Shown piece after piece: positions 1 through 64,000 of a stretch of DNA of 64,000 nt; positions within the stretch are counted from its first letter, which is position 1; the number at the start of each line of letters is the position of its first letter. The DNA comes from an uncultured Candidatus Saccharibacteria bacterium (GTDB taxonomy: Bacteria; Patescibacteriota; Saccharimonadia; Saccharimonadales; UBA4665). Position numbers and translations under genes: made by a program. The notes beneath the pieces were generated by a model. The model ran no database searches, was not told the origin of the DNA, and worked only from the letters and a program-made list of their open reading frames with translations. Where the stretch lies: the NCBI GenBank assembly GCA_963749175.1, contig CAVVLM010000006.1, positions 15,558 through 79,557 on the forward strand. Reading direction: 5' to 3'.

Positions 1-428
1 GGAAATTCTTGGTTGGTGGGGGACTTTTTACTTAACTTAACAACAAAATCGTGTCGCACACCTTCAGTTCAATTTGTTGAAACTGCATGGTAGGAGGTTG
101 AAGTCGATAGACTTCTCCTTTCGGCTGACGTAAAAACGATGCTTAGAATAGTAATCCTGTTATACAGGAAGTCCTGAGAAGAGTTGTGTTGAGTAATGCG
201 CCGAGGAGCACATCATTACACTTTCACTCATCAGATGAGATATAAAAACCTAAAAAAATTGTTGGGCACTTGTAACTCATCTGATATTTATCTGCTTATC
301 AAGTTACGCATTGGAGAAAACATCTCTACAATGATGAGTTGCATTATAATCACAAAATTTGGCGATTACAATGTCTTATTAACTTCTTACAACGTTATTA
401 GTATTATAAAACCTGATTAAAAAGTTAA

Positions 429-1196
429 TTAAAGTGACTCGATGATTATGTTTCCAAGATTAGCTTTAGAATCCGGGAAGGCTAAAAAATGCCTTTCTAT
501 TTTCGGGTTAATAGAACTGGACTTAATACTGGCTTCCAAAACCTGGGCTATGCCTGGTTCTGTGTACCAAAGCATCGGACCGCTGTCGACGCCAATTGAA
601 TAAGAGGATCTATTAATTAGATAATTGCCGTCGTGGCGCACCCAACCGGCGAGGGCCCTAACCGGCATGTATTGGTCAGCCGATAATAACCAGGCATAAG
701 TATGGATATCTTTATGATTAGCGGCTTCTATTAAGGCAGCCGGGCCTTTTATGTATATATCGTAAGCGGACTCTGGCGACACTAACAAAGCTGCCGCAAA
801 TTGATCGCATAATTTTGAGGCTTCTTTAGAGCGCTTGGGGCTGGATTGTTTCGATTTAGTTGGCACCCGGTCTTCCCTAATATCGTAAAACTGGGTCTGG
901 CCTATTTCGTAGGCAATTCTAAATCTGACAATTGCCCGTTGCAATTTGTCTGGTTCTGGCTTAACAAAAATTTCCCATTTTTCAGCAGGAGTGGGCCGAT
1001 TATCGACTTGGATAACAAATCCACCAATCAGCAGCGGTAAAAGCGTTGAATAGCGTTTGGCTTTGTTGGCGCCTAAATTTTCTTGGCGGATGATCCAGCC
1101 TTGATCGAGAACTAATTGTTCGACATCTATCTCACCATTGCTAAGTGTTGGAGCAGAAGCTTTGAACTTGGCAGCTTCGACGGCCGGGTTAATCAT
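429..1196 (-). CDS. ImmA/IrrE-like (DUF955-type) domain protein with degenerate metal-binding motif
   Basis: 255-aa ORF. RFRIAYEIGQTQFY resembles the rF.iAHElGH helix of ImmA/IrrE peptidases, but both His are replaced (AYEIGQ). CDQFAAALLVSP resembles the downstream eAn.FAaelLmP helix. 3-nt gap to ORF 1200..2555. Confidence 0.5.
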   Translation of the reverse strand: MINPAVEAAKFKASAPTLSNGEIDVEQLVLDQGWIIRQENLGANKAKRYSTLLPLLIGGFVIQVDNRPTPAEKWEIFVKPEPDKLQRAIVRFRIAYEIGQTQFYDIREDRVPTKSKQSSPKRSKEASKLCDQFAAALLVSPESAYDIYIKGPAALIEAANHKDIHTYAWLLSADQYMPVRALAGWVRHDGNYLINRSSYSIGVDSGPMLWYTEPGIAQVLEASIKSSSINPKIERHFLAFPDSKANLGNIIIESL

Positions 1197-1199
1197 GAT

Positions 1200-2555
1200 C
1201 TATTTAAATTCCCTATTTAAGGCTTGTTCAATAAGTAAATTTAAAATGGAATTAGCAGGTTTAGTTTGATGCTCAGCGGCACAGAGTGGAATTGATTCCT
1301 CGCCTCTTAAACGGCGGATAAGTTTAGCTAGTGATTCAGCCGCGAATGGTTCATTACCCCAATTTTTAGCGTAGCGAGCAGCTAGCACGGCTAACTCGCA
1401 GGTAGTTTTAGCCATGTCCAAAAGATCATCATGCTGCTCTATAACATAATTAGTTGCCTTCCAGGTTTTACTTTCTTTACCAAATGGCGCCACGCCTATA
1501 CCTAACTTACTAATAAGGTATTCAAGTCCCCAATCAGACACAAACGGATCCGGCGAAAATCTTAAGCGCACTTGCGGTAAAACGTGAGTCTTGGTTAACT
1601 TAACTCCGCAGAGAATTTCCGGATGGTCTCTAACATACTCAAGCATAGCGTTGTAGGTTGACAGGGTCTTAATATAATCCCAATCAGGTAAAACCGGATC
1701 ATCTTCAATATATTCATGTTTGGTTTCGAGCTGCACGGTATTTTTATTACTCAAAAACACCTCGTCGCGCCATTCATGAGTAATTAAAGGTTGTATTCTT
1801 ATCGGCAGTAGGTTGCCAGGTATTGTATTTTCTGAGTCAGGGTAAAGTACATATTCATTACTATTGCCTCTTTTATGGCCAAATGTCTCAAGCACCCAAT
1901 GGGCGATATGGGTAGTAAAAGATCGATTATCATCGTCATTGAGTTTATCAAAATCCCGCTGGCTGATAATATTTTCTAGGAAATCAATTACTTCGGCTGA
2001 ACTGTATTCTTTCTGACTAACCATCGATTCAGCCGGCTCATACTGGTCGGCTATGTCTTCATTTCTTAAGTTGGTGCCCAACTCAAACACAACCCAGCGT
2101 GGTCCAATTTTGCTAATTAGCTCTGGCCGTGGTGTCGGCAGCCTTAAGAAATGCTTTAATACCGCATTGCCAGTTTCCTTTTCGGTGGGTAGTACAAAAT
2201 AATTTTCTGGACGATGGAAAGCGGTCTTTGGATTAAAGTCGTTATCTTGAATTACTAAACTCCAAATATCATCATAAATTATGGTTGAAGCCGTAAATTG
2301 TAGAAATATTTCGTTTGGTGGATTGTTGTGCTTCAGCATGGTAGCGAAAACTTGCTCGGCTTTGGGGTCTCCCCACTCAAAGACAACATTTGTAACATCT
2401 TTATAATTGAAGTTATCACCTAGCCATACGATTTCCGCGCCGCTGCCACCCAATAATACTGATCCTTCAGCTCGCTCCTCATCACTTAAGCCATATAAAT
2501 CCAGCGTTATACTCCGGCGATTAAACCATTCTTGACTCTCAAACTGCTCTGTCAT
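1200..2555 (-). CDS. hypothetical protein (operon partner of ImmA-like ORF)
   Basis: ORF 1200..2612 opens with TTG. The first ATG (MTEQFESQEW) is at 2555. Long uninterrupted frame; no family recognised. Confidence 0.6.
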   Translation of the reverse strand: MTEQFESQEWFNRRSITLDLYGLSDEERAEGSVLLGGSGAEIVWLGDNFNYKDVTNVVFEWGDPKAEQVFATMLKHNNPPNEIFLQFTASTIIYDDIWSLVIQDNDFNPKTAFHRPENYFVLPTEKETGNAVLKHFLRLPTPRPELISKIGPRWVVFELGTNLRNEDIADQYEPAESMVSQKEYSSAEVIDFLENIISQRDFDKLNDDDNRSFTTHIAHWVLETFGHKRGNSNEYVLYPDSENTIPGNLLPIRIQPLITHEWRDEVFLSNKNTVQLETKHEYIEDDPVLPDWDYIKTLSTYNAMLEYVRDHPEILCGVKLTKTHVLPQVRLRFSPDPFVSDWGLEYLISKLGIGVAPFGKESKTWKATNYVIEQHDDLLDMAKTTCELAVLAARYAKNWGNEPFAAESLAKLIRRLRGEESIPLCAAEHQTKPANSILNLLIEQALNREFK

Positions 2556-2811
2556 CTGATTATTTAGACATATTCTGCTTATTAAATGCAAGCTGTAGCA
2601 TTTTGGAATCAAATAATTATTTTTGCAGTTACATTTCTAACTACAATAATTCTAAAATAAATATCTCTAAATTTCATCTGTAGATAATGTCTAAGTTTTA
2701 TCGCAACTGATATATTTCATTGACTGAAACTGGTGTTTATGTTAACTTGCAAAAGTTCTTCGGAGTTGAAGAAGGATCGTTATCAACTACGTTTCCCCAA
2801 GGGGGTATGTT

Positions 2812-3153
2812 GTGTCAGCTAAAACTTTTCCAACTAAAGCTCAGCACTACAAGCAGGAAGCTTTGGCGTTCGTGTTTTCCGTTCTGATGCTGGTGTTCTC
2901 AGCCTGGCTTGGAATATTCATGTCTGCTACCATTAGAGACATTTATGAACGGCTGAATTTGTATCATAATTTCAAGCCTTTCACTCTGTTCTGGGCGACG
3001 TTTCTGTTGCTGCTTTTTTTCGCTGCGCTCGTTTTGGGTATCACTCAACTGGCTCAGCTGTTAAAGCTCCAGCATGACCGAGTATTTCAGAATTCTAGTG
3101 AAAATAGCTCTAGCGTTAAACCGCTAGCCGCTAGGAGGAGACAGCCAACGTGA
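2812..3153 (+). CDS. small membrane protein
   Basis: GTG start 6 nt after GGGGG. Two hydrophobic helices (AFVFSVLMLVFSAWLGIFM; LFWATFLLLLFFAALVLGI) and a basic tail. Confidence 0.6.
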   Translation: MSAKTFPTKAQHYKQEALAFVFSVLMLVFSAWLGIFMSATIRDIYERLNLYHNFKPFTLFWATFLLLLFFAALVLGITQLAQLLKLQHDRVFQNSSENSSSVKPLAARRRQPT

Positions 3154-3314
3154 TTTTCGCTATCCTGATTTTTGCTGGATCGATCAGCGCCACTTTTGAA
3201 TATATCCAAGGCGCAAGAAACCATTCTTCGACCAGCTACTTTTTGGCGATGATATTAACCTATGCCTTTATTGTCGGATTGAAAAGCAATATCCGCAATA
3301 CAGTCGCTGGTTAA
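3150..3314 (+). CDS. small membrane protein (54 aa, below ORF-track cutoff)
   Basis: GTG overlaps the stop of 2812..3153 (GTGA). AGGAGGAG lies 9 nt upstream. Translation MIFAILIFAGSISATFEYIQGARNHSSTSYFLAMILTYAFIVGLKSNIRNTVAG has two hydrophobic segments. Confidence 0.5.
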   Translation: MIFAILIFAGSISATFEYIQGARNHSSTSYFLAMILTYAFIVGLKSNIRNTVAG

Positions 3315-3425
3315 TGACCCGTACTAGCCTTCCTGATAACTAAACCCTTGTCCCTTGGGGAAAAAGATGGCCATTGCCCTGCTTTATAGTGAGCATAGGA
3401 TCCCCGAGGGACCAGCCGTTAGAAT

Positions 3426-3519
3426 CTAGTTGAGTGATTAGTGATGTTGAACCAGCCGGTTCATTTCCATTAACTACATCCTACTTTCTAAACGGCTTTT
3501 TCATTCAACTAGTTTTTTT
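3426..3519 (+). terminator. long-range stem (12 bp, one G-U) plus T7 tract; putative complex terminator
   Basis: CTAGTTGAGTGA (3426..3437) pairs with TCATTCAACTAG (3501..3512), followed by TTTTTTT. An inner GAACC-AGCC-GGTTC hairpin is present. Confidence 0.35.
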
Positions 3520-3546
3520 ATTCAAATATTGTTAAATTGCTACGAC

Positions 3547-4524
3547 CTAAACGCTAAGTTTTAATGGCTCAGATGTTCCAGAATTAGCAGTTCTGTCCAT
3601 GACGTCTAGCAACATATCGGTTCGCAGTTTTAGATGATTATCAAAATTTGAATTGGGTTCATAATTGTATAGGTCAAAAAAACACTCTTCAATAACCGTA
3701 CTGCCGACATGGGTTTTATCAGAAGCAAATTTTATATCAGGATTTAAATAAACTATCGATATGCCGTCTACATTCGGGCGCTTAATGCCGTCTTGAAATA
3801 AGGCTGACCTTATTTGGAGTTTGTAGTCAAGCATTAGCTTGTCATCTCGATTAGCAATTACGCTTAAATCCCAACCTCTGTTTAAGGTAGCGCCATGTAA
3901 GTTGCGTCGATCTTCTAGATATCTAGCTGGAAAAACATACCAAGATTCGCTGCCAATGCCGTTCGGTGTATTGGCAAATCTTTGGAGTAGCAGCCAAGTG
4001 GCAAATTCACTGATTTCACCCCTGAACTCTTGTTGGGTATCGCCATTATTTTCCGGTAGACCGGCTCGATATTCGTTTACTAAATCGTGACCAATCAAAG
4101 TTGTCTGCTGGTAAATCGACTCAGCCATTTCCTTTGGCGGTAACTTGCCCATCAAAGCTAATTTATGGGCAGGCAGGATTGCTATATTTTTCCGGGCTTT
4201 AGCTCTTAGTACGTCAGTCCGGCCGGAAAACAAAAAACTCTGTGAATAGTCGGCTTTTTTAAACATAAACTGAGCGTAATCTAAATAATCAAATGCCGTT
4301 TCTAGATCAGCTTCGCGATAAGCTTGTTCGATAGCAAGTTCTCCAGCCCACAAAACTCCAATCGGCCGAGTGTTTTCTAGTTGTCGGATGGCGGTTTTTA
4401 TATTAATGGCATGGATATTTAACTGTGTTGAAATACCACGTGGGTCTTCGCTGTCATGAACAGCGCTTTTCTCACGATAACGGTCACTTTTACGAAACAA
4501 TCTACTATGTTGAGACATTGCCAT
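3547..4524 (-). CDS. hypothetical protein, possible PD-(D/E)XK-like C-terminal domain
   Basis: 325-aa ORF with ATG start. GEISEF...GWDLSV...LDYKLQIRS has the E / hhD / (D/E)xK spacing of restriction-endonuclease-like folds. Weak assignment, by eye. Confidence 0.6.
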   Translation of the reverse strand: MAMSQHSRLFRKSDRYREKSAVHDSEDPRGISTQLNIHAINIKTAIRQLENTRPIGVLWAGELAIEQAYREADLETAFDYLDYAQFMFKKADYSQSFLFSGRTDVLRAKARKNIAILPAHKLALMGKLPPKEMAESIYQQTTLIGHDLVNEYRAGLPENNGDTQQEFRGEISEFATWLLLQRFANTPNGIGSESWYVFPARYLEDRRNLHGATLNRGWDLSVIANRDDKLMLDYKLQIRSALFQDGIKRPNVDGISIVYLNPDIKFASDKTHVGSTVIEECFFDLYNYEPNSNFDNHLKLRTDMLLDVMDRTANSGTSEPLKLSV

Positions 4525-4599
4525 AATATACCATATAAAGTAAGTATTTTAATTTAATGTATTCGACTTATCGACCAGATTAATCGTCTCGTTCTGATT

Positions 4600-5466
4600 T
4601 TATCTATAATTTTCTACCCCGAACAGTTCAATAATTAGATCATTACAGACTGCTAAATCTAACCCGCTTTGGGCTGCTAGTTGCCGAGCTGAATCTGTCA
4701 CTTCTTTTATGTCCTTTGGGTTATCGTATTCCTCGGACTCGTAAACTAGCCAGATCAATGTGCCGATATACGTGCAACTTTCTGGAGACATAATATCGCT
4801 TAGACTTTCTCCGGCAGTCAGAAACCGATCCACGATGTAGGAATTAAGCCGGTTATATAATTGCATCGTTTCGGCATAATGGAAAGACCGTCCAGTGGCC
4901 TCGCTTATCACCAAATCAGTTTCGTCGCCAGTTAGTGAATCACCCGGGAACTTCTCGGCAATTAAATCTCGCCAAACCGGCGCTTCGCCTTCGGCTAGTG
5001 AGCCAGCTTGCAGCCGCTTTTTTATCGCCGTGGCAAGGCTATAATCAATTTTAAACTCAGCCATATACTGTTTAACAACGGCATAAATCGAAGCCAAGTA
5101 ATCCAACCGGTATTCCGGGTTTTTATAAGTTTCGTGATAGATATCGCGGGCCAATTTCAGGGTGGATAGTTCATCAAAGTTGCCAGCCTTAAGAAACTCA
5201 GCATCTTCTTTCGTTAATTTTCGGTTTAAACGGGCTACCCGGTCGGCTAACGGCTCAATTCTTAGCGTCGCCCATTCGTCGACTTCATTATTCTCGACTA
5301 CTGAGATTGGGGTGCCCTCAACATGCCTAGCTTGTTCTTGATTTTGCAGGAAGTCTCTAAAATCCTCAATGACCTGTTCAATTTTTTGACCAGCTGTATC
5401 GCTGGCAAGATACTCGTCAAGCATATCGGCCAGACTGGGTTTTGAATGATCGCCATTATTTTCCAC
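4600..5466 (-). CDS. hypothetical acidic protein
   Basis: 288-aa ORF with GTG start and no obvious RBS; the start is uncertain. Confidence 0.55.
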   Translation of the reverse strand: MENNGDHSKPSLADMLDEYLASDTAGQKIEQVIEDFRDFLQNQEQARHVEGTPISVVENNEVDEWATLRIEPLADRVARLNRKLTKEDAEFLKAGNFDELSTLKLARDIYHETYKNPEYRLDYLASIYAVVKQYMAEFKIDYSLATAIKKRLQAGSLAEGEAPVWRDLIAEKFPGDSLTGDETDLVISEATGRSFHYAETMQLYNRLNSYIVDRFLTAGESLSDIMSPESCTYIGTLIWLVYESEEYDNPKDIKEVTDSARQLAAQSGLDLAVCNDLIIELFGVENYR

Positions 5467-5638
5467 AGTTAGACTATTATCTAATATTTAGCACATAAAG
5501 CTATAAGATATCTCATGTCCTATAACTGATCGCCCACAGCTTATAAAACGTTAAATTAAATATTAGTGTAATAACCCTAACAGCATAATCTGCTTATTCT
5601 CTATATATTAAGGGGTTCAGTAATGGGGAGGAGGCTGT

Positions 5639-6031
5639 ATGGGCCGACTAATTATCTTTTTAGCATTTGCCAGCTTAGTCTTTTTAATTGCCGGGACGAC
5701 CAAGTATCCAAATCAAGCCATGTTTTGGCTGGCTTCCGGCTCTTCAACTTATCAATATATCAGGGAAATTCTTGCTGGCATTCTAATAACTCAGATAATT
5801 ACCCGCCCGCCCCGAAAGATCTGGTTCAGGTTGCTGGCTGGTAGCTTGGCCGTGTCAATTGCTGCTTGGGCAACTTATGAAACTATAACCAATTCAATGA
5901 TGGTATTAGATGGCTTGGCTTTTTCATTAACAGCCGTCGCTATCAGCATAATCGCCATCGACGACAAATTTAGCTTTAGCTTGCTGTCAATATTCAGCCA
6001 CAGTAAAAGTAAAGAAGTTAATTTTAGCTGA
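5639..6031 (+). CDS. multi-pass membrane protein
   Basis: ATG preceded by GGAGGAGG. Four to five hydrophobic helices. The overlapping ORF 5623..5844 in another frame is rejected. Confidence 0.65.
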   Translation: MGRLIIFLAFASLVFLIAGTTKYPNQAMFWLASGSSTYQYIREILAGILITQIITRPPRKIWFRLLAGSLAVSIAAWATYETITNSMMVLDGLAFSLTAVAISIIAIDDKFSFSLLSIFSHSKSKEVNFS

Positions 6032-6040
6032 GCAAAGTTT

Positions 6041-6943
6041 TTAAGCCGACACTAATTTTATCCGCATAGTGTTTAAACGGCCGTCGACAAAAGCAATTCT
6101 GGATTTTAATCTAGCAACTTCAATCCGAGCGATATTACCGTCAGAAGCGGGCGAAATAGCGCCTTGTGCTTCTTGGTACGCATATAATTTGCGGTGTAAT
6201 ATTTGACTTTGTTGGTTAAGGATCTGTAATTGCAAAGAGCGCCATGAAACTTCCAGCTCATTGCCGGTTAAAGTCTCGTAAACTTGCTTGGCGGATGGGG
6301 CTTCCAAGCTGACAACTTTAAGTTTTTTACTGTCTGAGCTTAGCACCGGAGTTTCCCAGCTTCGGCCGGTTTCCTTAAAATGCAATTTTTCAAGTTTGTT
6401 CAAGTCAATATTTTTTTCTTCCGGCCAAACGTAAAGATTAACTGGTTGCCAAGGGATGGCATCAGCCAGTAGCGCTCCAACTGTTTGCTTGACAACGCCT
6501 TTATGCTGATAGTCTGGCCTGGTAACAACTTCCCTGATAACTAAGTGATTTTTAACGACGCTAAGCAGCTTAAGTGCCCGAATAGTTCTAGCAACTTTGG
6601 AGTTGTTATGGGGACCTTCTGGTGAGCCACCACCAGATGCGTTATACACGCTATAAGCCGCCCCGACCAATTCACCATCATCAATGGCAACGGCTACTTT
6701 AGGGCTGTCAAATACCTGGTTAGCGTATAGCCGGCGCCCATCACCAGGTATTTGGCTGACAGCCGCATTGGGATCAATATGGGAATTATAAAAATTGATC
6801 GGATTGTTCCAGTCGATAAGATAATTAATTTCTTCTAATGAACGATCCATGTTCCCATTTAGCCCATCACGATACAGGGCCTGGTAGCCGCCCCATTGAC
6901 CACGGCTAAGTTCAGTTGGATGATAAATATTAACTTCAATCAT
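6041..6943 (-). CDS. GNAT-family N-acetyltransferase-like protein with C-terminal coiled-coil-like tail
   Basis: REVVTRPDYQHKGVVKQTVGALL matches GNAT motif A (R/Q-x-x-G-x-G/A context). 300 aa. Confidence 0.6.
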   Translation of the reverse strand: MIEVNIYHPTELSRGQWGGYQALYRDGLNGNMDRSLEEINYLIDWNNPINFYNSHIDPNAAVSQIPGDGRRLYANQVFDSPKVAVAIDDGELVGAAYSVYNASGGGSPEGPHNNSKVARTIRALKLLSVVKNHLVIREVVTRPDYQHKGVVKQTVGALLADAIPWQPVNLYVWPEEKNIDLNKLEKLHFKETGRSWETPVLSSDSKKLKVVSLEAPSAKQVYETLTGNELEVSWRSLQLQILNQQSQILHRKLYAYQEAQGAISPASDGNIARIEVARLKSRIAFVDGRLNTMRIKLVSA

Positions 6944-7067
6944 GTGGGCACCTCGTTAAAAGTAAAAATTATTCTACCATTAATACACGATCTTATCAAT
7001 TAAATATGTTAAAGAAGTTAGATAATGGATTTCTAAAAAATGAAATAATAATATACTTAATAAGTAT

Positions 7068-8564
7068 ATGGGAGTTGAAAATTTAACTGATCGAGTTAGA
7101 AATTATCCAGATATCTTGCAGGGGGGCATGGGTATTGCCATTTCCAGCTGGAAGCTAGCCGGTGAAGTCGCTGCCAAAGGTGCTATGGGCGTAGTGTCGG
7201 GAACGGTTATTAGCGAAGTGTTTGCCCGCCGGTTACAGGACGGCGATATGGATGAACCAATGAAACAGGCTCTAGCTGAATTTCCCGATCAAGATTTAGT
7301 TAATAAAATTGTTGACCGCTACTATTTACCGGGGGGTCGCATGTTGGCTCAACCCTATAAAGGGACGCCAGTTTTTGGATTGCGTTCCAATGGCCTGGCA
7401 GTAGAACTTAACTTGCTGGGGGCTTATACCGAAGTCCGGCGAGCCCAGATACATGCCCAGCGAATAACTGGCCATGAAAATTCTAGGGGCCCAATCGGTA
7501 TTAATTTACTTACTAAGCTGGAGCTGTCAACGCCTAGTGCCTTATTCGGGGCCATGTTGGCTGGAGTTGACTGTGTCGTGATGGGTGCGGGTATACCTAG
7601 TGATATACCGGTTGCTCTGGATAATCTTTCTCAAGCCAAAGCCACCGCTACTCAATTTAATGTCAACGGGGCTGAGCAGCACTACGATATTAAATTTGAC
7701 CCTAATGAATATCCTAAGCTGGCAGCTAGTAAGCTAACCAGGCCGGCTTTCTTGGCGATTGTGGCTTCTAAATCACTTGCCAAATTCCTATCACGCGATC
7801 AGCAGTCATCGCCTAACGGCTTTGTGATTGAAGGCCCAACAGCCGGTGGTCACAATGCTCCACCACGTGGGAAGCTCGAGCTAGACGATCAGGGACAACC
7901 GATATATGGACCGCGTGACGAAGTAGACCTTGAGGATTTTGCTAAACTCGACAAACCGTTTTGGTGTGCTGGAGGTTATGGAACTCCCGAGGGTTTAATA
8001 ACTGCTAAAGCACAAGGCGCTAATGGTATCCAAGTAGGAAGTATTTTTGCAGTCTGTCAAGATTCAGGCATTGTGCCTTGGGCGAGAGCTGAAATTATCC
8101 ATTTATCTTTGGACGATAGCGTTGATGTTGTCACTAGTGCCCAAGCGTCTTCAACTGGATACCCCTTTAAAGTCGCTCAAGTCGGAGGCTCATTATCAGA
8201 AGAAGCCGTTTATAACGCGCGACCGCGGATTTGTGACCAAAGATTTTTAAGCGAAGCCTATATCAATGACTCGGGCAATGTGTCATTCCGCTGTCCAGCT
8301 GAGCCGATTGAGCAGTATATCAGCGATAAGAAAGGCGGTGATATTGCTGCCACTGTCGGTCGAGTTTGTCTTTGTAACGGTCTTTTGGCAGCCGCCGGAC
8401 TAGCTCAAATTCGTAAAAATCAGAATACCGGTCCAGCTTATCAAGAGCCGCCAATTTTTACATTAGGTGACAGTGCCAACGAATCCATTAAATTATTAGT
8501 AAACTACCTTAAAAGTCCACATTTTCGAGCAAAAGATGTCATTGATTGGTTACGTAGTGGCTAA
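7068..8564 (+). CDS. nitronate monooxygenase / 2-nitropropane dioxygenase-family FMN flavoprotein
   Basis: N-terminal GGMGIAISSWKLAGEVAAKGAMGVVSG and VIEGPTAGGHNAPPRG are typical of the NMO/FabK-like TIM-barrel family. Confidence 0.85.
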   Translation: MGVENLTDRVRNYPDILQGGMGIAISSWKLAGEVAAKGAMGVVSGTVISEVFARRLQDGDMDEPMKQALAEFPDQDLVNKIVDRYYLPGGRMLAQPYKGTPVFGLRSNGLAVELNLLGAYTEVRRAQIHAQRITGHENSRGPIGINLLTKLELSTPSALFGAMLAGVDCVVMGAGIPSDIPVALDNLSQAKATATQFNVNGAEQHYDIKFDPNEYPKLAASKLTRPAFLAIVASKSLAKFLSRDQQSSPNGFVIEGPTAGGHNAPPRGKLELDDQGQPIYGPRDEVDLEDFAKLDKPFWCAGGYGTPEGLITAKAQGANGIQVGSIFAVCQDSGIVPWARAEIIHLSLDDSVDVVTSAQASSTGYPFKVAQVGGSLSEEAVYNARPRICDQRFLSEAYINDSGNVSFRCPAEPIEQYISDKKGGDIAATVGRVCLCNGLLAAAGLAQIRKNQNTGPAYQEPPIFTLGDSANESIKLLVNYLKSPHFRAKDVIDWLRSG

Positions 8565-8593
8565 AACCAACCATAAAGTGTTAACATAAAAAC

Positions 8594-8848
8594 ATGAAAG
8601 TTTGGGTTGAACAAGATTTATGTTCTGGTGATAGGTTATGCGAGGAAACCTGTCCCGAAGTATTCGAAATCGGTCATGATTTTTTAGCGTATGTTAAATC
8701 GATCGGTCAGACTGCACTATATGATGATCAGGAGCAGCCGATTAATCAAGGAATAAGCGGGAAAGTTGAAGTGCTACCAGAATTGGTAGATGCTGTCCAA
8801 GCCGCAGCTGATGAATGCCCTGGGGAATGTATATTTATCGATCTTTGA
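8594..8848 (+). CDS. single-cluster ferredoxin (CxxDxxC...CP type)
   Basis: CSGDRLCEETCPEVF plus C-terminal ECPGECI. Asp sits at the second ligand position, as in 3Fe-4S/Asp-ligated 4Fe-4S ferredoxins. 84 aa. Confidence 0.85.
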   Translation: MKVWVEQDLCSGDRLCEETCPEVFEIGHDFLAYVKSIGQTALYDDQEQPINQGISGKVEVLPELVDAVQAAADECPGECIFIDL

Positions 8849-9018
8849 TTTTACTGATACAAAATCATTAATCTCAAAATAATTTTCGCTAATTGCCTGT
8901 TTATGTAATAATAATTCTAATCCTTTTTGGGATATTCCTATCTGGTGATAGGTGGCTTGTTCAACAAGCAGCAGAGGTCCGGCTCTTGCTCCGAGACATT
9001 TGACAACAAGGAGGACTG

Positions 9019-9402
9019 GTGTCCCCTAAATTTGATGTGTTGATTACATCTGGCGACAACAAACATGATCTGATCGCTCAGCTAATTGACTGGGGCCGCA
9101 CTAATATGCGGCATCGCCAACCTTTCACCATAAAGATCAGACTGGCTCGACCGGCATCGGAAGAAATTGAGGTTAAAGTATTCATTCGAGGAATCACTAC
9201 AGCAGATGATAAAGGTATTAACTGGGTGATTACCGGTGAAATAACCATGGATAGCCTGATTAGAGCTGAGTTTCCCTGGTATTCGTATGGCTGGGTCAAA
9301 GAAATGAGGTTCTTTAAAGCCAACTATAATATCAGGGATCGCCAAGGCCTCATTGAGCCTTCCCCGAAAATAAATCCGCCGATCATTAGGCGCTCAATGT
9401 AA
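9019..9402 (+). CDS. hypothetical protein
   Basis: GTG start 4 nt after AAGGAGGA. 127 aa. Confidence 0.6.
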   Translation: MSPKFDVLITSGDNKHDLIAQLIDWGRTNMRHRQPFTIKIRLARPASEEIEVKVFIRGITTADDKGINWVITGEITMDSLIRAEFPWYSYGWVKEMRFFKANYNIRDRQGLIEPSPKINPPIIRRSM

Positions 9403-9426
9403 CTGGCTTATCTTATTTGGAAGATT

Positions 9427-9472
9427 GAGGGAGAGTGGTTACTGACTACTTTGGCAAACGCCACTCTCCCTC
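9427..9472 (+). terminator. 12-bp perfect hairpin after ORF 9019..9402
   Basis: GAGGGAGAGTGG (9427..9438) pairs with CCACTCTCCCTC (9461..9472), 22-nt loop. No clear U-tract. Confidence 0.45.
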
Positions 9473-9544
9473 CCGACCCATTAAATAATCCTCCTTGTTA
9501 ACTCCATAACATTATTAATTTAATTTGCTAAAATTTATAAGACT

Positions 9545-11323
9545 ATGAAAGAAATAATTCGAATAGTTAAATTCACTGGTTCGCTATGGCGTTATTACAT
9601 CGTCATATCGGTTTTTACGATCCTGCTGGCCGGTATGACCCAGTTGCAGCCGCTATTTACTAAAGGCGCGATTGACCAGATTACCAAAGCCATTGGCCAC
9701 GGTCACGCTAACGTCAAGTTAGTGGCGATTTTTGCAATCCTAATCTTTGTTACTGATGTTGCCCAAACCTTCTTTAGTAACATCGGCGGCTATTTTGGCG
9801 ATATGATGTCAGTCAAGCTGCAGCAGGTGTTTAGCTCGCGTTACTACGAGCACCTGCTAAGCTTGCCGCAGTATTATTTCGATACTGAGCTTACCGGAAA
9901 AATAATCAACCGGATGAACCGCGGCATCGGCCAAATCGGCCAATTCATGCAAATGCTCAGTAATAACTTCCTGCAATTTGTCTTTAGCACCATTTTCTCG
10001 CTAATAATTGTTGCTCTATATTCCTGGCCGGTAGCCTTGATGCTATTTGCCCTTTTCCCGATATTTATTCTATTTACCACTAAATCAAGCAAGCGTTGGC
10101 AGAAATACCAGAAAATCATCAATCAGCAGCAGGACGTGGCCAGCGGCCGCTTTAATGAGACTATCGGTCAAGTCAAAGTCGTCAAAAGTTATCTTCAGGA
10201 ACGCCGTGAGCTAAGTTTCTTCCGCAGCCGTTTTAACAAAATCGTTACTACTACCAGCCCGCAGAGTAAATTCTGGCACCGCCAGGACATTTATCGTCGT
10301 CTGGTATTAAATACCATCTTTTTAGGTGTCTTTGTCTATATCTTTGTCCAAACGGCCAATGGACACTTTTCACTCGGTACGATGGTGCTGTTAATCCAAT
10401 ACGCCATGTTAATTCGCATCCCGATATTTACTATCAGTTTCTTAGTCGATCAGACTCAGCGGGCGGTAGCTAATACCCGTGATTATTTTGAAGTCATGGA
10501 CGTCCAACCAGAAATTACCGATTCACCTAACGCTAAACCGTTAAAAGTTAAAAACGCCATGATCCAGTTTGATAACGTTAGCTTTGCCTACGATAAAACG
10601 CCAGTCTTAACCGACCTGGGCTTTACTATTGAACCGGATAGTAAAATTGCCCTAGTCGGCGAAAGCGGCGAAGGTAAAACGACAATTACCAGCCTACTGC
10701 TGCGCTTATACGAACCGCGCAGCGGCCAGATTATGATTGACGGCCAAGACATCACTAAAGTCACCCAAGCCAGTTTACGTAATGCAATCGGTGTAGTTTT
10801 CCAAGACCCGTCACTGTTTAGCGGCACGATCAAAGAAAATATTACTTATGCCAATCCCAGCGCTAGTGAGGCCCAAATTATTAAAGCTGCCAAAGCGGCT
10901 AACGCTGATGAGTTTATCGACAAGCTGGATAAAGGCTATTTAACCGAAATCGGCGAACGCGGACTTAAGCTTAGCGGCGGCCAAAAGCAGCGGATTGCCA
11001 TTGCCCGGGCTTTCTTAAAAGATGCACCGATCTTGATTCTCGACGAAGCCACCAGCAGCCTAGACAGTAAAAGTGAGCGGCTAGTGCATATCGGACTGGA
11101 ACGGCTGATGAAAGGCCGCACTACCTTGATTATTGCCCACCGCCTATCAACCATCCAAAATGTTGACCAAATTATTACGCTGCAAGGTGGCACAATTGAC
11201 GAAATCGGCTCGCCGGCCGATCTGGCAGTCAGCGGTGGTATCTACAGTCAACTATTGCGCTTGCAGCGTGGCCATGGCGAGCTCAAACAAAAACGGCTTA
11301 AAGAATTCGAACTTTCGAATTAA
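9545..11323 (+). CDS. ABC exporter, fused permease/ATPase (MsbA/lipid-multidrug type)
   Basis: Six N-terminal TM helices. Walker A GESGEGKTT, signature LSGGQKQRIAIARA, Walker B ILILDEATSSLD, H-loop IAHRLST. Confidence 0.95.
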   Translation: MKEIIRIVKFTGSLWRYYIVISVFTILLAGMTQLQPLFTKGAIDQITKAIGHGHANVKLVAIFAILIFVTDVAQTFFSNIGGYFGDMMSVKLQQVFSSRYYEHLLSLPQYYFDTELTGKIINRMNRGIGQIGQFMQMLSNNFLQFVFSTIFSLIIVALYSWPVALMLFALFPIFILFTTKSSKRWQKYQKIINQQQDVASGRFNETIGQVKVVKSYLQERRELSFFRSRFNKIVTTTSPQSKFWHRQDIYRRLVLNTIFLGVFVYIFVQTANGHFSLGTMVLLIQYAMLIRIPIFTISFLVDQTQRAVANTRDYFEVMDVQPEITDSPNAKPLKVKNAMIQFDNVSFAYDKTPVLTDLGFTIEPDSKIALVGESGEGKTTITSLLLRLYEPRSGQIMIDGQDITKVTQASLRNAIGVVFQDPSLFSGTIKENITYANPSASEAQIIKAAKAANADEFIDKLDKGYLTEIGERGLKLSGGQKQRIAIARAFLKDAPILILDEATSSLDSKSERLVHIGLERLMKGRTTLIIAHRLSTIQNVDQIITLQGGTIDEIGSPADLAVSGGIYSQLLRLQRGHGELKQKRLKEFELSN

Positions 11324-11340
11324 TTCTCGTTTATATAAAT

Positions 11341-11394
11341 CTTCGTTTCGCCGTTTACGGCTCATCAGCACAACTCATATATTTGTGAACGAAG
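11341..11394 (-). ncRNA. hammerhead ribozyme, type III (divergent copy)
   Basis: Minus-strand RNA: CUUCGU U|CACAA AUAUAUGAG UUGUG CUGAUGA GCCG UAAA CGGC GAA ACGAAG. Complete core, closed stems I and II, open 6-bp stem III. Confidence 0.8.
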
Positions 11395-11529
11395 TAATTA
11401 GGACAGAGTATATGGAGCGGGGAGAAATTTGCCATAAATGGCAGGCTCGACATATATCTGTCCAATTTGTAGAGTTAACGAGTGATCAGTAGATGGTCAT
11501 GAAAAAAGTAGCTTTGTAGATTAGGAGGC

Positions 11530-11841
11530 CTAAGAGGCTTCCTCAACCAGATCCATCAGTATGGCCTGCGTGCGGTTAGACAACCAGTTGAAAAGATCCG
11601 AATTCGTCCACAGCGTGAACGCAAAGTGCCTTTCGTCGGCAAGGTCGGACTCGACGTGGGTGGTGTTGTTTGGCTTGCCGTTTGCGAGAAAGACCAATGT
11701 GCTTAGGTGTGGCAATAATTGCCCGCGGATAAATTCATTGTCAACAGGCAGTTGGTATTCAACTGTGTTTAGCTGAATTATGCCCTTCGACACCTCCATA
11801 TAAAACTCTTCTGGCCGTGACTTAACCGATACGATTATCAT
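11530..11841 (-). CDS. hypothetical protein
   Basis: The ORF track starts at TTG 11853. The ATG at 11841 is preceded by GGGAGAG. 103 aa. Confidence 0.6.
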   Translation of the reverse strand: MIIVSVKSRPEEFYMEVSKGIIQLNTVEYQLPVDNEFIRGQLLPHLSTLVFLANGKPNNTTHVESDLADERHFAFTLWTNSDLFNWLSNRTQAILMDLVEEAS

Positions 11842-11925
11842 TAACTCTCCCAATTGTTAAGAGCGCTTACTTATATTTCAGTGCTCAGATGCGACTAATC
11901 GAAATGGTCTCAATAAGTCACGATT

Positions 11926-11963
11926 AGAATAACATATAATAAAGTATAAGTCAATTTTCTAGA
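11926..11963 (-). promoter_or_regulatory. sigma70-like promoter with TCTAGAAAA upstream block
   Basis: Minus strand: TCTAGAAAA-TTGACT-17 nt-TATTCT, upstream of ORF 11530..11841. The same TCTAGAAAATTGAC block occurs at 12910..12924. Confidence 0.45.
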
Positions 11964-12155
11964 ATATAGAAAAGATTATAATAGAAAAATAATCTTATAT
12001 GGCAGTTCACTAAACCTACTATCTTGATAATAAGCTTGGGGAACTGCCAGGAAGAGAAAGAAATAAGAATTGAGTGGATGCATAAATGCATACCATACTC
12101 GACGCTTAAGTCATCTCTACTTCCTGGGAAGCTCTCTGTTAACCGAATTGCGGCT

Positions 12156-12500
12156 TTAGCTCCATAGACTCTTTCGTCCGAGAACCAACCCTCCACAGTT
12201 GTAGAGTTCGATTTCTTCATCGGTAAAGTCCACAGGCTCAACTTCTGGAATGATACTACGCGGATCGTCGCATCTTACCCAGACTTCTTGAGGGTCGAAC
12301 CTCTCGAACTTGAAGTCGTGGCGGATATATCCGTTTTGGGCAGTGTATGGTGCGAGCTCATCGCCCAAAATGCCGTTTACCGGAAATGCCAATCTCAGCA
12401 AATTGATGTCGTACCCACGCCAAAGAATGTACTGGAAAGTGTATGGGTTTGTAACCCCGATGGTAACTGTCTCGACGACACGATACATACCATGGCGCAC
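12156..12500 (-). CDS. hypothetical protein
   Basis: 114-aa ORF. Downstream on the minus strand, an AAGATTAT/ATAATCTT hairpin plus T-rich run looks like a terminator. Confidence 0.6.
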   Translation of the reverse strand: MRHGMYRVVETVTIGVTNPYTFQYILWRGYDINLLRLAFPVNGILGDELAPYTAQNGYIRHDFKFERFDPQEVWVRCDDPRSIIPEVEPVDFTDEEIELYNCGGLVLGRKSLWS

Positions 12501-12575
12501 GAAAACTCCTTTAAGTAAAATTCAGGGACATTATCAAAGCTGACAAGATTTACTGCAAGGAGTGTTTTAGCTCCT

Positions 12576-12737
12576 TTAGTGCATGATGTAAGCTATTACC
12601 AAGAGCAAGAGGCCGAGAGCGCCAAAGAAAGTGGCCTCAGTCAACGTGCCAGCAGATAGGGTTTTTAGAGCCCTAATGCCTATGGCGCAACCAAAGAAAA
12701 AAATAATTAATCCGATGATTGCAAGAGCGAATCGCAA
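12576..12737 (-). CDS. small membrane protein (53 aa, below ORF-track cutoff)
   Basis: TTG start 7 nt after AAAGGA. Translation MRFALAIIGLIIFFFGCAIGIRALKTLSAGTLTEATFFGALGLLLLVIAYIMH gives two TM helices. Confidence 0.45.
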   Translation of the reverse strand: MRFALAIIGLIIFFFGCAIGIRALKTLSAGTLTEATFFGALGLLLLVIAYIMH

Positions 12738-12770
12738 TTTAACATCCTTTCATGAGTATGATAGACACAA

Positions 12771-12821
12771 TCTGTTGAAGAACAGCTAACGCGACATTAT
12801 CGTGTTAATAGTTCTTCAACA
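12771..12821 (-). promoter_or_regulatory. 12-bp perfect hairpin in the 5' leader
   Basis: CTGTTGAAGAAC (12771..12782) pairs with GTTCTTCAACAG (12810..12821). It lies between the promoter at 12887..12915 and ORF 12576..12737. No U-tract. Confidence 0.4.
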
Positions 12822-12840
12822 GACATATTACAGAGAGCTT

Positions 12841-12924
12841 GTTAATGTGCATCGGAGGTATTTGACAGCCTCAACGAAACATGGTTATAATAGCATAAGT
12901 ACAATATATTGTCAATTTTCTAGA
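12841..12924 (-). promoter_or_regulatory. promoter plus conserved leader element (copy A)
   Basis: Minus strand: TCTAGAAAA-TTGACA (12915..12910)-17 nt-TATTAT (12892..12887). Leader CAUGUUUCGUUGAGG...CCUCCGAUGCACAUUAAC is shared with 39681..39768. Confidence 0.5.
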
Positions 12925-12946
12925 TTTTATCCGAATGTACTAATAA

Positions 12947-14314
12947 TCAACTATTTGTAATCTGAACCAAACTGTGAATTACAGGGGTTAAATTATATTT
13001 ATCAATATTTATAATCGGTTTTTTAAATATGTAAGCCGAGTATGAAAAGTAATCTTGGGCCGCAGGATCGGTTGAGTCATAATCTCGGTAAGAAATAACA
13101 CCAATCTGAGTATTGCCGGTAAGCTTAACTTGGCCAGTAAAAGTAATCGTATTCAATTGTTGTCCCTGCAAATAACCCATACAGCCCATTTGACCCGGTG
13201 CGATGCAGCTATTGATGGCACCGGTTATAGTGCCAGTAGCATTATAAACGTTATAATCATGACTGGCTGGATAAGAAAAAGCGCTGCTGCGAGCCGTATA
13301 GGTAGTGCCGTTGCCATCCATGACGATATTATTTGGCACCACAAATTGATTAGTGCCAGCACCGCCATAATCACCCCAGCCCGTGGCATCAAGCTCCAAA
13401 TTGCCGCTGTTTAAAATGGTAATAGTACTATTACCAAGTCCATCAATTGAACTAGGCGCCGTAGTGCTGCTGGAGCTAGTGGCCGCCTCACCCAAGTGAA
13501 GTACTGCCCCACTGGCGATAGTGGTATTACCCGATAAATTAGGACTTGATGTCGGGAAGTTGGCATTGCTGTTAGGGTCTAAATAAATATTGCTTTTGCC
13601 GCTTAGGCTTTGGAATATGATTTCGCTACTAGGTGCGGCTTGGTTAGTTTGCAAATGGACGGTTGAGCCCTGGCTTAAATAGGTTTTACCCTGAAAGCTT
13701 AAAAGCAGCGTATTTTTAGATTGAATTTTAATTGAAACATTTTTGCCAAAAGTAATGTCATTATAAATAATGGCAATAGAATTATTTCTAATATTGTTTA
13801 TTATTTGCCCGGAGACGTGCAAGTTATCACCGCCGATATACGGTGACGCATTGCTGGTAGCGGCATTTGCTGCAACCGGACTGTTAAAAACGATATTTTT
13901 AACACTTAAATTACGAATATTATCCCAAAGATAAACCGTATAGTTAGTATTATATGGTTGCGGCACAACAGTCGAATGCTTGGCGTTAATATCTTTGATA
14001 TTAAATACCAGCGTTTGCCCGTTAATTGGTCGGCCAAGTGACCAGTTTTTGGTATTACTCCACAAATCATCATTGCCTTTACCGGTCCATGAATTGGTGG
14101 CATGGCTTAAAATGACATAGCCGATAATGCTCAAAATAAATAAAAAACCAATAGTTCCCAGCAATACTAACGATACCGTTTTGAGTTTTGACCTTTTAGG
14201 TTTAGCGTCGGGTTTTAGAGCCATAGTAGAATCGCTAGTCGGTGTCGGGTAAATCTTAGCCGGGTCCATATTAGCAACAAAAGCTGGTTTTTCAGGTTTG
14301 TCAGACTGTTCCAT
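12947..14314 (-). CDS. membrane-anchored surface protein, Asn/Thr/Ser/Gly-rich beta-rich ectodomain
   Basis: 455 aa. Basic N-terminal tail, one TM helix (TVSLVLLGTIGFLFILSIIGYVIL), then a repetitive N/T/S/G-rich sequence. Confidence 0.7.
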   Translation of the reverse strand: MEQSDKPEKPAFVANMDPAKIYPTPTSDSTMALKPDAKPKRSKLKTVSLVLLGTIGFLFILSIIGYVILSHATNSWTGKGNDDLWSNTKNWSLGRPINGQTLVFNIKDINAKHSTVVPQPYNTNYTVYLWDNIRNLSVKNIVFNSPVAANAATSNASPYIGGDNLHVSGQIINNIRNNSIAIIYNDITFGKNVSIKIQSKNTLLLSFQGKTYLSQGSTVHLQTNQAAPSSEIIFQSLSGKSNIYLDPNSNANFPTSSPNLSGNTTIASGAVLHLGEAATSSSSTTAPSSIDGLGNSTITILNSGNLELDATGWGDYGGAGTNQFVVPNNIVMDGNGTTYTARSSAFSYPASHDYNVYNATGTITGAINSCIAPGQMGCMGYLQGQQLNTITFTGQVKLTGNTQIGVISYRDYDSTDPAAQDYFSYSAYIFKKPIINIDKYNLTPVIHSLVQITNS

Positions 14315-14384
14315 ATTTCTTCATCACAGTAGCACAGAAAGTCAGCTGGGTTCAACTAATATTGAGCAGTATTTTAGATAATTA

Positions 14385-14930
14385 TTAATCTGATTCAACA
14401 GCCCGCTCAGTGGCGACTTTTCGGCTGATAATATCCATAATTTGTTTGCCAACCGAATGTGAATAGCCCATTGGTTCGTCGTTTTGTTCAATCATCAAAT
14501 CAATATATTCCATATAAGCCAGGGACATGTTATAGAAGTTTAGAGGTATGCCCGATTCGCTTAAAGTGCTTCTAAGTTTATCGGCGGTATGAGCTACGGC
14601 CTGTAAGATCTCCTGACGCTTAGATTCGGCTCTACTATTGTCTTCCAAGTCGTCATAACTAAAACCCACCAAAGCCGATTCATAATGGAAAATACTTAAT
14701 GTCCGTAAGCTATCATAACGGCCTTTAGAATCAACTCTCGAAAACTCCAGCTGCATTGGGCCGTCGCCGTTTGGATTATCTGGAGTCGTTTGTAACTCCT
14801 TAACTATTCCTATAAAAGTTGGAATTAACCACTCATCGGTAACCGATAAATTTTCCGGATCACGGTCAAACAGTAGGATTACAAATTCTCGGGGATCGGC
14901 TGTGGCGGCTAATTGTTCGCGTATTTCCAT
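14385..14930 (-). CDS. hypothetical acidic protein
   Basis: 181-aa ORF with ATG start. Confidence 0.65.
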   Translation of the reverse strand: MEIREQLAATADPREFVILLFDRDPENLSVTDEWLIPTFIGIVKELQTTPDNPNGDGPMQLEFSRVDSKGRYDSLRTLSIFHYESALVGFSYDDLEDNSRAESKRQEILQAVAHTADKLRSTLSESGIPLNFYNMSLAYMEYIDLMIEQNDEPMGYSHSVGKQIMDIISRKVATERAVESD

Positions 14931-14987
14931 TTCAATATATTATAATATTATGTAAGTATTGTAAATTATATTAAATCTTTAATCTAT

Positions 14988-15389
14988 TTATTGGTCGTAT
15001 GAGAATGGTTTTAGAGTATCAATGACTCTTTGACCAAATGTGTGATTTATCATGCAACCGGCACAGCGCAGACTGGCATCGCTGGGGCAATCTAGCACTA
15101 CTAATCTTTCCACTTGTTCCACGTGCTCATGTTCCGGAATGCACCCAGTCCAATGCAAAGATATTGATTGATCGGCTACGTGTAAATTATTATCTTCCGG
15201 TGTTTTGCCGCTTTCATCTAGAAGTGCAGGCATTTTTGATACTTGAAATCTAATTGCCGATATAGCAACACCTGCGTTGATTTCCGGGCCCATTGTAGTC
15301 AATGAGTCGAAAACTTCTTTATAGGGCAAGCAACTCTCATTATGTAACGGACCGGGCCTACCTATTTGTTTGCCAATTGCGGTTACCAT
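14988..15389 (-). CDS. hypothetical Cys/His-rich protein
   Basis: 133-aa ORF; HWTGCIPEHEH...DCPSD...CAGC. Confidence 0.6.
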   Translation of the reverse strand: MVTAIGKQIGRPGPLHNESCLPYKEVFDSLTTMGPEINAGVAISAIRFQVSKMPALLDESGKTPEDNNLHVADQSISLHWTGCIPEHEHVEQVERLVVLDCPSDASLRCAGCMINHTFGQRVIDTLKPFSYDQ

Positions 15390-15556
15390 AATAATTGCTC
15401 CCTAAATTACCTTATAGTTAATTATATAGCCAATATTGGTTAACAACATAATATTTTTGGCATACATCAAAATTTACTATTAACGATTGTATACAAAATT
15501 CCCTTAAATATAATTAAACCAAATATATTTGTTATTAATGCTAAAATATAGTAATC

Positions 15557-16036
15557 ATGAGTTTAAGCATTGAAAAACGATTATTTCGGGAGACAACTGC
15601 CCTACTATTAATTGGCGGATTAGCCCTAGAAGGTTGTTCTAATAACTCTTCTAGAACTAGCATTCAAACTTCGGGTAAGGTAGCTTGTAAGACAGTTAAG
15701 TTTGAGGCATTAAAAGGAAGTCCGGCAGAAGTTGAGATCGGAGTTTATCCAGAACTAGCTAATGGAAAATTTGTTGTTACTAGATGGCAGTACATCGGTA
15801 ATAAGCCGATCACTGGTACGCCAGTATCTGGAGCAATTATGGAATTTCCTAGTCATAATATTTCTAAAATTAGCAACATGTCGACAATTTCCATACCAAC
15901 TTCTCAATCAGAAACAGTAGTTTTCGCATCAGTAAACGAGAATGGTCAAAATATTTCTTGTCCGCCCACTATCATGTATTTCAATAATAAAACGTATACT
16001 GCTATTCCTCAGTTGCCACCCAAAGATAGAATTTAA
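15557..16036 (+). CDS. secreted protein / possible lipoprotein
   Basis: N-terminal hydrophobic segment ending LALEGCSNN (atypical lipobox). 159 aa. Confidence 0.6.
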   Translation: MSLSIEKRLFRETTALLLIGGLALEGCSNNSSRTSIQTSGKVACKTVKFEALKGSPAEVEIGVYPELANGKFVVTRWQYIGNKPITGTPVSGAIMEFPSHNISKISNMSTISIPTSQSETVVFASVNENGQNISCPPTIMYFNNKTYTAIPQLPPKDRI

Positions 16037-16183
16037 TAATATTAAGGATGCACTTCTTATGCCAGTTTAAGCTTTATTTGCTATTTCGTTGACAATTATG
16101 GCGTAAATTTGGATCTATGATCGTAGGTAGTATATATTAGAAAACTAACTTCGTTTTTATTATTAATATAGTAAAAATGTTGC

Positions 16184-16768
16184 ATGTCTGAAACTCTTCC
16201 GCCAAATCGATATCTATCTCAAGCAGAAATCAATAAATATGGATTTACCGAGCGTTTAATGGCGGATACGGCTGATATTAATAATTTCCAAGCCAATCTC
16301 CTAGCTTATTTTGGCCCCAATTTAATTAAACCTTTGCCAGAAGCGCCGGATCTGGTATTTCTAGGCAATTATGAATCAGCCCGGGTAATTATAGATAACA
16401 GTATCAGCCATGGCCTTGGACGAGCGGCAGTAATGGCGACAATTTGGGAAAAGATGCCTAAAGACTTATGCCAAACCCAATATGGGACAGTTAGCAGGAT
16501 TGAAGTCAAGACTTTCATTAACAGTTATCAAGGACATATTCTTCTGCACATTGACCCGAAAGAACGTTTTATTAGCCAAAGAGCTGAGCTAACAGACGTA
16601 ATTGATGAAATATATGACGCCAAACAGCAATGGCGTCAGTTTAATCCGACGCTGCGCATAGCACGCTTACTTAATACGGCATTTTCGACTGAAATAGAAA
16701 GTTATTTAGCTAACCCAAAGCTTATTCATTTTAGTAGATTGCTCCCCAAAAAACATAAATCAAAATAA
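16184..16768 (+). CDS. hypothetical protein
   Basis: 194-aa ORF with ATG start and lysine-rich tail. Confidence 0.65.
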   Translation: MSETLPPNRYLSQAEINKYGFTERLMADTADINNFQANLLAYFGPNLIKPLPEAPDLVFLGNYESARVIIDNSISHGLGRAAVMATIWEKMPKDLCQTQYGTVSRIEVKTFINSYQGHILLHIDPKERFISQRAELTDVIDEIYDAKQQWRQFNPTLRIARLLNTAFSTEIESYLANPKLIHFSRLLPKKHKSK

Positions 16769-16795
16769 ATTTATCACCTCAAAGTTTATTTATTG

Positions 16796-16846
16796 TTACT
16801 TTCGTCCTTTTGGACTCGTCAGCATGAACGCACATTCATGGAGTAA
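16796..16846 (-). ncRNA. hammerhead ribozyme, type III
   Basis: Minus-strand RNA: UUACU C|CAUGAA UGUGCG UUCAUG CUGACGA GUCC AAAA GGAC GAA AGUAA. All invariant core positions present. Confidence 0.85.
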
Positions 16847-16956
16847 GGCGATGGTGTATCGTTGGGTGCAAGCACAGTGCTCGCTCGACCAACGGTACAC
16901 CCCTCGGGTTCCAGCATAGCAGGCTTTATTCCCTTTAATTTTTAGGGAATAAAGTT

Positions 16957-17235
16957 TTATGGCAAAAGCCAGGAGTGTATGCCGATCATCTCGCTGATAA
17001 TGCCGTTAAGCAGCATTATGCAAGTGCCAATCAACAGAAGAAGGAGGATCAACTTGGTAAGCAGGCGGAGATTACTGTTGGGCCTGATTAACAAAAAGAG
17101 TATGAAAAGCGCAAAGCAAAAACCGACAATGAACCACATCGGGAAAAACCTCCTAATATCTTGTTGCCAGAGCAATCGGATAAGCTCAGAAAATGTTGGA
17201 TTAGTGGCCAGTATAAGTTTGAGCCAATTGCTCAA
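16957..17235 (-). CDS. small membrane protein
   Basis: 92-aa ORF with TTG start and no clear RBS; an internal ATG (MWFIVGF) is possible. Two to three TM helices. Confidence 0.5.
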   Translation of the reverse strand: MSNWLKLILATNPTFSELIRLLWQQDIRRFFPMWFIVGFCFALFILFLLIRPNSNLRLLTKLILLLLLIGTCIMLLNGIISEMIGIHSWLLP

Positions 17236-17316
17236 TCAAATGTCAGCTCACTCTGGGTTCTCATCACCACAGATATATTTTTACAACTAAACATATATGC
17301 ATAATGATGAGAGAAG

Positions 17317-17380
17317 GGCGAGTGCGACGGGTGTTACGAAAGGGGGCCTTAAGGGGCACCGTCCGATCGTAGCACTCGCC
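17317..17380 (-). terminator. GC-rich 9+7-bp hairpin 3' of the 17481..18888 gene pair
   Basis: GGCGAGTGC (17317..17325) pairs with GCACTCGCC (17372..17380); inner GACGGGTG/CACCGTC stem. Followed on the minus strand by CUUCUCUC. Confidence 0.4.
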
Positions 17381-17480
17381 ACACTCAAACCCTTACCCCT
17401 GGTATTCCCAGAGGATTCTAACTGAATTTTATGGCTTCAGATTGCCGCGTATGTTTCGGTGAATTATTTAGGAGGTTTTC

Positions 17481-17870
17481 CTAGGATTGTCCCAAAATTA
17501 CGAACATCTTTCCGGAAATTCCGTTTGGCTGTTCATAGGGGACCCATTGGAACACCACGTGCTCACCTGGTTGAAGCGAGGCTCGGCCGGTAGTGTAGAC
17601 TGGATCGGAAGTACAAGGGGCGGGACTAGACGGGAATGCGATGCACGCTTCCAGACCCTGGGCATCTACCTTGACGATAGTGCCGTTATAAGTCTGAGGT
17701 GTTGACGTTGAGTTGGCTGAAAAGAGCCAAGCACCAATGGCAAAACCTACCAAAAACGTACATGCAACATACAAAACAATCAAGTGAGTCGGGAAACCCC
17801 GTTTAGCTCTGCCGACTGCTCTGCCTGCTGTTCTGCTCCCTGATACTCGGGTGACATTTCTGGTTGCCAT
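17481..17870 (-). CDS. membrane-anchored protein (Arg-rich N-terminus, one TM helix)
   Basis: 129 aa; HLIVLYVACTFLVGFAIGAWLF helix. One nt separates it from the upstream ORF. Local GC is visibly higher than the flanks. Confidence 0.65.
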   Translation of the reverse strand: MATRNVTRVSGSRTAGRAVGRAKRGFPTHLIVLYVACTFLVGFAIGAWLFSANSTSTPQTYNGTIVKVDAQGLEACIAFPSSPAPCTSDPVYTTGRASLQPGEHVVFQWVPYEQPNGISGKMFVILGQS

Positions 17871-17871
17871 T

Positions 17872-18888
17872 TCAGCACCAAGCCCAGGTCAGTCCAAGAC
17901 TCACAGTTATCGAGTCACTTACATTGGGCGGAGAGTGGATGATGTCAACATCAGGAGCACTTTGGGTGTTACCTGAGCAACCTCTCCATTCCGCACCGGA
18001 TCCTGTCGTGGGGTCTGACCATTCTGGTCCAATGCCGCTAGGACAGACTGTTTGCGAAGATCCAACTCCAATGCCATTCCAGCCGACGGATTCGTTATAG
18101 GTTTGGCAAGAACCAGTATTGACGAAGCCGCTAGGCTGCCATTCAACAATGGAGTTTCCCTTCACATAGTTGTCGTTGGCATCGAGCCTGGTCAGATTAT
18201 TCCACCAGGTGCCATTGTGACCCGAAGACGTGATCGAATCGCCGATGTACCAATCACCACCGTTTTGCTGAACGAGTGTCTGAATGTCACATGCTCGACC
18301 AGTTGCTTGTCCACCGTTGGCGTGCAGAATCCATACGCAAGGCGTACCGATAATTGTCGTAGCCGCGGTAGACGACGTGACACTTTTAGACAATCTTGCC
18401 TTAACAGCAGTACCGGTAGATGAAACGGCTTTAAAAGCCACGCCGGTAGTAGTAGCCATTGCTTGAGCGACCATTTCCTCAGCTTGAGACTGAGAAAAGC
18501 CGACGGCGATGGCATTGGCGTAGACGTCGCTGAGGCTAAGACTTGCCACAGTCCCGTTAGTCTTCGTGTTCGGGGTGGTAATTGATGCCCCGGTTGCGCT
18601 GTAGGAGTAGGTCATGCCTGGCGCGCCGATGAAGGTATAGCTGTTGCACCCAGCTTTGATGGATGTCAACGTTTGTCCGTTGACGTGTGTCTGCTTGATG
18701 ACAACAGCCTTGTTCGCGGCGGTGTCATTTAACTTCGTATTACAGGAAGGCGCCTTGATATGGGTGCCTTTGGGTGCGGGTTGAGAACTAGTGGGCGTAG
18801 AAGCGCCGGCACTAGCCGATTGGACTACAATTACTGCAAGCGGTAGTGTCAGGCAAGCCGTCCACAACCGAATACGATTTACTCGCAT
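17872..18888 (-). CDS. secreted protein of unknown function
   Basis: The ORF track starts at 18933. The ATG at 18888 follows AAGGAG and gives signal peptide MRVNRIRLWTACLTLPLAVIVVQSASA. Cys- and Gly/Thr/Ser-rich. GC-richer island. Confidence 0.7.
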   Translation of the reverse strand: MRVNRIRLWTACLTLPLAVIVVQSASAGASTPTSSQPAPKGTHIKAPSCNTKLNDTAANKAVVIKQTHVNGQTLTSIKAGCNSYTFIGAPGMTYSYSATGASITTPNTKTNGTVASLSLSDVYANAIAVGFSQSQAEEMVAQAMATTTGVAFKAVSSTGTAVKARLSKSVTSSTAATTIIGTPCVWILHANGGQATGRACDIQTLVQQNGGDWYIGDSITSSGHNGTWWNNLTRLDANDNYVKGNSIVEWQPSGFVNTGSCQTYNESVGWNGIGVGSSQTVCPSGIGPEWSDPTTGSGAEWRGCSGNTQSAPDVDIIHSPPNVSDSITVSLGLTWAWC

Positions 18889-19134
18889 TACTCCACACTC
18901 CTTAGGAGGGTACTCGGGATTCCGTCCTAACATGATGCTGAATTACAGTTTTACATAATTCACCTTTTGTTAAGGTACCATACTAATATTAGATAATCAT
19001 AAAATCAAGTAAATGTCAATAGTCATTTAACCTTAAACATGTTAAAAATATGTTAAATGACTAGACTGATTACAATAAGCATATAATTAAAAACTCTGAA
19101 AATCAGTGATGTAGCGTTTTAAATTAACAAATAG

Positions 19135-19578
19135 TTAATTTTCTCTCATTAACCAGTAATCATAATGACGGGTCGGTAGTTTGATGCGGACTATTAATAC
19201 CGGTGTTTCATAGCTGCCGCCAGTAATAGTGCCTTTAAGTACGCTATATGACAAGTCTGGCGTCTGTGCACTGAATTTACTACCCTTATTAATAGCTAGC
19301 GTTACAGTAGCCGTTTCAGCGGCTTCCGGCTGCCTAAATTCAGTGGCACCGATAAAGCCCCTACTAACCCCAGCATGATAGCGTAAACTTTGGTAATCAA
19401 ATAACTCTTCCAGCGGGGCACTGTAAGCTGCGACTTGAATATCATTTGTCCAACCAGCTGTACCAACAAAACCGTCAACAATCGGGAAACATTCTCCTGG
19501 TTGACAGTTCTCAACTAACTCTTGTAAAAACTCTGGATCCAGAGTTGGTTGTTGATTATAACTTTCTGGGCAAGACAT
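19135..19578 (-). CDS. hypothetical protein
   Basis: 147-aa ORF with ATG start. Confidence 0.65.
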   Translation of the reverse strand: MSCPESYNQQPTLDPEFLQELVENCQPGECFPIVDGFVGTAGWTNDIQVAAYSAPLEELFDYQSLRYHAGVSRGFIGATEFRQPEAAETATVTLAINKGSKFSAQTPDLSYSVLKGTITGGSYETPVLIVRIKLPTRHYDYWLMREN

Positions 19579-19804
19579 AACCCTTATATTTTAAACTCCT
19601 AAAATTCAATGGCAACCGTTTTCGGTAAACAAAATCAGATCGTATCGAGGAATTTTAATATATTAGTATAATACGCAAATAGCTAATGTAATATGCAAAC
19701 ATTTTCAGAGAGTCTAATCAGTAATAATATTTACTTATTTTATTTGCAATTTATTATACGATAGACCCTTATACTTAAAGCTTAAACGCTTTGGTGTAAG
19801 TAGT

Positions 19805-21262
19805 TTGACAACCGAGTTCTCCATTTCTCCAAAAACAAGGGGGGTTAAATTGATTAGTCTGTTGCAAGGGCTATGGCAGCACCGCGCCTCACGTTTTTTG
19901 GTGACTGCCGCAATCTGCACAGTAATCCAGGAAGCAATACTGTTTGGCCTGATCCACTGGCACCTTAACCGGGTGCTGGCTGATGGAATTGGCTTTGGGT
20001 TGGCAGCTCAGGCAAGCTTTGTCCTTAGCAGTAGCTTGACCTGGGGAGATCGTAAGTTAAACCAATCCAAAAGATCAATTACTACCCGCTGGCTGACGTT
20101 TAATTTTGTCGCCGGCATCGTGCTGCTAGTCAACGTCGGCGTTTTCGCCTTTGTTGTCCAGCACGATAAACCGTTTGTCCGCTTTTTCTCTAGTCTTTTC
20201 TCGGTTTTGCCTAAGCACGTTGACGCCGCTGTTTTAGTGGCTTCAATAGCCGGCATACTGATTGGAGCTGTTGTCTCATTCAACTTGAATAATTTGATCA
20301 CCTTCCGGCAAGCAAAGACTATCGAGGTGTCCTTAGCTACAGTAGAGCCTCTCAATACGCAAGCTATGTATGGCCTGGCCAAACAATTGGTCCAAGGCTT
20401 GTCGTTGGCGTATTTTATGCCGGCCTATAACGAAGGTGGCAATCTGCGCTATATGGTTGAAGATGCACTGGTATTTATCCGATCGCTTAAGTTTAGCGAA
20501 GCCAGAATCATTATCATAAATGATGGCTCATCGGATGATACAGCGGCTGTGGCTGACGAACTGGCTTTGCGCCATACAGAAGTTGTGGCCCATCACCGAA
20601 AGCACAATGGCGGCTATGGCCGGGCTTTAAAAACCGGTTTCAGAGCTGTCGTTGCCGCGCGGACCATTGCCGGACAGCCGTTCGACCTTTGGGCATTTTC
20701 CGATGCTGATCGACAGTTCCGGGTTGAAAGCTTGAGCTCACTGTTAGTGGCTCAAATTCAATCTAATGCCGATTTGGTAGTCGGTTATCGAATAGACCGC
20801 CAAATCAACGAATCCAGGTTTCGCTATTATTTGGGCCGTTTTTGGCACCTATATAGCCGAGCTGTGGTAGGACGTGATTTGTTGGTCGTTAGAGATGTTG
20901 ATTGCGGCATGAAACTAGGTTGCGTCAACTCTCTGGCCATTTTCGTTGAAAAGTTATTCGGTGAAAAAGCCGCTATTTCGCCCGAGCTGATTGCTCGCAG
21001 CAAGCTGGCTGGCCATATCATCGCTGAACAACCGGTAGAATATCTACCGCGAATCGCTGGTAAGTCCACCGGCAGTAACCCGAAAGTCATGTTGGTTTCC
21101 GGGTTTCATATAATACTAGTCGGCCTGGCGATACGAACCGAACGTCGCTTAGGTAGGACCTGGCAGTTTGCCAAGAATTTGGAACGTGACATCGTCCATG
21201 AAGTTGACATCGTCGAAGGCCTGATCCGCGGAGGTGAGGATATTGCTACTGAATCTACCTGA
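19805..21262 (+). CDS. GtrA-like membrane domain fused to family-2 glycosyltransferase (polyprenyl-phosphate sugar synthase type)
   Basis: N-terminus RFLVTAAICTVIQEAILFGL...SFVLSSSLTWGDRK is GtrA-like. The C-terminal domain FMPAYNEGGNL...INDGSSDDT...FSDADRQF is GT2 (DPM1/ArnC/GtrB-like). TTG start. Confidence 0.85.
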   Translation: MTTEFSISPKTRGVKLISLLQGLWQHRASRFLVTAAICTVIQEAILFGLIHWHLNRVLADGIGFGLAAQASFVLSSSLTWGDRKLNQSKRSITTRWLTFNFVAGIVLLVNVGVFAFVVQHDKPFVRFFSSLFSVLPKHVDAAVLVASIAGILIGAVVSFNLNNLITFRQAKTIEVSLATVEPLNTQAMYGLAKQLVQGLSLAYFMPAYNEGGNLRYMVEDALVFIRSLKFSEARIIIINDGSSDDTAAVADELALRHTEVVAHHRKHNGGYGRALKTGFRAVVAARTIAGQPFDLWAFSDADRQFRVESLSSLLVAQIQSNADLVVGYRIDRQINESRFRYYLGRFWHLYSRAVVGRDLLVVRDVDCGMKLGCVNSLAIFVEKLFGEKAAISPELIARSKLAGHIIAEQPVEYLPRIAGKSTGSNPKVMLVSGFHIILVGLAIRTERRLGRTWQFAKNLERDIVHEVDIVEGLIRGGEDIATEST

Positions 21263-22832
21263 ACGACAAGTTTTAGGGCGAGACCGGTCAAAACAAGCAA
21301 TCTGGATTAGCGCTTTCGTGCTGTCCGTGGTTGCCTTGACTATCGCCTACGCCCACAAGGCAATCCTGTTATACGGCGATACCATATCGCATTTGGAAAT
21401 TGCCCGCCGGACTGACTCGATGCTAGCCAGCTCACCGATTAATGCCCCTGGGCAGCTCGGTGCCGTTTGGCTACCATTGCCGCATCTGCTAATGATGCCG
21501 TTCATATGGGACAACACGCTGTATCAGGATGGCCTGGCAGGCAGTATTATATCGATGCTGGCTTTCGTTCTGGCAGTCGTGTTTACCTACGGCATTGTGG
21601 TGCAGTTGACTGGACAGCGTTGGCCTGGGATTGTGGCAGCAGCTATATTTGGCCTAAACGCCAATATGCTGTACATGCAAACAACCCCGATGACCGAATC
21701 GCTGCTGTTCTGCTTACTGGCAGCCATGACTTACTACACCCTGAAATGGGCGGATACAGATCGGACTAAGTACTTGGTATATGCCGCTTTTGCTGCCATG
21801 CTGGCTTCGTTGACCCGCTATGAAAGCTGGATCATCATCGCCTGTATGGCGGTAGCTGTTACCGGCATTGCCTGGACATCTCATAAGAGTATGTCCAAAA
21901 AACTGCATTGGTTTCGGGTAAGCGACCGTGTCCTGCTGGCTGGCCTTCTCGGTATCTCGGGAATTTTCTTCTGGCTAGTCTGGAACGTCGTTTTCTTCGG
22001 TAATCCGTTCTACTTCCAAGACGGTCTGTATGCCAAACCGGCGCTGTGGCTTAGCAGTCACGAACCGGCAATTGGCCACCTGGGGGTTGCTATAAAGACC
22101 TACTGGTTTGCCGTCAAGGACAATATCGGTTGGCCAATTCTGGTACTGGCGGGCTTAGGCTTAATCGCCTTTATCGTAGTCGAGTGGTGGCAGAAACGCG
22201 CCATCGCCAGAAGTCTACCAGTGTTGGCTCTACTGGTGATTTTCCCGTTTTTTGTTTATTCGATTTACAAGGGCGAACGACCCCTACATATCACGCCGTT
22301 AGAGCCCGACCTTTACAACGTTAGGTTCGGCCTAATCATGCTCCTGCCGACAGCAATTCTAGCTGGTTATCTGGTGGGAGTACTGCAAAAGCGCCGTATC
22401 CTGATGTATGCAGCCAGCGGTCTGGTGATAGTGGCGGCAATTGGCATATCAAGCGTCATGTTCCGTCAGCAACCAATCACCTATCGTGAAGCGCTCGGCA
22501 GTCAAAGCCCGATCGAAGCCCAAGTCGCCGCCGCTTTTGTCAAGAATTACACTGGCGGACGAATTTTGATGCAATCTTTCGGCAACGAAGGCATTGCCTT
22601 CAAAATACTAAACACCAACGACCTGATTTACGAAGGTAGTTATCAGCAATGGCAAACAGCCTTGCGCAGTCCATCGACGGACCACATTAGTTGGATTGTC
22701 GATCGCTGTGGGCCAAACGCCGACGCTGTCTGTACGCACGTCAACAAAGGTGAATTTGCCCGCTACAAACTTGTCTGGCGTTCGTCCAATGGTATCTACA
22801 GTATCTACAAGCTGAACTGGAGGCCAGCATGA
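21234..22832 (+). CDS. GT-C-fold membrane glycosyltransferase (ArnT/PMT-like, lipid-carrier dependent)
   Basis: About 12 TM helices with a soluble C-terminal domain. The start is uncertain (GTG 21234 overlaps the upstream gene by 29 nt). Confidence 0.7.
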   Translation: MRILLLNLPERQVLGRDRSKQAIWISAFVLSVVALTIAYAHKAILLYGDTISHLEIARRTDSMLASSPINAPGQLGAVWLPLPHLLMMPFIWDNTLYQDGLAGSIISMLAFVLAVVFTYGIVVQLTGQRWPGIVAAAIFGLNANMLYMQTTPMTESLLFCLLAAMTYYTLKWADTDRTKYLVYAAFAAMLASLTRYESWIIIACMAVAVTGIAWTSHKSMSKKLHWFRVSDRVLLAGLLGISGIFFWLVWNVVFFGNPFYFQDGLYAKPALWLSSHEPAIGHLGVAIKTYWFAVKDNIGWPILVLAGLGLIAFIVVEWWQKRAIARSLPVLALLVIFPFFVYSIYKGERPLHITPLEPDLYNVRFGLIMLLPTAILAGYLVGVLQKRRILMYAASGLVIVAAIGISSVMFRQQPITYREALGSQSPIEAQVAAAFVKNYTGGRILMQSFGNEGIAFKILNTNDLIYEGSYQQWQTALRSPSTDHISWIVDRCGPNADAVCTHVNKGEFARYKLVWRSSNGIYSIYKLNWRPA

Positions 22833-24526
22833 AAGTCGTAAAACACCGTCGTCGCAGTAAAATCGGCCGGATGTATGACGCCTTTGTCTACCCGAACCAA
22901 TCAGCCGCCGTTTTCCTGAGTCTGTGCCAGAAGATTCTTCTGCTGATGATTCTAGCGGGAGCGGTAGCGATTGTTAAGTATGACGGGTGGCAATTGCTGG
23001 CTAGAGTCGCCTTTGCCGTGATTGTGGCATTCTATGTCATTCTCGTGGGCTTTAAGGGGCTGCTCTGGTGGGCATCGCGGCGTCACCGCTACATTGACTA
23101 CAAGATGCCGGACATCAGCGACCCGAACCTACCGAGCTGCACCATCATGGTGACGCTCATGGGCGAGCAAGTGATTGTGTCGCAGCTAATCGAAGCGATC
23201 AAGCTGATTATTTACCCGCCGGAAAAGTTGGAAGTGATGATCGTCGTTGAAGACGAAAGAGTCGATCCGCACACTGCTCCGGCAGTCAAAAAGGTGCTTG
23301 ATAAGCGTAATGAACTGGGAATATTTAAGGTTCAGAGTGTGCCGCATGACCTGCAATTGCCGCAAAATAAGCCCCGAGCCCTGGTTTGGGGTCACATGCA
23401 CGCTAACCCGGACAGCGACATACTGGTAATTTATGACGCCGAGGATCATCCGGAGCCGAACCAGTTGCTGAAAGCGGTCGGTATGCTGAGAGCAGCTAAA
23501 GCCCAAGGTTTAAACGTTGGTTGCGTGCAAGCGCGACTAGCGTTCTGGAACCCGGGTGTCAGCTTCATCAGCAAGTGCTATGACGCGGAGTATTTCGTCC
23601 ACTTTAAGTGGATGCTGCCAGGACTGGCTCATCTGGGACTGGTACCGCCACTGGGTGGAACATCGAATATCTTCCGGCGTGAGACACTGGCCGCAATTGC
23701 AGCCAGCAATCCGGAATGGGCAGAAATACTGTATGAGGATGAGCTGATTGGCAACATTCAGTCAATTCCAGTACAGGGCGCCCATGATCCGTATAACATC
23801 ACCGAAGACGCCTCGATCGGGATGAGCTCATATAAAGTGGGTTACAGCATTGCGATGCTGGATTCAGTGACCTATGAGGAGTCCCAGATCAGCTGGCGCG
23901 GTGCCCGGCGACAAAGAAGCCGTTGGTTACAAGGATATATGCAAACCTTCTTCGTTCATACCAGACGGCCACTGCGGACTATCCACTCGATGGGCTGGTG
24001 GCGCGGTTTTGCTCAATATTTCAGTTTTAACCTGACGATGTTGGGTGCACCGTTGTCGTATCTGCTAAGTCCGATTGTCTGGGGCACGATGCTGCTGTAT
24101 ATCGGTTCCCGATTGAAGCACGCCCCGGCCATATCGAGCTACATCGAGCACTTGTTCCCGGCACCGGTGTACTTTCCAGGTATGCTGGTGTTTCTGATAG
24201 GTAATTTCGTGTTGCTGTATCAAATAATCCTGGCCCCTGTTATTCAGCAGGATGAAGCCGAAAAAGCTGCCAAGCCGGCATTCGCCGAAAATATCTTGGA
24301 ATCCAATCGCCAACAAGAAGAGTACGGGTTAGTTTTCCCACTGCTTTTCATACCGCTATTTTGGATGTTCACCAGCTCATCGGCTTACCGGGCGCTTAGG
24401 AAATTGCTAACTCCCTCGCTAAGGTCCCACTGGGATCTGACGAAGCATGGACATGCCCGTGAACAACTGGCAGAGCTGCAGCAACAAGCCGCTTTGTCAC
24501 TTGTGCGTGAAGAGGATATTGCTTGA
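22829..24526 (+). CDS. processive family-2 beta-glycosyltransferase (cellulose/chitin/PNAG-synthase-like)
   Basis: ATGA overlap with the upstream gene. Motifs YDAEDHPEPNQ, ITEDASIG (TED) and QRSRWLQG (QxxRW), flanked by TM helices. Confidence 0.85.
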   Translation: MKVVKHRRRSKIGRMYDAFVYPNQSAAVFLSLCQKILLLMILAGAVAIVKYDGWQLLARVAFAVIVAFYVILVGFKGLLWWASRRHRYIDYKMPDISDPNLPSCTIMVTLMGEQVIVSQLIEAIKLIIYPPEKLEVMIVVEDERVDPHTAPAVKKVLDKRNELGIFKVQSVPHDLQLPQNKPRALVWGHMHANPDSDILVIYDAEDHPEPNQLLKAVGMLRAAKAQGLNVGCVQARLAFWNPGVSFISKCYDAEYFVHFKWMLPGLAHLGLVPPLGGTSNIFRRETLAAIAASNPEWAEILYEDELIGNIQSIPVQGAHDPYNITEDASIGMSSYKVGYSIAMLDSVTYEESQISWRGARRQRSRWLQGYMQTFFVHTRRPLRTIHSMGWWRGFAQYFSFNLTMLGAPLSYLLSPIVWGTMLLYIGSRLKHAPAISSYIEHLFPAPVYFPGMLVFLIGNFVLLYQIILAPVIQQDEAEKAAKPAFAENILESNRQQEEYGLVFPLLFIPLFWMFTSSSAYRALRKLLTPSLRSHWDLTKHGHAREQLAELQQQAALSLVREEDIA

Positions 24527-24634
24527 CTCATGAAAAAAATGGAGAACGAACTCGAGCCGGACTACAAACAAGTCCTCCGCGATTATTCGCTCCCCATGTG
24601 TTGGGTTGAGCAGTAGTTTTGCGTAGAGGAAACG

Positions 24635-24712
24635 GGCAGTGTTTAGCTAACATAGCTAAGATAGTCGATTACGATCGATTATTCTTCCCTAGCGGAAGGC
24701 ACTGCCTTTTTT
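24635..24712 (+). terminator. multi-stem structure closed by GGCAGTG/CACTGCC and followed by T6
   Basis: Outer 7-bp stem (24635..24641 / 24700..24706). Inner hairpins TTAGCTA-ACA-TAGCTAA and CTTCC-CTAGC-GGAAG. TTTTTT at 24707..24712. Confidence 0.5.
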
Positions 24713-24774
24713 CACAACTAAAATATTATTTATTCGAAAATATCAGTATTAGTACCAATTACCCGGGCAATCGG

Positions 24775-25116
24775 CTACGGAACGTAGGGTTGACCATAAT
24801 ATCGACGGGCTTGTTTACGGATTCGGTTATCAATTTCAGCAGCTTTGCTAGTCTTCTCTGCTGGATCGGTGATATTGGCCGTTTCGAGTACAATTTGATG
24901 TTCGATAATGTGATTTAAGCTGTTACCTGAGCTCTGGTGGTATAACTCTTCAGCCTGGCTGATAATAGCCAACTGGATACCGGTAATAACGGCTTCAGCA
25001 AAGGCAGCTTTATCGCCTACATTGCTTAGGTCAAAGCCGGTAGGGCACTCCACAAGTTCTATATAAGTTTCGCGGATTTTAGGCGCCAACATTTCAGCCA
25101 TCCATTCGGCGGTCAA
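24775..25116 (-). CDS. hypothetical protein
   Basis: 113-aa ORF. Confidence 0.55.
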   Translation of the reverse strand: MTAEWMAEMLAPKIRETYIELVECPTGFDLSNVGDKAAFAEAVITGIQLAIISQAEELYHQSSGNSLNHIIEHQIVLETANITDPAEKTSKAAEIDNRIRKQARRYYGQPYVP

Positions 25117-25267
25117 TATTACCCCGATAATCCGGACCCAGAGAGCCTTCGCCTTGATCTAGGCGCATGCGCTGCAGCAGCTCAGTCGGTTTAATGTATT
25201 GGTCGTATTCTTAGCTTGCCATGAGTACCTATGGTTATAGATTTAAGTAAATAATTTTTCCAACTTT

Positions 25268-28200
25268 TTACGGTGAAGTCAGGCTGACATTATCCATAGT
25301 AGCGGTGCTTAATGCCCCAGCATTATGCGAACAGACAAACAAACCAATCGTAGCCGGCGAGCTTAAAGTCAACGTTGTTGAACCAACTGTAGTCCAAGTA
25401 TTTCCATTAGCTGACGAGTAAGCCGTAACAGTACCGCCAGTAATACTTAATCTAAGCCAGCCGTTGGGGAAAGTATAATTGCCACCGCCAACACTGCCAT
25501 TAAAGTTGTACTGGAAAGTTATGCCATTACCTGGCGTAACGGCCAGTAGTGCATACGGCGAACCAGCCGTAGTACTTTGTTTGATCATGATCCCGGCTTT
25601 AGCCCAAGCGCTAGTATTAGTCTGTGAGCTAACCCGGGCGGTAATCGTTTCGCTGCCGTTAACCAGTGGTTGCGAGACATAATTGAATTGATCTAAATTA
25701 CCGCCGCCAGTACCCCAAATATCATTACCGCCACCGTTAATAGTGAATACACCACTGCTGTAAGTGGCCGATCCGGCCGGTGTCGGATTGCCAACATCGG
25801 CATCAGTCCAGGGCGAAGGTAAACTAGCGCCAGCGGTAATGTTTACATTATCGATTGTGGCCGTACTTAGAGCCCCGGCGTTATGTGAGCAGACGAACAG
25901 TCCAATCGTGGCCGGGGCTGCTAAATTAAGGGTTGTGGCACCGATTTCATTCCAAATAGTACCATTGGTTGAGCTGTAAGCAGTAACCGTATTGCCAGAA
26001 AGACTTAGCTCCAGCCAAGCATTTGGAAATGTGTATGCGCCTCCACCAATACTGTTAGTAAAGTTAGACTGGAAAGTGATGCCATTACTTGGTGTAACCG
26101 CTAGCAGCGCGTACGGTGAGCCGGCTGTCGTACTTTGTTTGATCATAATGCCAGCTTTCGCCCAAGCACTTGAATTAGTCTGTGAGGTTACTCGGGCAAT
26201 AATATTCTCGTTACCGCTAAAGGGTTGTGAAACATAGTTAAACTGATCAAGATTGCCGCCGGGTGTACCCCAGATATCGTTGCCACCGCCATTGATGGTA
26301 AATACACCGCTGTTATAAGTGGCAGAGCCGGAAGGTGTAGGTGTGCCAACATCAGTATCAGTCCAGGGCGACGGCAGACCACTGCCGCTGCCACCACCAG
26401 TAACACTGACATTATCAATCGTGGCAGTACTTAGAGTGCCGGAGTTGTGGGCGGTTACGAATAAACCGATAGTGACCGCCCCAGAAATATCAATTGAGGT
26501 AGTGCCGATTGGTGTCCAAGTAGTACCGTTAGTAGAAGTAGAAGCAGTTATAACATTGCCAGCTCGGCTTAACTCCAGCCAAGCATTCGGAAAGGTATAA
26601 GCTCCACCACTAGTGCTATTAGTAAAATTTGACTGGAAAGTTATGCCATTACTGGGTGTTACCGCCAGCAGTGCGTAAGGCGCGTTAGCAGCATTACTTT
26701 GTTTGATCATAAGACCGGCTTTAGCCCAGGCACTAGTATTGGATTGTGCGGTAACTCTGCCGATAATGCTGCCATTGCCAGTTAGCGTTTGCCAGACATA
26801 GTGAGACTGGTCAAGGTTGAAATAAGGTGTACCCCAGATATCATTACCACCACCGCTGATGGTAAATACCCCACCACTATCGCTGGCCGAACCAGCAGGA
26901 GTCGGATTGCCAATATCACTGTCTAGCCATGGACTGGGTAGGTTCGGATTGGGTGTTACTAGTGAGTAATTAGCAAACGTAACGGTATTAGTTAAGAACT
27001 GGCTATGAGAAGTATCAGTTAACCCAGCTAAGGCGGTTGAGGGCAAAACTACGGTTATTGGAGTTCCTGGAAAAACGGTCCAAGTTACACCATCAGCAGA
27101 AGTATAGGCAGTAAAGTTATTGCCGGAGCGAACTACTTGGAGCCAGATCGGCGCTCCACTGCTGACACCAGTTAATTGTTGGGTGCTGCCACCTTCTGTA
27201 CTGCGATACTGGACAACAGTGCCATTGCCCGGGGTCGCCAGAATTGCAAAATAAGCTGCCGCTGGGTCAGCTGCACCATTAGTATTATCTCTTATCATAA
27301 TGCCAGCCTTAGCCCAAGGGTCGGTGTTTTGCTGGGAAGTAACTTCAGTTGTAATGGTTCCGTTTCCAGCCATAGTTTGGGCTTCATAGTGGAAGTCATC
27401 AGCAGGTCCATACAAGTCTTTGCCGCCGCCTAGTAGTGAATACACCCCGTCGACATAATACTGCGAGCCGGCTGGCAGCGTATTGCCGCCAATGTCTTCG
27501 CATATCCAGCTGGCCGGGCAAATGTTCGGCGCTGGCGGTGCTCCGGCTACCACCGACAGACTGTCAGCAGTTGTGGCATTAGGCGATCCATAGTTGGCTG
27601 AAGTTACAGCATAGCCAGCTGTTATTGCGCCGCTTAAGTTGCTAAGCGTCTGGCTAGAGCCAATTATCGGTCGCCAGTTATTGCCGTCGCTTGAAGTATA
27701 AGCCGTAAATGTATCGCCGGAGCGGACAATCTGTAAGTATTGTGGCAAACTGCCGCTGACACTGACCACGGAATTAGCCGGTAATCCGGCTTGAGTGCGC
27801 GACTCCACCATAATGCCGCCATTTTGCGGGACGGTAAAGGCGCCGTAATAGGCCGAATTCGGTGAGTTGCTGGCGCGCATCATTAATCCGGTCAGAGCCG
27901 AGCCTGAGGTGTTATTTTGACTGTCAATCCTAACTGTAGCCGTGGTGTCGCCAGTAATCGGTTGCGATAGGTAGTGGAACTGATCAGAAGTGCCTTCTAT
28001 CCCATTTCCCGTGCCGGTAATTGTCCAATTGTTGCCAGTTAATGTTTGATTGCCAACCAGTAGCGGATCGCCAATATCTTGGCAAGTCCAACTGCTAGGA
28101 CAAGCATTAGATGATGGCGTGTCTTGGGGAGTATTGCTTGGCGTTCCGATAACGACGTTAGATATAGTTGCCGTACCGGCTGTTGGGCCATTGGCCCCAG

Positions 28201-30127
28201 AAGCAACCGCTAAGCCAATCATTGAAGCATAGGGCATGATTACGGTTGCTGTAGACCCGGGTATTAGGGTGTAGTTCACGCCGTCAGTCGACGTGGCAGC
28301 GCTTAGTATATCGCCTATGTCCTGGATTTCTAGGTAAATTGGTGGATTGCCGGGATTGGAATCGGTTTGAACTGTGGTCTTGCCATTGGGCGTGTTACGA
28401 TACTGCACGTTTATGCCATTGGGCGTTACGAATACCCCATAATACGGCGAGCCTGGCAGATTATTTTGCCTAATCATTATTCCCGTTTGGGCGCTAGCCG
28501 ATATACCCTGCTGGGATACCACTTGAGCGCTAATTTGGGCATCGCCAGAAGTTGTCTGACTCATTAATCTAAATGAATCACTGGCTCCAGCAATACCGTT
28601 GCCACCGACTGATATATTCCAAGTGCCACTACTAACGGTTTCGGAACCGGAGGGTAGCGGATTGCCAATATCCTGGCAAGTCCAACCGGTTGGGCAATTA
28701 GGATCAGGCGGTGGAGTTAATGGTCCAGTTGTCGGCATCGCCCAGGCATAAATCGTGCCAAAGGTATTGCCAGTTACTATAGTCCCCTCACCAATTGAAG
28801 GCGCGGCAAAGATCCAACTACCCGGTCCGGTATCGTAACTATAAAGCCGTTGGCCATTTGTCGCGTTTAGTACCTCCAAAGCACTGCCGCCGCCATCGAT
28901 AATCATACCGTTCATATAAGTAATGGCGCCAATCACCGGTCCGGTTAAGGCATGTTGCCAGATAACGTTACCGTTATTAGGATTCCAAGCTTGAACCGAT
29001 CCGCTAACACCAACGCCGTTAATAGTTGTCAATCCTCCCGCCTGGTAAATCGTACCGTTGGCAAAGGCTGCACTGGATACCGTGCTGTAACCGCAAGCGG
29101 CACAATCATTACCCACCGCAATTTGCTGTTGCCAAACCGGTCCAGCGGCTAAGTTAGACCGTAAAAAGGCATAGGTATTGCCATTTTTATTAGAGGCCAT
29201 CACGAGCTGACGGCCATTGCTGTCGCTAAACAACGTGGCTGAAGTCGTCCAGTCGGAATCGGCTACCACGTCGGCTTCCGGCAAGTGCCAGTAATCGACT
29301 ACTTGCATGGTATCAGGATCAATCGCCACAATTGCCTGGGCAAAGGTTTGAGTATCGGATTGCTCAGTGCCGGTTACGGCAAAAATCCGGTTAGTTGTCG
29401 GGTCATACGACGGCGATGTCCAGATGCCGCCGCCAACCTGGCCGTTAGGAACCATATTAAGCGTCGATACCACTGCGCCAGTACTAATATTTACTTTAAT
29501 CAGTTGGCCTTGGACTAACGGACAGTCACCCAAGCTGGCTACCCCGATATAGGCGTAGCCATTAAATATGAGCGGGCTGGACCAGTTATAATGTCCGCCA
29601 GCCGCACTGCTATCGCCGGTATATACGTCCCATAACACAGCCCCAGTAGTGGCATTTAGGGCGTACCAATAATTAGCTCCGCCACCGACATAAACCACTC
29701 CATTTAAAACTGTCGGTGCTGAGGATACACCGGCACTTTGCGGATTACAGTCTGATTCGCCAGTAGTGGTACCTAAATTATCACTCCAGAGAACTGCTCC
29801 AGTTTTCAGGTTAAAGGCGTATTCATTACCGTTCCAGGATCCAACATAAGCCACGCCGTTAACGATTGCCGGCTGCGAAGCAATTGGTGCGCCGGTTGCA
29901 TATGACCATTGCTCAACTAACTGGGAAACATTACTGGTTGAAAATGAGGTATCAGTGCTGGCGCCGGTACGGGAATTGTCGTGTAGCGAAGTTGTCCACT
30001 CGTCGGTCGTCGCTGACGCGTAGGCAGGTACCAGCACTATACTCAGGCCGAATAATACTAAAATTGATATTAATAATTTGGCTTTTAAACCATGCCCTAC
30101 CCATGAGCGAATCCTGCTTAAATACAT
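25268..30127 (-). CDS. giant secreted protein: signal peptide, PQQ-like beta-propeller, six tandem ConA-like/DUF1349-like lectin-type domains
   Basis: 1619 aa. Signal/anchor LLISILVLFGLSIVLVPAYASA. Propeller repeats (VYVGSWNGNEYAFNLKTGAVLW type). Six units of about 190 aa with the motif ...GGGNDIWG...DQFNYV...AWAKAGIMI.... Confidence 0.9.
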   Translation of the reverse strand: MYLSRIRSWVGHGLKAKLLISILVLFGLSIVLVPAYASATTDEWTTSLHDNSRTGASTDTSFSTSNVSQLVEQWSYATGAPIASQPAIVNGVAYVGSWNGNEYAFNLKTGAVLWSDNLGTTTGESDCNPQSAGVSSAPTVLNGVVYVGGGANYWYALNATTGAVLWDVYTGDSSAAGGHYNWSSPLIFNGYAYIGVASLGDCPLVQGQLIKVNISTGAVVSTLNMVPNGQVGGGIWTSPSYDPTTNRIFAVTGTEQSDTQTFAQAIVAIDPDTMQVVDYWHLPEADVVADSDWTTSATLFSDSNGRQLVMASNKNGNTYAFLRSNLAAGPVWQQQIAVGNDCAACGYSTVSSAAFANGTIYQAGGLTTINGVGVSGSVQAWNPNNGNVIWQHALTGPVIGAITYMNGMIIDGGGSALEVLNATNGQRLYSYDTGPGSWIFAAPSIGEGTIVTGNTFGTIYAWAMPTTGPLTPPPDPNCPTGWTCQDIGNPLPSGSETVSSGTWNISVGGNGIAGASDSFRLMSQTTSGDAQISAQVVSQQGISASAQTGIMIRQNNLPGSPYYGVFVTPNGINVQYRNTPNGKTTVQTDSNPGNPPIYLEIQDIGDILSAATSTDGVNYTLIPGSTATVIMPYASMIGLAVASGANGPTAGTATISNVVIGTPSNTPQDTPSSNACPSSWTCQDIGDPLLVGNQTLTGNNWTITGTGNGIEGTSDQFHYLSQPITGDTTATVRIDSQNNTSGSALTGLMMRASNSPNSAYYGAFTVPQNGGIMVESRTQAGLPANSVVSVSGSLPQYLQIVRSGDTFTAYTSSDGNNWRPIIGSSQTLSNLSGAITAGYAVTSANYGSPNATTADSLSVVAGAPPAPNICPASWICEDIGGNTLPAGSQYYVDGVYSLLGGGKDLYGPADDFHYEAQTMAGNGTITTEVTSQQNTDPWAKAGIMIRDNTNGAADPAAAYFAILATPGNGTVVQYRSTEGGSTQQLTGVSSGAPIWLQVVRSGNNFTAYTSADGVTWTVFPGTPITVVLPSTALAGLTDTSHSQFLTNTVTFANYSLVTPNPNLPSPWLDSDIGNPTPAGSASDSGGVFTISGGGNDIWGTPYFNLDQSHYVWQTLTGNGSIIGRVTAQSNTSAWAKAGLMIKQSNAANAPYALLAVTPSNGITFQSNFTNSTSGGAYTFPNAWLELSRAGNVITASTSTNGTTWTPIGTTSIDISGAVTIGLFVTAHNSGTLSTATIDNVSVTGGGSGSGLPSPWTDTDVGTPTPSGSATYNSGVFTINGGGNDIWGTPGGNLDQFNYVSQPFSGNENIIARVTSQTNSSAWAKAGIMIKQSTTAGSPYALLAVTPSNGITFQSNFTNSIGGGAYTFPNAWLELSLSGNTVTAYSSTNGTIWNEIGATTLNLAAPATIGLFVCSHNAGALSTATIDNVNITAGASLPSPWTDADVGNPTPAGSATYSSGVFTINGGGNDIWGTGGGNLDQFNYVSQPLVNGSETITARVSSQTNTSAWAKAGIMIKQSTTAGSPYALLAVTPGNGITFQYNFNGSVGGGNYTFPNGWLRLSITGGTVTAYSSANGNTWTTVGSTTLTLSSPATIGLFVCSHNAGALSTATMDNVSLTSP
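25271..28699 (-). repeat. six tandem ~550-575-bp coding repeats inside the giant gene
   Basis: Protein repeats R1-R6 start at aa 477. R4-R6 (25271..26941) are highly similar (LPSPW(T/L)D.D(V/I)G.PTP.GSA...), R1-R3 more diverged. Confidence 0.85.
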
Positions 30128-30378
30128 AATCCCCTTGTGCTAAATTCTTCCTCCACTCTCTATAAACCTTGACAATGGCTGTAGATTATAAGCAATAAGG
30201 AACAAATTATAAGTTAGATAGCTTACAGACTAAGCATTATCGGAATAATGAAGTAGTTATCTTTAAGAAACTAATAAAACCACTCGACAAAACGTAAACA
30301 GCTTATCGGGCATGTTGTATAATGTATAGCAATTGCAAACTTCAAAAACATCTATAAAAGAACAGGATTTGTTTTGCT

Positions 30379-31959
30379 ATGAGTAATTCAAGTAGCCAGG
30401 TAGCTACCTTGGAGCATGCCGGCGAACGCAGCCATCGTGAAATCATGGTCGTAATAACGGCTTTAATGCTGGCCATGCTGCTCGGTGCGCTTGATCAGAC
30501 GATTGTCTCGACTGCCCTGCCGCGAATTGTTACAGACCTGCACGGACTGAATCGCTTATCCTGGGTAGTAACTGCCTATCTGCTAACCAGCACAATCTCC
30601 ATGCCGCTTTATGGCAAGATTGGCGACATGTATGGCCGCAAGAAAATTTTCATGTTTAGTATTGTTATCTTCCTGACAGGTTCAGTACTTTGTGGACTAA
30701 GCCAAAACATGACTGAGCTTATTGGTTTTAGGGCCTTACAGGGTTTTGGGGCTGGCGGATTGATTACTCTAGCTCTAGCTATTATCGGTGACGTGGTACC
30801 AGCTCGGCGTCGAGGCCGTTATCAAGGCTACTTTGGCGCGGTTTTTGGTGTGGCAAGTATTGCCGGTCCACTGTTGGGCGGTTTCTTTACTGACAGTCTA
30901 TCTTGGCGCTGGATATTTTACATTAATTTACCGATTGGGCTACTAGCGCTGCTAGCTATTTGGTTTAGGCTGCACTTACCGGTGCGCCAAACCAAGCACA
31001 AAATTGACTTTATTGGCACAGCACTACTAACTACCAGTGTGGTCTGTTTACTACTGGTAACTGTACTAGGTGGCAATAGTTACGCCTGGGGATCATCTGT
31101 CATTATTGGTCTAATCATTGCCGGCTTAGTGTCACTCGGATTATTTATTCCATGGGAAGGCCATGTGCCCGAACCAATTCTACCGCTCCGTTTATTTAAG
31201 AACGATATTTTTACGGTCTCTGTCCTACTTAGCTTGGTAGTCGGTATTGCCATGTTCGGCGCCATAATCTTTTTGCCGGAATATCAACAAATTATCCGCG
31301 GCGTGTCGCCTACAAAATCGGGGCTAATGTTACTTCCGCTGGTTTTTGGCATGCTGGTTGCTTCAATTATTTCCGGTCGAATAATTTCCCACTGGGGTCG
31401 CTACCGGATATTCCCGATTTTTGGGTCGATCCTGGTAACGATTGGTTTCTATTTATTTAGCACCATTACTCTTAGTACTTCATATCTTCGATTATCGATT
31501 TGGATGGTGATTTTGGGTATTGGCATCGGCTCTTTCATGCAAGTAATGACGCTAGCTGTCCAAAACTCAGTCGATCGTAAAGACTTAGGCACCGCCACTT
31601 CGGCCACTACCTTTTTTAGAACTATGGGCAGCGCCTTCGGCACTTCACTATTTGGAGCAATCCTGGTTAATCGCTTAAGCCATAACCTTACAAAATTTGT
31701 ACCTCACGTGGCTGGTGCTCCGACAATTAATGCCAATGTAATTCAGAGCGGTACCGCTCAACTAGCTAAAGCGCCACCAGCCATCGTCCACGGTTTCTTT
31801 TTAGCCTTTGCCCATGCTTTCCATACTTTATATCTTTGGGGCATCCCATTGGCTTTTATTGCTATCTTGCTGGCTTTTATGCTTAAAGAAACACCTCTGG
31901 GGACTTCCACTAAAGAAGAAGCTGCCGGTGAAGCGCTTGAATTTAAAGAGAATATATAA
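30379..31959 (+). CDS. MFS transporter, DHA2 (EmrB/QacA, 14-TMS) drug:H+ antiporter family
   Basis: [38 protein letters not shown] and about 14 TM helices. Confidence 0.9.
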
Positions 31960-31981
31960 AATATCGAATTTAGAACTAATT

Positions 31982-32107
31982 CTACTGAAGGTTTTTTGGA
32001 ATTGGTCTGCAGGCACATTGTGCTTGATGCTCTAAGTGCCATTTCAAACGCTCTACTTTAGTGGCGTTCTTTGGTAGTTTATGCTTCTCGTGCCATATCT
32101 TATTCAT
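31982..32107 (-). CDS. small His/Cys-containing protein (41 aa, below ORF-track cutoff)
   Basis: Translation MNKIWHEKHKLPKNATKVERLKWHLEHQAQCACRPIPKNLQ. The WH..H..P.N......R..WH.EH...C.CR.IP pattern recalls a widespread small-protein family (from memory). Confidence 0.5.
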   Translation of the reverse strand: MNKIWHEKHKLPKNATKVERLKWHLEHQAQCACRPIPKNLQ

Positions 32108-32181
32108 ATGCCTATTGTACTCCCGTTCAGTTTATTGATGATTGTAAGTTGTACATATCATTTGGCTAAGGTTGAGGGATT

Positions 32182-32721
32182 CTATTCCAAACTCTTTACA
32201 AGGACATGAGCTGTGTCGCTGACAGGCTCATCCGAGTATGTTCCATCTGGATTACGTTTGAATACTTCGCCTTGAATAGAATCAACGTAAGAATAACCGA
32301 GGTCTTCTTTGTAGAGTCGTATGGCGCGGACATTATCCAGGCTAACCTGTAAAAAAACACTTGTAAATCCGCGTCTGGCAGCTTCAATATGCAGTTTTTC
32401 AATTAGTAGTCTGCCGATTCCCTGGCTACGGAACTGTTTACGTACTTCGACAAATGCGATGTTTGGCATATACCCTTCAGGTTTTAGCAGACCCTCGCTT
32501 TCAAGCATGCTACGGACAAGAGGGTTCCGAGGAGCAACCCAATTAATTCCTGCCTGCCCACGAGATTGATCGCCAACTTGAGCGACCAAAAAGTCGATCT
32601 GGCCGCTGGTTATTTCATTTGGTAAGTTTTCTGCAATATCAGGGTGCACATCAACCATACCGCATTCAAGATCATTCGCAATCGATTCGGCAGTTACGTA
32701 TCTTAACGAAAGCTCATTCAT
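32182..32721 (-). CDS. GNAT-family N-acetyltransferase
   Basis: VRKQFRSQGIGRLLIEKL (motif A), 179 aa. TAGAAT -10 box lies 6 nt from the ATG. Confidence 0.85.
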   Translation of the reverse strand: MNELSLRYVTAESIANDLECGMVDVHPDIAENLPNEITSGQIDFLVAQVGDQSRGQAGINWVAPRNPLVRSMLESEGLLKPEGYMPNIAFVEVRKQFRSQGIGRLLIEKLHIEAARRGFTSVFLQVSLDNVRAIRLYKEDLGYSYVDSIQGEVFKRNPDGTYSDEPVSDTAHVLVKSLE

Positions 32722-32802
32722 AAATATATTCTACCATATAATCAACTATAAGTCTAGTTTTAAATAGCTTTATCGTTGGCAGAATCGTATGAATTTATTC
32801 TT

Positions 32803-32826
32803 TGGCTGGGGTGAAAGGATTCGAAC
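32803..32826 (-). other. tRNA-Gln-like 3'-end fragment (T-loop to CCA)
   Basis: Minus strand GTTCGAATCCTTTCACCCCAGCCA. No T-stem 5' strand or acceptor 5' strand upstream, so not a tRNA gene. Confidence 0.6.
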
Positions 32827-32872
32827 TATAACAATATAATTGTTGAAAAATGTTAAATAATATTGTTATACT
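32827..32872 (+). promoter_or_regulatory. promoter with 10-bp inverted repeat (putative antitoxin operator); leaderless-type spacing
   Basis: TTGAAA (32843..32848)-18 nt-TATACT (32867..32872), 6 nt before ATG 32879. TATAACAATA (32827..32836) is the inverted repeat of TATTGTTATA (32861..32870). Confidence 0.5.
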
Positions 32873-32878
32873 TTCTAT

Positions 32879-33094
32879 ATGACAACACTTAGTATTTCAT
32901 TGGATGATAAGTTAAAGAAAGAAATAGAACGTTTCTCTAAAGAAGACGGCGTTTCTAAGAGTGTAGTGGTACGTAGATTACTTCAACGAGCTTCATGGGA
33001 ACGGACTTGGAATAACATGTCTGCCCAGTTACGCATTAAGCTAGACGAACTGAATCTTAGCTCCGCGGATGATGTAGAAAAATATCTGGGATGA
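32879..33094 (+). CDS. ribbon-helix-helix (CopG-like) antitoxin
   Basis: 71 aa; N-terminal TLSISLDDKLKKEIERFSKEDGVSKSVVVRRLL is RHH-like. ATGA overlap with the PIN gene. Confidence 0.8.
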   Translation: MTTLSISLDDKLKKEIERFSKEDGVSKSVVVRRLLQRASWERTWNNMSAQLRIKLDELNLSSADDVEKYLG

Positions 33095-33522
33095 AACCTC
33101 TTCGAGTTGTATTAGATACTAATATCTATATTGCGGCAGCTCTAAACCCCCAAAGCATACTTTATAACTTAGTTGAGGATTCAGCTGCACATTATCTAGC
33201 TGAATACTATACATCACACGAAATTCTCGCTGAATTACAAAGCAAACTAGAGAATCGATTTAAATTCGATAGAGCCGATGTAGTTCGCTGGATAAATCAA
33301 TTAGAACAAGTTATTAAAGTAGTACGCCCCCAATTAAAATTAAATGTTATAGAACGAGATCCTGACGATAACAAGGTATTAGAGTGTGCACTTGAGGCCA
33401 AAGTTGATCTCATAATTACTGCTGACAAGGATTTATTGGTTCTAAAAGAAATTAATGGTATAAAAATAATACATACAAACTCTATAAAATTTATATTTCC
33501 TCAACTCAAAAAACCCAGATAA
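33091..33522 (+). CDS. PIN-domain toxin (VapC-like)
   Basis: VVLDTNIYIAA near the N-terminus, ECALEAKVDLIITADKDLL near the C-terminus. 143 aa. Confidence 0.85.
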   Translation: MKPLRVVLDTNIYIAAALNPQSILYNLVEDSAAHYLAEYYTSHEILAELQSKLENRFKFDRADVVRWINQLEQVIKVVRPQLKLNVIERDPDDNKVLECALEAKVDLIITADKDLLVLKEINGIKIIHTNSIKFIFPQLKKPR

Positions 33523-33537
33523 TTAATTCATACATCT

Positions 33538-33561
33538 GGCTGGAGTGACAGGATTTGAACT
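33538..33561 (-). other. tRNA-Gln-like 3'-end fragment
   Basis: Minus strand GTTCAAATCCTGTCACTCCAGCCA, between the convergent PIN and Doc genes. Confidence 0.6.
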
Positions 33562-33573
33562 TCTAACCTAAAC

Positions 33574-33960
33574 TTAGTTTACTTCTACAATATGCTTTTT
33601 TAACCACTCAACAATTTGTGGAATATCGAGGTGTTTTGTAGCTATTTCCACAGTAAAGTTTTCAATTTCTCCAGTTTTGGCTGTGAAATTAATTCCGTTT
33701 AATTCTAAATAGACTAAACCAACAAGTATAGCAGTTCTTTTATTGCCATCAACAAACGGATGGTCAGCAATGATACCCCTTATCATAGCCGCTACTTTTA
33801 CAACTATCCCCGGATATAATTCTTCGTCAAAAACATTTTGGGTTTGTGTTGCAATTGCAGCTTCCAGTCTGCCGAGATCACGTAATCCAATATCGCCACC
33901 AGTCGCTTCGATTACTAGAGCATGTAGTTCAAGCAACTGCTCAAGAGTTAGATTTATCAT
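33574..33960 (-). CDS. doc: Fic/Doc-family toxin (death-on-curing type)
   Basis: HPFVDGNKRTA Fic motif in a 128-aa protein. ATGA overlap with the upstream antitoxin. Confidence 0.9.
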   Translation of the reverse strand: MINLTLEQLLELHALVIEATGGDIGLRDLGRLEAAIATQTQNVFDEELYPGIVVKVAAMIRGIIADHPFVDGNKRTAILVGLVYLELNGINFTAKTGEIENFTVEIATKHLDIPQIVEWLKKHIVEVN

Positions 33961-34175
33961 CTCGATGCTAAGTTATCAAAATCTTTCTTATATTTGTTAA
34001 TTATTTTTTTTGCAGAATCTATAACCCTTTGGTCACTACTTTTTTTGCGTAGAGGGCGAACAATTACTTCAACTTCATCGCCAAAAGCTATCTTTTGACG
34101 TTTTAGCTCTTTGGCTGGTATGGTTACACCACCGCTTGTACCTATTTTAATAATCTTTTGAATGCTTTGAATCAT
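33957..34175 (-). CDS. AbrB/MazE/SpoVT-type antitoxin (Phd-like partner of Doc)
   Basis: 72 aa; IIKIGTSGGVTIPAKELKRQKIAFGDEVEV is the swapped-hairpin AbrB-type fold signature. Confidence 0.8.
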   Translation of the reverse strand: MIQSIQKIIKIGTSGGVTIPAKELKRQKIAFGDEVEVIVRPLRKKSSDQRVIDSAKKIINKYKKDFDNLASR

Positions 34176-34182
34176 ACTAATT

Positions 34183-34212
34183 ATTATAATGTTATTGTAA
34201 TGATCATGTCAA
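34183..34212 (-). promoter_or_regulatory. consensus sigma70 promoter, leaderless-type
   Basis: Minus strand TTGACA (34212..34207)-18 nt-TATAAT (34188..34183), only 7 nt before ATG 34175 and with no RBS. Confidence 0.55.
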
Positions 34213-34238
34213 TAACTTATCTATGCTTACTGGGAATA

Positions 34239-34262
34239 TGGCTGAGGCGGTAGGATTCAAAC
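34239..34262 (-). other. tRNA-Gln-like 3'-end fragment
   Basis: Minus strand GTTTGAATCCTACCGCCTCAGCCA, 39 nt 3' of the cfa stop. Confidence 0.55.
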
Positions 34263-34300
34263 ATTGATTATTATTGAGTAAATATTTAAAGGTATAAAAG

Positions 34301-35413
34301 CTAACGGGCGGCTATATAAGTTTTCGATGGTGTAACTTTACGCATAACTAATTGGTAAAGTTGGATATGTCTAGCTCTAAACGCACCGGCACAAATGAGC
34401 AAGTAAAATTTCCACATCCGGTAAAAACGTTCATCATAAACGTCTTTGATTTCGTTATAGTGGGCATTAAAATTTTTATACCAAGCCAGCAGAGTTTTAT
34501 CATAATCCGGCCCTATATTTTGAACATCTTCAATGATCAAACGGTTTTCGACCGCATCGCTGATTTGAGACAATGCCGGTAAAACTCCACCTGGGAAAAT
34601 ATACTTACTGATCCAGGGGTCAATAAACTTACTAGGACTATTAGCTGAGATGGTGTGATGGAGCATGATGCCATCGTTGCTCAGCAGCCTATTACATATA
34701 TCAAAAAAATTCTTATAATTTTTTGATCCAACATGCTCTAACATACCGATTGAAGTAATTCGATCGTATTTACCGCTGATTTGACGGTAATCTTTCTGAA
34801 GAATATTTACTGTCAGTCCTTTTGTATTGGCTTTAGCTAGCTCAACCTGCTCGGAAGCTGGTGTTATACCAGTCACATGAACGCCATACTTGGTAGCGGC
34901 AAACTTAGCAAAACCTCCCCAGCCGCAACCGATATCAAGTAACTTCATGCCTCGTTTAAGCTCCAGTTTTTGGCAAATGAGATCCAGCTTATTTTCTTGA
35001 GCCTGATCAAGATTTTTAGCACCCTTCCAGTAGGCGCAGCTGTATATCATACGAGCCCCAAGCATTCTTTGATACAAATCGTTGCCAATATTATAATGAT
35101 GTTCTGCATTCTGACGAGCGCCTTTAATAGTCTGGGTCTTAAACTGTGATGGGATGGCAGCTAGAAGCAACATCGGACTAACTTTAACTTGTTTGCGAAT
35201 ATCTATACTTAGTAATCTTTCAATTAACTGATCGATACTCTTACAATTCCACCAGCCGTCCATGTATGACTCGCCTAGACCAAGCTCTCGGTAGCGCAAT
35301 ACTTTGCTATAGAAACGATTATCTAGAACATCAATATCTTGAGGCTTTGAACCTCCAACATCAATGCCCGCAACTTTCAGTAATTCCTTGACTCGTTTCT
35401 CCGTAGAGTTCAT
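34301..35413 (-). CDS. cfa: cyclopropane-fatty-acyl-phospholipid synthase
   Basis: HYNIGNDLYQRMLG..MIYSCAYW, LLDIGCGWGGFAKFAA (SAM motif I), TSIGMLEHVG. The ORF track starts at 35485; ATG 35413 (MNSTEKRV) gives 370 aa. Confidence 0.9.
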   Translation of the reverse strand: MNSTEKRVKELLKVAGIDVGGSKPQDIDVLDNRFYSKVLRYRELGLGESYMDGWWNCKSIDQLIERLLSIDIRKQVKVSPMLLLAAIPSQFKTQTIKGARQNAEHHYNIGNDLYQRMLGARMIYSCAYWKGAKNLDQAQENKLDLICQKLELKRGMKLLDIGCGWGGFAKFAATKYGVHVTGITPASEQVELAKANTKGLTVNILQKDYRQISGKYDRITSIGMLEHVGSKNYKNFFDICNRLLSNDGIMLHHTISANSPSKFIDPWISKYIFPGGVLPALSQISDAVENRLIIEDVQNIGPDYDKTLLAWYKNFNAHYNEIKDVYDERFYRMWKFYLLICAGAFRARHIQLYQLVMRKVTPSKTYIAAR

Positions 35414-35465
35414 TAAATAAAGTATATCAAAAAGATTTACTTCTCGATGGAATAATGGGATTTGT

Positions 35466-35750
35466 TTAATAGAAAAATTTAGCAATTACTATAATAAGCA
35501 CTATTAACCCAAGAGCTTTTCGAAATTTGTTTAATCCCGTTGTTAACTCCATAAAAGCCCAAACAAAAATAAAAGCAGTACTTAATTGTCGACTGCCGTT
35601 TTTATAATTACCCACGGGTAGTATTAATGCTAGAATCTCAAAAATAATCCAACCACTCAGGGCAATATTGGGCTTTTGCCAAATTACAATTCGGCCACTT
35701 TTATCTTTGCAGAAATAACCAACAGGATCTTTCTTAATATTAGATAACAC
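35466..35750 (-). CDS. small membrane protein
   Basis: 94 aa, GTG start, three hydrophobic helices. Confidence 0.55.
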   Translation of the reverse strand: MLSNIKKDPVGYFCKDKSGRIVIWQKPNIALSGWIIFEILALILPVGNYKNGSRQLSTAFIFVWAFMELTTGLNKFRKALGLIVLIIVIAKFFY

Positions 35751-35820
35751 ATATTAAGCATACGCTTAGATAACTATTATCTGAAATGAAGAGTAAATTC
35801 ATATAAGACTTCATTGCATT

Positions 35821-35843
35821 TGGCTGGAGCGGAGGGATTCGAA
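35821..35843 (-). other. tRNA-Gln-like 3'-end fragment
   Basis: Minus strand TTCGAATCCCTCCGCTCCAGCCA, 19 nt 3' of hammerhead 35863..35916. Confidence 0.55.
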
Positions 35844-35862
35844 ATTAATATAAGCCTTAACT

Positions 35863-44669: not shown

Positions 44670-44907
44670 CATTCAACTTTCTACCGTCCAGTGGTAACTT
44701 TAAGAAAAACTGGCATAAAATTTATATAATATAGCCACAAAGTAAAGCATCCATGATACAAAATATACCAGATATCGGGATTCGGTATATTTTACCTTAA
44801 TTACCTCAGTTCTAATATGGTCTGAGGGTATAATTTCCGTCAAAAATTATTGACGATAATCACAATAATTTATTTGCTAAAGTTTTAATTATGGAGGCTT
44901 TTTAAGT

Positions 44908-45339
44908 ATGATTAAAATCCCAATCGGTAAGGGTCCAAATACTGGGAAAACTACTTTAATTAACGCTCTACGCGTTAAATATCCTGAGGCTCATATTGTT
45001 GAAGAGCCAGCCGAACCAGTAATCGCCCGCGAGCTGGAAAAAGAAGTTAGTGAGCCGGGTTACCGGGGCATCTTTCCGGTTTCAAATTACCGAGCCTTTT
45101 TACCATTAGTAATAGCTGAATCGCTAGAGCAAGAAGCCGCTATAGCGGCTTCTAAAGAGCTGGTTTTCCAAGATCGTAGTCTAATAGACAATATTGGTTA
45201 CATGACTCTAAATCAATACGAAATTATGATGCCAACGCTGAAGAGATATATAGAGGCAGCACATTATACCATTGCCCTGCTATGCGCGCCGGTTAGTAAT
45301 TATAGCCAAACTGCCATTCGGCATGAAAATGAGCAGTGA
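44908..45339 (+). CDS. P-loop NTPase (AAA_28/NadR-ATPase-like), possibly truncated by an in-frame TGA
   Basis: IGKGPNTGKTTLINAL Walker A. After TGA 45337..45339 the frame stays open for 28 more codons, to TAA 45424..45426. Confidence 0.6.
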   Translation: MIKIPIGKGPNTGKTTLINALRVKYPEAHIVEEPAEPVIARELEKEVSEPGYRGIFPVSNYRAFLPLVIAESLEQEAAIAASKELVFQDRSLIDNIGYMTLNQYEIMMPTLKRYIEAAHYTIALLCAPVSNYSQTAIRHENEQ

Positions 45340-45468
45340 GCCAGAGCTGTTCAACTACATTTAGCAGCTGCTTACAATAGTTCAGAGATTTCGATCGCCG
45401 ATTTGCCAAATGTTGGTTTGGAGTAAAAAATAATTAATAGCTAGTAAGCGCCTCGATTGAAAAATTAT

Positions 45469-45490
45469 AATACATCATGAATGATGTATT
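45469..45490. terminator. bidirectional intrinsic terminator
   Basis: AATACATCA-TGAA-TGATGTATT hairpin, flanked by an A-run upstream and TTTTCCCC downstream, between convergent genes. Confidence 0.55.
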
Positions 45491-45495
45491 TTCCC

Positions 45496-45768
45496 CTAAC
45501 TGGCGATCAGCCATCTGATATGGTCTATTGGTATTTCTGATGACTTATCTGTTTCAACCGAGTACGGCTCACCATATACATTTACGAAATCCCGGGCAAC
45601 ACGATATCTTTCCAAGCCCGTAATGCACACGTCGATAATTTCTAGATGCGTAGCTTCAGCAACATGCTGCCTTTTAAGGATGAAGTGAGCATTGCCGTCA
45701 TCGGCTTCCCAATCATTGCCAGTTTCGGAAGTTAAAGTGTTATCAAATTTTGGTATTTCGAGTATCAT
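45496..45768 (-). CDS. hypothetical acidic protein
   Basis: 90-aa ORF with ATG start. Confidence 0.6.
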   Translation of the reverse strand: MILEIPKFDNTLTSETGNDWEADDGNAHFILKRQHVAEATHLEIIDVCITGLERYRVARDFVNVYGEPYSVETDKSSEIPIDHIRWLIAS

Positions 45769-45883
45769 TTTGATTGTTTTGTCTCTAAAGCTAACCTACT
45801 TAATAGTAATATTACAACTTATGCTTAAACATAGATACCTTTAATAAACCAGAGAGCTGGTAAGTATAGGTACCTGTCTATAT

Positions 45884-46249
45884 TTAATCTAAAAGATAAA
45901 TCTTATAAAAATTGCAGTAACAGCCATTATCCACATTGATATTAACGGAAGTTGAGTCAGATTGATTAACACTGCCACTGTTAGTTGTTCCACTAGTGGT
46001 ATTTCCTGAGTTAGTTACAGTTCCTGCAGTGCCGGTTTGAGTTGAGCTGCTGTTTATATTTATGGAGTTATTATTTGTGCAAGTATTACTCGGAGTAGTT
46101 GCAACAACGGTAATACTGTTACCTACTAGTGCAACTGTATCGCTTTTAAGTAATGCTAGTGCTGTTGGCGCATTGACTGCCACAATTATTAATAAAGATA
46201 TTGAAGTGATGCAACAAGCGCAAATCGATTTCTTGATCTGTTTGGCATA
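45884..46249 (-). CDS. small secreted Thr/Asn/Ser-rich protein, second putative SipW substrate (start unresolved)
   Basis: KQIKKSICACCITSISLLIIVAVNAPTALALLKSDTVALVGNSI parallels the signal/cleavage region of 46811..47383 (GGITFAQLTSNTVALYGNEL). No canonical start in frame; the nearby ATG is out of frame by 1 nt. Confidence 0.4.
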   Translation of the reverse strand, partial: YAKQIKKSICACCITSISLLIIVAVNAPTALALLKSDTVALVGNSITVVATTPSNTCTNNNSININSSSTQTGTAGTVTNSGNTTSGTTNSGSVNQSDSTSVNINVDNGCYCNFYKIYLLD

Positions 46250-46770
46250 AAACTTTCTGTATCTGTTGATAGCGCATGATAAGGTTGAGTTGATCTGAGG
46301 TAATCTTTCAATCTGATAACTTCTTCGGCCATTATTATTAACGCGGCAATGTAGATTATTGGTAATATAATTATTGGTTTCTTGGCATCTAACAGCCAAT
46401 AACCAGCATGAGGTAAGTGCCAAACTATCTTACCTTCTACTAAACCTGCAACTATAGGGCTGTCTGCTACTTTGTTAGCATCTCCCTTTGTTATAAATCC
46501 AGGAATTTTGCCTCCCACCATAATTTTTTTAATTATTCTATGCGAGATAGTTGTTGATGGATGAAGAGGATTTATGTACGTAATGACGTCCCCAACTTCT
46601 AATGACGAAGTAGAGACGCGGTGTACGAACACCAATGTTCCGGGTGGCATCGTAGGGCGCATGCTACCGGTGGGGATACTTAAGGCTTTCCAACCAAACT
46701 TTCCCACACCGAAGAATAGCAGCGCCGTACAACATACCACAAAGCACATCACGGGCAAAACTATTGACAA
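46189..46770 (-). CDS. sipW: signal peptidase I, SipW-like (ER/archaeal type S26B)
   Basis: IPTGSMRPTMPPGTLVFV (catalytic Ser box), GDVITY, SHRIIK (His box), TKGDAN. N- and C-terminal TM helices. Confidence 0.8.
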   Translation of the reverse strand: MSIVLPVMCFVVCCTALLFFGVGKFGWKALSIPTGSMRPTMPPGTLVFVHRVSTSSLEVGDVITYINPLHPSTTISHRIIKKIMVGGKIPGFITKGDANKVADSPIVAGLVEGKIVWHLPHAGYWLLDAKKPIIILPIIYIAALIIMAEEVIRLKDYLRSTQPYHALSTDTESFMPNRSRNRFALVASLQYLY

Positions 46771-46810
46771 TTCTCTGAATCCACAACATAAGTTAGACTT
46801 CTAGTTTATT

Positions 46811-47383
46811 TTAGACCGATGTTCCAGTAAAATCTAAGTCAAATGTTGGAATACTCGCAGGATTTCCGGTAACAGCTCCATCCTGAAGCGTAATTGAATA
46901 TTCGTAATTTCCATTGGTGCCAGGAACGCCACCATTTCCTTGTGCGTTCGGATTTAGTGTGTTCAGGGGTTGACATGCGGACACTAACGCTTGGAATGTC
47001 GGGTTAGCTATTAATGAACCGTTTTCATTATAAAAGTTAACAACAACGTCAGCTAGATTTAAGTTGTTGACAGTTCCAGCATTTGCAATTTGTGCGCAAA
47101 TTGACAAACTTACATTGGCCAAATTCTGTAGATAAAAAGCTTGCTTAGGTCCTTCTTTACCCAAAACAAGGCTGCTATTTGAAAAACCTGAAGCATTATC
47201 GCCAAAAGCACCGCCATTGCTAATTTGTAAAACGTGAGTTGTAGCGTCTAATTCATTACCATATAATGCTACAGTATTAGATGTTAATTGAGCAAAAGTG
47301 ATTCCGCCCACCACTGCGGCTACTGCGCCCATTGTACCTATCGCCCTAACCATTGGGCTAATTTTTCTTAATTTGCTAAACAT
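46811..47383 (-). CDS. TasA/camelysin-like secreted fibre-type protein with SipW-class signal peptide
   Basis: MFSKLRKISPMVRAIGTMGAVAAVVGGITFAQLTSN resembles the SipW-dependent signal (..VGGGT.A.F.D). 190 aa, Asn/Gly/Thr-rich beta-type sequence. Confidence 0.7.
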   Translation of the reverse strand: MFSKLRKISPMVRAIGTMGAVAAVVGGITFAQLTSNTVALYGNELDATTHVLQISNGGAFGDNASGFSNSSLVLGKEGPKQAFYLQNLANVSLSICAQIANAGTVNNLNLADVVVNFYNENGSLIANPTFQALVSACQPLNTLNPNAQGNGGVPGTNGNYEYSITLQDGAVTGNPASIPTFDLDFTGTSV

Positions 47384-47521
47384 ATACTCCCCTCCTATCT
47401 TATTAATTAAAGATGAGTAAAGTTTATGTTAAAAATCAAAACAGTTATGTAATATTTTCAACTGATAACTTCAGCAAACATTCAGCCTTAAAGACTATCA
47501 AAAACTATTATTTGAAATTAA

Positions 47522-47695
47522 CTATAGAACAATATGTAGATTTACTCCCAGAAGGACAAGCGGCCATAGCACAACCGCAAGAAAAGCTGAGAATAAATGC
47601 GATAACGTGCCCAGATCAACAAAATAGTTTCGGTTACTTGCTACAATCGCGCCAATTATAAGATAGATTACTCCGCCGATAGATATTCGATTCAT
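47522..47695 (-). CDS. small membrane protein (57 aa, below ORF-track cutoff)
   Basis: Translation MNRISIGGVIYLIIGAIVASNRNYFVDLGTLSHLFSAFLAVVLWPLVLLGVNLHIVL; two TM helices. It competes with and is preferred over plus-strand ORF 47413..47661. Confidence 0.45.
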   Translation of the reverse strand: MNRISIGGVIYLIIGAIVASNRNYFVDLGTLSHLFSAFLAVVLWPLVLLGVNLHIVL

Positions 47696-47928
47696 AATAT
47701 AATAGTCTTCCCTAATTTACTGATTACTCATATTACTTTTTGCTATATGCATTGTCTGTATGTTTATCAACCTTAAGAAATATTTACTTTTTATAAGTAA
47801 CTATAGCTATAAGGTAATTCGATTGAATGTGGTCCAACCCGTTAATTTGATAATTTAGTCTAAACTTGTTATAATATTTTATCCGTTACGAAACATCTTC
47901 GTAGCTGCGTACTTTGGAGTTGAAAAAC

Positions 47929-48480
47929 ATGAAACTAGATGTTTCATCTTTGCCGAGAGTGGCTTTCTACGGTTCAGGAGACGAAGAAATCGAATTAGCA
48001 ACTATCGTCTTGGAGCTTGGTGACACAATCCTGCTTTGGGAAAGAACCTCAATGATTATAGCCAACGATAGCTTTGGATTTGCTATGGCTAATCCATTTG
48101 TGGATGTGAGCTTGCTCTGGGATGATCCGTATAAGTTCACCTGGTTTACCTCTGGTTGGGGACCTGATGCCGATCGCTACATTGCCAATGCAGTGCGCAA
48201 ATTGCGTGCCGCCTTGCGACTAGGTCGTGACACACTGGACTTACGCATAACCGACCCCAACGCCTTTATCGATATTGTTGACGAACAAGAGCCCGACGGA
48301 TCATTTGAATGGGGTGACTTCCCTTGGGGAGGAGCTACCTTCGTTCGGGTTGGTGACCTCGTACTGCCCAGCGCAGTCAGCTGCCTGAATGAGGTAGAAG
48401 ACGACGTGGTTGCAAAGACCATTAGTGGTCATGTCGGGGCTAAAATGCTCAAATTAAGAGATTCTGCCGAATTCGCGTAG
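47929..48480 (+). CDS. hypothetical protein
   Basis: The ORF track starts at TTG 47914; ATG 47929 follows GGAG. GC-richer than the flanks. Confidence 0.6.
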   Translation: MKLDVSSLPRVAFYGSGDEEIELATIVLELGDTILLWERTSMIIANDSFGFAMANPFVDVSLLWDDPYKFTWFTSGWGPDADRYIANAVRKLRAALRLGRDTLDLRITDPNAFIDIVDEQEPDGSFEWGDFPWGGATFVRVGDLVLPSAVSCLNEVEDDVVAKTISGHVGAKMLKLRDSAEFA

Positions 48481-48752
48481 ATGTTTTCAAATGCAAAGTC
48501 CATTTCTAGGGTAAAGTAGATCTGAGTATGTCTCAGATTGAAGCAGGCCTTGCATCGCCTCCCCTAGAATAACAGGACCCATAAAAACACCCGAATATAG
48601 TTATAAAAGCTATATCCTCACAATTTTAGTGAGTTAGTGTTTATAGGGTCCTTTTTTCTTTGACAAAATTAATGCCAAAATTAACCAACCTTAACCCGTC
48701 AATATATATAAATTAGGTAAATAACTTGTTATGCTTATGCTTGAGATGCAAT

Positions 48753-49106
48753 ATGGCAAAAAATAATATCACACCGCCCCCTGCCAAAAAATTCTATATT
48801 GCTCTATTGTTTATGGTATTTTGGTTCGTATTTCTAGGTAATGTCCAATACTCTCGCTGGGGAGAAAATAATCGTCCAGGCCTTTATAACGTTTTTCTTG
48901 TTATCTTTTATATAAATGCCCTAGTTTTATTAATTTTGGCAACTAAGAACATATATAGATATCTAAAGTATTGGCGGCAAGCTCATAAAAAAACTAGGCA
49001 AGAAATCATTAACTTTATAGTAGCTTTAATCGCCGAAGTGGCTATCATTGGTACTGTCATATTTATGATTGTGCTATATTTTCTGCTCAGGAATGTTTCT
49101 TATTAA
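48753..49106 (+). CDS. membrane protein
   Basis: ATG 48753 (MAKNNITPPP). Three TM helices. Confidence 0.6.
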   Translation: MAKNNITPPPAKKFYIALLFMVFWFVFLGNVQYSRWGENNRPGLYNVFLVIFYINALVLLILATKNIYRYLKYWRQAHKKTRQEIINFIVALIAEVAIIGTVIFMIVLYFLLRNVSY

Positions 49107-49196
49107 TAAAAGTCCAACTTAGATACTTAAATCAAGCACACCATCACCACTACTGACCCTTGACATAAGCGGTAATATATATTACAATGTAGCCTT

Positions 49197-51449
49197 ATGG
49201 ATTCGCCAGAAAATGGCTCAGCAACAGAGTCAAAGAGTAATATTACAGAAATTTTAACTACAGTTCCGGCTGAAGTAATTGATTTTTTTGGCAAGCAGCA
49301 AATTATCGAATTAGAACTATCGGCTAAAACTGCTGAAATTTTATCAGATATTGCTCATTCTAACGACCCTTTTGACGAAAATTCGCCGTCCGGACTTAAG
49401 AACAGTATGTTGTCTACCGAAGCTAGGGCTGCTATTACCGATGCTTTTGACGCATATGAATTAGATATTGCCGACAAAGCTCCAAAAAGTATTAGTCAAA
49501 ATATGCGCCAAGTTGCGCCAATCCTGGCCGCTAGCGCTACAGAACAACATCGTTTAATTCATTTAAATTATCAAACTACGGAAAATGCTTTAAATGAAAT
49601 TAATGACCAAATAAAAAGTATCGACATAACCAATCCCAGACAAGATCTAGTTGACTTAGCGGAACTCTTTAATAAGCTCATGGATGCTGCTGACGGCCTG
49701 ATAGGGCCAACAATAATTGCTGATTATCGTCGGTTGCGAAGCGCGCAAATTGTGGCCAGTAATGCCGACGCCGCTAGCGTGGCGTTTCGTAAAAAACAAT
49801 CGATTCAGCAACGCCTGATAGATATAAAGGTTGAGATCGACAAGGCTTTAAAAGTTGGACCTTCTAGTGCTCATAAAAAAATGAAAGAATACGACTTTTG
49901 GTTGGCTGAAGCTGAAGTCATCGGCATGAAAATAAGTGTCCGCCATCGCCTAGCCCATCCCGCCATGCCATCTCTGAGAGGCTTTCTTGAAGAAACCGAT
50001 AAATTTAAAGATAATTTTACTAAATTACGGAATTACGGCAGTAGTCTACACAACCTGTTAAGCACGTTGGCGGGCCAAACTTCCAGGACCTATATAGCAG
50101 ATTTTTACCAGTATATAATTAATTGTTCGACTCAAATTGATCAATATTCTTCAACTAAAGAATATTGGTCAATGCTGGAGCACGACCATCAAGTTGACCC
50201 CAGGGCATTAGCTGCTGAAGCCTATGTGGCTGACAAAACCGAATTATTGGTTAATTTATCACGGCAGACAAATCTTAAATTTGCAGATAAATCACGTCGC
50301 ACTGTGCATGAACTAAGAGATCGTCGCCTGGAAAGAACCCAAAGAAATATAGGCCGAGCAGCGGTACAACCAAAAAATGAAACTTATGAAAATATTGTAG
50401 TTGATACTGAACTGCGTCGCTTATGCCATGAAGCTCGAGATTTCCTCGTTGGCGGCCAAAGAATTAAGCATAAATCGATTGATATAAGTTCAATTGCCCG
50501 CAAGCTGCATATTTTAAAGCTGGGTCGCAATCAAGACATTATTCTTAATCCGTCTGAATCCGGTATGGTCATAGCGGTAATTGTTGGCAGATTGAATGTC
50601 TTAGCGGATGTGACTAAGAGATTTGAAGCCGCTAGCCAAACCCCAGATCCGCAAATCTTAAAACTAAAACATGATCTACCGGAACAATATCAGATAATCC
50701 AAAGTTTTAATCTGGATCAAGCTTTATCTAAGCTAATGGCGATCGTTAATGATTCCAAAGAAAGTTTAACTTTGTATCAAGCCATCCAAGACAGCCCGCT
50801 TAGCATCGATCAATTGAAAAACATTTTAAATAATCTTTGGCTGAAACGCCAAAACGGTGATGCCCAAATTATAGGCTCAAGCGCAGAAGCTGAACCTGAA
50901 CTAATTTTTGACGAAGAGGCTTTATCAAAATCAGAGCAAATGGATTATGAATTCCTTGAGCCTACCGAAGCCAATCCGCAAATAATTAACCAAGAATTTA
51001 GTGATATTGCCGATCAGCTAGAGTGGGAAGTTTTCCCGCATGGTACGACAATTGTTGATATTCAAAGAACGTTAGAACAACAAGCCGCAAGCCTGGCTAG
51101 AGTTAATTGGGACCGCATTAGGCACCTATTGTTCCTGGCTGAAAACTACAATGGTAAAATATACCGCTCCCGTGATCCTCAACTTGGTACCAGAGTGCCT
51201 TACTTAGTGGTAGACATTGAATTATATGATCAACACCGGATAGCCGTTGCTGAATGTCCGGAAATTGGCAATGCTACCTACATTGTCGATAATTCCCTGG
51301 CCGCCGGTACTTGGGAAGAAGTAATGCGGCTTAGCAAAGCTGATGCCAGAAGCCTTGGTGCGCGCCGGGTAATTCATCCTAAAGAAGAAGGCCATTTAAA
51401 TAAAATTGTTCGACAGATCAACAGTATGCTATTAGTCAATTCAAACTAA
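49197..51449 (+). CDS. large hypothetical protein (750 aa, mostly helical)
   Basis: Long uninterrupted ORF with ATG start; no family recognised. Confidence 0.75.
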   Translation: MDSPENGSATESKSNITEILTTVPAEVIDFFGKQQIIELELSAKTAEILSDIAHSNDPFDENSPSGLKNSMLSTEARAAITDAFDAYELDIADKAPKSISQNMRQVAPILAASATEQHRLIHLNYQTTENALNEINDQIKSIDITNPRQDLVDLAELFNKLMDAADGLIGPTIIADYRRLRSAQIVASNADAASVAFRKKQSIQQRLIDIKVEIDKALKVGPSSAHKKMKEYDFWLAEAEVIGMKISVRHRLAHPAMPSLRGFLEETDKFKDNFTKLRNYGSSLHNLLSTLAGQTSRTYIADFYQYIINCSTQIDQYSSTKEYWSMLEHDHQVDPRALAAEAYVADKTELLVNLSRQTNLKFADKSRRTVHELRDRRLERTQRNIGRAAVQPKNETYENIVVDTELRRLCHEARDFLVGGQRIKHKSIDISSIARKLHILKLGRNQDIILNPSESGMVIAVIVGRLNVLADVTKRFEAASQTPDPQILKLKHDLPEQYQIIQSFNLDQALSKLMAIVNDSKESLTLYQAIQDSPLSIDQLKNILNNLWLKRQNGDAQIIGSSAEAEPELIFDEEALSKSEQMDYEFLEPTEANPQIINQEFSDIADQLEWEVFPHGTTIVDIQRTLEQQAASLARVNWDRIRHLLFLAENYNGKIYRSRDPQLGTRVPYLVVDIELYDQHRIAVAECPEIGNATYIVDNSLAAGTWEEVMRLSKADARSLGARRVIHPKEEGHLNKIVRQINSMLLVNSN

Positions 51450-51613
51450 GACATAAACTGCCGCATTTAATTAATAATATCAAACTATTTCCTTTACTTG
51501 CTTTAATGGGATAGTTGCCCTAAATAGAGCAAGTATACCCAGACAGCAAATATACTTAGCGAAAATTTGTGGCTTGGTAACATTGTTAAGAGATTTAAGC
51601 TGCACTTTTAATC

Positions 51614-52189
51614 TTAGATAAGTGTAACGCGAGCTGGCATAATAATTGTGCTATTTTTAATGCCCTGGCAGCCGTATAGCCAAACAACTACTTCGTACAC
51701 GCCGCTTGGTAAGTTAGAGGTATATGTCGTAGTGCATTTAAATTGTGAGAGCTCTGGTTGATTAGCTGCGTAGTTGCAAGCTTGCGTTATGATTTGGATA
51801 TTAAAGTAATTATTCCCTGGATTCAATTTTATCGTCAATTCGCAGGCTTGTGTTGTCACGATCGGCGTATATACAAATTTACTGTTCTGCAACCCTGCTT
51901 CAGGCCGCTGTCCAGAACAGAACCCTGAATTTAACGGCTTTGCTGTTCGGTTTATTATATTGACTGTACCCGATATAGTACTGCCTGCAGTTACTGTATA
52001 CTTATCTAGATTTAAGCCAACGCTGACAGACCCGTCAACTACCGCTTGCTGGCTCGATGAGCTAGACGTAGTCTTATAATTATCTGTATATATTAACCAT
52101 CCTGCTCCACCTAGTAGAGTTATAACCACTACAATGAGTACAATTTCTATAATTCCAAAGCCAGAGTGATCAGTTTTCAACTTTCCCAT
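51614..52189 (-). CDS. type IV pilin-like protein (prepilin-type N-terminal signal)
   Basis: MGKLKTDHSG|FGIIEIVLIVVVITLLGG: Gly at -1, Glu at +5, hydrophobic helix. C-terminal beta domain with four Cys. Confidence 0.7.
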   Translation of the reverse strand: MGKLKTDHSGFGIIEIVLIVVVITLLGGAGWLIYTDNYKTTSSSSSQQAVVDGSVSVGLNLDKYTVTAGSTISGTVNIINRTAKPLNSGFCSGQRPEAGLQNSKFVYTPIVTTQACELTIKLNPGNNYFNIQIITQACNYAANQPELSQFKCTTTYTSNLPSGVYEVVVWLYGCQGIKNSTIIMPARVTLI

Positions 52190-52464
52190 ATAAAACCAAA
52201 TCTTACTTATTGAGATTAATTAACGGTGCGGCTTGGCGTAATTATAATCAATATTAGCGCTGTCGCTACCTCATCGTAGTATATATTTTAATATTATGCA
52301 CGCATTTATGACGTAAGCATTAGCTTGTAACTAAGTCAATATAATGTCAGATTCTGTTAAAATAGTTATACTTGTCGTGAAGGGATACTTAACTTTCTTG
52401 CTGTGAAGGTATACCTGCCCTAAATAGATCTTGTAATTATAGACTATTATTGTATAGTGATACT

Positions 52465-54336
52465 ATGAATGAGGCTCCACGTAATTCATCTGAAACTAGG
52501 CTTCCGGACCAACCTCTCGAAACCAAAGTTCATTACCTTGACTCGAAAGTTGAATTTGTTAATTTAGCGGCACTTGCTAGGGATTGTTCTGGATTTACTA
52601 AGCCGCTGTCTATCTGCGAAAATAAACTAACTTCTCCAGACGGTACTTTTGATATTTTCACCCGTGTCACGGCGGAATCTACATCGAGAAAAGATGGCCA
52701 AAAAGCTTTAGGTCTAAATGGCCATATAGTTGTTAAGTCTAAGAATGCTAGTCAGTTACACCATGATATCTTTATCAACGACAACAGTGTCTTGTTAAGA
52801 AATTCGTTATGGGGGAGTTATTTAGAGGGTCGTATCAATCACGGCGATGGTCTGATTGGCCGAAAAGGCAACGCCCGAATATTGCCCTACGATGCAATTG
52901 CGGTTGGACTAATTGGAGTGGAAAGTTATGAGGGCCAAAACCACCATCCAATTTATGTTTCAATCAACACTGATGAAATATGGCTAACTAATATGCCGCT
53001 TGAATACGACGTGGTATGGCATAGTTTTAGAAGCTTAGTTGAGCCCGACCCGTTTAGTAAGGTTAAAAATCCGCGTAATGAAGCCCTAACTATTGCCAGG
53101 TTTGCTCAAGCTATGATGCTGCTTCGCGGCTATGCTAATTCATTTGTTCCGGCTCACAAATATAAATCATACCATTTTCCCCTATACTCAATTGAGCGCT
53201 TTATTGCAATGAATCGAAGCAAATTATTAAACTACGTTGATCCAGCCGACACACTGAAACTCAATTACCAATTACCAGAATATAAAGAAGATCCATATGC
53301 AGAAGTTGAAAAATCCCGAGTTCCTGAAGTTGAAAAAGCTCCTCCCACTAAATCAACAGCAATTCCAGTTATTCCACTTCGTTTTCCTGGCTTACACCCC
53401 GAGGATTTACCAAGAAATAAAGCAAAATCGGAGAGTAGCTCTAGTAATCGAAACGATAATAATCAAAGTAGCAATCAATACCGTTCAACTCGAACCGAAG
53501 ACTATATGCCGGATAAAATGGTTGAAGAAGTTTCCCCAAAATATTCTTTCGACGATATAGGCGGGTTAGAGCAAGTTAAAGAAAAACTCAGCGATCTAGC
53601 CTATTTATTTAAAAGACCGGAAGTAGCTAAAGAATATGATGTTGATCCTACCAAAGGAATCTTATTATTCGGTCCGCCAGGTACCGGTAAAACTATGTTG
53701 GCTCATGCCATGGCAAAAGCTACCGGCAGCTCTTTATGGATCGTTGATTCAACAAAAATTCATGACATGTGGATGGGATTATCTTCTAAAAACATGCAAA
53801 AATTGTTTGATCAGATTGGCGATTTCAAAGGACCATTAGTAGTATTATTCGATGAAATTGACGGTATAGTTAGTACTCCCGCACAAATTGTCAGAGGCGC
53901 GGATTTTGATTTTAATCAAGTTGGCAGTGTCTTTAAAACTAATCTATCAACGATCCATGATAAAAAACCCAACTTGATAATCGTCGGCGCAACCAACCAT
54001 AAAGATAAGATTGATGAAGCAGTACTACGGAGCGGCCGCTTTGATACTCAGCTGTACATAGCTGTACCGGATGAAATTGCTCGACGGCAAATTATTGCCG
54101 ATCATCTCTATAATTTAATAAATAGAAGCCCAAGAGTCCAAGACATAGTTGCCGATGATGTTGATGCTACTGAATTAGCGACTGCCGCTGAAGGTTTAAC
54201 CGGTGCCGACTTAACGACAATTTTTAATGAAATAAAAATTCAAAAAGCCATTGAAAAAATTCGACAAGGTAAGGTCTCGCTGATTACTAATCACGATATT
54301 TTAAACGCAATTTATAAATTTAGACGACAAGGTTAA
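52465..54336 (+). CDS. AAA+ ATPase (classical clade) with ~370-aa unknown N-terminal domain
   Basis: GILLFGPPGTGKTMLA (Walker A), VVLFDEIDG (Walker B), GATNHKDKIDEAVLRSGRFD (SRH). Ser/Asn-rich linker. ATG 52465 preferred over TTG 52450. Confidence 0.9.
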   Translation: MNEAPRNSSETRLPDQPLETKVHYLDSKVEFVNLAALARDCSGFTKPLSICENKLTSPDGTFDIFTRVTAESTSRKDGQKALGLNGHIVVKSKNASQLHHDIFINDNSVLLRNSLWGSYLEGRINHGDGLIGRKGNARILPYDAIAVGLIGVESYEGQNHHPIYVSINTDEIWLTNMPLEYDVVWHSFRSLVEPDPFSKVKNPRNEALTIARFAQAMMLLRGYANSFVPAHKYKSYHFPLYSIERFIAMNRSKLLNYVDPADTLKLNYQLPEYKEDPYAEVEKSRVPEVEKAPPTKSTAIPVIPLRFPGLHPEDLPRNKAKSESSSSNRNDNNQSSNQYRSTRTEDYMPDKMVEEVSPKYSFDDIGGLEQVKEKLSDLAYLFKRPEVAKEYDVDPTKGILLFGPPGTGKTMLAHAMAKATGSSLWIVDSTKIHDMWMGLSSKNMQKLFDQIGDFKGPLVVLFDEIDGIVSTPAQIVRGADFDFNQVGSVFKTNLSTIHDKKPNLIIVGATNHKDKIDEAVLRSGRFDTQLYIAVPDEIARRQIIADHLYNLINRSPRVQDIVADDVDATELATAAEGLTGADLTTIFNEIKIQKAIEKIRQGKVSLITNHDILNAIYKFRRQG

Positions 54337-54350
54337 GTGATACGACAGTA

Positions 54351-55223
54351 TCAATTGATAGATCTGGGTAATCTAGGAAGCAAAGTTTGCTCAACTGTCT
54401 CCAGCCAGTTGATGGCGTACGGCAGTTGACCAAAGAAATACCCATAACGAAGTTCATAATCTATTTTGCTTAGCTCGCCATTGATGGCAGAGTCTAATAA
54501 TTCGTCATATTGGTTGTTACAACGAACTAATGAATCAAATACCTTGGCAATATGATGCTCGGCCATCAGATACCGAGTTTTTTGAATAACTGCTGCTTTG
54601 TCGGCGCTATTTTCTAGCTGTTCATCAAATAAGCCGTCTTCTATAAATGCTTGGACGACTTTACGTCCAACCGCCACCGGCAGTTCAAGCATCCTCTGAA
54701 CGCCGCAGCCTTCCCTATAATCCAGCGGTTCTGGTGCCACGTAAGCATTGCTTAAATGTCTTTTTTTCTGCGCTAAATAGTTGGCTAATATATCACCCGC
54801 TGGTTGAGTGGAATATTTAATAATACTAGATGGATCACGACCAATTACAATCCGCTGTGCGCCACTCAAGTGCTGTCCAAAAAACCGGTCGATATCATGG
54901 CGTCCTTGATGCAAGGCTCGCTTCGGATAGACCATCGGGGTTAGAGCAATTGATGGATTATCTTCAGCAATTGAGACGTAAATATCCTTTATGTAATCGT
55001 AGCTGCTGTCACTGCTTTCTTCCATGCATATAAAGCTGTCAAAATCACTGCGCCGGTTAGCTACGCCTAGCGCCACTGAGCCAAATATAAAACTGCCATA
55101 AATAATTTCAGCTTCAACGCCGGTACGCGATAATTCTTTAAAATCAGTCTCGGCATCATGGAAATCAATATGATCTGGAATTTGATCTTCAATAATTTGT
55201 TCGTATGAAAATACCCGGCTCAT
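54351..55223 (-). CDS. Pol-beta-superfamily nucleotidyltransferase with C-terminal helical domain
   Basis: IYGSFIFGSVALGVANRRSDFDSFI fits hG(G/S)x9-15D.D. ATG 55223 follows GAAGG. Confidence 0.7.
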   Translation of the reverse strand: MSRVFSYEQIIEDQIPDHIDFHDAETDFKELSRTGVEAEIIYGSFIFGSVALGVANRRSDFDSFICMEESSDSSYDYIKDIYVSIAEDNPSIALTPMVYPKRALHQGRHDIDRFFGQHLSGAQRIVIGRDPSSIIKYSTQPAGDILANYLAQKKRHLSNAYVAPEPLDYREGCGVQRMLELPVAVGRKVVQAFIEDGLFDEQLENSADKAAVIQKTRYLMAEHHIAKVFDSLVRCNNQYDELLDSAINGELSKIDYELRYGYFFGQLPYAINWLETVEQTLLPRLPRSIN

Positions 55224-55253
55224 GATTACCTTCTTCTTAGTTAATACCAAACA

Positions 55254-55622
55254 TTAAGTTTGGCTTTCAGTTTCAATTAGGTCAATCTCGTCAATTTTAG
55301 ACAGTGCTATTTCAATTGCCCTCCTGGCAATATCTGCACAAGCTCTGCCCTGTTCAATAATTGTCTTAGATAATCCAATGGCATAATGTTCGGAAATATA
55401 ACCGGCTGCTGCAAGATATAGCGGTGTCGGTCTTTGAGCTTCGCCCCATCCTACTGTTAATCCTGGATATTGCCTCTGAACCCCAACCCACAGCGCTTCA
55501 GCCATTCGCCTGTCTAATCCCTCAACGTATCTATCTGGGAATCTACCCATTATCACTTTTTCCCAATTTTCATCACTGGTTGACGGTAAATTATTTTCTA
55601 TAACATCTTCATAACTTGCCAT
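55254..55622 (-). CDS. hypothetical protein (upstream partner of the nucleotidyltransferase)
   Basis: 122-aa ORF, about 30 nt upstream of the NTase start. Confidence 0.6.
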   Translation of the reverse strand: MASYEDVIENNLPSTSDENWEKVIMGRFPDRYVEGLDRRMAEALWVGVQRQYPGLTVGWGEAQRPTPLYLAAAGYISEHYAIGLSKTIIEQGRACADIARRAIEIALSKIDEIDLIETESQT

Positions 55623-55720
55623 ATTTGTTCTCCTATATTCATATTAGAGTCGTAACTATGCATACGCAAGCATAAGGGGTAAGACTTATATTAGTTTTAA
55701 TGTTAAGTCATCTTATGTAT

Positions 55721-56071
55721 TTATAGATCTGGGTATTTTTTAGCATTACCCTTTGACTTAGATATTGGGTATTTTTTAGCATTAATGGCTAGTTTATGAT
55801 TGGTTTCCTTAATTAAATCTATACCCAATATATCTGACAAGTTAAGAAGTAAAATCAAGATATCGGCGATTTCTTCGTTAATTTCAGCTAGTTTGTCTGA
55901 TTTAATGTCTTTTTTAACTTCTTCATTGGTTTTCCACCTGAAACATTCCATTAATTCGGCTGCCTCAATGGCTATAGCCATTGCTAAATCTTTAGGAGTA
56001 TGGAACTGCTTCCAGTCACGGTCATCTCTGAACTTTACTACTCGTTTTTGTAAGTCATCCAAGGTGTTCAT
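55721..56071 (-). CDS. MazG-like nucleotide pyrophosphohydrolase (dCTPase/YpjD-like)
   Basis: FRDDRDWKQFHTPKDLAMAIAIEAAELMECFRWK and EEIADILILLLNL (ExxE / ExxD metal-binding helices). 116 aa. Confidence 0.85.
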   Translation of the reverse strand: MNTLDDLQKRVVKFRDDRDWKQFHTPKDLAMAIAIEAAELMECFRWKTNEEVKKDIKSDKLAEINEEIADILILLLNLSDILGIDLIKETNHKLAINAKKYPISKSKGNAKKYPDL

Positions 56072-56282
56072 TAATCACGATTCTACTCTTTTTAACAGAT
56101 TAATTAAATACTACCTGGTCTTGGCTACTTGGGTAGCAAAGCCTGACCCACTGAACTAACCCACCCGTAAAGTAGCTGATGAGTATTTATCATACTCACC
56201 TGGCGTAACGATTAATTCATTGTGGAGCTCTTGATTAAAGACTACAATTAGACACTCAAGTAAATTGAGAGTTAGGAAATAT

Positions 56283-56573
56283 ATGAAAGAAGTCGAATTT
56301 ACTACCGATCTACATTGTATGCCTCAAGAAAGAGCAAGGCACTGTTTGGGTGCAGATAGTTTACTTAGTAGTGTATTAGATAAACTAAGAGAAGATTATC
56401 CCGATCAAACAATTACTCCAACTAAATGTGATATTGTCTGCGATGAAGCTAATACCACAAATTTTGGCAATAGATGGTGTGGTGCCAGAGTCGTTAGGCT
56501 TGAAGTTGATACTTCAATTAACGATCAAGTCCCGGAGAAAAGTGAAGACTCAGCATTTACTGCTGATTTCTAA
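56283..56573 (+). CDS. hypothetical Cys-containing protein
   Basis: ATG 56283 (MKEVEFTT); the ORF track starts at TTG 56265. Confidence 0.5.
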   Translation: MKEVEFTTDLHCMPQERARHCLGADSLLSSVLDKLREDYPDQTITPTKCDIVCDEANTTNFGNRWCGARVVRLEVDTSINDQVPEKSEDSAFTADF

Positions 56574-56620
56574 TTCAAGTGCTAACTAGAGTTATTGGGA
56601 ACGATCATAGTAAAAAAATA

Positions 56621-56860
56621 CTATTGCCAACTGTAAGGCCATTCATCTTCATCGAATGGCTCTGCTATTACGTGTCTGCCGACTATCTCATAAGTCCTGA
56701 CGTTGTATTTATCGTATAGTATTCGGCCAACTTCAAATCCCTCATCTTCATAACCATCAAAATACATGACTTCACCAGACACAGGCAGCGGTTCCCCGTC
56801 TTCATATTCAATTGTGACTGTCCTATCTTTTTGAGTGTCAAATAATGTGCGTATAATCAT
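56621..56860 (-). CDS. hypothetical acidic protein
   Basis: 79-aa ORF. Confidence 0.55.
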   Translation of the reverse strand: MIIRTLFDTQKDRTVTIEYEDGEPLPVSGEVMYFDGYEDEGFEVGRILYDKYNVRTYEIVGRHVIAEPFDEDEWPYSWQ

Positions 56861-56946
56861 AGGAGTAATCCTGTTTAGAATATTATAAAAGTTAATTTAC
56901 GGTATGCAACTATTTAAGTTTTATTGCAGCTAAGGTGTAAAAATTT

Positions 56947-57706
56947 ATGTCTGATTATTACAAATCCAAACGTACTCATAACTTATATAACCAAACTGAT
57001 TCTAAACCCTTCCGGTTAAGCCGCAGTAAGATTGATTTATTCCTGGAATGCCCTAGGTGTTTTTATCTGGACCGGAAACTGGGTATAGCCAGGCCGCCCG
57101 GTTTCCCGTTCAGCCTGAACAGCGCCGTTGACGCCTTGCTTAAAAAAGAGTTTGATATGCACCGGGCTCATAAAACAGTCCATCCGCTGGTTAAAGCTTT
57201 CGGACTTGATCTTATACCCTTGCAGCACGAGTCAATAGGGGTGTGGCGTGACAGTTTACATAGCGGTATAACTTATCAGATGCCAGGGACTAACATTATT
57301 GTTACTGGGGGCGTTGATGATGTCTGGGTTGATCCTAAGACTAATGAGCTAACTATAGTTGACTACAAAGCTACCAGTAAAAGCACAGAAGTTAACCTTG
57401 ATGCTGAGTGGCAAGATGGCTATAAGCGACAAATGGAAGTTTATCAATGGTTATTCAGACGTAACGGCTTTAAAGTTTCCAAGACCGGTTATTTTGTATA
57501 TTGCAACGGCAAGGCTGATCGAGAAGCTTTCAATGCCATGCTTGAGTTTGATATTAAACTATTGCCCTATGACGGAGATGACAGCTGGGTAGAGGCAAAC
57601 TATACTGGATGCACATAAGGTATTGTGCTCAGAAAAAGTCCCTGAAGCAAAAGATAGTTGTGACTATTGTTCCTATTACAAAGAGCGGAAGCTTAATGAC
57701 AAATGA
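56947..57706 (+). pseudogene. Cas4/RecB-like PD-(D/E)XK nuclease, C-terminus displaced by a frameshift
   Basis: CPRCFY (N-terminal Cys), GGVDDVWVD, IVDYKAT (DxK), QMEVYQWLF (QxxxY). The ORF stops at 57618, but the +1 frame continues LDAHKVLCSEKVPEAKDSCDYCSYYKERKLNDK* with the missing C...CxxC cluster. Confidence 0.7.
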
Positions 57707-57941
57707 TTATACGAACTGTTTTATATGTCGAAGATAGGACTTCCACAGTTGAAATTTAAATTAGTGTACCATCCCCAGAATATAGAGACGTAGTTTATCT
57801 AATAGGGGTTATAGATGGGGCGGTAAGAAAAATTTATGTTACCGAGTTTAAATACAAGAATATTTATCGATGAATCTGGTACGCCTGACAAAACTATATT
57901 AATGACCAACGTTCGAATTCAAGTTGGAATATTGTATAGGT

Positions 57942-58484
57942 CTAGGAAAAATCGAGCTTTATCCCTGGTTTCCCCCTCGTGTGAATCCCCCGCTTAATTC
58001 TATACTCGCTCAGATCTATCTTTTTCGAACCAACCTCAACCGTTTCCTGAAAGTTTTTAAAGATTATAGTAGCTTTTGTCCATGCGGTTGGAAAATAACC
58101 TAAGTCGTATCCAGTAGTTGGATTTTCAACCCAACGAATTCTTTTCCATCTGAAGTCAATGATGTGTATGGCATCTGTGCCATCTAGTCTGCCAAATACA
58201 AACCCGTTACCAAGTTTGCTGACCTTATATCGCCATCTATACCAGTTCATTTTGAAGATATGTAGCCATATCCAGTTTAAAATTGGCAGAGCTCCAATAA
58301 ATGACAAAAATAGGCATAGGCCAATAAATTGAACATTCGGTTTGTTATCAATTTTAACTGCCCAGCTAGCAAGAAGTATAAAACTGCCAGTTAGGTAACA
58401 AAATTTCAAATAATTTGATAACCTTTTCCAATCTTTAATTATTTCCTTCAGGACATGAACAAGGTTATCACTCAACTCTGACAT
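57942..58484 (-). CDS. membrane-associated hypothetical protein
   Basis: 180 aa. ATG after AAAGGAGA. Two TM helices, then a soluble domain. Confidence 0.6.
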   Translation of the reverse strand: MSELSDNLVHVLKEIIKDWKRLSNYLKFCYLTGSFILLASWAVKIDNKPNVQFIGLCLFLSFIGALPILNWIWLHIFKMNWYRWRYKVSKLGNGFVFGRLDGTDAIHIIDFRWKRIRWVENPTTGYDLGYFPTAWTKATIIFKNFQETVEVGSKKIDLSEYRIKRGIHTRGKPGIKLDFS

Positions 58485-58508
58485 AACGGTCTCCTTTGGT
58501 GGTCGTCT

Positions 58509-58533
58509 TGGCAGGGGTTGTGGGATTCGAACC
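58509..58533 (-). other. tRNA-Trp-like 3'-end fragment (T-stem G, T-loop to CCA)
   Basis: Minus strand GGTTCGAATCCCACAACCCCTGCCA. No remaining tRNA body. Confidence 0.55.
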
Positions 58534-58819
58534 TATTAATGTAATACCATAAATTATTATATTACATATATGAGATTAAATAAGTATTGCAAACTATTTG
58601 ACAGTAGGTGTATTATCATTTAAACCATATTTGCTAACAGATTAAAACATTAGCAATTAAGGCTTAAAGATCAGGGAGATACACTTATTATGTATAATTT
58701 TATCAATCACTCCGCCTACTTCCCTGCTTTATCTTGCCAAAATATGACAGAAAATTACCTATTAATTAGATATATTAATATAGACAACTCCTATATTAAG
58801 GACTTTCTGGAGTAATCAC

Positions 58820-59110
58820 ATGAAAGTCCGATCACTCAAACCCATTACGATTTCTTGGTTTGAGCTTGGTTGGCCGGTCAATCTTGATATTGAATCCGTA
58901 CACAATTGGTTGCAGTCAATCAGTGGCCGTAGTAATCTAAACATCCGTTTTGTGTTGAAGGCTTATCATAACAGCTGCCATTATTATTTAGGTATCCCAA
59001 CTGCCCTTGTCGTTGGTCAAACCGATATGTTGCAAGTCTTCTTGCCTGACATTGAAGTTACCGAAGCCGACAACCCATTACAGAACGAAACGATCAATCT
59101 GATCTACTAA
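58820..59110 (+). CDS. hypothetical protein (element-associated)
   Basis: 96-aa ORF; first gene of the tightly packed plus-strand block. Confidence 0.5.
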   Translation: MKVRSLKPITISWFELGWPVNLDIESVHNWLQSISGRSNLNIRFVLKAYHNSCHYYLGIPTALVVGQTDMLQVFLPDIEVTEADNPLQNETINLIY

Positions 59111-59117
59111 GTTAAGT

Positions 59118-59375
59118 ATGAGCAGTCGTCAGCGTCTATTACAAATTAAAAACCCACAGCAAGTCAGCCAAGCTATCATTGGTAGCATGCGCGGCTTAAG
59201 TGTTGAATCTTCGATCACACTTACTTGGATACTCGGTCAAAGATCTAGACCATTAGATATAAAAACTATCGGCAAACGCCTACAGTTCCACAACTTGGTT
59301 AGGTTCAATCCTAGAAGCGGCTTTTGGTTCAGTCCGGCCAATAGACAAAGCCAGCCAACTATCAATGCAGCGTAA
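59118..59375 (+). CDS. hypothetical protein (element-associated)
   Basis: 85-aa ORF, 7 nt after the previous stop, overlapping the next gene by 11 nt. It could be part of a frameshifted larger gene. Confidence 0.45.
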   Translation: MSSRQRLLQIKNPQQVSQAIIGSMRGLSVESSITLTWILGQRSRPLDIKTIGKRLQFHNLVRFNPRSGFWFSPANRQSQPTINAA

Positions 59376-61017
59376 ACTTAATGAACCAAATTGGAGTGCT
59401 GTATGTTATTTAGCTATCAGAAATAGCTCTGAAGAAGCTTGTTTATCAATCATGAAACGAATCGAATCAGCTCTAAAGAGTGCCGATGCGGTTGGCATCA
59501 GCTTATCAATGAAGGAAGTTAAAAAATCAGCAATAAATATTGAAGCCAATCCGTGGAATTATAACTTAACAATTAATGTCAGTGAATTTACGGCTTTAAT
59601 TGGTTGGCCATATGGAGAGGGTCAATTGCCGGGAATTACCCGGATAGTTTCCCGCCATTTACCGATACCAAGTACTTACTCATACCTCGGCAAAGATATT
59701 GCCCGCAGTAATATTACTGCTAAACGAGTTGGATTATACCTGGATGATGAAGATGCCTTAATGCATACCCACATATTAGGCCCAACCGGTGTCGGTAAAA
59801 GTACTTTAATGTTGAATATGATTGTTCAAGACATTAAATCAGGATATGGGGTAATCGTAGTTGATCCTAAGGGTGATTTAGCCAATGATTTACTATGGCG
59901 GATACCGGAAGAACGAGTCGATGATGTAGTAATTATGGATCCAAGTGATTCCCAGCCAGTTGGCCTTAACCCGCTGCAATGCGGTGATAAACCAACCGCT
60001 ATTGTCGTAGATGATCTAATTGCCGTATTCCGTAGCCTTTATCCAAATAGTTTCGGACCGCGTACCCAGGATATCTTGAGCGCGGGGTTATTAACTCTGG
60101 CAGCTAAGCCAAATATGACTCTGGCTCATTTGCCACTACTATTTAGCGATTCTCTCTTTCGTAACAGATTAACTCGATTGACTGACGACAACGAAGGCAT
60201 TGCCAGCTTCTGGGAATGGTTCAAAGGCGTTTCCGATAATGAGCGTCTCTATGCCTTGGCGCCGGTCATGAATAAACTACGACCATTCCTAATGCGCGAG
60301 CAATTACGCCGGGTAATCGGCCAAGCTAAGCCTAAGTTTGATATCAGCGAAGTCTTTACTGATCATAAAATACTCATAGTAAACCTATCCCGTAGTAAAA
60401 TAGGCGCAGAAATTACTCAGTTATTCGGTACATTAGTGGTTGCTCAAATCTGGCAAGCCATTCAAGCCAGAGCCGAAGTTGATGAAGAAGACCGTGAACC
60501 ATGTTATGTCTATATAGATGAAGTTCAAGATTATTTACATTTACCTACTGATATAGGTGAAGTATTAACTCAATCCAGAAGTTACAAAGTCGGACTTGCG
60601 CTGGCCCATCAACATTTAAACCAGTTACCGGATGAACTACGTAGCGGTGTGCTAGCTAATGCGCGCTCAAAAATATGTTTCCAACTTAGCCATCAGGATG
60701 CTGTAGCCATGGCCAAATCTAGTTTTCGGTTAGAAGCCCGTGATTTTGAGAACTTAGCGCCATATCATATCTATGCCAAATTAGTAGCTGGTGGTGCTAC
60801 ACGGTTGTGGACCAGTGGGGTTACTAAACCGATGTGTGAGACAACTTCAGATCCTTTTGAAATCGAGCTTCATTCGCGTGGCCGCTATGGTAGCGAACCT
60901 TATGAAGCAGCCTTTAAGCAACGCGGTATAAAGAAAAAACGATCACATAGTAAAACCGAACAAATAGATAAACCGCAATTTCTAGGCAACAATTCACGAA
61001 AGGCTAAAATATCATGA
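59365..61017 (+). CDS. type IV coupling-protein-like / HerA-FtsK-type P-loop ATPase (TraD/TraG/DUF87-like)
   Basis: HTHILGPTGVGKSTLMLNMI (Walker A), VVDPKGDL, CYVYIDEVQDY (Walker B), LAHQHLNQL. No N-terminal TM helices. Confidence 0.75.
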   Translation: MQRKLNEPNWSAVCYLAIRNSSEEACLSIMKRIESALKSADAVGISLSMKEVKKSAINIEANPWNYNLTINVSEFTALIGWPYGEGQLPGITRIVSRHLPIPSTYSYLGKDIARSNITAKRVGLYLDDEDALMHTHILGPTGVGKSTLMLNMIVQDIKSGYGVIVVDPKGDLANDLLWRIPEERVDDVVIMDPSDSQPVGLNPLQCGDKPTAIVVDDLIAVFRSLYPNSFGPRTQDILSAGLLTLAAKPNMTLAHLPLLFSDSLFRNRLTRLTDDNEGIASFWEWFKGVSDNERLYALAPVMNKLRPFLMREQLRRVIGQAKPKFDISEVFTDHKILIVNLSRSKIGAEITQLFGTLVVAQIWQAIQARAEVDEEDREPCYVYIDEVQDYLHLPTDIGEVLTQSRSYKVGLALAHQHLNQLPDELRSGVLANARSKICFQLSHQDAVAMAKSSFRLEARDFENLAPYHIYAKLVAGGATRLWTSGVTKPMCETTSDPFEIELHSRGRYGSEPYEAAFKQRGIKKKRSHSKTEQIDKPQFLGNNSRKAKIS

Positions 61018-61913
61018 CAAATAGCGTTATGAGATTTCGTTTACCACTTCGCATCGGCGAAATGAAAATGGGCCTCATGACCTCTGTTTTGAGCCATAAA
61101 TTATTCCGCGATACTACTCCCTATAGTGAGTATCTTCCAAGTGCTTTAAGGGTGATGGGAAAGGAACAAGGTCTAACCGAAAAAGACTTAACTATAATTT
61201 ATTTAACTATCCTACTGCGATGTGTCAGCATTGATCATATTTATCGGCTGTTATATTTACCAAAAAATATGACGCAACGAGCCTGTCAAATTAGGATGCA
61301 AATATTAATTGAGAAGAAATTATTATCCAAACTAGATCGCAGGATTGGTGGTTATGCTAGAGGCTCAGCAATTACAGTAGTGTCACCAGGAATACTCACC
61401 TGCCGTTATATAAACGCTAAACATCATTATTTTCAATCGGCTACTGGCGGACATTTAATTACACATAGTTTAACTATTGCTGAAATATTTACTCAAATCT
61501 TAGAAGCTGACATTAATAAGTTAATCAAATTAATTCAGATTCAAACTGAACCAGCTTGCTGGCGCGATTATAGATATTTTAATCACCCAGCTAACAGGTT
61601 AAAACCGGATTTGTATGTTGTAATTAAGAAGGAAAATATTACACACAAATGGTTTATTGAAGTTGATTGTGGCACACATAGTAAATCTAAAATCCAAGAA
61701 AAAGCCTGGTATTATGAAAAATATTTTCTGGACTCTTTAGAGCAGCGTAAAACCGGAATATTGCCAAGAACGCTATGGATAACATTAGATAAAGGCCGCG
61801 CTAGAAATATATTAAATTCGATATCAAAAACCAATAAGTATGTACCGGGTCTTTGTGCAAGCGCACCGATTGAAGAATTCTTAACAAAATTAACCGAAAT
61901 TTACACGAAATAG
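61014..61913 (+). CDS. replication-relaxation family protein
   Basis: ATGA overlap with the ATPase gene. wHTH-like N-terminus (LTEKDLTIIYL...ACQIRMQILIEKKLL), HSLTIAEIF, LKPDLYVVI...WFIEVDCGTHS, typical of the Replic_Relax family. Confidence 0.75.
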   Translation: MTNSVMRFRLPLRIGEMKMGLMTSVLSHKLFRDTTPYSEYLPSALRVMGKEQGLTEKDLTIIYLTILLRCVSIDHIYRLLYLPKNMTQRACQIRMQILIEKKLLSKLDRRIGGYARGSAITVVSPGILTCRYINAKHHYFQSATGGHLITHSLTIAEIFTQILEADINKLIKLIQIQTEPACWRDYRYFNHPANRLKPDLYVVIKKENITHKWFIEVDCGTHSKSKIQEKAWYYEKYFLDSLEQRKTGILPRTLWITLDKGRARNILNSISKTNKYVPGLCASAPIEEFLTKLTEIYTK

Positions 61914-61947
61914 CATTAAACTTTGAATTGCTAAATTAATAAAGAAT

Positions 61948-62346
61948 TTAATCTTTCGTTGTGCCAGTTGACTGAACCACCTCAAATATGGGTGCAGTCG
62001 GATTTTGTTGCTCGTTTTGAGCTACTACTCCATCGTAGCGTAATATCTCACTGTCAAGATTCGAAGCGTTTTTGTTGTTTGAAAATGCCTTTATAGCACT
62101 GAATACTGTAGCTCCCAAGAATAAGCCCACACTACCATCCAAAGCTAAATTTATAGGCAAAGAATTATAGGCTTGACCAAGGTGACTGACTAAATTGTTA
62201 ATAGAATTTTGAGCTGTATATGAAACATCTACCGCTAAAAAACCCGCAAATCCTGCAGCTCGCCAAGTATGACCTTTTTCTTTTTTCCGATATTTATTTC
62301 TCATACTAATCATTTGTTCAATGTTCATAGGATAAAAGATTATCAT
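61948..62346 (-). CDS. small membrane protein
   Basis: 132-aa ORF with two hydrophobic segments; start uncertain. Confidence 0.5.
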   Translation of the reverse strand: MIIFYPMNIEQMISMRNKYRKKEKGHTWRAAGFAGFLAVDVSYTAQNSINNLVSHLGQAYNSLPINLALDGSVGLFLGATVFSAIKAFSNNKNASNLDSEILRYDGVVAQNEQQNPTAPIFEVVQSTGTTKD

Positions 62347-62473
62347 AATCAGCTATTTTAGTCAAAATGTGAACTAAAATAATCTTCTCGTTTCTAAAAG
62401 CTAAAACCCAACAACTAAAGCGTTAATTAATTTTTTACCAAAATCAATTTATAGAACTTATAGAGATAATTGT

Positions 62474-63178
62474 TTAAGAATCACCGGAAATTTCATTGGT
62501 AGGTTGATTGGCTGCATTTTCTGGAGGTATAGTCAAAAAAGATTCGCCAATAGTTCGGATTTTGTAATATGTAGCTTCTAATGCCCGTTGTCGTTTCATA
62601 ATTGCAGTAGTGTTGCCTGCTCGAATGCCAAACATAATAAATCTTGTAGCGAAAGCTTTACGGCGCTCTTCATCTTTCTCATTTTGGGTAATAATAGAGC
62701 GAAAAGTAAGCGGTAGAATTTCGTATTTTGGAAATACCAGCTTACCTAGAAACTGTACCCGGTCATAGAGATTATGTAGATCATCCGTTAATAATGCCAA
62801 TGTATCACCGGGTTGTAGATCAAGTCGCTTACTGCTATGTACTAAGTTAGCTGTAGTACTATCTGATATTTCCTCACTAAAAATACCAATATCTATCGGC
62901 AATGGATTGCCAAATTTTTCCTTAGAATACTCTTCTGCGTAACGATACATGGCGGTAGCTTCACTGATCGGCGGAAACTCACCTGCTCTGACCTGTTGCA
63001 AATCCCGGCCGCCGCTAAAGATAACAATCTTGGGATGCAATAATCCACTGATGTAGGCAGCAGCTTCACTTCGTTTCCTACCTCGATCACTAAGTTCACC
63101 ATTCATATTGACGTGGTGACCGAGTACGATCATGGCGTCAATATGGGTTTGTTCTTGAGCTGCTTTAGTTATATCCAT
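62474..63178 (-). CDS. DUF218 (YdcF/ElyC/SanA-like) domain protein
   Basis: DAMIVLGHHVNMNGELSDRGRKRSEAAAY....KIVIFSGGR is the typical DUF218 N-terminal pattern. Confidence 0.65.
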   Translation of the reverse strand: MDITKAAQEQTHIDAMIVLGHHVNMNGELSDRGRKRSEAAAYISGLLHPKIVIFSGGRDLQQVRAGEFPPISEATAMYRYAEEYSKEKFGNPLPIDIGIFSEEISDSTTANLVHSSKRLDLQPGDTLALLTDDLHNLYDRVQFLGKLVFPKYEILPLTFRSIITQNEKDEERRKAFATRFIMFGIRAGNTTAIMKRQRALEATYYKIRTIGESFLTIPPENAANQPTNEISGDS

Positions 63179-63188
63179 ATTTAATAAT

Positions 63189-63584
63189 TTAAGATAATTT
63201 TAGCTTATCAATTTGTTGCTGTCGATCAACTAAACTATTGGCTAAATTTAGAAATGTCATTCCCCATCTAACTTTTAAGCTACCTGATATTAACATAGTC
63301 CGATTGGATTGTATTAGGTCTTTTAGTTCAGCTTTAGCGGGGGCTAAGATGCTGCAGGGTTGATCTTCGGAATTGTGTGGGCAAAAAGTACAATCCGGCA
63401 TTTGAGTCTTTTGGAGAGCATCGATGACCACTTCGTAACCTACTAGTCGGCTTTTAGTCAAAGTTTTAAGCGGATGACCTGTATTATAAGGGTCAATTAA
63501 ACGGTTGGCGGCTTGGTGTAAATAATCAAAGTAAAGCTGAACCTCGCAGTTAGAGCTGACTTGTTCGAGCGGAGCATGATCCAT
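63189..63584 (-). CDS. hypothetical Cys-containing protein
   Basis: 131-aa ORF, 10 nt upstream of the DUF218 gene. Confidence 0.6.
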   Translation of the reverse strand: MDHAPLEQVSSNCEVQLYFDYLHQAANRLIDPYNTGHPLKTLTKSRLVGYEVVIDALQKTQMPDCTFCPHNSEDQPCSILAPAKAELKDLIQSNRTMLISGSLKVRWGMTFLNLANSLVDRQQQIDKLKLS

Positions 63585-63728
63585 AATTTATACCACTTAA
63601 TTAGTATTCATTATCTAAACATTAATCTGTATATATGTCTAGTGAATTACTGGATTAATCAATCGATTTATTGTTTACCTTATATTGCCATAAGCGTAAT
63701 AGCCAGATATCATATAGATGATTAGCTA

Positions 63729-64000
63729 ATGTTAATGAAACTAAAAAGTTTATTTCCCTCTCTACCCCATGATCCGCTAAAGCGCTTTTTGGTAGTAGCG
63801 GTGCTATTAGTTGTACTTGTTATTCTGCAGTTTATGAACTTTGAGCAAAGCACTTTGCCGATACCGCATTACCGAGCGCCGTTTGTTAGCCTTAAAGCCA
63901 CACCAGCTTGTCTAACGTCAGTTAAAATGTATAGTTCGGCTTGCGTCAGTGAAATTACCTGTGTCGGACTGGTCAATCCGTTTACTCATGAAAGAGGCTT
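63729..64000 (+). CDS. partial ORF running off the window (membrane-anchored protein)
   Basis: ATG 63729, MLMKLKSLFPSLPHDPLKRFLVVAVLLVVLVILQF..., open to position 64000. Confidence 0.4.
   Translation, partial: MLMKLKSLFPSLPHDPLKRFLVVAVLLVVLVILQFMNFEQSTLPIPHYRAPFVSLKATPACLTSVKMYSSACVSEITCVGLVNPFTHERG

Follow-up and report, generated by a model that had tools for sequence, protein, structure and literature searches.

Hundreds of hammerhead ribozymes have been identified in bacteria, many of them near prophage integrases, and several ribozymes flank one gene or a short block of genes (Perreault et al. 2011, PMC3088659). The acceptance criteria for a hammerhead include three helices that radiate from the core and canonical pairs next to it (PMC3088659). 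Bacterial self-cleaving ribozymes also cluster near each other (2019 review, PMC6765202), and clustered hammerheads are by now well documented in both bacterial and phage DNA (PMC3088659, PMC6765202). The function of bacterial self-cleaving ribozymes is largely unknown, the leading idea being the processing of polycistronic or 3'-UTR RNA (PMC6765202).

The element described here, HH1, reads as a complete type III hammerhead ribozyme of 54 nt on the minus strand (11341-11394) of a stretch of 64,000 nucleotides, which was analysed as a whole and is referred to below as the window. Three sibling copies (HH2, HH3 and HH4) lie on the same strand, a grouping in line with how bacterial ribozymes are known to cluster (PMC3088659, PMC6765202). 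The window adds a clear hammerhead example, four in all, in a Saccharibacteria (CPR) chromosome. As a kind of element HH1 is not new, being one more instance of a well-known RNA class, and it will not surprise a specialist. In the searchable literature, no paper was found that joins hammerheads with Saccharibacteria or CPR bacteria, so the host lineage may be new while the element itself is not.

Type III hammerheads from the intergenic regions of phages and prophages (RF00008, clan CL00010; PMC3088659) resemble HH1 in their core, their connectivity and their 4-bp stem II with an NAAA tetraloop. They too have a short stem III, occur several times per genome and follow closely on a stable hairpin. 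The differences lie in stem I, the cleavage site and the setting. Stem I of HH1 has 5 bp extended by A.G and U-A under a longer A/U-rich loop, whereas the phage copies have 7 bp and a GUGU or GAGU loop. HH1 has GUU as its cleavage triplet, in place of the GUC or GUA that prevail among phage type III copies. Unlike these, HH1 resides on a Saccharibacteria chromosome; its surroundings lack recognisable phage genes, and no cistron follows it.

Parallels also exist outside phages. In the sTRSV hammerhead and the RiboJ insulator, as would be expected of HH1, type III cleavage removes the upstream context and leaves a structured 5' end. For ribozymes placed in bacterial 3' UTRs, cleavage changes the fate of the transcript, as the work is summarised in a later review (Felletti et al. 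2017, cited in PMC6765202). These are viroid-satellite or engineered contexts, unlike that of HH1.

Sequence, fold and statistical support of HH1

Read from 11394 to 11341 on the minus strand, the HH1 RNA opens with the 5' strand of stem III (CUUCGU, 11389-11394), whose last nucleotide, U11389, is U16.1, followed by U11388. The stem I hairpin comes next (11369-11387), with CACAA and UUGUG enclosing the loop AUAUAUGAG, and its 5 bp are recovered by descriptor, fold and covariance model (CM) alike. It is followed by the catalytic core strand CUGAUGA (C3-A9, 11362-11368), by stem II (11350-11361), in which GCCG and CGGC form 4 bp around a UAAA loop, and by the core GAA (G12 A13 A14, 11347-11349). 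The RNA closes with the 3' strand of stem III (ACGAAG, 11341-11346), which begins with A11346 (A15.1) and forms 6 bp with the 5' strand. This order, with stems I and II closed and stem III open, is that of a type III hammerhead. By hammerhead numbering of the sequence, scission is predicted to fall between U11388 (H17) and C11387 (N1.1).

Stems III, I and II thus comprise 6, 5 and 4 bp without bulges, with 15/15 helix pairs intact. All pairs that flank the core are canonical, namely A11346-U11389 (A15.1-U16.1), G11361-C11350 (G10.1-C11.1) and C11387-G11369 (C1.1-G2.1). The core carries the residues that define the hammerhead clan (CL00010), C3 U4 G5 A6 N7 G8 A9 together with G12 A13 A14, and H17 is not G. 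In the CM alignment, stem I is extended to seven stacked positions (5 bp, A.G and U-A) closed by a 5-nt loop. The minimum free energy (MFE) structure of the isolated 66-nt HH1 RNA is the hammerhead three-way junction, and this junction remains the MFE fold with up to 80 nt of upstream context added. The original prediction had quoted the minus-strand sequence for this site, which matches exactly, and had described three helices of 5, 4 and 6 bp, an intact core, the topology of the other copies and a U-H cleavage context, with all of which sequence and MFE fold agree.

Two further structural candidates were rejected. With downstream sequence included (171-nt context), 11326-11340 can pair with the 5' half of HH1 (11372-11393, minus strand) in an 'off' fold that is 1.9 kcal/mol stabler than the hammerhead fold, but shuffled downstream sequences pair equally well or better in 12% of cases. 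Relatives show nothing consistent at this helix, and it was dismissed as chance. A Watson-Crick pseudoknot between loop I and loop II of HH1 was also considered, and inspection gave no convincing complementarity.

One rival reading is that HH1 is a chance resemblance in AT-rich intergenic DNA. The silence of Rfam speaks for it: nothing is reported at HH1 at gathering thresholds, and RF00008 aligns locally with 19.8 bits, against a gathering score of 48.5, with a whole-window E-value >10. The siblings fare no differently, with 30.7 bits for HH3, 20.9 bits for another and one undetected (HH2), and clear phage members score 38.9-45.3 bits, likewise under the 48.5 cut-off. Since siblings and clear phage members also fall below it, this cut-off is uninformative for the phage-type family; the Rfam gathering score is a database threshold, not a biochemical criterion. 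RF00008 at its gathering cut-off misses a large phage-type family, and routine annotation therefore leaves such sites blank.

Searches with a type III descriptor speak against chance. The descriptor combined CUGANGA, GAAA, U16.1, an H other than G, and stems of at least 4, 3 and 4 bp. In the 64-kb window it found HH1 and two siblings, missing HH3 because of its bulged stem III. Lenient as it is, the same descriptor matched in just 1/300 dinucleotide-preserving shuffles of the window (0.0033 per 64 kb). Even with looser limits, it had no match in 951 kb of related-genome loci except in L001, which is a second assembly of the same sequence as the window. The bare motif CUGANGA...CGAAA occurs four times on the minus strand (at 11346, 16800, 35868 and 38598), a number reached in 0/100 shuffles.

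An independent covariance model gave a further line of evidence. Pattern scans of IMG/VR contigs yielded 126 distinct phage type III hammerheads (loci L096-L372), and the model, R1, was built from their alignment and the canonical structure, with window sequence excluded. The window was searched with filters off, and the E-values are rough, the calibration having been shortened. HH1 (11341-11394) scores 48.8 bits over model positions 1-53, with an E-value of about 6e-12 under this rough calibration, a result that bears out the original prediction on the covariance-model check it had proposed. HH2 (16795-16847), HH3 (35863-35915) and HH4 (38593-38645) score 57.7, 50.2 and 56.4 bits, respectively. 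The next-best match in the window has 12.2 bits, and the highest-scoring one across 990 kb of sequence that surrounds ABC exporter orthologues, mostly Saccharibacteria, has 15.2 bits. These scores, set against such a background, identify HH1 as a bona fide member of the phage-type family. A 24-nt segment of HH1 is moreover identical to phage hammerheads, as described below. Shuffles and covariance model effectively refute a chance origin, which is ruled out for practical purposes, and we hold with high confidence that HH1 is a genuine type III hammerhead of a family abundant in phages.

Sibling copies and relatives in phages and metagenomes

All four hammerheads of the window lie on the minus strand, with the three siblings within 27 kb of HH1 and adjacent copies 2.7-19 kb apart. 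HH2 (16795-16847) lies 27 nt from the stop of the convergent gene 16184-16768, HH3 (35863-35915) is intercistronic, and HH4 (38593-38645) is found at the 3' end of gene 38735-39565 and faces convergent plus-strand ORFs. The siblings have the type III topology, the core and the 4-bp stem II with an A-rich tetraloop in common with HH1, and their CM scores are similar. In contrast, no helix sequence is common to HH1 and the siblings, whose stem I is CAUGAR/YUCAUG and whose stem II is GUCC-AAAA-GGAC. Over 56 nt, HH2-HH4 are 84-88% identical to one another, and in stem I of one copy an A-U pair is replaced by G-C, a compensatory change. Their common part is only the ribozyme itself, of roughly 56 nt, and the flanks are unrelated.

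HH1 had originally been called divergent, with stems that share no sequence with the other three copies. This holds for the helices of the siblings, as the comparison above indicates, but not for the wider family: the CM score of HH1 (48.8 bits) is close to those of the siblings (50.2-57.7 bits), its core and stem II recur in phages, and it has type III relatives elsewhere. A circular-RNA or retrozyme-like arrangement of the four copies was also considered, and was rejected on the grounds that they are 2.7-19 kb apart, with opposite-strand genes between them and no reverse transcriptase.

Relatives of HH1 have been identified in both phage and metagenome contigs. An exact copy of the 24-mer that spans its core and stem II (CUGAUGAGCCGUAAACGGCGAAAC) is found in 14 phage contigs, all with type I hammerheads, and also in the metagenome loci L387/L399. 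The phage type III copies show free covariation in stem II under NAAA loops, GCCG-AAAA-CGGC being found in one of them, and some of the loops are UAAA.

A metagenome scan for UGAG placed 5 nt before the core, combined with an NAAA loop II, returned 26 loci, and 26/26 are hammerheads. For example, L393 (7467-7522) carries a type III copy with stem I CGUAC/GUACG, stem II GUCG-UAAA-CGAC and an R1 score of 41.2 bits. Its loop I, AUACAUAUGAG, differs from that of HH1 solely by a 2-nt insertion. L387/L399 are also of type III, with a stem II identical to that of HH1 and stem I UGCG/CGCA (4 bp in L387). Together with the viral copy L221, these relatives resemble HH1 in a short stem I (5 bp; 4 in L387) capped by A.G and U-A, in a long A/U-rich loop I that ends in GAG, and in a UAAA loop II. 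Stems I and III, in contrast, are entirely different from those of HH1, and stem II differs in L393 and L221. L393 and L387 have a same-strand gene downstream, unlike HH1. The stems of the five HH1-like sequences were compared by eye, the MAFFT alignment being structurally wrong at the 5' end.

The surroundings of these relatives give some indication of where they occur. A neighbour of the L393 copy is an AAA ATPase whose named homologues, at about 47% identity, are from CPR phyla, a weak hint that an HH1-like subclass may circulate in CPR bacteria. In L387, the Rfam int-alpA RNA is found on the minus strand (1977-2047) with 36.1 bits, against a gathering score of 35.8, at 1.1 kb from the HH1-like hammerhead. 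This suggests a phage or integrase context for the L387 copy.

The type I phage hammerheads (L082-L095 and L375-L409; stem II GCCGUAAACGGC or GUCGUAAACGAC) have the identical 24-nt core and stem II in common with HH1, as well as a 5-bp stem I by the core, a UAAA loop II, and an A-R dinucleotide (2.7/2.6) 5 nt upstream of C3. They differ in being circularly permuted, with stem III closed and stem I open, the opposite of HH1. These features suggest that a tertiary contact between stem I and loop II may be common to HH1, its type III relatives and the type I phage copies, within a small sample. They also suggest that one design of tertiary contact may appear in circularly permuted topologies, that is, in the type I phage copies and in HH1. 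In the generic scan, UAAA cases were too few to relate the identity of loop II to the A-G dinucleotide. Many of the type I phage hammerheads come from human-gut metagenomes.

Multiple copies on one molecule are also seen in phages. Single IMG/VR contigs (L098, L112, L134, L338 and others) hold at least three type III hammerheads spaced 0.3-2 kb apart. Such multi-hammerhead phage contigs are consistent with the cutting of long transcripts into gene-sized pieces.

Gene context and possible role

Directly 5' of HH1 lies an extended imperfect hairpin (11396-11467, minus strand; predicted fold), 8 nt from the predicted post-cleavage 3' end. The 80 nt upstream of HH1 fold with -24.5 kcal/mol, below the 5th percentile of 80-mers in the window, and the 171-nt context has a folding z-score of -4.3. 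The hairpin upstream of HH2 (16849-16906) is stronger, at -31.2 kcal/mol, while that of HH4 is smaller. This association is also found in phages, where 78% of the 126 copies have a hairpin of -10 kcal/mol or lower within 40 nt upstream, compared with 12% of 40-mers drawn at random from these contigs (Mann-Whitney p = 2.5e-43). Downstream of the phage hammerheads, the next 40 nt are unusually unstructured, and in many of the phage contexts that were printed the downstream sequence runs into an AUG, in some cases with a purine-rich RBS-like motif before it. Hammerhead-associated hairpins are without U-tracts.

Upstream of the hairpin, on the same strand, is an orphan ORF of 103 aa (11530-11841) with a GGGAGAG RBS-like motif before its ATG, whose 3' UTR would hold both hairpin and HH1. 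It ends 135 nt upstream of HH1 and has no homologue among 5.8 billion proteins. It is not gene-called in the second assembly, and its coding status is uncertain. From the other side, a convergent ABC exporter gene (9545-11323, plus strand; Pfam ABC_membrane and ABC_tran) reaches its stop at 11323, leaving a 17-nt gap to the 3' end of HH1. A plus-strand ORF (11133-11492) overlaps the 3' end of this gene. The distances to both genes had been given correctly in the original prediction, which had also pointed out the overlapping plus-strand ORF.

HH1, HH2 and HH4 each lie at the 3' end of a run of minus-strand genes, with the convergent stop 17, 27 and about 100 nt away, respectively, a pattern that carries no statistical weight with n=4 sites. 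HH3 is intercistronic, as in phages, and HH1 has no same-strand ORF downstream. The genes that neighbour the hammerheads are orphans without Pfam or PHROG matches, and 40 ORFs of the neighbourhood, checked for prophage context with PHROGs and Pfam, include no phage hallmark gene. The segments 11530-19578 and 35466-47383 are taken up by long runs of small orphan ORFs that match neither Pfam nor PHROG and lack counterparts on the contigs of the closest relatives; all four hammerheads lie within or at the edge of these runs.

A possible course of events at HH1 can be outlined from this arrangement. Minus-strand transcription through the 3' UTR of ORF 11530-11841 would produce an RNA that folds as the three-way junction and cuts itself between U11388 and C11387. 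Self-cleavage by internal transesterification is established for the hammerhead class, and the same chemistry would apply here. The upstream product would be an mRNA with a 2',3'-cyclic phosphate at its 3' end, 8 nt beyond the hairpin. A 5'-OH, base-paired in stem I inside the folded ribozyme body, would begin the downstream product, which would continue antisense to the 3' end of the ABC exporter gene. The hairpins look like 3'-end protectors, not classical terminators.

From the order of hairpin and hammerhead, and from the predicted ends of the products, we infer a transcript-processing module, which would leave the upstream message with its 3' end protected and would uncouple it from read-through RNA at the convergent junction. 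The association with hairpins and the placement at convergent ends together offer a concrete hypothesis for the role of bacterial hammerheads. Two features of the locus count against the module. HH1 is not followed by a same-strand gene, leaving the 'leader-processing' half without a client, unlike in the phage copies, and the upstream ORF is an orphan skipped by the gene caller. We put forward 3'-end processing or insulation of the upstream transcript as a tentative role for the pair, one that may well prove wrong.

A more specific proposal is that the hairpin-hammerhead pair serves the CPR host as a ribozyme-based device for 3'-end formation or insulation at convergent junctions, which we consider unlikely. 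If true, such a device would stand in for intrinsic terminators, or supplement them, and would restrict antisense read-through, and the chromosomal, host-domesticated use of a phage-type module would be one not described before.

The position of HH1, HH2 and HH4, which face convergent genes at the short distances given above, would also suit a ribozyme-assisted terminator, in which the 5'-OH end feeds a 5'-3' exonuclease 'torpedo', or the release of a stable antisense RNA through which the ABC exporter mRNA is modulated. In window 1-20 kb, consensus terminator-like sites number 25, compared with 17.8 +/- 4.8 in shuffles, and this lack of enrichment would be accommodated by such a reading. An RNase J1 step is part of the destabilisation of glmS mRNA. 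The destabilisation of an mRNA by ribozyme cleavage is itself on record for glmS, going by the work as cited in PMC6765202. Against the torpedo, the new 5' end left by a type III hammerhead is paired in stem I, which should impede a 5' exonuclease and shield the fragment, and for both variants the positional bias, at four sites, lacks statistical weight. Terminator and antisense functions are both very doubtful as the role of HH1; processing of the upstream transcript is the reading we prefer.

Comparison with related genomes provides the setting for one more alternative. The orthologues of the ABC exporter place the window in Candidatus Saccharimonadales (TM7, CPR), and a contig scan around them gave 80 loci. 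The nearest orthologues among 5.8 billion proteins are 84-86% identical in amino acid sequence. On the contigs of these nearest relatives, a histidine kinase or GH26 gene lies downstream of the ABC gene, and the neighbours differ on both sides, with essentially no window gene in common, which makes these loci uninformative for the conservation of HH1. The sole other copy of the HH1 locus is that of the second assembly, L001.

With its neighbouring genes being orphans and its region not syntenic with the nearest relatives, HH1 might be an inactive or functionless relic, part of a phage-type module that was acquired horizontally with the surrounding orphan genes and merely looks intact. The lack of a downstream same-strand gene, unlike the phage arrangement, and the GUU triplet, uncommon in the family, would agree with such an origin. 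All core positions and the 15 helix pairs are intact, however, which is unexpected under neutral decay. The three siblings are intact too, with their compensatory change in stem I, and the CM score of HH1 is comparable to those of working-type family members. A relic is accordingly quite improbable. Taken as a whole, the account of HH1 as a genuine type III hammerhead, with transcript processing as its most likely role, is the best explanation of the locus, and we regard it as probably correct.

Other features of the window

Several further features of the window were recorded alongside the hammerheads. Internal DNA repeats of about 555-590 nt (families D1-D4 and D6) occur in a minus-strand ORF of 1619 aa (25268-30127), along with DUF1349, PQQ/beta-propeller and GH43_C2-like domains. 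This ORF probably encodes a large surface protein. The GC content of this segment is about 0.50, compared with about 0.40 in the rest of the window.

HH3 has a PIN-domain gene (33091-33522, plus strand) and a Fic/Doc gene (33574-33960, minus strand) at a distance of 2 kb. The relative L139 encodes a protein 84% identical to the Fic protein, whose gene is among the very few in the window that are common with relatives.

Back-to-back sigma-70-like promoters, one perfect and one near-perfect, are found at 12862-12915, in the gap from 12737 to 12947. The plus-strand promoter reads TTGACA-18-TATAAT, and the minus-strand promoter reads TTGACA-17-TATTAT with a TG.

Follow-up and report, generated by a model that had tools for sequence, protein, structure and literature searches.

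The window analyzed here, a stretch of DNA 64 kb in length, carries a type III hammerhead ribozyme motif, HH1, on its minus strand at positions 16796..16846. A run of minus-strand ORFs reaches from 19578 down to 16957, and the last of them is a small ORF whose stop codon (on the 16957 side) is located 110 nt upstream of HH1. Mechanical ORF calling extends this frame to a TTG at 17235. The more likely start, judged from the sequence, is the ATG at 17139 rather than the codon at 17235, and AGGAGG occurs 9 nt upstream of this ATG. The resulting reading frame (16957..17139, minus strand) codes for a protein of 60 aa that contains two hydrophobic segments and for which a Pfam search returned no family. 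On the other side of HH1, a 194-aa gene without a known family (16184..16768, plus strand) runs toward the small ORF, and it is also present as a gene call on Logan contig ERR11630400_551526. The initial annotation had placed the ribozyme 3′ of a small membrane-protein gene and between two convergent genes. This placement is correct, and it is typical of the family described below.

The spacer between the small ORF and HH1 is predicted to be highly structured. A first hairpin of 11 bp directly follows the stop codon (16924..16954, minus strand), and a long, imperfect hairpin (16849..16906, minus strand) stops just 2 nt short of HH1 stem III and is not followed by a run of U residues. When folded as a whole, the spacer (16847-16958) reaches −44.7 kcal/mol with a z-score of −5.67, and none of 200 shuffled sequences was as stable.

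The window otherwise holds genes of ordinary chromosomal character, including cfa, a DHA2 (MFS) efflux pump, an ABC transporter, glycosyltransferases, and PIN and Fic proteins. The genes at 19805-24526 show synteny with a Saccharibacteria chromosome (CP023991.1), with proteins that are ∼50% identical. This synteny, combined with the hammerhead relatives found elsewhere, suggests that the host is Saccharibacteria-like. A Saccharibacteria locus (L116) that is syntenic with this same segment has a hammerhead after the gene cluster, and there is none at the matching place in the window. The positions of these ribozymes are therefore evolutionarily labile. No tRNA genes were found in the window, and no consistent tRNA neighbor was found in 60 related loci.

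Read in the 5′ to 3′ direction along the minus strand, HH1 begins with the 5′ strand of stem III (UUACU, 16846-16842), which is followed by the cleavage-site base C17 (16841). Stem I is formed by CAUGAA (16840-16835) and UUCAUG (16828-16823), and is closed by the hexanucleotide loop 1 (UGUGCG, 16834-16829). Next come the core nucleotides C3 to A9 (CUGACGA, 16822-16816) and the two strands of stem II (GUCC, 16815-16812; GGAC, 16807-16804), which enclose loop 2 (AAAA, 16811-16808). The nucleotides G12, A13, and A14 (GAA, 16803-16801) then lead into the 3′ strand of stem III (AGUAA, 16800-16796). The three helices of 6, 4, and 5 bp consist entirely of Watson–Crick pairs, including those that border the core: C1.1-G2.1, G10.1-C11.1, and A15.1 (16800)-U16.1 (16842). 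On re-reading, the minus-strand sequence from 16846 to 16796 matched the initial annotation base for base, and the invariant hammerhead positions claimed for it (C3 to A9, G10.1-C11.1, G12 to A14, A15.1-U16.1, and C17) are all present.

The type III topology assigned at the outset also holds as the sequence is read, with stems I and II closed by loops and stem III open. The description of stem I as 6 bp with a 6-nt loop is accurate for the sequence as read, but not for the minimum-energy fold, in which an extra U-G pair extends the stem to 7 bp and reduces the loop to 4 nt. When the motif is folded in isolation, its centroid structure retains stems I and II but lacks stem III. Stem III is 5 bp long and includes a single G-C pair. 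An earlier survey of hammerheads (PMC3088659) gives as acceptance criteria intact pairs next to the core (1.1-2.1 and 10.1-11.1) and the lack of multiple mispairs. HH1 has every feature by which candidates were accepted in that work, namely the core, pairs beside the core in all three stems, and an H17 that is not G. The predicted cut falls between C17 (16841) and C1.1 (16840).

Searches with Rfam models at their gathering thresholds yielded zero matches anywhere in the 64-kb window. In permissive mode, HH1 was recovered as a partial match to Hammerhead_1 at 16.4 bits, which displaced a lower-scoring match to RF00008 (Hammerhead_3). Thus, the covariance-model check proposed with the initial annotation came out against it, because HH1 scores less than 16.4 bits with RF00008 and the gathering threshold of this model is 48.5 bits, an operational cut-off rather than a defining property of the ribozyme class. 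HH1 is missed by Rfam because the RF00008 threshold is high and because the consensus of the model differs from the sub-family to which HH1 belongs. A fourth minus-strand site (35862-35917), termed HH4, was found by permissive matching to RF00008; it scores 30.7 bits and aligns to the model from end to end. Another of the copies described below reached 20.9 bits, and the most divergent one, HH-A, is not among the permissive RF00008 scores. Additional low-scoring permissive matches to miRNA, snoRNA, and CRISPR repeat models were dismissed as hairpin noise.

The remaining sites were found with a relaxed descriptor that combines CUGANGA and GAA with minimum helix lengths of 4 bp for stem I (as a hairpin), 3 bp for stem II, and 4 bp for stem III, and that excludes G at H17. 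This descriptor has three matches in the window (16796-16846, 38594-38644, and 11341-11394), all on the minus strand. It matched dinucleotide-shuffled versions of the window 0.027 times on average, with one or more matches in 7 of 300 shuffles. HH4 was overlooked by the descriptor because of a bulge in its stem III. A covariance model, R2, was built from 103 relatives in other genomes, with the window sequences excluded. Its scores for the four sites are 70.5 bits for HH1 (a rough E-value of about 1e-17), 69.8 for HH2, 68.2 for HH4, and 38.9 for HH-A, whereas no other site in the window exceeds 13 bits.

The four hammerheads of the window all reside on the minus strand, in the interval from 11.3 to 38.6 kb. 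HH2 (38594..38644) is nearly identical to HH1. It carries a U at position 17, and its stem I differs by the replacement of an A-U pair with G-C, which is a compensatory change. HH2 begins 90 nt past the stop codon of a 276-aa ORF (38735..39565) whose product has a signal-peptide-like N-terminus, and a structured spacer again lies between the two. HH4 (35862..35917) has the core CUGAUGA and a stem III of UCUAcACU/AGUUAGA with a bulged C, so that its outer stem III differs from that of HH1. The neighbors of HH4 are all encoded on the minus strand, with an 82-aa membrane-protein ORF (36055..36303) on one side and both ORF 35466..35750 and cfa (34301..35485) on the other.

The divergent copy HH-A (11341..11394) has the sequence CUUCGU U CACAA-AUAUAUGAG-UUGUG CUGAUGA GCCG-UAAA-CGGC GAA ACGAAG, in which all three stems differ from those of the other copies and the core is the same. 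HH-A is located 18 nt from the end of a convergent ABC-transporter gene (9545..11323, plus strand). Its stem II is also found in a relative at locus L095, discussed below. A further 22 matches to GCCG-UAAA-CGGC in viral contigs proved to differ in topology, as a closed helix follows GAAA, and were rejected as relatives of HH-A. In all, a convergent gene follows three of the four copies in the window.

The presence of all four copies on one strand, with HH2 and HH4 separated by 2.7 kb, would be in keeping with a model in which pairs of hammerheads excise an RNA bearing a 5′-OH and a 2′,3′-cyclic phosphate, which an RtcB-type ligase then circularizes, as in plant retrozymes. In retrozymes, the circular RNAs are bordered by hammerheads of type III, which also speaks for this explanation. 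However, several plus-strand ORFs (36950..38494) are situated between HH2 and HH4, and therefore a single minus-strand transcript that spans both ribozymes is unlikely. The other copies are spaced 5 to 19 kb apart, which likewise argues against excision in pairs. In PMC3088659, circular or spliced products are raised as a possibility for bacterial hammerhead clusters, but the authors sought such products and found none. Taken together, we judge the formation of circular RNAs from these copies to be exceedingly improbable.

Relatives of HH1 were collected by scanning one genome per species for CTGANGAGTCCAAAAGGACGAAA, a pattern that fixes stem II and loop 2. The scan identified at least 119 loci, with 128 matches among those listed, and nearly all of these matches have the same type III layout. 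Among the matches listed, nearly all hosts are Patescibacteria genome bins, mostly Saccharibacteria, and a few are labeled as Gammaproteobacteria or other phyla, a taxonomic picture that may be biased by the order in which genomes were scanned. The 8-kb loci often contain more than one hammerhead. The same form of hammerhead also occurs in 48 IMG/VR viral contigs, and 41 of 49 matches in phage contigs consist of a GC-rich hairpin followed by a type III hammerhead.

Alignment of 124 sequences among the matches listed reveals extensive covariation. Paired cells amount to 89.3% of the total, compared to 63.6% for shuffled alignments and 34-44% when the structure is slid along the sequences. The covariation score is 0.682, compared to 0.169 for shuffles (none of 500 reached 0.682) and 0.07-0.12 for slid structures. 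For these same 124 sequences, stem I is 96% paired and all six of its pairs covary, and covariation is evident in five of the six variable pairs of stem III; stem II is fixed by the search pattern. The core (C3 to A9 and G12 to A14) is invariant across the 124 aligned relatives, and the U16.1-A15.1 pair is kept in 119 of them. Among 120 relatives scored at position 17, C occurs in 86, U in 24, and A in 10, with no G at all. The consensus of loop 1 is UGUGYR, with U and G at its first two positions in 115 and 113 of 120 relatives, respectively, while the stem that supports it covaries.

These data bear directly on the concern that HH1 resembles a hammerhead by chance or as a decayed remnant, with no cleavage activity. 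Such an origin would be in keeping with the lack of any Rfam match at gathering threshold and with the weakness of stem III. It was already disfavored by the three descriptor matches observed where 0.027 are expected, by the 70.5 bits obtained with an independently built family model, by a core in which every position is intact, and by compensatory changes both between paralogs and across the 124 relatives aligned among the matches listed. We therefore consider a chance or decayed sequence to be very improbable. Support for the hammerhead identity given in the initial annotation comes from the core, the four paralogous copies, the covariation of the family, and the R2 score. HH1 is in all probability a genuine self-cleaving hammerhead, with the cleavage itself inferred from these sequence features.

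The genomic context of the family was examined with crude gene calls based on greedy longest ORFs, which placed 30 of 134 hammerheads inside a spurious ORF. Among the matches listed, 78 hammerheads share the strand of their upstream neighbor, and 19 have that neighbor on the other strand. When a hammerhead occupies a junction between co-directional genes, it is in the sense orientation in 45 cases and antisense in 7, again among the matches listed. For these matches, stop codon and hammerhead are separated by a median of 91 nt (interquartile range, 68-124 nt). About half of the members (59 of the matches listed) precede a gene on their own strand, with a median gap of 102 nt, and the distance to the downstream start codon has an interquartile range of 36-223 nt.

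The proteins encoded upstream of family members are short and mutually unrelated. Among 110 upstream ORFs, blastp produced no cluster larger than three, and therefore the hammerhead is not tied to one protein family. A feature that recurs upstream is an RNA structure. Across the family loci, the 60 nt upstream of the hammerhead fold with −14.8 kcal/mol, compared to −8.5 kcal/mol for the 60 nt downstream (p = 1e-12), and the upstream hairpin ends at a median of 2 nt before the ribozyme. Sequences just downstream are A-rich and poor in G and C. In the window, the spacers upstream of HH2, HH4, and HH-A have fold z-scores of −3.10, −3.20, and −3.10, respectively. No canonical terminator-like sites were called beside HH1, HH2, or HH4, the three copies that were scanned. 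A further arrangement is present at locus L095 of a complete Saccharimonadia chromosome, where a convergent junction contains two hammerheads that face each other, each located after its own hairpin.

Based on this setting, we favor, on balance, a role for HH1 in forming the 3′ end of a transcript and insulating it from what follows, with the ribozyme residing in the 3′ UTR of the last gene of the minus-strand operon. Transcription would pass the stop codon at 16957 and the two hairpins, after which no intrinsic terminator would be encountered. Synthesis of AGUAA, the 3′ strand of stem III, would allow the three-way junction to fold, probably with the help of a predicted contact between loops 1 and 2 like that in the sTRSV hammerhead. 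In the hammerhead class, such a loop–loop contact supports rapid cleavage at physiological Mg2+ concentrations. The 2′-OH group of C17 would then attack the next phosphate, and the RNA would break between 16841 and 16840. Cleavage by the hammerhead class yields a 2′,3′-cyclic phosphate and a 5′-OH. The upstream mRNA would thus terminate as hairpin-CC-UUACUC with a 2′,3′-cyclic phosphate, an end that 3′ exonucleases would be expected to handle poorly. The downstream piece would begin with a 5′-OH and carry the ribozyme body along with read-through RNA that is antisense to 16184..16768.

Because stem III is a weak helix of 5 bp, release of the two cleavage products should be favored, and its short, AU-rich strands would allow them to separate. 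We propose that the hairpin adjacent to HH1 serves as the protective 3′-end structure of the cleaved mRNA, in which case cleavage would affect both mRNA stability and read-through. The hairpin could also function as a terminator that does not depend on a U-run, and the hammerhead would then meet only read-through RNA. Together, hairpin and hammerhead would constitute a module for 3′-end formation and for insulation from downstream sequence that requires no protein. At HH4 (35862-35917), where the next gene is co-directional, the same cut would separate two cistrons.

A different role can be envisioned in which the hammerhead is real and acts on the 5′ end of the downstream RNA. Cleavage would then create a defined 5′-OH leader or insulator, or would destabilize the RNA through a 5′-to-3′ exonuclease, and the hairpin upstream would have no part in this or would serve as a leaky terminator. 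There is an engineered counterpart in RiboJ, which is an insulator ribozyme. About half of the members are followed by a same-strand gene (59 cases, with the median distance of 102 nt noted above) and may have this role. Among the window copies, HH4 precedes the same-strand ORF 35466..35750 by 111 nt. The A-rich, G/C-poor sequence downstream would also suit an unstructured leader. Furthermore, PMC3088659 describes a hammerhead of a haloarchaeal virus that precedes a start codon by 13 nt and whose cleavage site coincides with a mapped 5′ end.

Three observations weigh against a function at the downstream 5′ end. Downstream of HH1, and of two of the other three copies in the window, the next gene is convergent and not on the strand of the ribozyme. 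Spacing from the upstream stop codon has a much narrower interquartile range (68-124 nt) than spacing to the downstream start (36-223 nt). Lastly, the conserved partner structure is found upstream and not downstream of the ribozyme. Overall, we regard a role at the downstream 5′ end as unlikely, and we continue to favor formation of the upstream 3′ end.

It is also conceivable that these hammerheads are passengers of phage-derived or otherwise mobile DNA, either as remnants of prophage processing sites or as a small mobile cassette, and that they serve no role for the flanking host genes. The occurrence of the same form in the 48 viral contigs noted above would fit with this explanation, as would the ∼90% identity of three window copies over 45 nt. 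PMC3088659 and PMC6155905 describe clusters of bacterial and prophage hammerheads that flank small non-conserved ORFs, often near prophage genes, and thereby tie bacterial examples to such elements. Likewise, the genes that flank the window copies match no Pfam, NCBIfam, or PHROG family. Many neighboring ORFs are without annotation, and the neighborhood may include a degraded mobile element.

In opposition to a passenger origin, the flanks of the four copies do not align, such that the ribozyme of ∼50 nt is the only part they have in common. On this basis, we rejected the idea that the copies are embedded in a longer repeat or a mobile cassette. Searches of the ORFs flanking the window copies against PHROG, Pfam, and NCBIfam gave no phage hallmarks or meaningful matches, and no integrase, transposase, or phage structural gene is present near these copies. 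Rather, the region includes the ordinary chromosomal genes listed above, such as cfa, the MFS efflux pump, the ABC transporter, and the glycosyltransferases. Megablast searches of positions 14000-20000 against phages and of 9000-24000 against plasmids returned no match. Finally, the intact cores, together with a strong bias in orientation with respect to host genes, point to selection in situ. We consequently view a passenger status without function as distinctly unlikely, and retain 3′-end formation as the preferred interpretation.

Hammerheads have been recognized in bacterial and phage DNA since 2010-2011, and HH1 adds a member to this known class. What appears to set its family apart is the combination of an sTRSV-like type III form, a chromosomal setting that is not of phage character, a partnership with a hairpin, and an apparent abundance in Patescibacteria. 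The window contributes four chromosomal copies that standard Rfam annotation overlooks, and links them to a very large sub-family of sTRSV-like shape. Because the copies score below the RF00008 gathering threshold, annotation based on Rfam overlooks the sub-family as well. A full-text literature search for hammerhead or self-cleaving ribozymes in Saccharibacteria, Patescibacteria, or the candidate phyla radiation retrieved no paper on the subject.

The family-level pattern is the part of these findings that is most worth pursuing. The context of the sub-family is reproducible, with the ribozyme located ∼90 nt past a same-strand stop codon, right after a hairpin that lacks a U-run, and often facing a convergent gene. 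This context gives concrete form to the vague notion of “transcript processing,” in that the ribozyme would set the 3′ end of a hairpin-protected mRNA and cut off read-through. More tentatively, hairpin and sTRSV-like hammerhead might form a dedicated 3′-end module at many transcription-unit ends in Saccharibacteria, other Patescibacteria, and phages, where it would replace intrinsic terminators or operate alongside them. The 5′-OH RNA might perhaps be degraded by a 5′-to-3′ exonuclease, with “torpedo”-like release of the polymerase. If such a module does exist, it would represent a general housekeeping function for bacterial hammerheads. Moreover, if the enrichment in Patescibacteria holds in an unbiased survey, it would bear on how transcripts are ended in reduced genomes.

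Comparisons with known hammerheads place these proposals in perspective. According to PMC3088659, clustered bacterial hammerheads were proposed to process long transcripts into gene-length mRNAs, and the tested examples cleave. The role of hammerheads in bacteria is stated as an open question in the review PMC6155905. The clusters of Perreault et al. 2011 (PMC3088659) resemble the window copies in that they extend over tens of kilobases, are co-oriented with the genes they flank, and are associated with small non-conserved ORFs. The ORFs upstream of the window copies likewise belong to no known family. In contrast, most of those clusters are near integrases or prophages and many are type II, whereas the window copies are all type III and have no phage gene nearby. 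The association with an upstream hairpin, which is characteristic of the window family, is not mentioned in the available portions of PMC3088659 and PMC6155905. Among Rfam families, RF00008 of clan CL00010 represents the same ribozyme class and topology as the window copies, although the copies fall below its gathering score.

The closest individual counterpart of HH1 is the classic type III hammerhead of the tobacco ringspot virus satellite RNA (sTRSV; GenBank M14879), whose sequence is GTCACCGGATGTGCTTTCCGGTCTGATGAGTCCGTGAGGACGAAAC (PMC9519601). Both are type III ribozymes in which stem I has 6 bp, loop 1 has 6 nt, stem III is short and open, and C occupies position 17. They also share an identical stem II (GUCC/GGAC), a 4-nt loop 2, and a core of the CUGAUGA type. 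The two differ in loops and core as follows: loop 1 is UGUGCU in sTRSV and UGUGCG in HH1, loop 2 is GUGA in sTRSV and AAAA in HH1, and N7 is U in sTRSV and C in HH1. The settings also differ, as sTRSV is a circular RNA replicon whose ribozyme cuts multimers, whereas HH1 resides in chromosomal DNA after a protein gene. A man-made design in which an sTRSV hammerhead trims the 3′ end of RNA made from a viral cDNA (PMC9519601) lacks an upstream protective hairpin, and it offers an analogy for mechanism rather than evidence. In this engineered arrangement, the ribozyme follows the cDNA, the target RNA ends with the 5′ strand of stem III, and a defined 3′ end is generated, which is the same geometry as that proposed here for HH1.

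The hammerhead ribozyme under study (HH1; 16796-16846, minus strand) is accompanied in the window by three additional type III hammerheads, every one of them likewise on the minus strand. These are HH2 (38594-38644), HH4 (35862-35917), and a divergent copy termed HH-A (11341-11394). Each of the three resides 3' of a minus-strand open reading frame (ORF) and a structured spacer, and none attained the Rfam gathering score when the window was searched. Two independent short-read Logan contigs derived from the same organism (L169 and L170, run ERR11630400) terminate within HH1 and HH2, at about positions 16825 and 38596 of the window, as expected if the assembly graph had been broken by near-identical 45-nt ribozyme repeats.

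HH1 is embedded in a series of nine successive ORFs (12947-19578) that range in length from 40 to 455 aa. No Pfam family was found for any of the nine and no PHROG family for eight of them, and an NCBIfam scan of four gave no match. The PHROG match for the ORF at 15557-16036 is to phrog_902 only, and is marginal (E 0.0079).

The RNA that HH-A is proposed to end may be partly non-coding, because the gene calls for the Logan contig leave empty a region spanning about 830 nt upstream of this hammerhead in the minus sense (11324-12155), and the mechanically called ORFs upstream of HH-A (11530..11853, 107 aa; 11951..12241, 96 aa) belong to no known family.

Genes of other kinds are also present in the window. 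The neighboring genes for a PIN-domain protein (33091-33522, plus strand) and a Fic/DOC-family protein (33574-33960, minus strand) probably encode toxin components of toxin-antitoxin pairs that are unrelated to the hammerheads. A minus-strand gene (25268-30127) codes for a 1619-aa protein with PQQ-like beta-propeller, DUF1349, and GH43_C2-like domains, and the local G+C content is approximately 50%, compared to approximately 40% for the remainder of the window.

Across the hammerhead family, the two strands of stem III are asymmetric in composition: the 5' strand and the 10 nt preceding the stem are pyrimidine-rich and poor in G, the 3' strand is purine-rich, and the 15 nt that follow the stem are A/T-rich with little G or C. 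Two short sequences are also enriched in subsets of the hammerhead copies at the related, mostly patescibacterial loci recovered by scanning one genome per species (L001-L119). Among the 128 matches listed, TGCTTGT occurs 14-18 nt 5' of the cleavage-site base (position 17) in 11 Patescibacteria copies (about 0.5 expected). GTTCWTT is found within 30 nt 3' of the GAAA in 17 of the same 128, and 14 of these place it at 5-9 nt (about 0.9 expected).

The same hammerhead form is carried by 48 IMG/VR viral contigs. In nearly all of these, a GC-rich hairpin that resembles a terminator and lacks a U-run is located immediately 5' of the ribozyme (e.g., GTGTCTTCAAAGACAC and GGGGCTTCGGCCCC), and an A-rich stretch lies 3' of it.

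A convergent gene junction on a Saccharimonadia chromosome (OY970327.1; locus L095, 4420-4760) carries two hammerheads in opposed, facing orientation, one on the plus strand (4533-4589) and one on the minus strand (4624-4681). They are separated by a gap of 35 nt, and each has its own long hairpin on its 5' side. The minus-strand member of this pair resembles HH-A both in its stem II, GCCG-UAAA-CGGC, and in its 9-nt loop 1.

Follow-up and report, generated by a model that had tools for sequence, protein, structure and literature searches.

The question raised by this locus is how short copies of a tRNA 3' end, with no tRNA attached to them, came to stand between small gene units in a saccharibacterial genome. 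The window, by which we mean the whole 64-kb stretch of DNA that was analysed, contains four copies of the tRNA-Gln 3' end, running from the T-loop to CCA, all on the minus strand and starting at 32803, 33537, 34239 and 35821. These copies, f1 (32803..32826, GTTCGAATCCTTTCACCCCAGCCA), f2 (33537..33560, GTTCAAATCCTGTCACTCCAGCCA), f3 (34239..34262, GTTTGAATCCTACCGCCTCAGCCA) and f4 (35821..35843, TTCGAATCCCTCCGCTCCAGCCA), were each found by pattern scan, PWM and repeat-family search. A degenerate pattern made from them has exactly these four matches in the window at 0 mismatches, against 0.02 expected by chance, and they were recovered independently as one repeat family, with start-to-start distances of 734, 702 and 1582 bp. 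All four fragments of an earlier note on this DNA, reaching from the T-loop to an encoded CCA, were found again; its coordinates stand for f1, f3 and f4 and its spacing of 1582 for the last interval, whereas its second fragment (33538-33561) was placed one base off and its first two spacings (736 and 701) differ from those measured. A decayed fifth copy, f0 (32163..32186, minus strand, AATAGAATCCCTCAACCTTAGCCA), was detected by a loose pattern scan, the PWM and the repeat-family search (family D2), and another orphan tRNA 3'-end fragment, f5, lies at 58509..58533 on the minus strand (GGTTCGAATCCCACAACCCCTGCCA). The PWM gave f0-f5 scores of 24.5-35.6 bits against a shuffle maximum of 15.3, with 6/6 on the minus strand; its training set included f0-f4 among others, so that the 24.5 bits of f0 are those of a training sequence, and f5, which was left out, reached 30.4 bits. 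A generic tRNA-end matrix, built without any window sequence, still set f1-f5 apart at 18.2-23.2 bits, and f0 fell below its 12-bit listing threshold.

The copies have diverged to different degrees from the tRNA-Gln of relatives. The nearest to tRNA-Gln(UUG) is f4 (22/24), with 2 differences, followed by f1 with 3, f3 with 4, f2 with 6 and f0 with 7, mostly transitions; with only 3 differences, f1 is out of line with the decay gradient. Moreover, f1 and f2 are identical at 21/24 positions and have three derived changes in common. The acceptor 3' strands can all pair with UGGGGUG if G-U wobble is allowed, as had been proposed; this holds by inspection, and the differences there are all transitions. 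No one partner, on the other hand, could pair with the T-stem 3' strands of both f2 and f3. ARAGORN found 0 tRNA genes in the 64-kb window, and the 80 nt upstream of each fragment align locally with the tRNA-Gln body of a relative no better than shuffles do, which agrees with the earlier view that no tRNA body is attached. The source genome's own tRNA-Gln would be sited outside the window; the source contig (89,047 bp) reaches about 25 kb past it.

In the tRNA sense, the order is f4, cfa, f3, Phd/Doc, f2, VapBC, f1, GNAT and f0, and the repeats bound single-operon units (GNAT; RHH and PIN; AbrB and Doc; a membrane ORF and CFA synthase) in both orientations. The GNAT acetyltransferase unit, 640 bp between f1 and f0, carries its gene at 32182..32721 on the minus strand (Pfam Acetyltransf_1, E 4.9e-11). 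The T-loop remnant of f0 holds the GNAT stop codon, and with this decayed fifth copy as its boundary GNAT becomes a fourth unit. The VapBC-like unit (32879..33522, plus strand) consists of an RHH antitoxin (32879-33094; RHH_1, E 6.8e-06) and a PIN_3 toxin (33091-33522; E 5.4e-19), with f2 lying 15 nt past the PIN stop codon. Its promoter region (32824..32873, plus strand) comprises TTGAAA-18-TATACT, a 10/12 match, overlapping an operator-like 18-nt inverted repeat (AACTATAACAATATAATT / AATAATATTGTTATACTT). About 75 homologues of VapBC were found at 64-85% identity, and such names as they bear indicate Saccharimonadales and Patescibacteria. The Phd/Doc-like unit (33574..34212, minus strand) is composed of a Doc/Fic toxin (33574-33960; Fic, E 1.4e-15) and an AbrB/MazE-type antitoxin (33957-34175; MazE_antitoxin, E 0.0026), behind a perfect consensus promoter from 34212 to 34183 (TTGACA-18-TATAAT, 12/12). 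The cfa unit (34301..35750, minus strand) holds a cyclopropane-fatty-acid synthase (34301-35413 from the ATG start; CMAS, E 2e-87; 370 aa in the gene call on the Logan contig L001) and a 94-aa membrane ORF (35466-35750). Pfam therefore bears out the gene content read from the sequence for the VapBC-like, Phd/Doc-like and cfa units, and the idea that each of them has its own promoter holds for Phd/Doc and VapBC, whereas the promoter search gave nothing convincing for cfa. No intrinsic terminator was predicted in the array region. Two toxin-antitoxin pairs, an acetyltransferase and a lipid-modifying enzyme make up the accessory functions, and Pfam found no integration or transfer genes in these units, which are bounded by att-type sites. 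The toxin-antitoxin units probably help to keep the array from being lost.

As a separate observation, three unannotated type III hammerhead candidates (HH1, HH2 and HH3) are predicted from the sequence, each with the core CUGANGA ... GAAA, three stems and an NUH cleavage triplet; there are compensatory changes between the copies, and all score below the Rfam gathering threshold. HH1 (35862..35917, minus strand; RF00008, 30.7 bits, E 0.0012, gathering score 48.5), which shows compensatory stem changes relative to its paralogue HH3 and to a viral relative (L083), is located 18 nt upstream of f4 in the tRNA sense and is part of the unit upstream of f4, not of the fragment family.

The origin of the repeats becomes clear in related genomes, where close kin of the VapBC unit (82-85% amino acid identity) and of the Phd/Doc unit (84%) occur in arrays that begin with an intact tRNA-Gln(UUG). 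In three related contigs (L084, L085 and L086), tRNA-Gln(ttg) is followed by a 390-bp unit with one 81-aa ORF, an orphan fragment, VapBC and a decayed f1-like copy, and the repeat flanking the 390-bp unit is identical to the tRNA over 25 nt, from G52 to CCA. In L186, the Phd/Doc unit stands directly behind tRNA-Gln(ttg), with a decayed fragment right past the Doc stop; its antitoxin differs from that of the window by 1 aa in the first 41 residues, and its Doc, 84% identical, is interrupted by an IS carrying an rve transposase. Synteny between L084 and L186 (DnaB, RecR, CysRS and AI-2E transporter; 79% nucleotide identity over 7.3 kb) breaks off 3 nt beyond the CCA, and in L084 tRNA-Gln has an alpha/beta-hydrolase-like gene next to it. 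The near-identical strains L084 and L087 agree through the first 9 nt of the fragment, beyond which their units differ. The repeats thus derive from the tRNA-Gln end, and unit content is polymorphic at them. The earlier note had staked its interpretation on the unit boundaries in relatives, and these coincide with the fragments. The Logan contig L001, from another run's assembly, begins exactly at 32803, the CCA end of f1, which is suggestive only, as a hint of unit polymorphism at the repeats.

The VapBC unit provides the most extensive comparison. A decayed f1 orthologue flanks it in L084 and L087, f2-like copies adjoin the PIN stop in L087, L098 and L099, and its boundaries are equally tight in at least six contexts, in three of which the site abuts the operator. 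A TAACAAT...ATTGTTA motif abuts or closely trails the fragment in six relatives (L084, L087, L090, L097, L178 and L184). The site lies 8-50 nt past the PIN stop in 8/9 cases examined and 270 nt past it in L184. The polarity of VapBC relative to the sites is constant in 8/8 contexts, and the unit is antisense to the flanking fragments in every genome. It is found, in one orientation, behind tRNA-Gln, -Arg and -Met ends in different genomes, and its flanks match the local site type: a 29-mer on both sides in L097, a Met-type end on both sides in L184 (sharing a change absent from the tRNA), and tRNA-Arg with an ACCA-ended copy in L178. Such flanking by Gln-, Arg- and Met-type ends is not predicted by a single sequence-specific attP. 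The L097 array adjoins tRNA-Pro(ggg), not tRNA-Gln, and consists of six near-identical 29-nt repeats that end exactly at CCA and have a T-loop (AACTCAA) unusable in a tRNA. These repeats must therefore be copies of one another or of unit-borne sites, and not ends displaced from a working tRNA. For the same reason, together with the incompatible T-stems of f2 and f3, f1-f4 are not all former working ends of one tRNA, and in this respect the earlier proposal of successively displaced ends has to be given up. Across five arrays (window, L084, L097, L090 and L184), about 20 inter-site distances fall within 0.36-1.6 kb and enclose 1-2 genes each; L084 has an additional gap of 6 kb with several genes, which may hide further sites. 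L084 and L099 share the same two adjacent units with different sites between them.

Taken together, the repeats probably mark the junctions of successive site-specific insertions at the tRNA-Gln(UUG) 3' end, as the earlier note had favoured. This is supported by the head tRNA, the identical 25-nt repeat, the end of synteny and the divergence of strains inside the repeat, all seen in relatives. The recombination site would be the last 24 nt of the tRNA, from T-loop to CCA. A small circular unit, with its own promoter where one is visible, would be inserted there by site-specific recombination, and each repeat would be the junction left. Newcomers would enter beside the tRNA and shift older units outward, giving the succession site-unit-site-unit. 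Circular intermediates are what we infer, as are the identity of the recombinase and the crossover point, for which separate comparisons indicate opposite ends of the fragment.

The arrays are without a recombinase, as the earlier note had supposed under its model: Pfam found no PF00589 or PF00239 gene in the window ORFs or within 10 kb of the relatives' arrays, and tblastn with two integrases gave no match in 492 kb; close to the arrays, no integrase is encoded in the window or in about 490 kb of related loci. Since the units lack the enzyme, it would have to act in trans, encoded elsewhere in the genome, on a phage or on a conjugative element. Among phages, integrases accompanied by an attP version of this tRNA end do exist. 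The viral contigs L312 and L313 each encode a tyrosine integrase (283-297 aa; PF00589, E 1e-28 to 6e-32) and have, about 150 nt downstream of it, an orphan stretch of 32 nt that copies precisely this tRNA-Gln end; homologues of these integrases are absent from the window and from the related loci. A mobile element may also be present in the window itself, where f5 stands beside conjugation-type genes for a Type IV coupling protein (59365-61017, plus strand; T4SS-DNA_transf, E 2.4e-09) and a Replic_Relax protein (61014-61913, plus strand; E 1.7e-20). The segment 59365..61913 is probably the terminal part of an element of the integrative mobilisable or conjugative kind, with f5 as its boundary. 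This fragment has another or diverged tRNA identity (U72), which we take to be Trp-like; no Gln-type site was seen on any ICE or IME, and the element that ends at f5 uses a site of another type.

These elements bear on whether the array might consist of ordinary tandem islands in decay, in which case each fragment would be an attR left by a full-size element (phage, ICE or IME) that once had an integrase of its own and was later cut down to one operon by deletions. Islands anchored on tRNA genes are documented to contain decayed remnants, and tandem integration that leaves partial copies of the tRNA is on record as well (10.1101/2020.12.28.424599). In addition, int-attP modules for this tRNA end are carried by phages, and f5, within this window, probably bounds an IME or ICE. 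However, the approximately 20 units of the five arrays are all no longer than 1.6 kb, with no integrase pseudogene detectable in them by Pfam or tblastn. Moreover, the VapBC boundaries recur across contexts, which independent deletions would not give, and in the phage attP the block of identity spans 32 nt, the 5' T-stem strand included, whereas the 24-25 nt array sites start at the T-loop. We regard this origin as unlikely.

The agreement of both VapBC flanks with the local site type (window, L097, L184 and L178) and the non-functional L097 repeats ending exactly at CCA would also fit a target-site duplication, in which staggered cuts at the ends of the T-loop-to-CCA segment admit a site-less unit and repair duplicates the 24-29 nt, in the manner of casposon insertion or CRISPR repeat duplication. 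Nevertheless, Pfam found no Cas1/casposase or transposase in or near the arrays apart from the rve of the IS interrupting Doc in L186, the units have no terminal inverted repeats, and the constant VapBC polarity better fits a polar att site. The differing sites between the two neighbouring units shared by L084 and L099 also speak against duplication, which seems decidedly improbable. It may further be asked whether the fragments are functional RNA elements, that is tRNA-like 3' tags or processing or termination signals kept in transcripts, and not recombination scars, given that f0, f2 and f3 each follow closely on a minus-strand gene in a region with no predicted intrinsic terminator and that a hammerhead candidate precedes f4. 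The antisense position of VapBC in every genome is at odds with such a role; a complementary 5' strand for a minihelix was not found, Rfam gave no tRNA match even at E up to 10, and the sites are identical to the end of the adjacent tRNA gene and polymorphic in the units they bound. An RNA function is thus very improbable indeed.

It is possible, although rather doubtful, that Saccharibacteria possess a dedicated, trans-mobilised and integron-like system of cassette capture built on tRNA ends, an alternative of the kind that the earlier note had named as the more novel one. Cassettes would then recombine at the 24-29 nt T-loop-to-CCA mimics and enter at the 3' end of the tRNA gene, and the recombinase, with its gene at another locus, would recognise what tRNA ends have in common. 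If this were true, one single-operon cassette such as VapBC could be inserted with fixed polarity behind tRNA-Gln, tRNA-Arg or tRNA-Met, and arrays of near-identical sites that are not tRNA-competent, like that of L097, could accumulate. The idea gains support from the size of the units, their lack of a recombinase and the homogeneous repeats in relatives. Chromosomal (sedentary) integrons likewise form long, strain-variable arrays of small single-gene or single-operon cassettes with short species-typical repeats, rich in toxin-antitoxin pairs and GNAT acetyltransferases and without their own recombinase. However, the arrays described here have no adjacent intI and no attI/Pc platform; their sites are non-palindromic tRNA-end copies of 24-29 nt without the imperfect palindrome of attC and its R''/L''-L'/R' boxes, and their GTTCGAA does not fit the attC core GTTRRRY; and their units have their own promoters, lie in both orientations and are anchored on a tRNA gene.

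The int-attP modules of temperate phages resemble the arrays in that the L312/L313 integrase lies beside the tRNA-Gln end, and the array sites begin at the T-loop; Williams, in 2002, is said to have sorted att sites in tRNA genes into sublocation classes, a T-loop class among them. They differ in that the array units carry no integrase and in the length of the identity block. CIMEs, which together with accretion at ICE/IME att sites have been reviewed (PMC5704250), are also att-bounded units without integrase or transfer genes, in tandem at a tRNA 3' end, whose mobility would need the recombinase of another element. They are, however, seen as deletion derivatives of ICEs or IMEs, usually single or paired beside a resident element, whereas here 4 to about 9 minimal units form an array without one and a single unit family occurs behind three tRNAs. 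A precedent for the process is provided by tandem islands at tRNA and tmRNA genes, such as the flexible, tRNA-anchored tycheposon islands of Prochlorococcus with their partial tRNA copies (10.1101/2020.12.28.424599) and the ssrA islands of Dehalococcoides, formed by tandem site-specific integration at the tmRNA gene (PMC3146451). They share with the arrays the same-orientation tRNA 3' copies between insertions, the pushing of older insertions away from the tRNA by newer ones, the scattered decayed partial tRNAs and the break of synteny at the tRNA 3' end. In those islands, however, an element is several to tens of kb long and brings a tyrosine or serine recombinase of its own, in contrast to the one-operon, recombinase-less units of 0.36-1.6 kb and the homogeneous, tRNA-non-functional sites of L097. 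Insertion behind tRNA genes is a process already known in general; what goes beyond ordinary tandem islands is the small recombinase-less units, the L097 repeats with their non-functional T-loop, and the recurrence of VapBC behind three tRNA types in one orientation.

The four fragments of a tRNA 3' end that the earlier note had claimed are present on the minus strand of the window, at 32803-32826 (f1), 33537-33560 (f2), 34239-34262 (f3) and 35821-35843 (f4; plus-strand coordinates). The positions reported there hold in general, apart from the second fragment, which was off by one base, and the unit lengths, which were off by 1-2 bp. A degenerate pattern derived from f1-f4 has exactly four matches at 0 mismatches in the window, against 0.02 expected by chance, and an independent repeat search returned the same fragments as one family with a spacing of 734, 702 and 1582 bp. 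Two further sites were found on the same strand. One, f0 (32163-32186), is a decayed copy with the stop codon of a GNAT gene inside its T-loop remnant, and the GNAT gene therefore forms a fourth unit. The other, f5 (58509-58533), is a separate tRNA-end fragment with U72 in place of A72. In a position-weight scan, with a training set that included f0-f4 among others and left f5 out, only f0-f5 exceeded the shuffle maximum (24.5-35.6 vs 15.3 bits), and all of them lie on the minus strand. A generic tRNA-end matrix containing no window sequence separated f1-f5 at 18.2-23.2 bits, with f0 below the 12-bit listing threshold. Identity to the tRNA-Gln end of related contigs falls from f4 (22/24) through f3 (20/24) and f2 (18/24) to f0 (17/24), and the differences are mostly transitions, as expected for copies decaying with age; f1 (21/24) is the exception to this gradient. 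The tRNA-Gln(UUG) of this genome would end in ...CCCTCCGC(C/T)CCAGCCA.

As stated earlier, no tRNA body is attached to the fragments. ARAGORN predicted 0 tRNA genes in the window, and Rfam matched neither tRNA nor any other family at the fragments. When each fragment was folded with 110 nt of upstream sequence, no acceptor partner strand for a minihelix or tRNA-like fold was found. A decayed tRNA body upstream of f1-f5 was also considered and rejected, since the alignment scores did not exceed those of shuffles, and an apparent D-loop match beside f4 was discarded for the same reason. An exact search of the window for the 12-mer TATGAATTWAYT gave matches only at 32788-32799 (+), 33521-33532 (-) and 35792-35803 (-). 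All three are no more than 30 nt from the CCA ends of f1, f2 and f4, in varying orientation relative to the site, and one of them is the conserved trailer of VapBC.

According to Pfam, the units bounded by these sites encode GNAT (f0-f1), RHH and PIN_3 proteins (VapBC, f1-f2), AbrB/MazE-like and Doc proteins (Phd/Doc, f2-f3), and a CFA synthase with a small membrane ORF (f3-f4), which agrees with the VapBC-like, Phd/Doc-like and cfa contents given earlier. The proposal that each unit has its own promoter was upheld by the promoter scan for Phd/Doc (perfect consensus) and VapBC, and nothing clear was found for the cfa unit. No intrinsic terminators were predicted in the array region. Pfam, PHROGs, PADLOC and tblastn scans of the window found no recombinase. 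Among the hypothetical ORFs to the right of f4, PHROGs and PADLOC likewise revealed no integrase; the only products recognized were an ATPase resembling IetA and a nuclease weakly resembling Cas4. The former is an AAA+ ATPase (52450-54336, +) matching PADLOC models of the IetA defence system (E 1e-31), and the latter a PD-(D/E)XK nuclease (56947-57618, +). The stretch between f4 and f5, where these two lie among hypothetical genes, may be a defence island.

Housekeeping genes are almost absent from the window and many ORFs have no family match; therefore, the window looks like an accessory region. The closest matches of the flanking MFS transporter (57-64% identity) are from Candidatus Saccharibacteria MAGs, and none of the loci of its homologues shares the array. 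Named homologues of PIN and Doc occur in Saccharimonadales, Patescibacteria and Dormibacteraeota MAGs. The block 17000-30200 has a G+C content of 47-53%, except for one kilobase of 38% at 19-20 kb, compared with 33-47% in the rest of the window. Genes in this block include a cluster for glycosyltransferases and an ORF of 1619 aa, whose N-terminus resembles a signal peptide and whose interior contains several long repeats. The AT-rich stretch next to f5 contains inverted repeats and leads into a 96-aa ORF and the genes of a type IV coupling protein and a Replic_Relax protein (58509-61913, f5 included). An integrative mobilisable or conjugative element that continues outside the window probably has its distal end here. 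Two independent Logan contigs of run ERR11630400, L001 (window 32803-35895) and L002 (35866-37214), are 99.9-100% identical to the array. L001 starts exactly at the CCA end of f1, and the two contigs overlap by 30 nt within the core of the hammerhead candidate HH1. These ends point to assembly-graph branches, possibly strain variants, at both points, although they may also be graph branches of other origin.

The related loci, which are metagenome contigs throughout, show similar units behind an intact tRNA. About 75 homologues of the VapBC unit were found at 64-85% identity, and the contexts of several were compared. In the contigs L084, L085 and L086, the PIN of which is 85% identical to that of the window, a complete tRNA-Gln(ttg) and an orphan fragment are 390 bp apart, and the fragment repeats the end of the tRNA over 25 nt (G52 to CCA). 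A single 81-aa ORF lies between the two, and the orphan fragment is followed by VapBC and then by a decayed f1-like copy. The contig L087 equals L084 up to 9 nt into the fragment, beyond which it carries another fragment variant and another unit (PLD-like and HTH). L186 and L084 share a core flank (DnaB, RecR, YbaB, DHH, CysRS and AI-2E transporter) at 79% nucleotide identity, which ends 3 nt past the CCA of tRNA-Gln. Directly behind this tRNA, L186 carries a Phd/Doc unit of the window type, with a decayed fragment right after the Doc stop; its antitoxin differs by one residue over the first 41, and its Doc is 84% identical to that of the window. An insertion sequence with an rve-family transposase (L186 9027-9920) splits this Doc gene and leaves the antitoxin intact. 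The comparisons of L084, L087 and L186 thus reveal one tRNA-Gln locus with different units in different strains and species. In the relatives, cassette boundaries coincide with the fragments, unit content varies and an intact tRNA heads the array. The integration reading of the earlier note thus passes the refutation test set there, by which boundaries in relatives away from the fragments would have counted against it.

In a metagenome scan with the PIN protein, a fragment was kept near PIN only in the two matches of at least 83% identity, and PIN_3 homologues of 47% identity or less had no fragment association. The association is thus specific to the lineage and not shared by PIN genes in general. 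No relatives of PIN were found on viral contigs, and in the related loci first examined the window cassette proteins other than RHH and PIN had no homologue. A 293-aa candidate recombinase beside the tRNA-Gln of L084 was rejected as alpha/beta-hydrolase-like.

Several features of the arrays go beyond those of a plain tandem island. Five arrays (window, L084, L097, L090 and L184) have about 20 intervals between sites that span 0.36-1.6 kb, with one or two genes per interval; L084 has one more gap of 6 kb with several genes, which may hide further sites. Pfam searches of the relatives and tblastn found no recombinase gene in or beside any array. The array L097 8827-14159 (GCA_035510465.1, DATKHC010000023.1), located between core genes and tRNA-Pro(ggg), contains a 29-nt site, GTACGGAAYTCAACCTCGATTCCCAGCCA, in six near-identical copies, of which one has lost 4 nt. 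The copies match exactly up to CCA and no further, and their 'T-loop' AACTCAA is unusable in a tRNA. These sites, along with a few fragments of more canonical sequence, delimit nine single-operon units, namely VbhA-Fic, VapBC, GNAT, histidine phosphatase, PemK-MazE and four of unknown function. The ParE/YafQ, lycopene-cyclase and HicAB units of the Saccharibacteria contig L090 (5983-8903) are separated by a different site of 29 nt, GTTTGAACTACCTTGACTACGCCGTACCA, which has a T-loop-like start and a GTACCA end and occurs there three or four times. Such homogeneous sites are copied from each other or brought by the units, and are not displaced ends of a working tRNA. The VapBC unit has Gln-type flanks in the window, L084, L097 and L099. 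In L178 it immediately follows tRNA-Arg(tct), and a copy ending in ACCA lies on its far side; in L184 it belongs to an array under tRNA-Met, where Met-type copies flank it at either end. Its polarity relative to the sites and its tight boundaries are constant in all contexts, and the type of its flanks suggests that it may have been inserted independently at different tRNAs. The cargo of the arrays consists mostly of toxin-antitoxin pairs and GNAT acetyltransferases, which likewise dominate chromosomal integrons.

Serial site-specific integration at the tRNA-Gln 3' end, the reading preferred in the earlier note and supported by the head tRNA, the boundaries and the unit polymorphism of the relatives, is probably the best explanation of the observed pattern. 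A recombinase supplied in trans would insert small units at this end, and new insertions would push older units outward, where their sites would decay. Pairs of arrays point to different crossover positions: some keep the fragment with the tRNA-distal unit and others with the tRNA-proximal unit. The start of L001 at the CCA end of f1 and the f1-like copy kept with VapBC in L084 suggest a CCA-side junction. The f2-like copies beside the PIN stop, which have different neighbours in the window, L087, L098 and L099, and the comparison of Phd/Doc with L186 suggest a T-loop-side junction. The two patterns would fit together if any two sites could recombine. Duplication of the target would account for the constant agreement of both flanks with the local site type, but it has neither a candidate enzyme nor unit termini and is quite unlikely. 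The decay of full-size integrative elements down to single operons leaves the uniform minimal size and the reproducible boundaries unexplained, and is an unlikely origin of the arrays. A function of the fragments at the RNA level is very improbable, as VapBC is antisense to them and unit content is polymorphic. A true integron-like capture system, finally, is a tentative possibility.

Recombinases that probably use the tRNA-Gln end as a site exist on viral contigs. A scan of viral contigs for this end in the form found in the relatives gave two matches, L312 and L313 (37 and 41 kb), each with an orphan 32-nt copy about 150 nt downstream of a tyrosine integrase of 283-297 aa (PF00589, E 1e-28 to 6e-32). 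The two integrases are 53% identical, and the modules (L312 5948-7014 and L313 2550-3559) are probably classical int-attP modules of temperate phages of this lineage. About 80 close relatives of the integrase family were found, many on contigs of 30-43 kb; among cellular proteins with names, the nearest are XerD-like and come from Patescibacteria. In tblastn searches, no homologues of these integrases were found in the window or the related loci. Since the phage att identity block is longer than the array sites, the modules are a proof of principle and not the identified helper.

Three type III hammerhead candidates lie on the minus strand of the window, each just downstream of a minus-strand gene in the 3' untranslated region: HH1 (35862-35917), 18 nt upstream of f4; HH3 (about 38593-38645), 91% identical to HH1 over 47 nt; and HH2 (about 11341-11394), with its own stems. 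HH1 and HH3 differ by compensatory changes in stems I and III and by U7 to C. The catalytic core is complete in all three candidates, although all score below the Rfam gathering threshold (30.7 and 19.8 vs 48.5 bits). They may be 3'-end processing elements in a region without predicted terminators. A hammerhead upstream of a small ORF on the viral contig L083 (about 6560-6618, -; IMGVR_UViG_3300027816_000524) shares stem II and its loop (GUCC-AAAA-GGAC) with HH1 and has covarying stems I and III, which suggests that the ribozyme family also occurs in phages. The literature search returned no link between hammerheads and Saccharibacteria or Patescibacteria. A T-loop-like string after HH2 was rejected as a site, as it lies within the coding region of an ABC transporter and has no CCA.

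Saccharibacteria and other Patescibacteria have genomes of about 1 Mb. To our knowledge, few mobile elements are recognised in Patescibacteria, and little has been described of how accessory and defence genes are exchanged. The arrays offer a concrete route, in the form of tRNA-anchored stacks of minimal promoter-bearing units that vary between close strains and carry toxin-antitoxin pairs, acetyltransferases and small enzymes. If the units move singly via a recombinase acting in trans on tRNA-end mimics, gene cassettes would have a second capture system, with an evolutionary origin separate from that of integrons, and cultivable Saccharibacteria would have a site at which genetic tools could readily dock. 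Under the conservative reading as well, the sites allow gene flux between strains to be mapped precisely in metagenomes, and they also account for contig breaks at array loci.

The phenomenon as such is established: tycheposon islands are a documented case of tandem integration that leaves partial copies of the tRNA (10.1101/2020.12.28.424599), integrase-less att-bounded elements are described as CIME and accretion (PMC5704250), and tandem-integration islands occur at the ssrA of Dehalococcoides (PMC3146451). Our literature search found no description of tRNA-end cassette arrays in Saccharibacteria or Patescibacteria. The window array is not an integron, as it has neither intI nor attC-type palindromes, and its Phd/Doc and VapBC units are self-promoted. 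Compared with the described tRNA islands, the units of these arrays are minimal and recombinase-free, the relatives have homogeneous tRNA-incompetent sites, and one unit, VapBC, is promiscuous across tRNA types.
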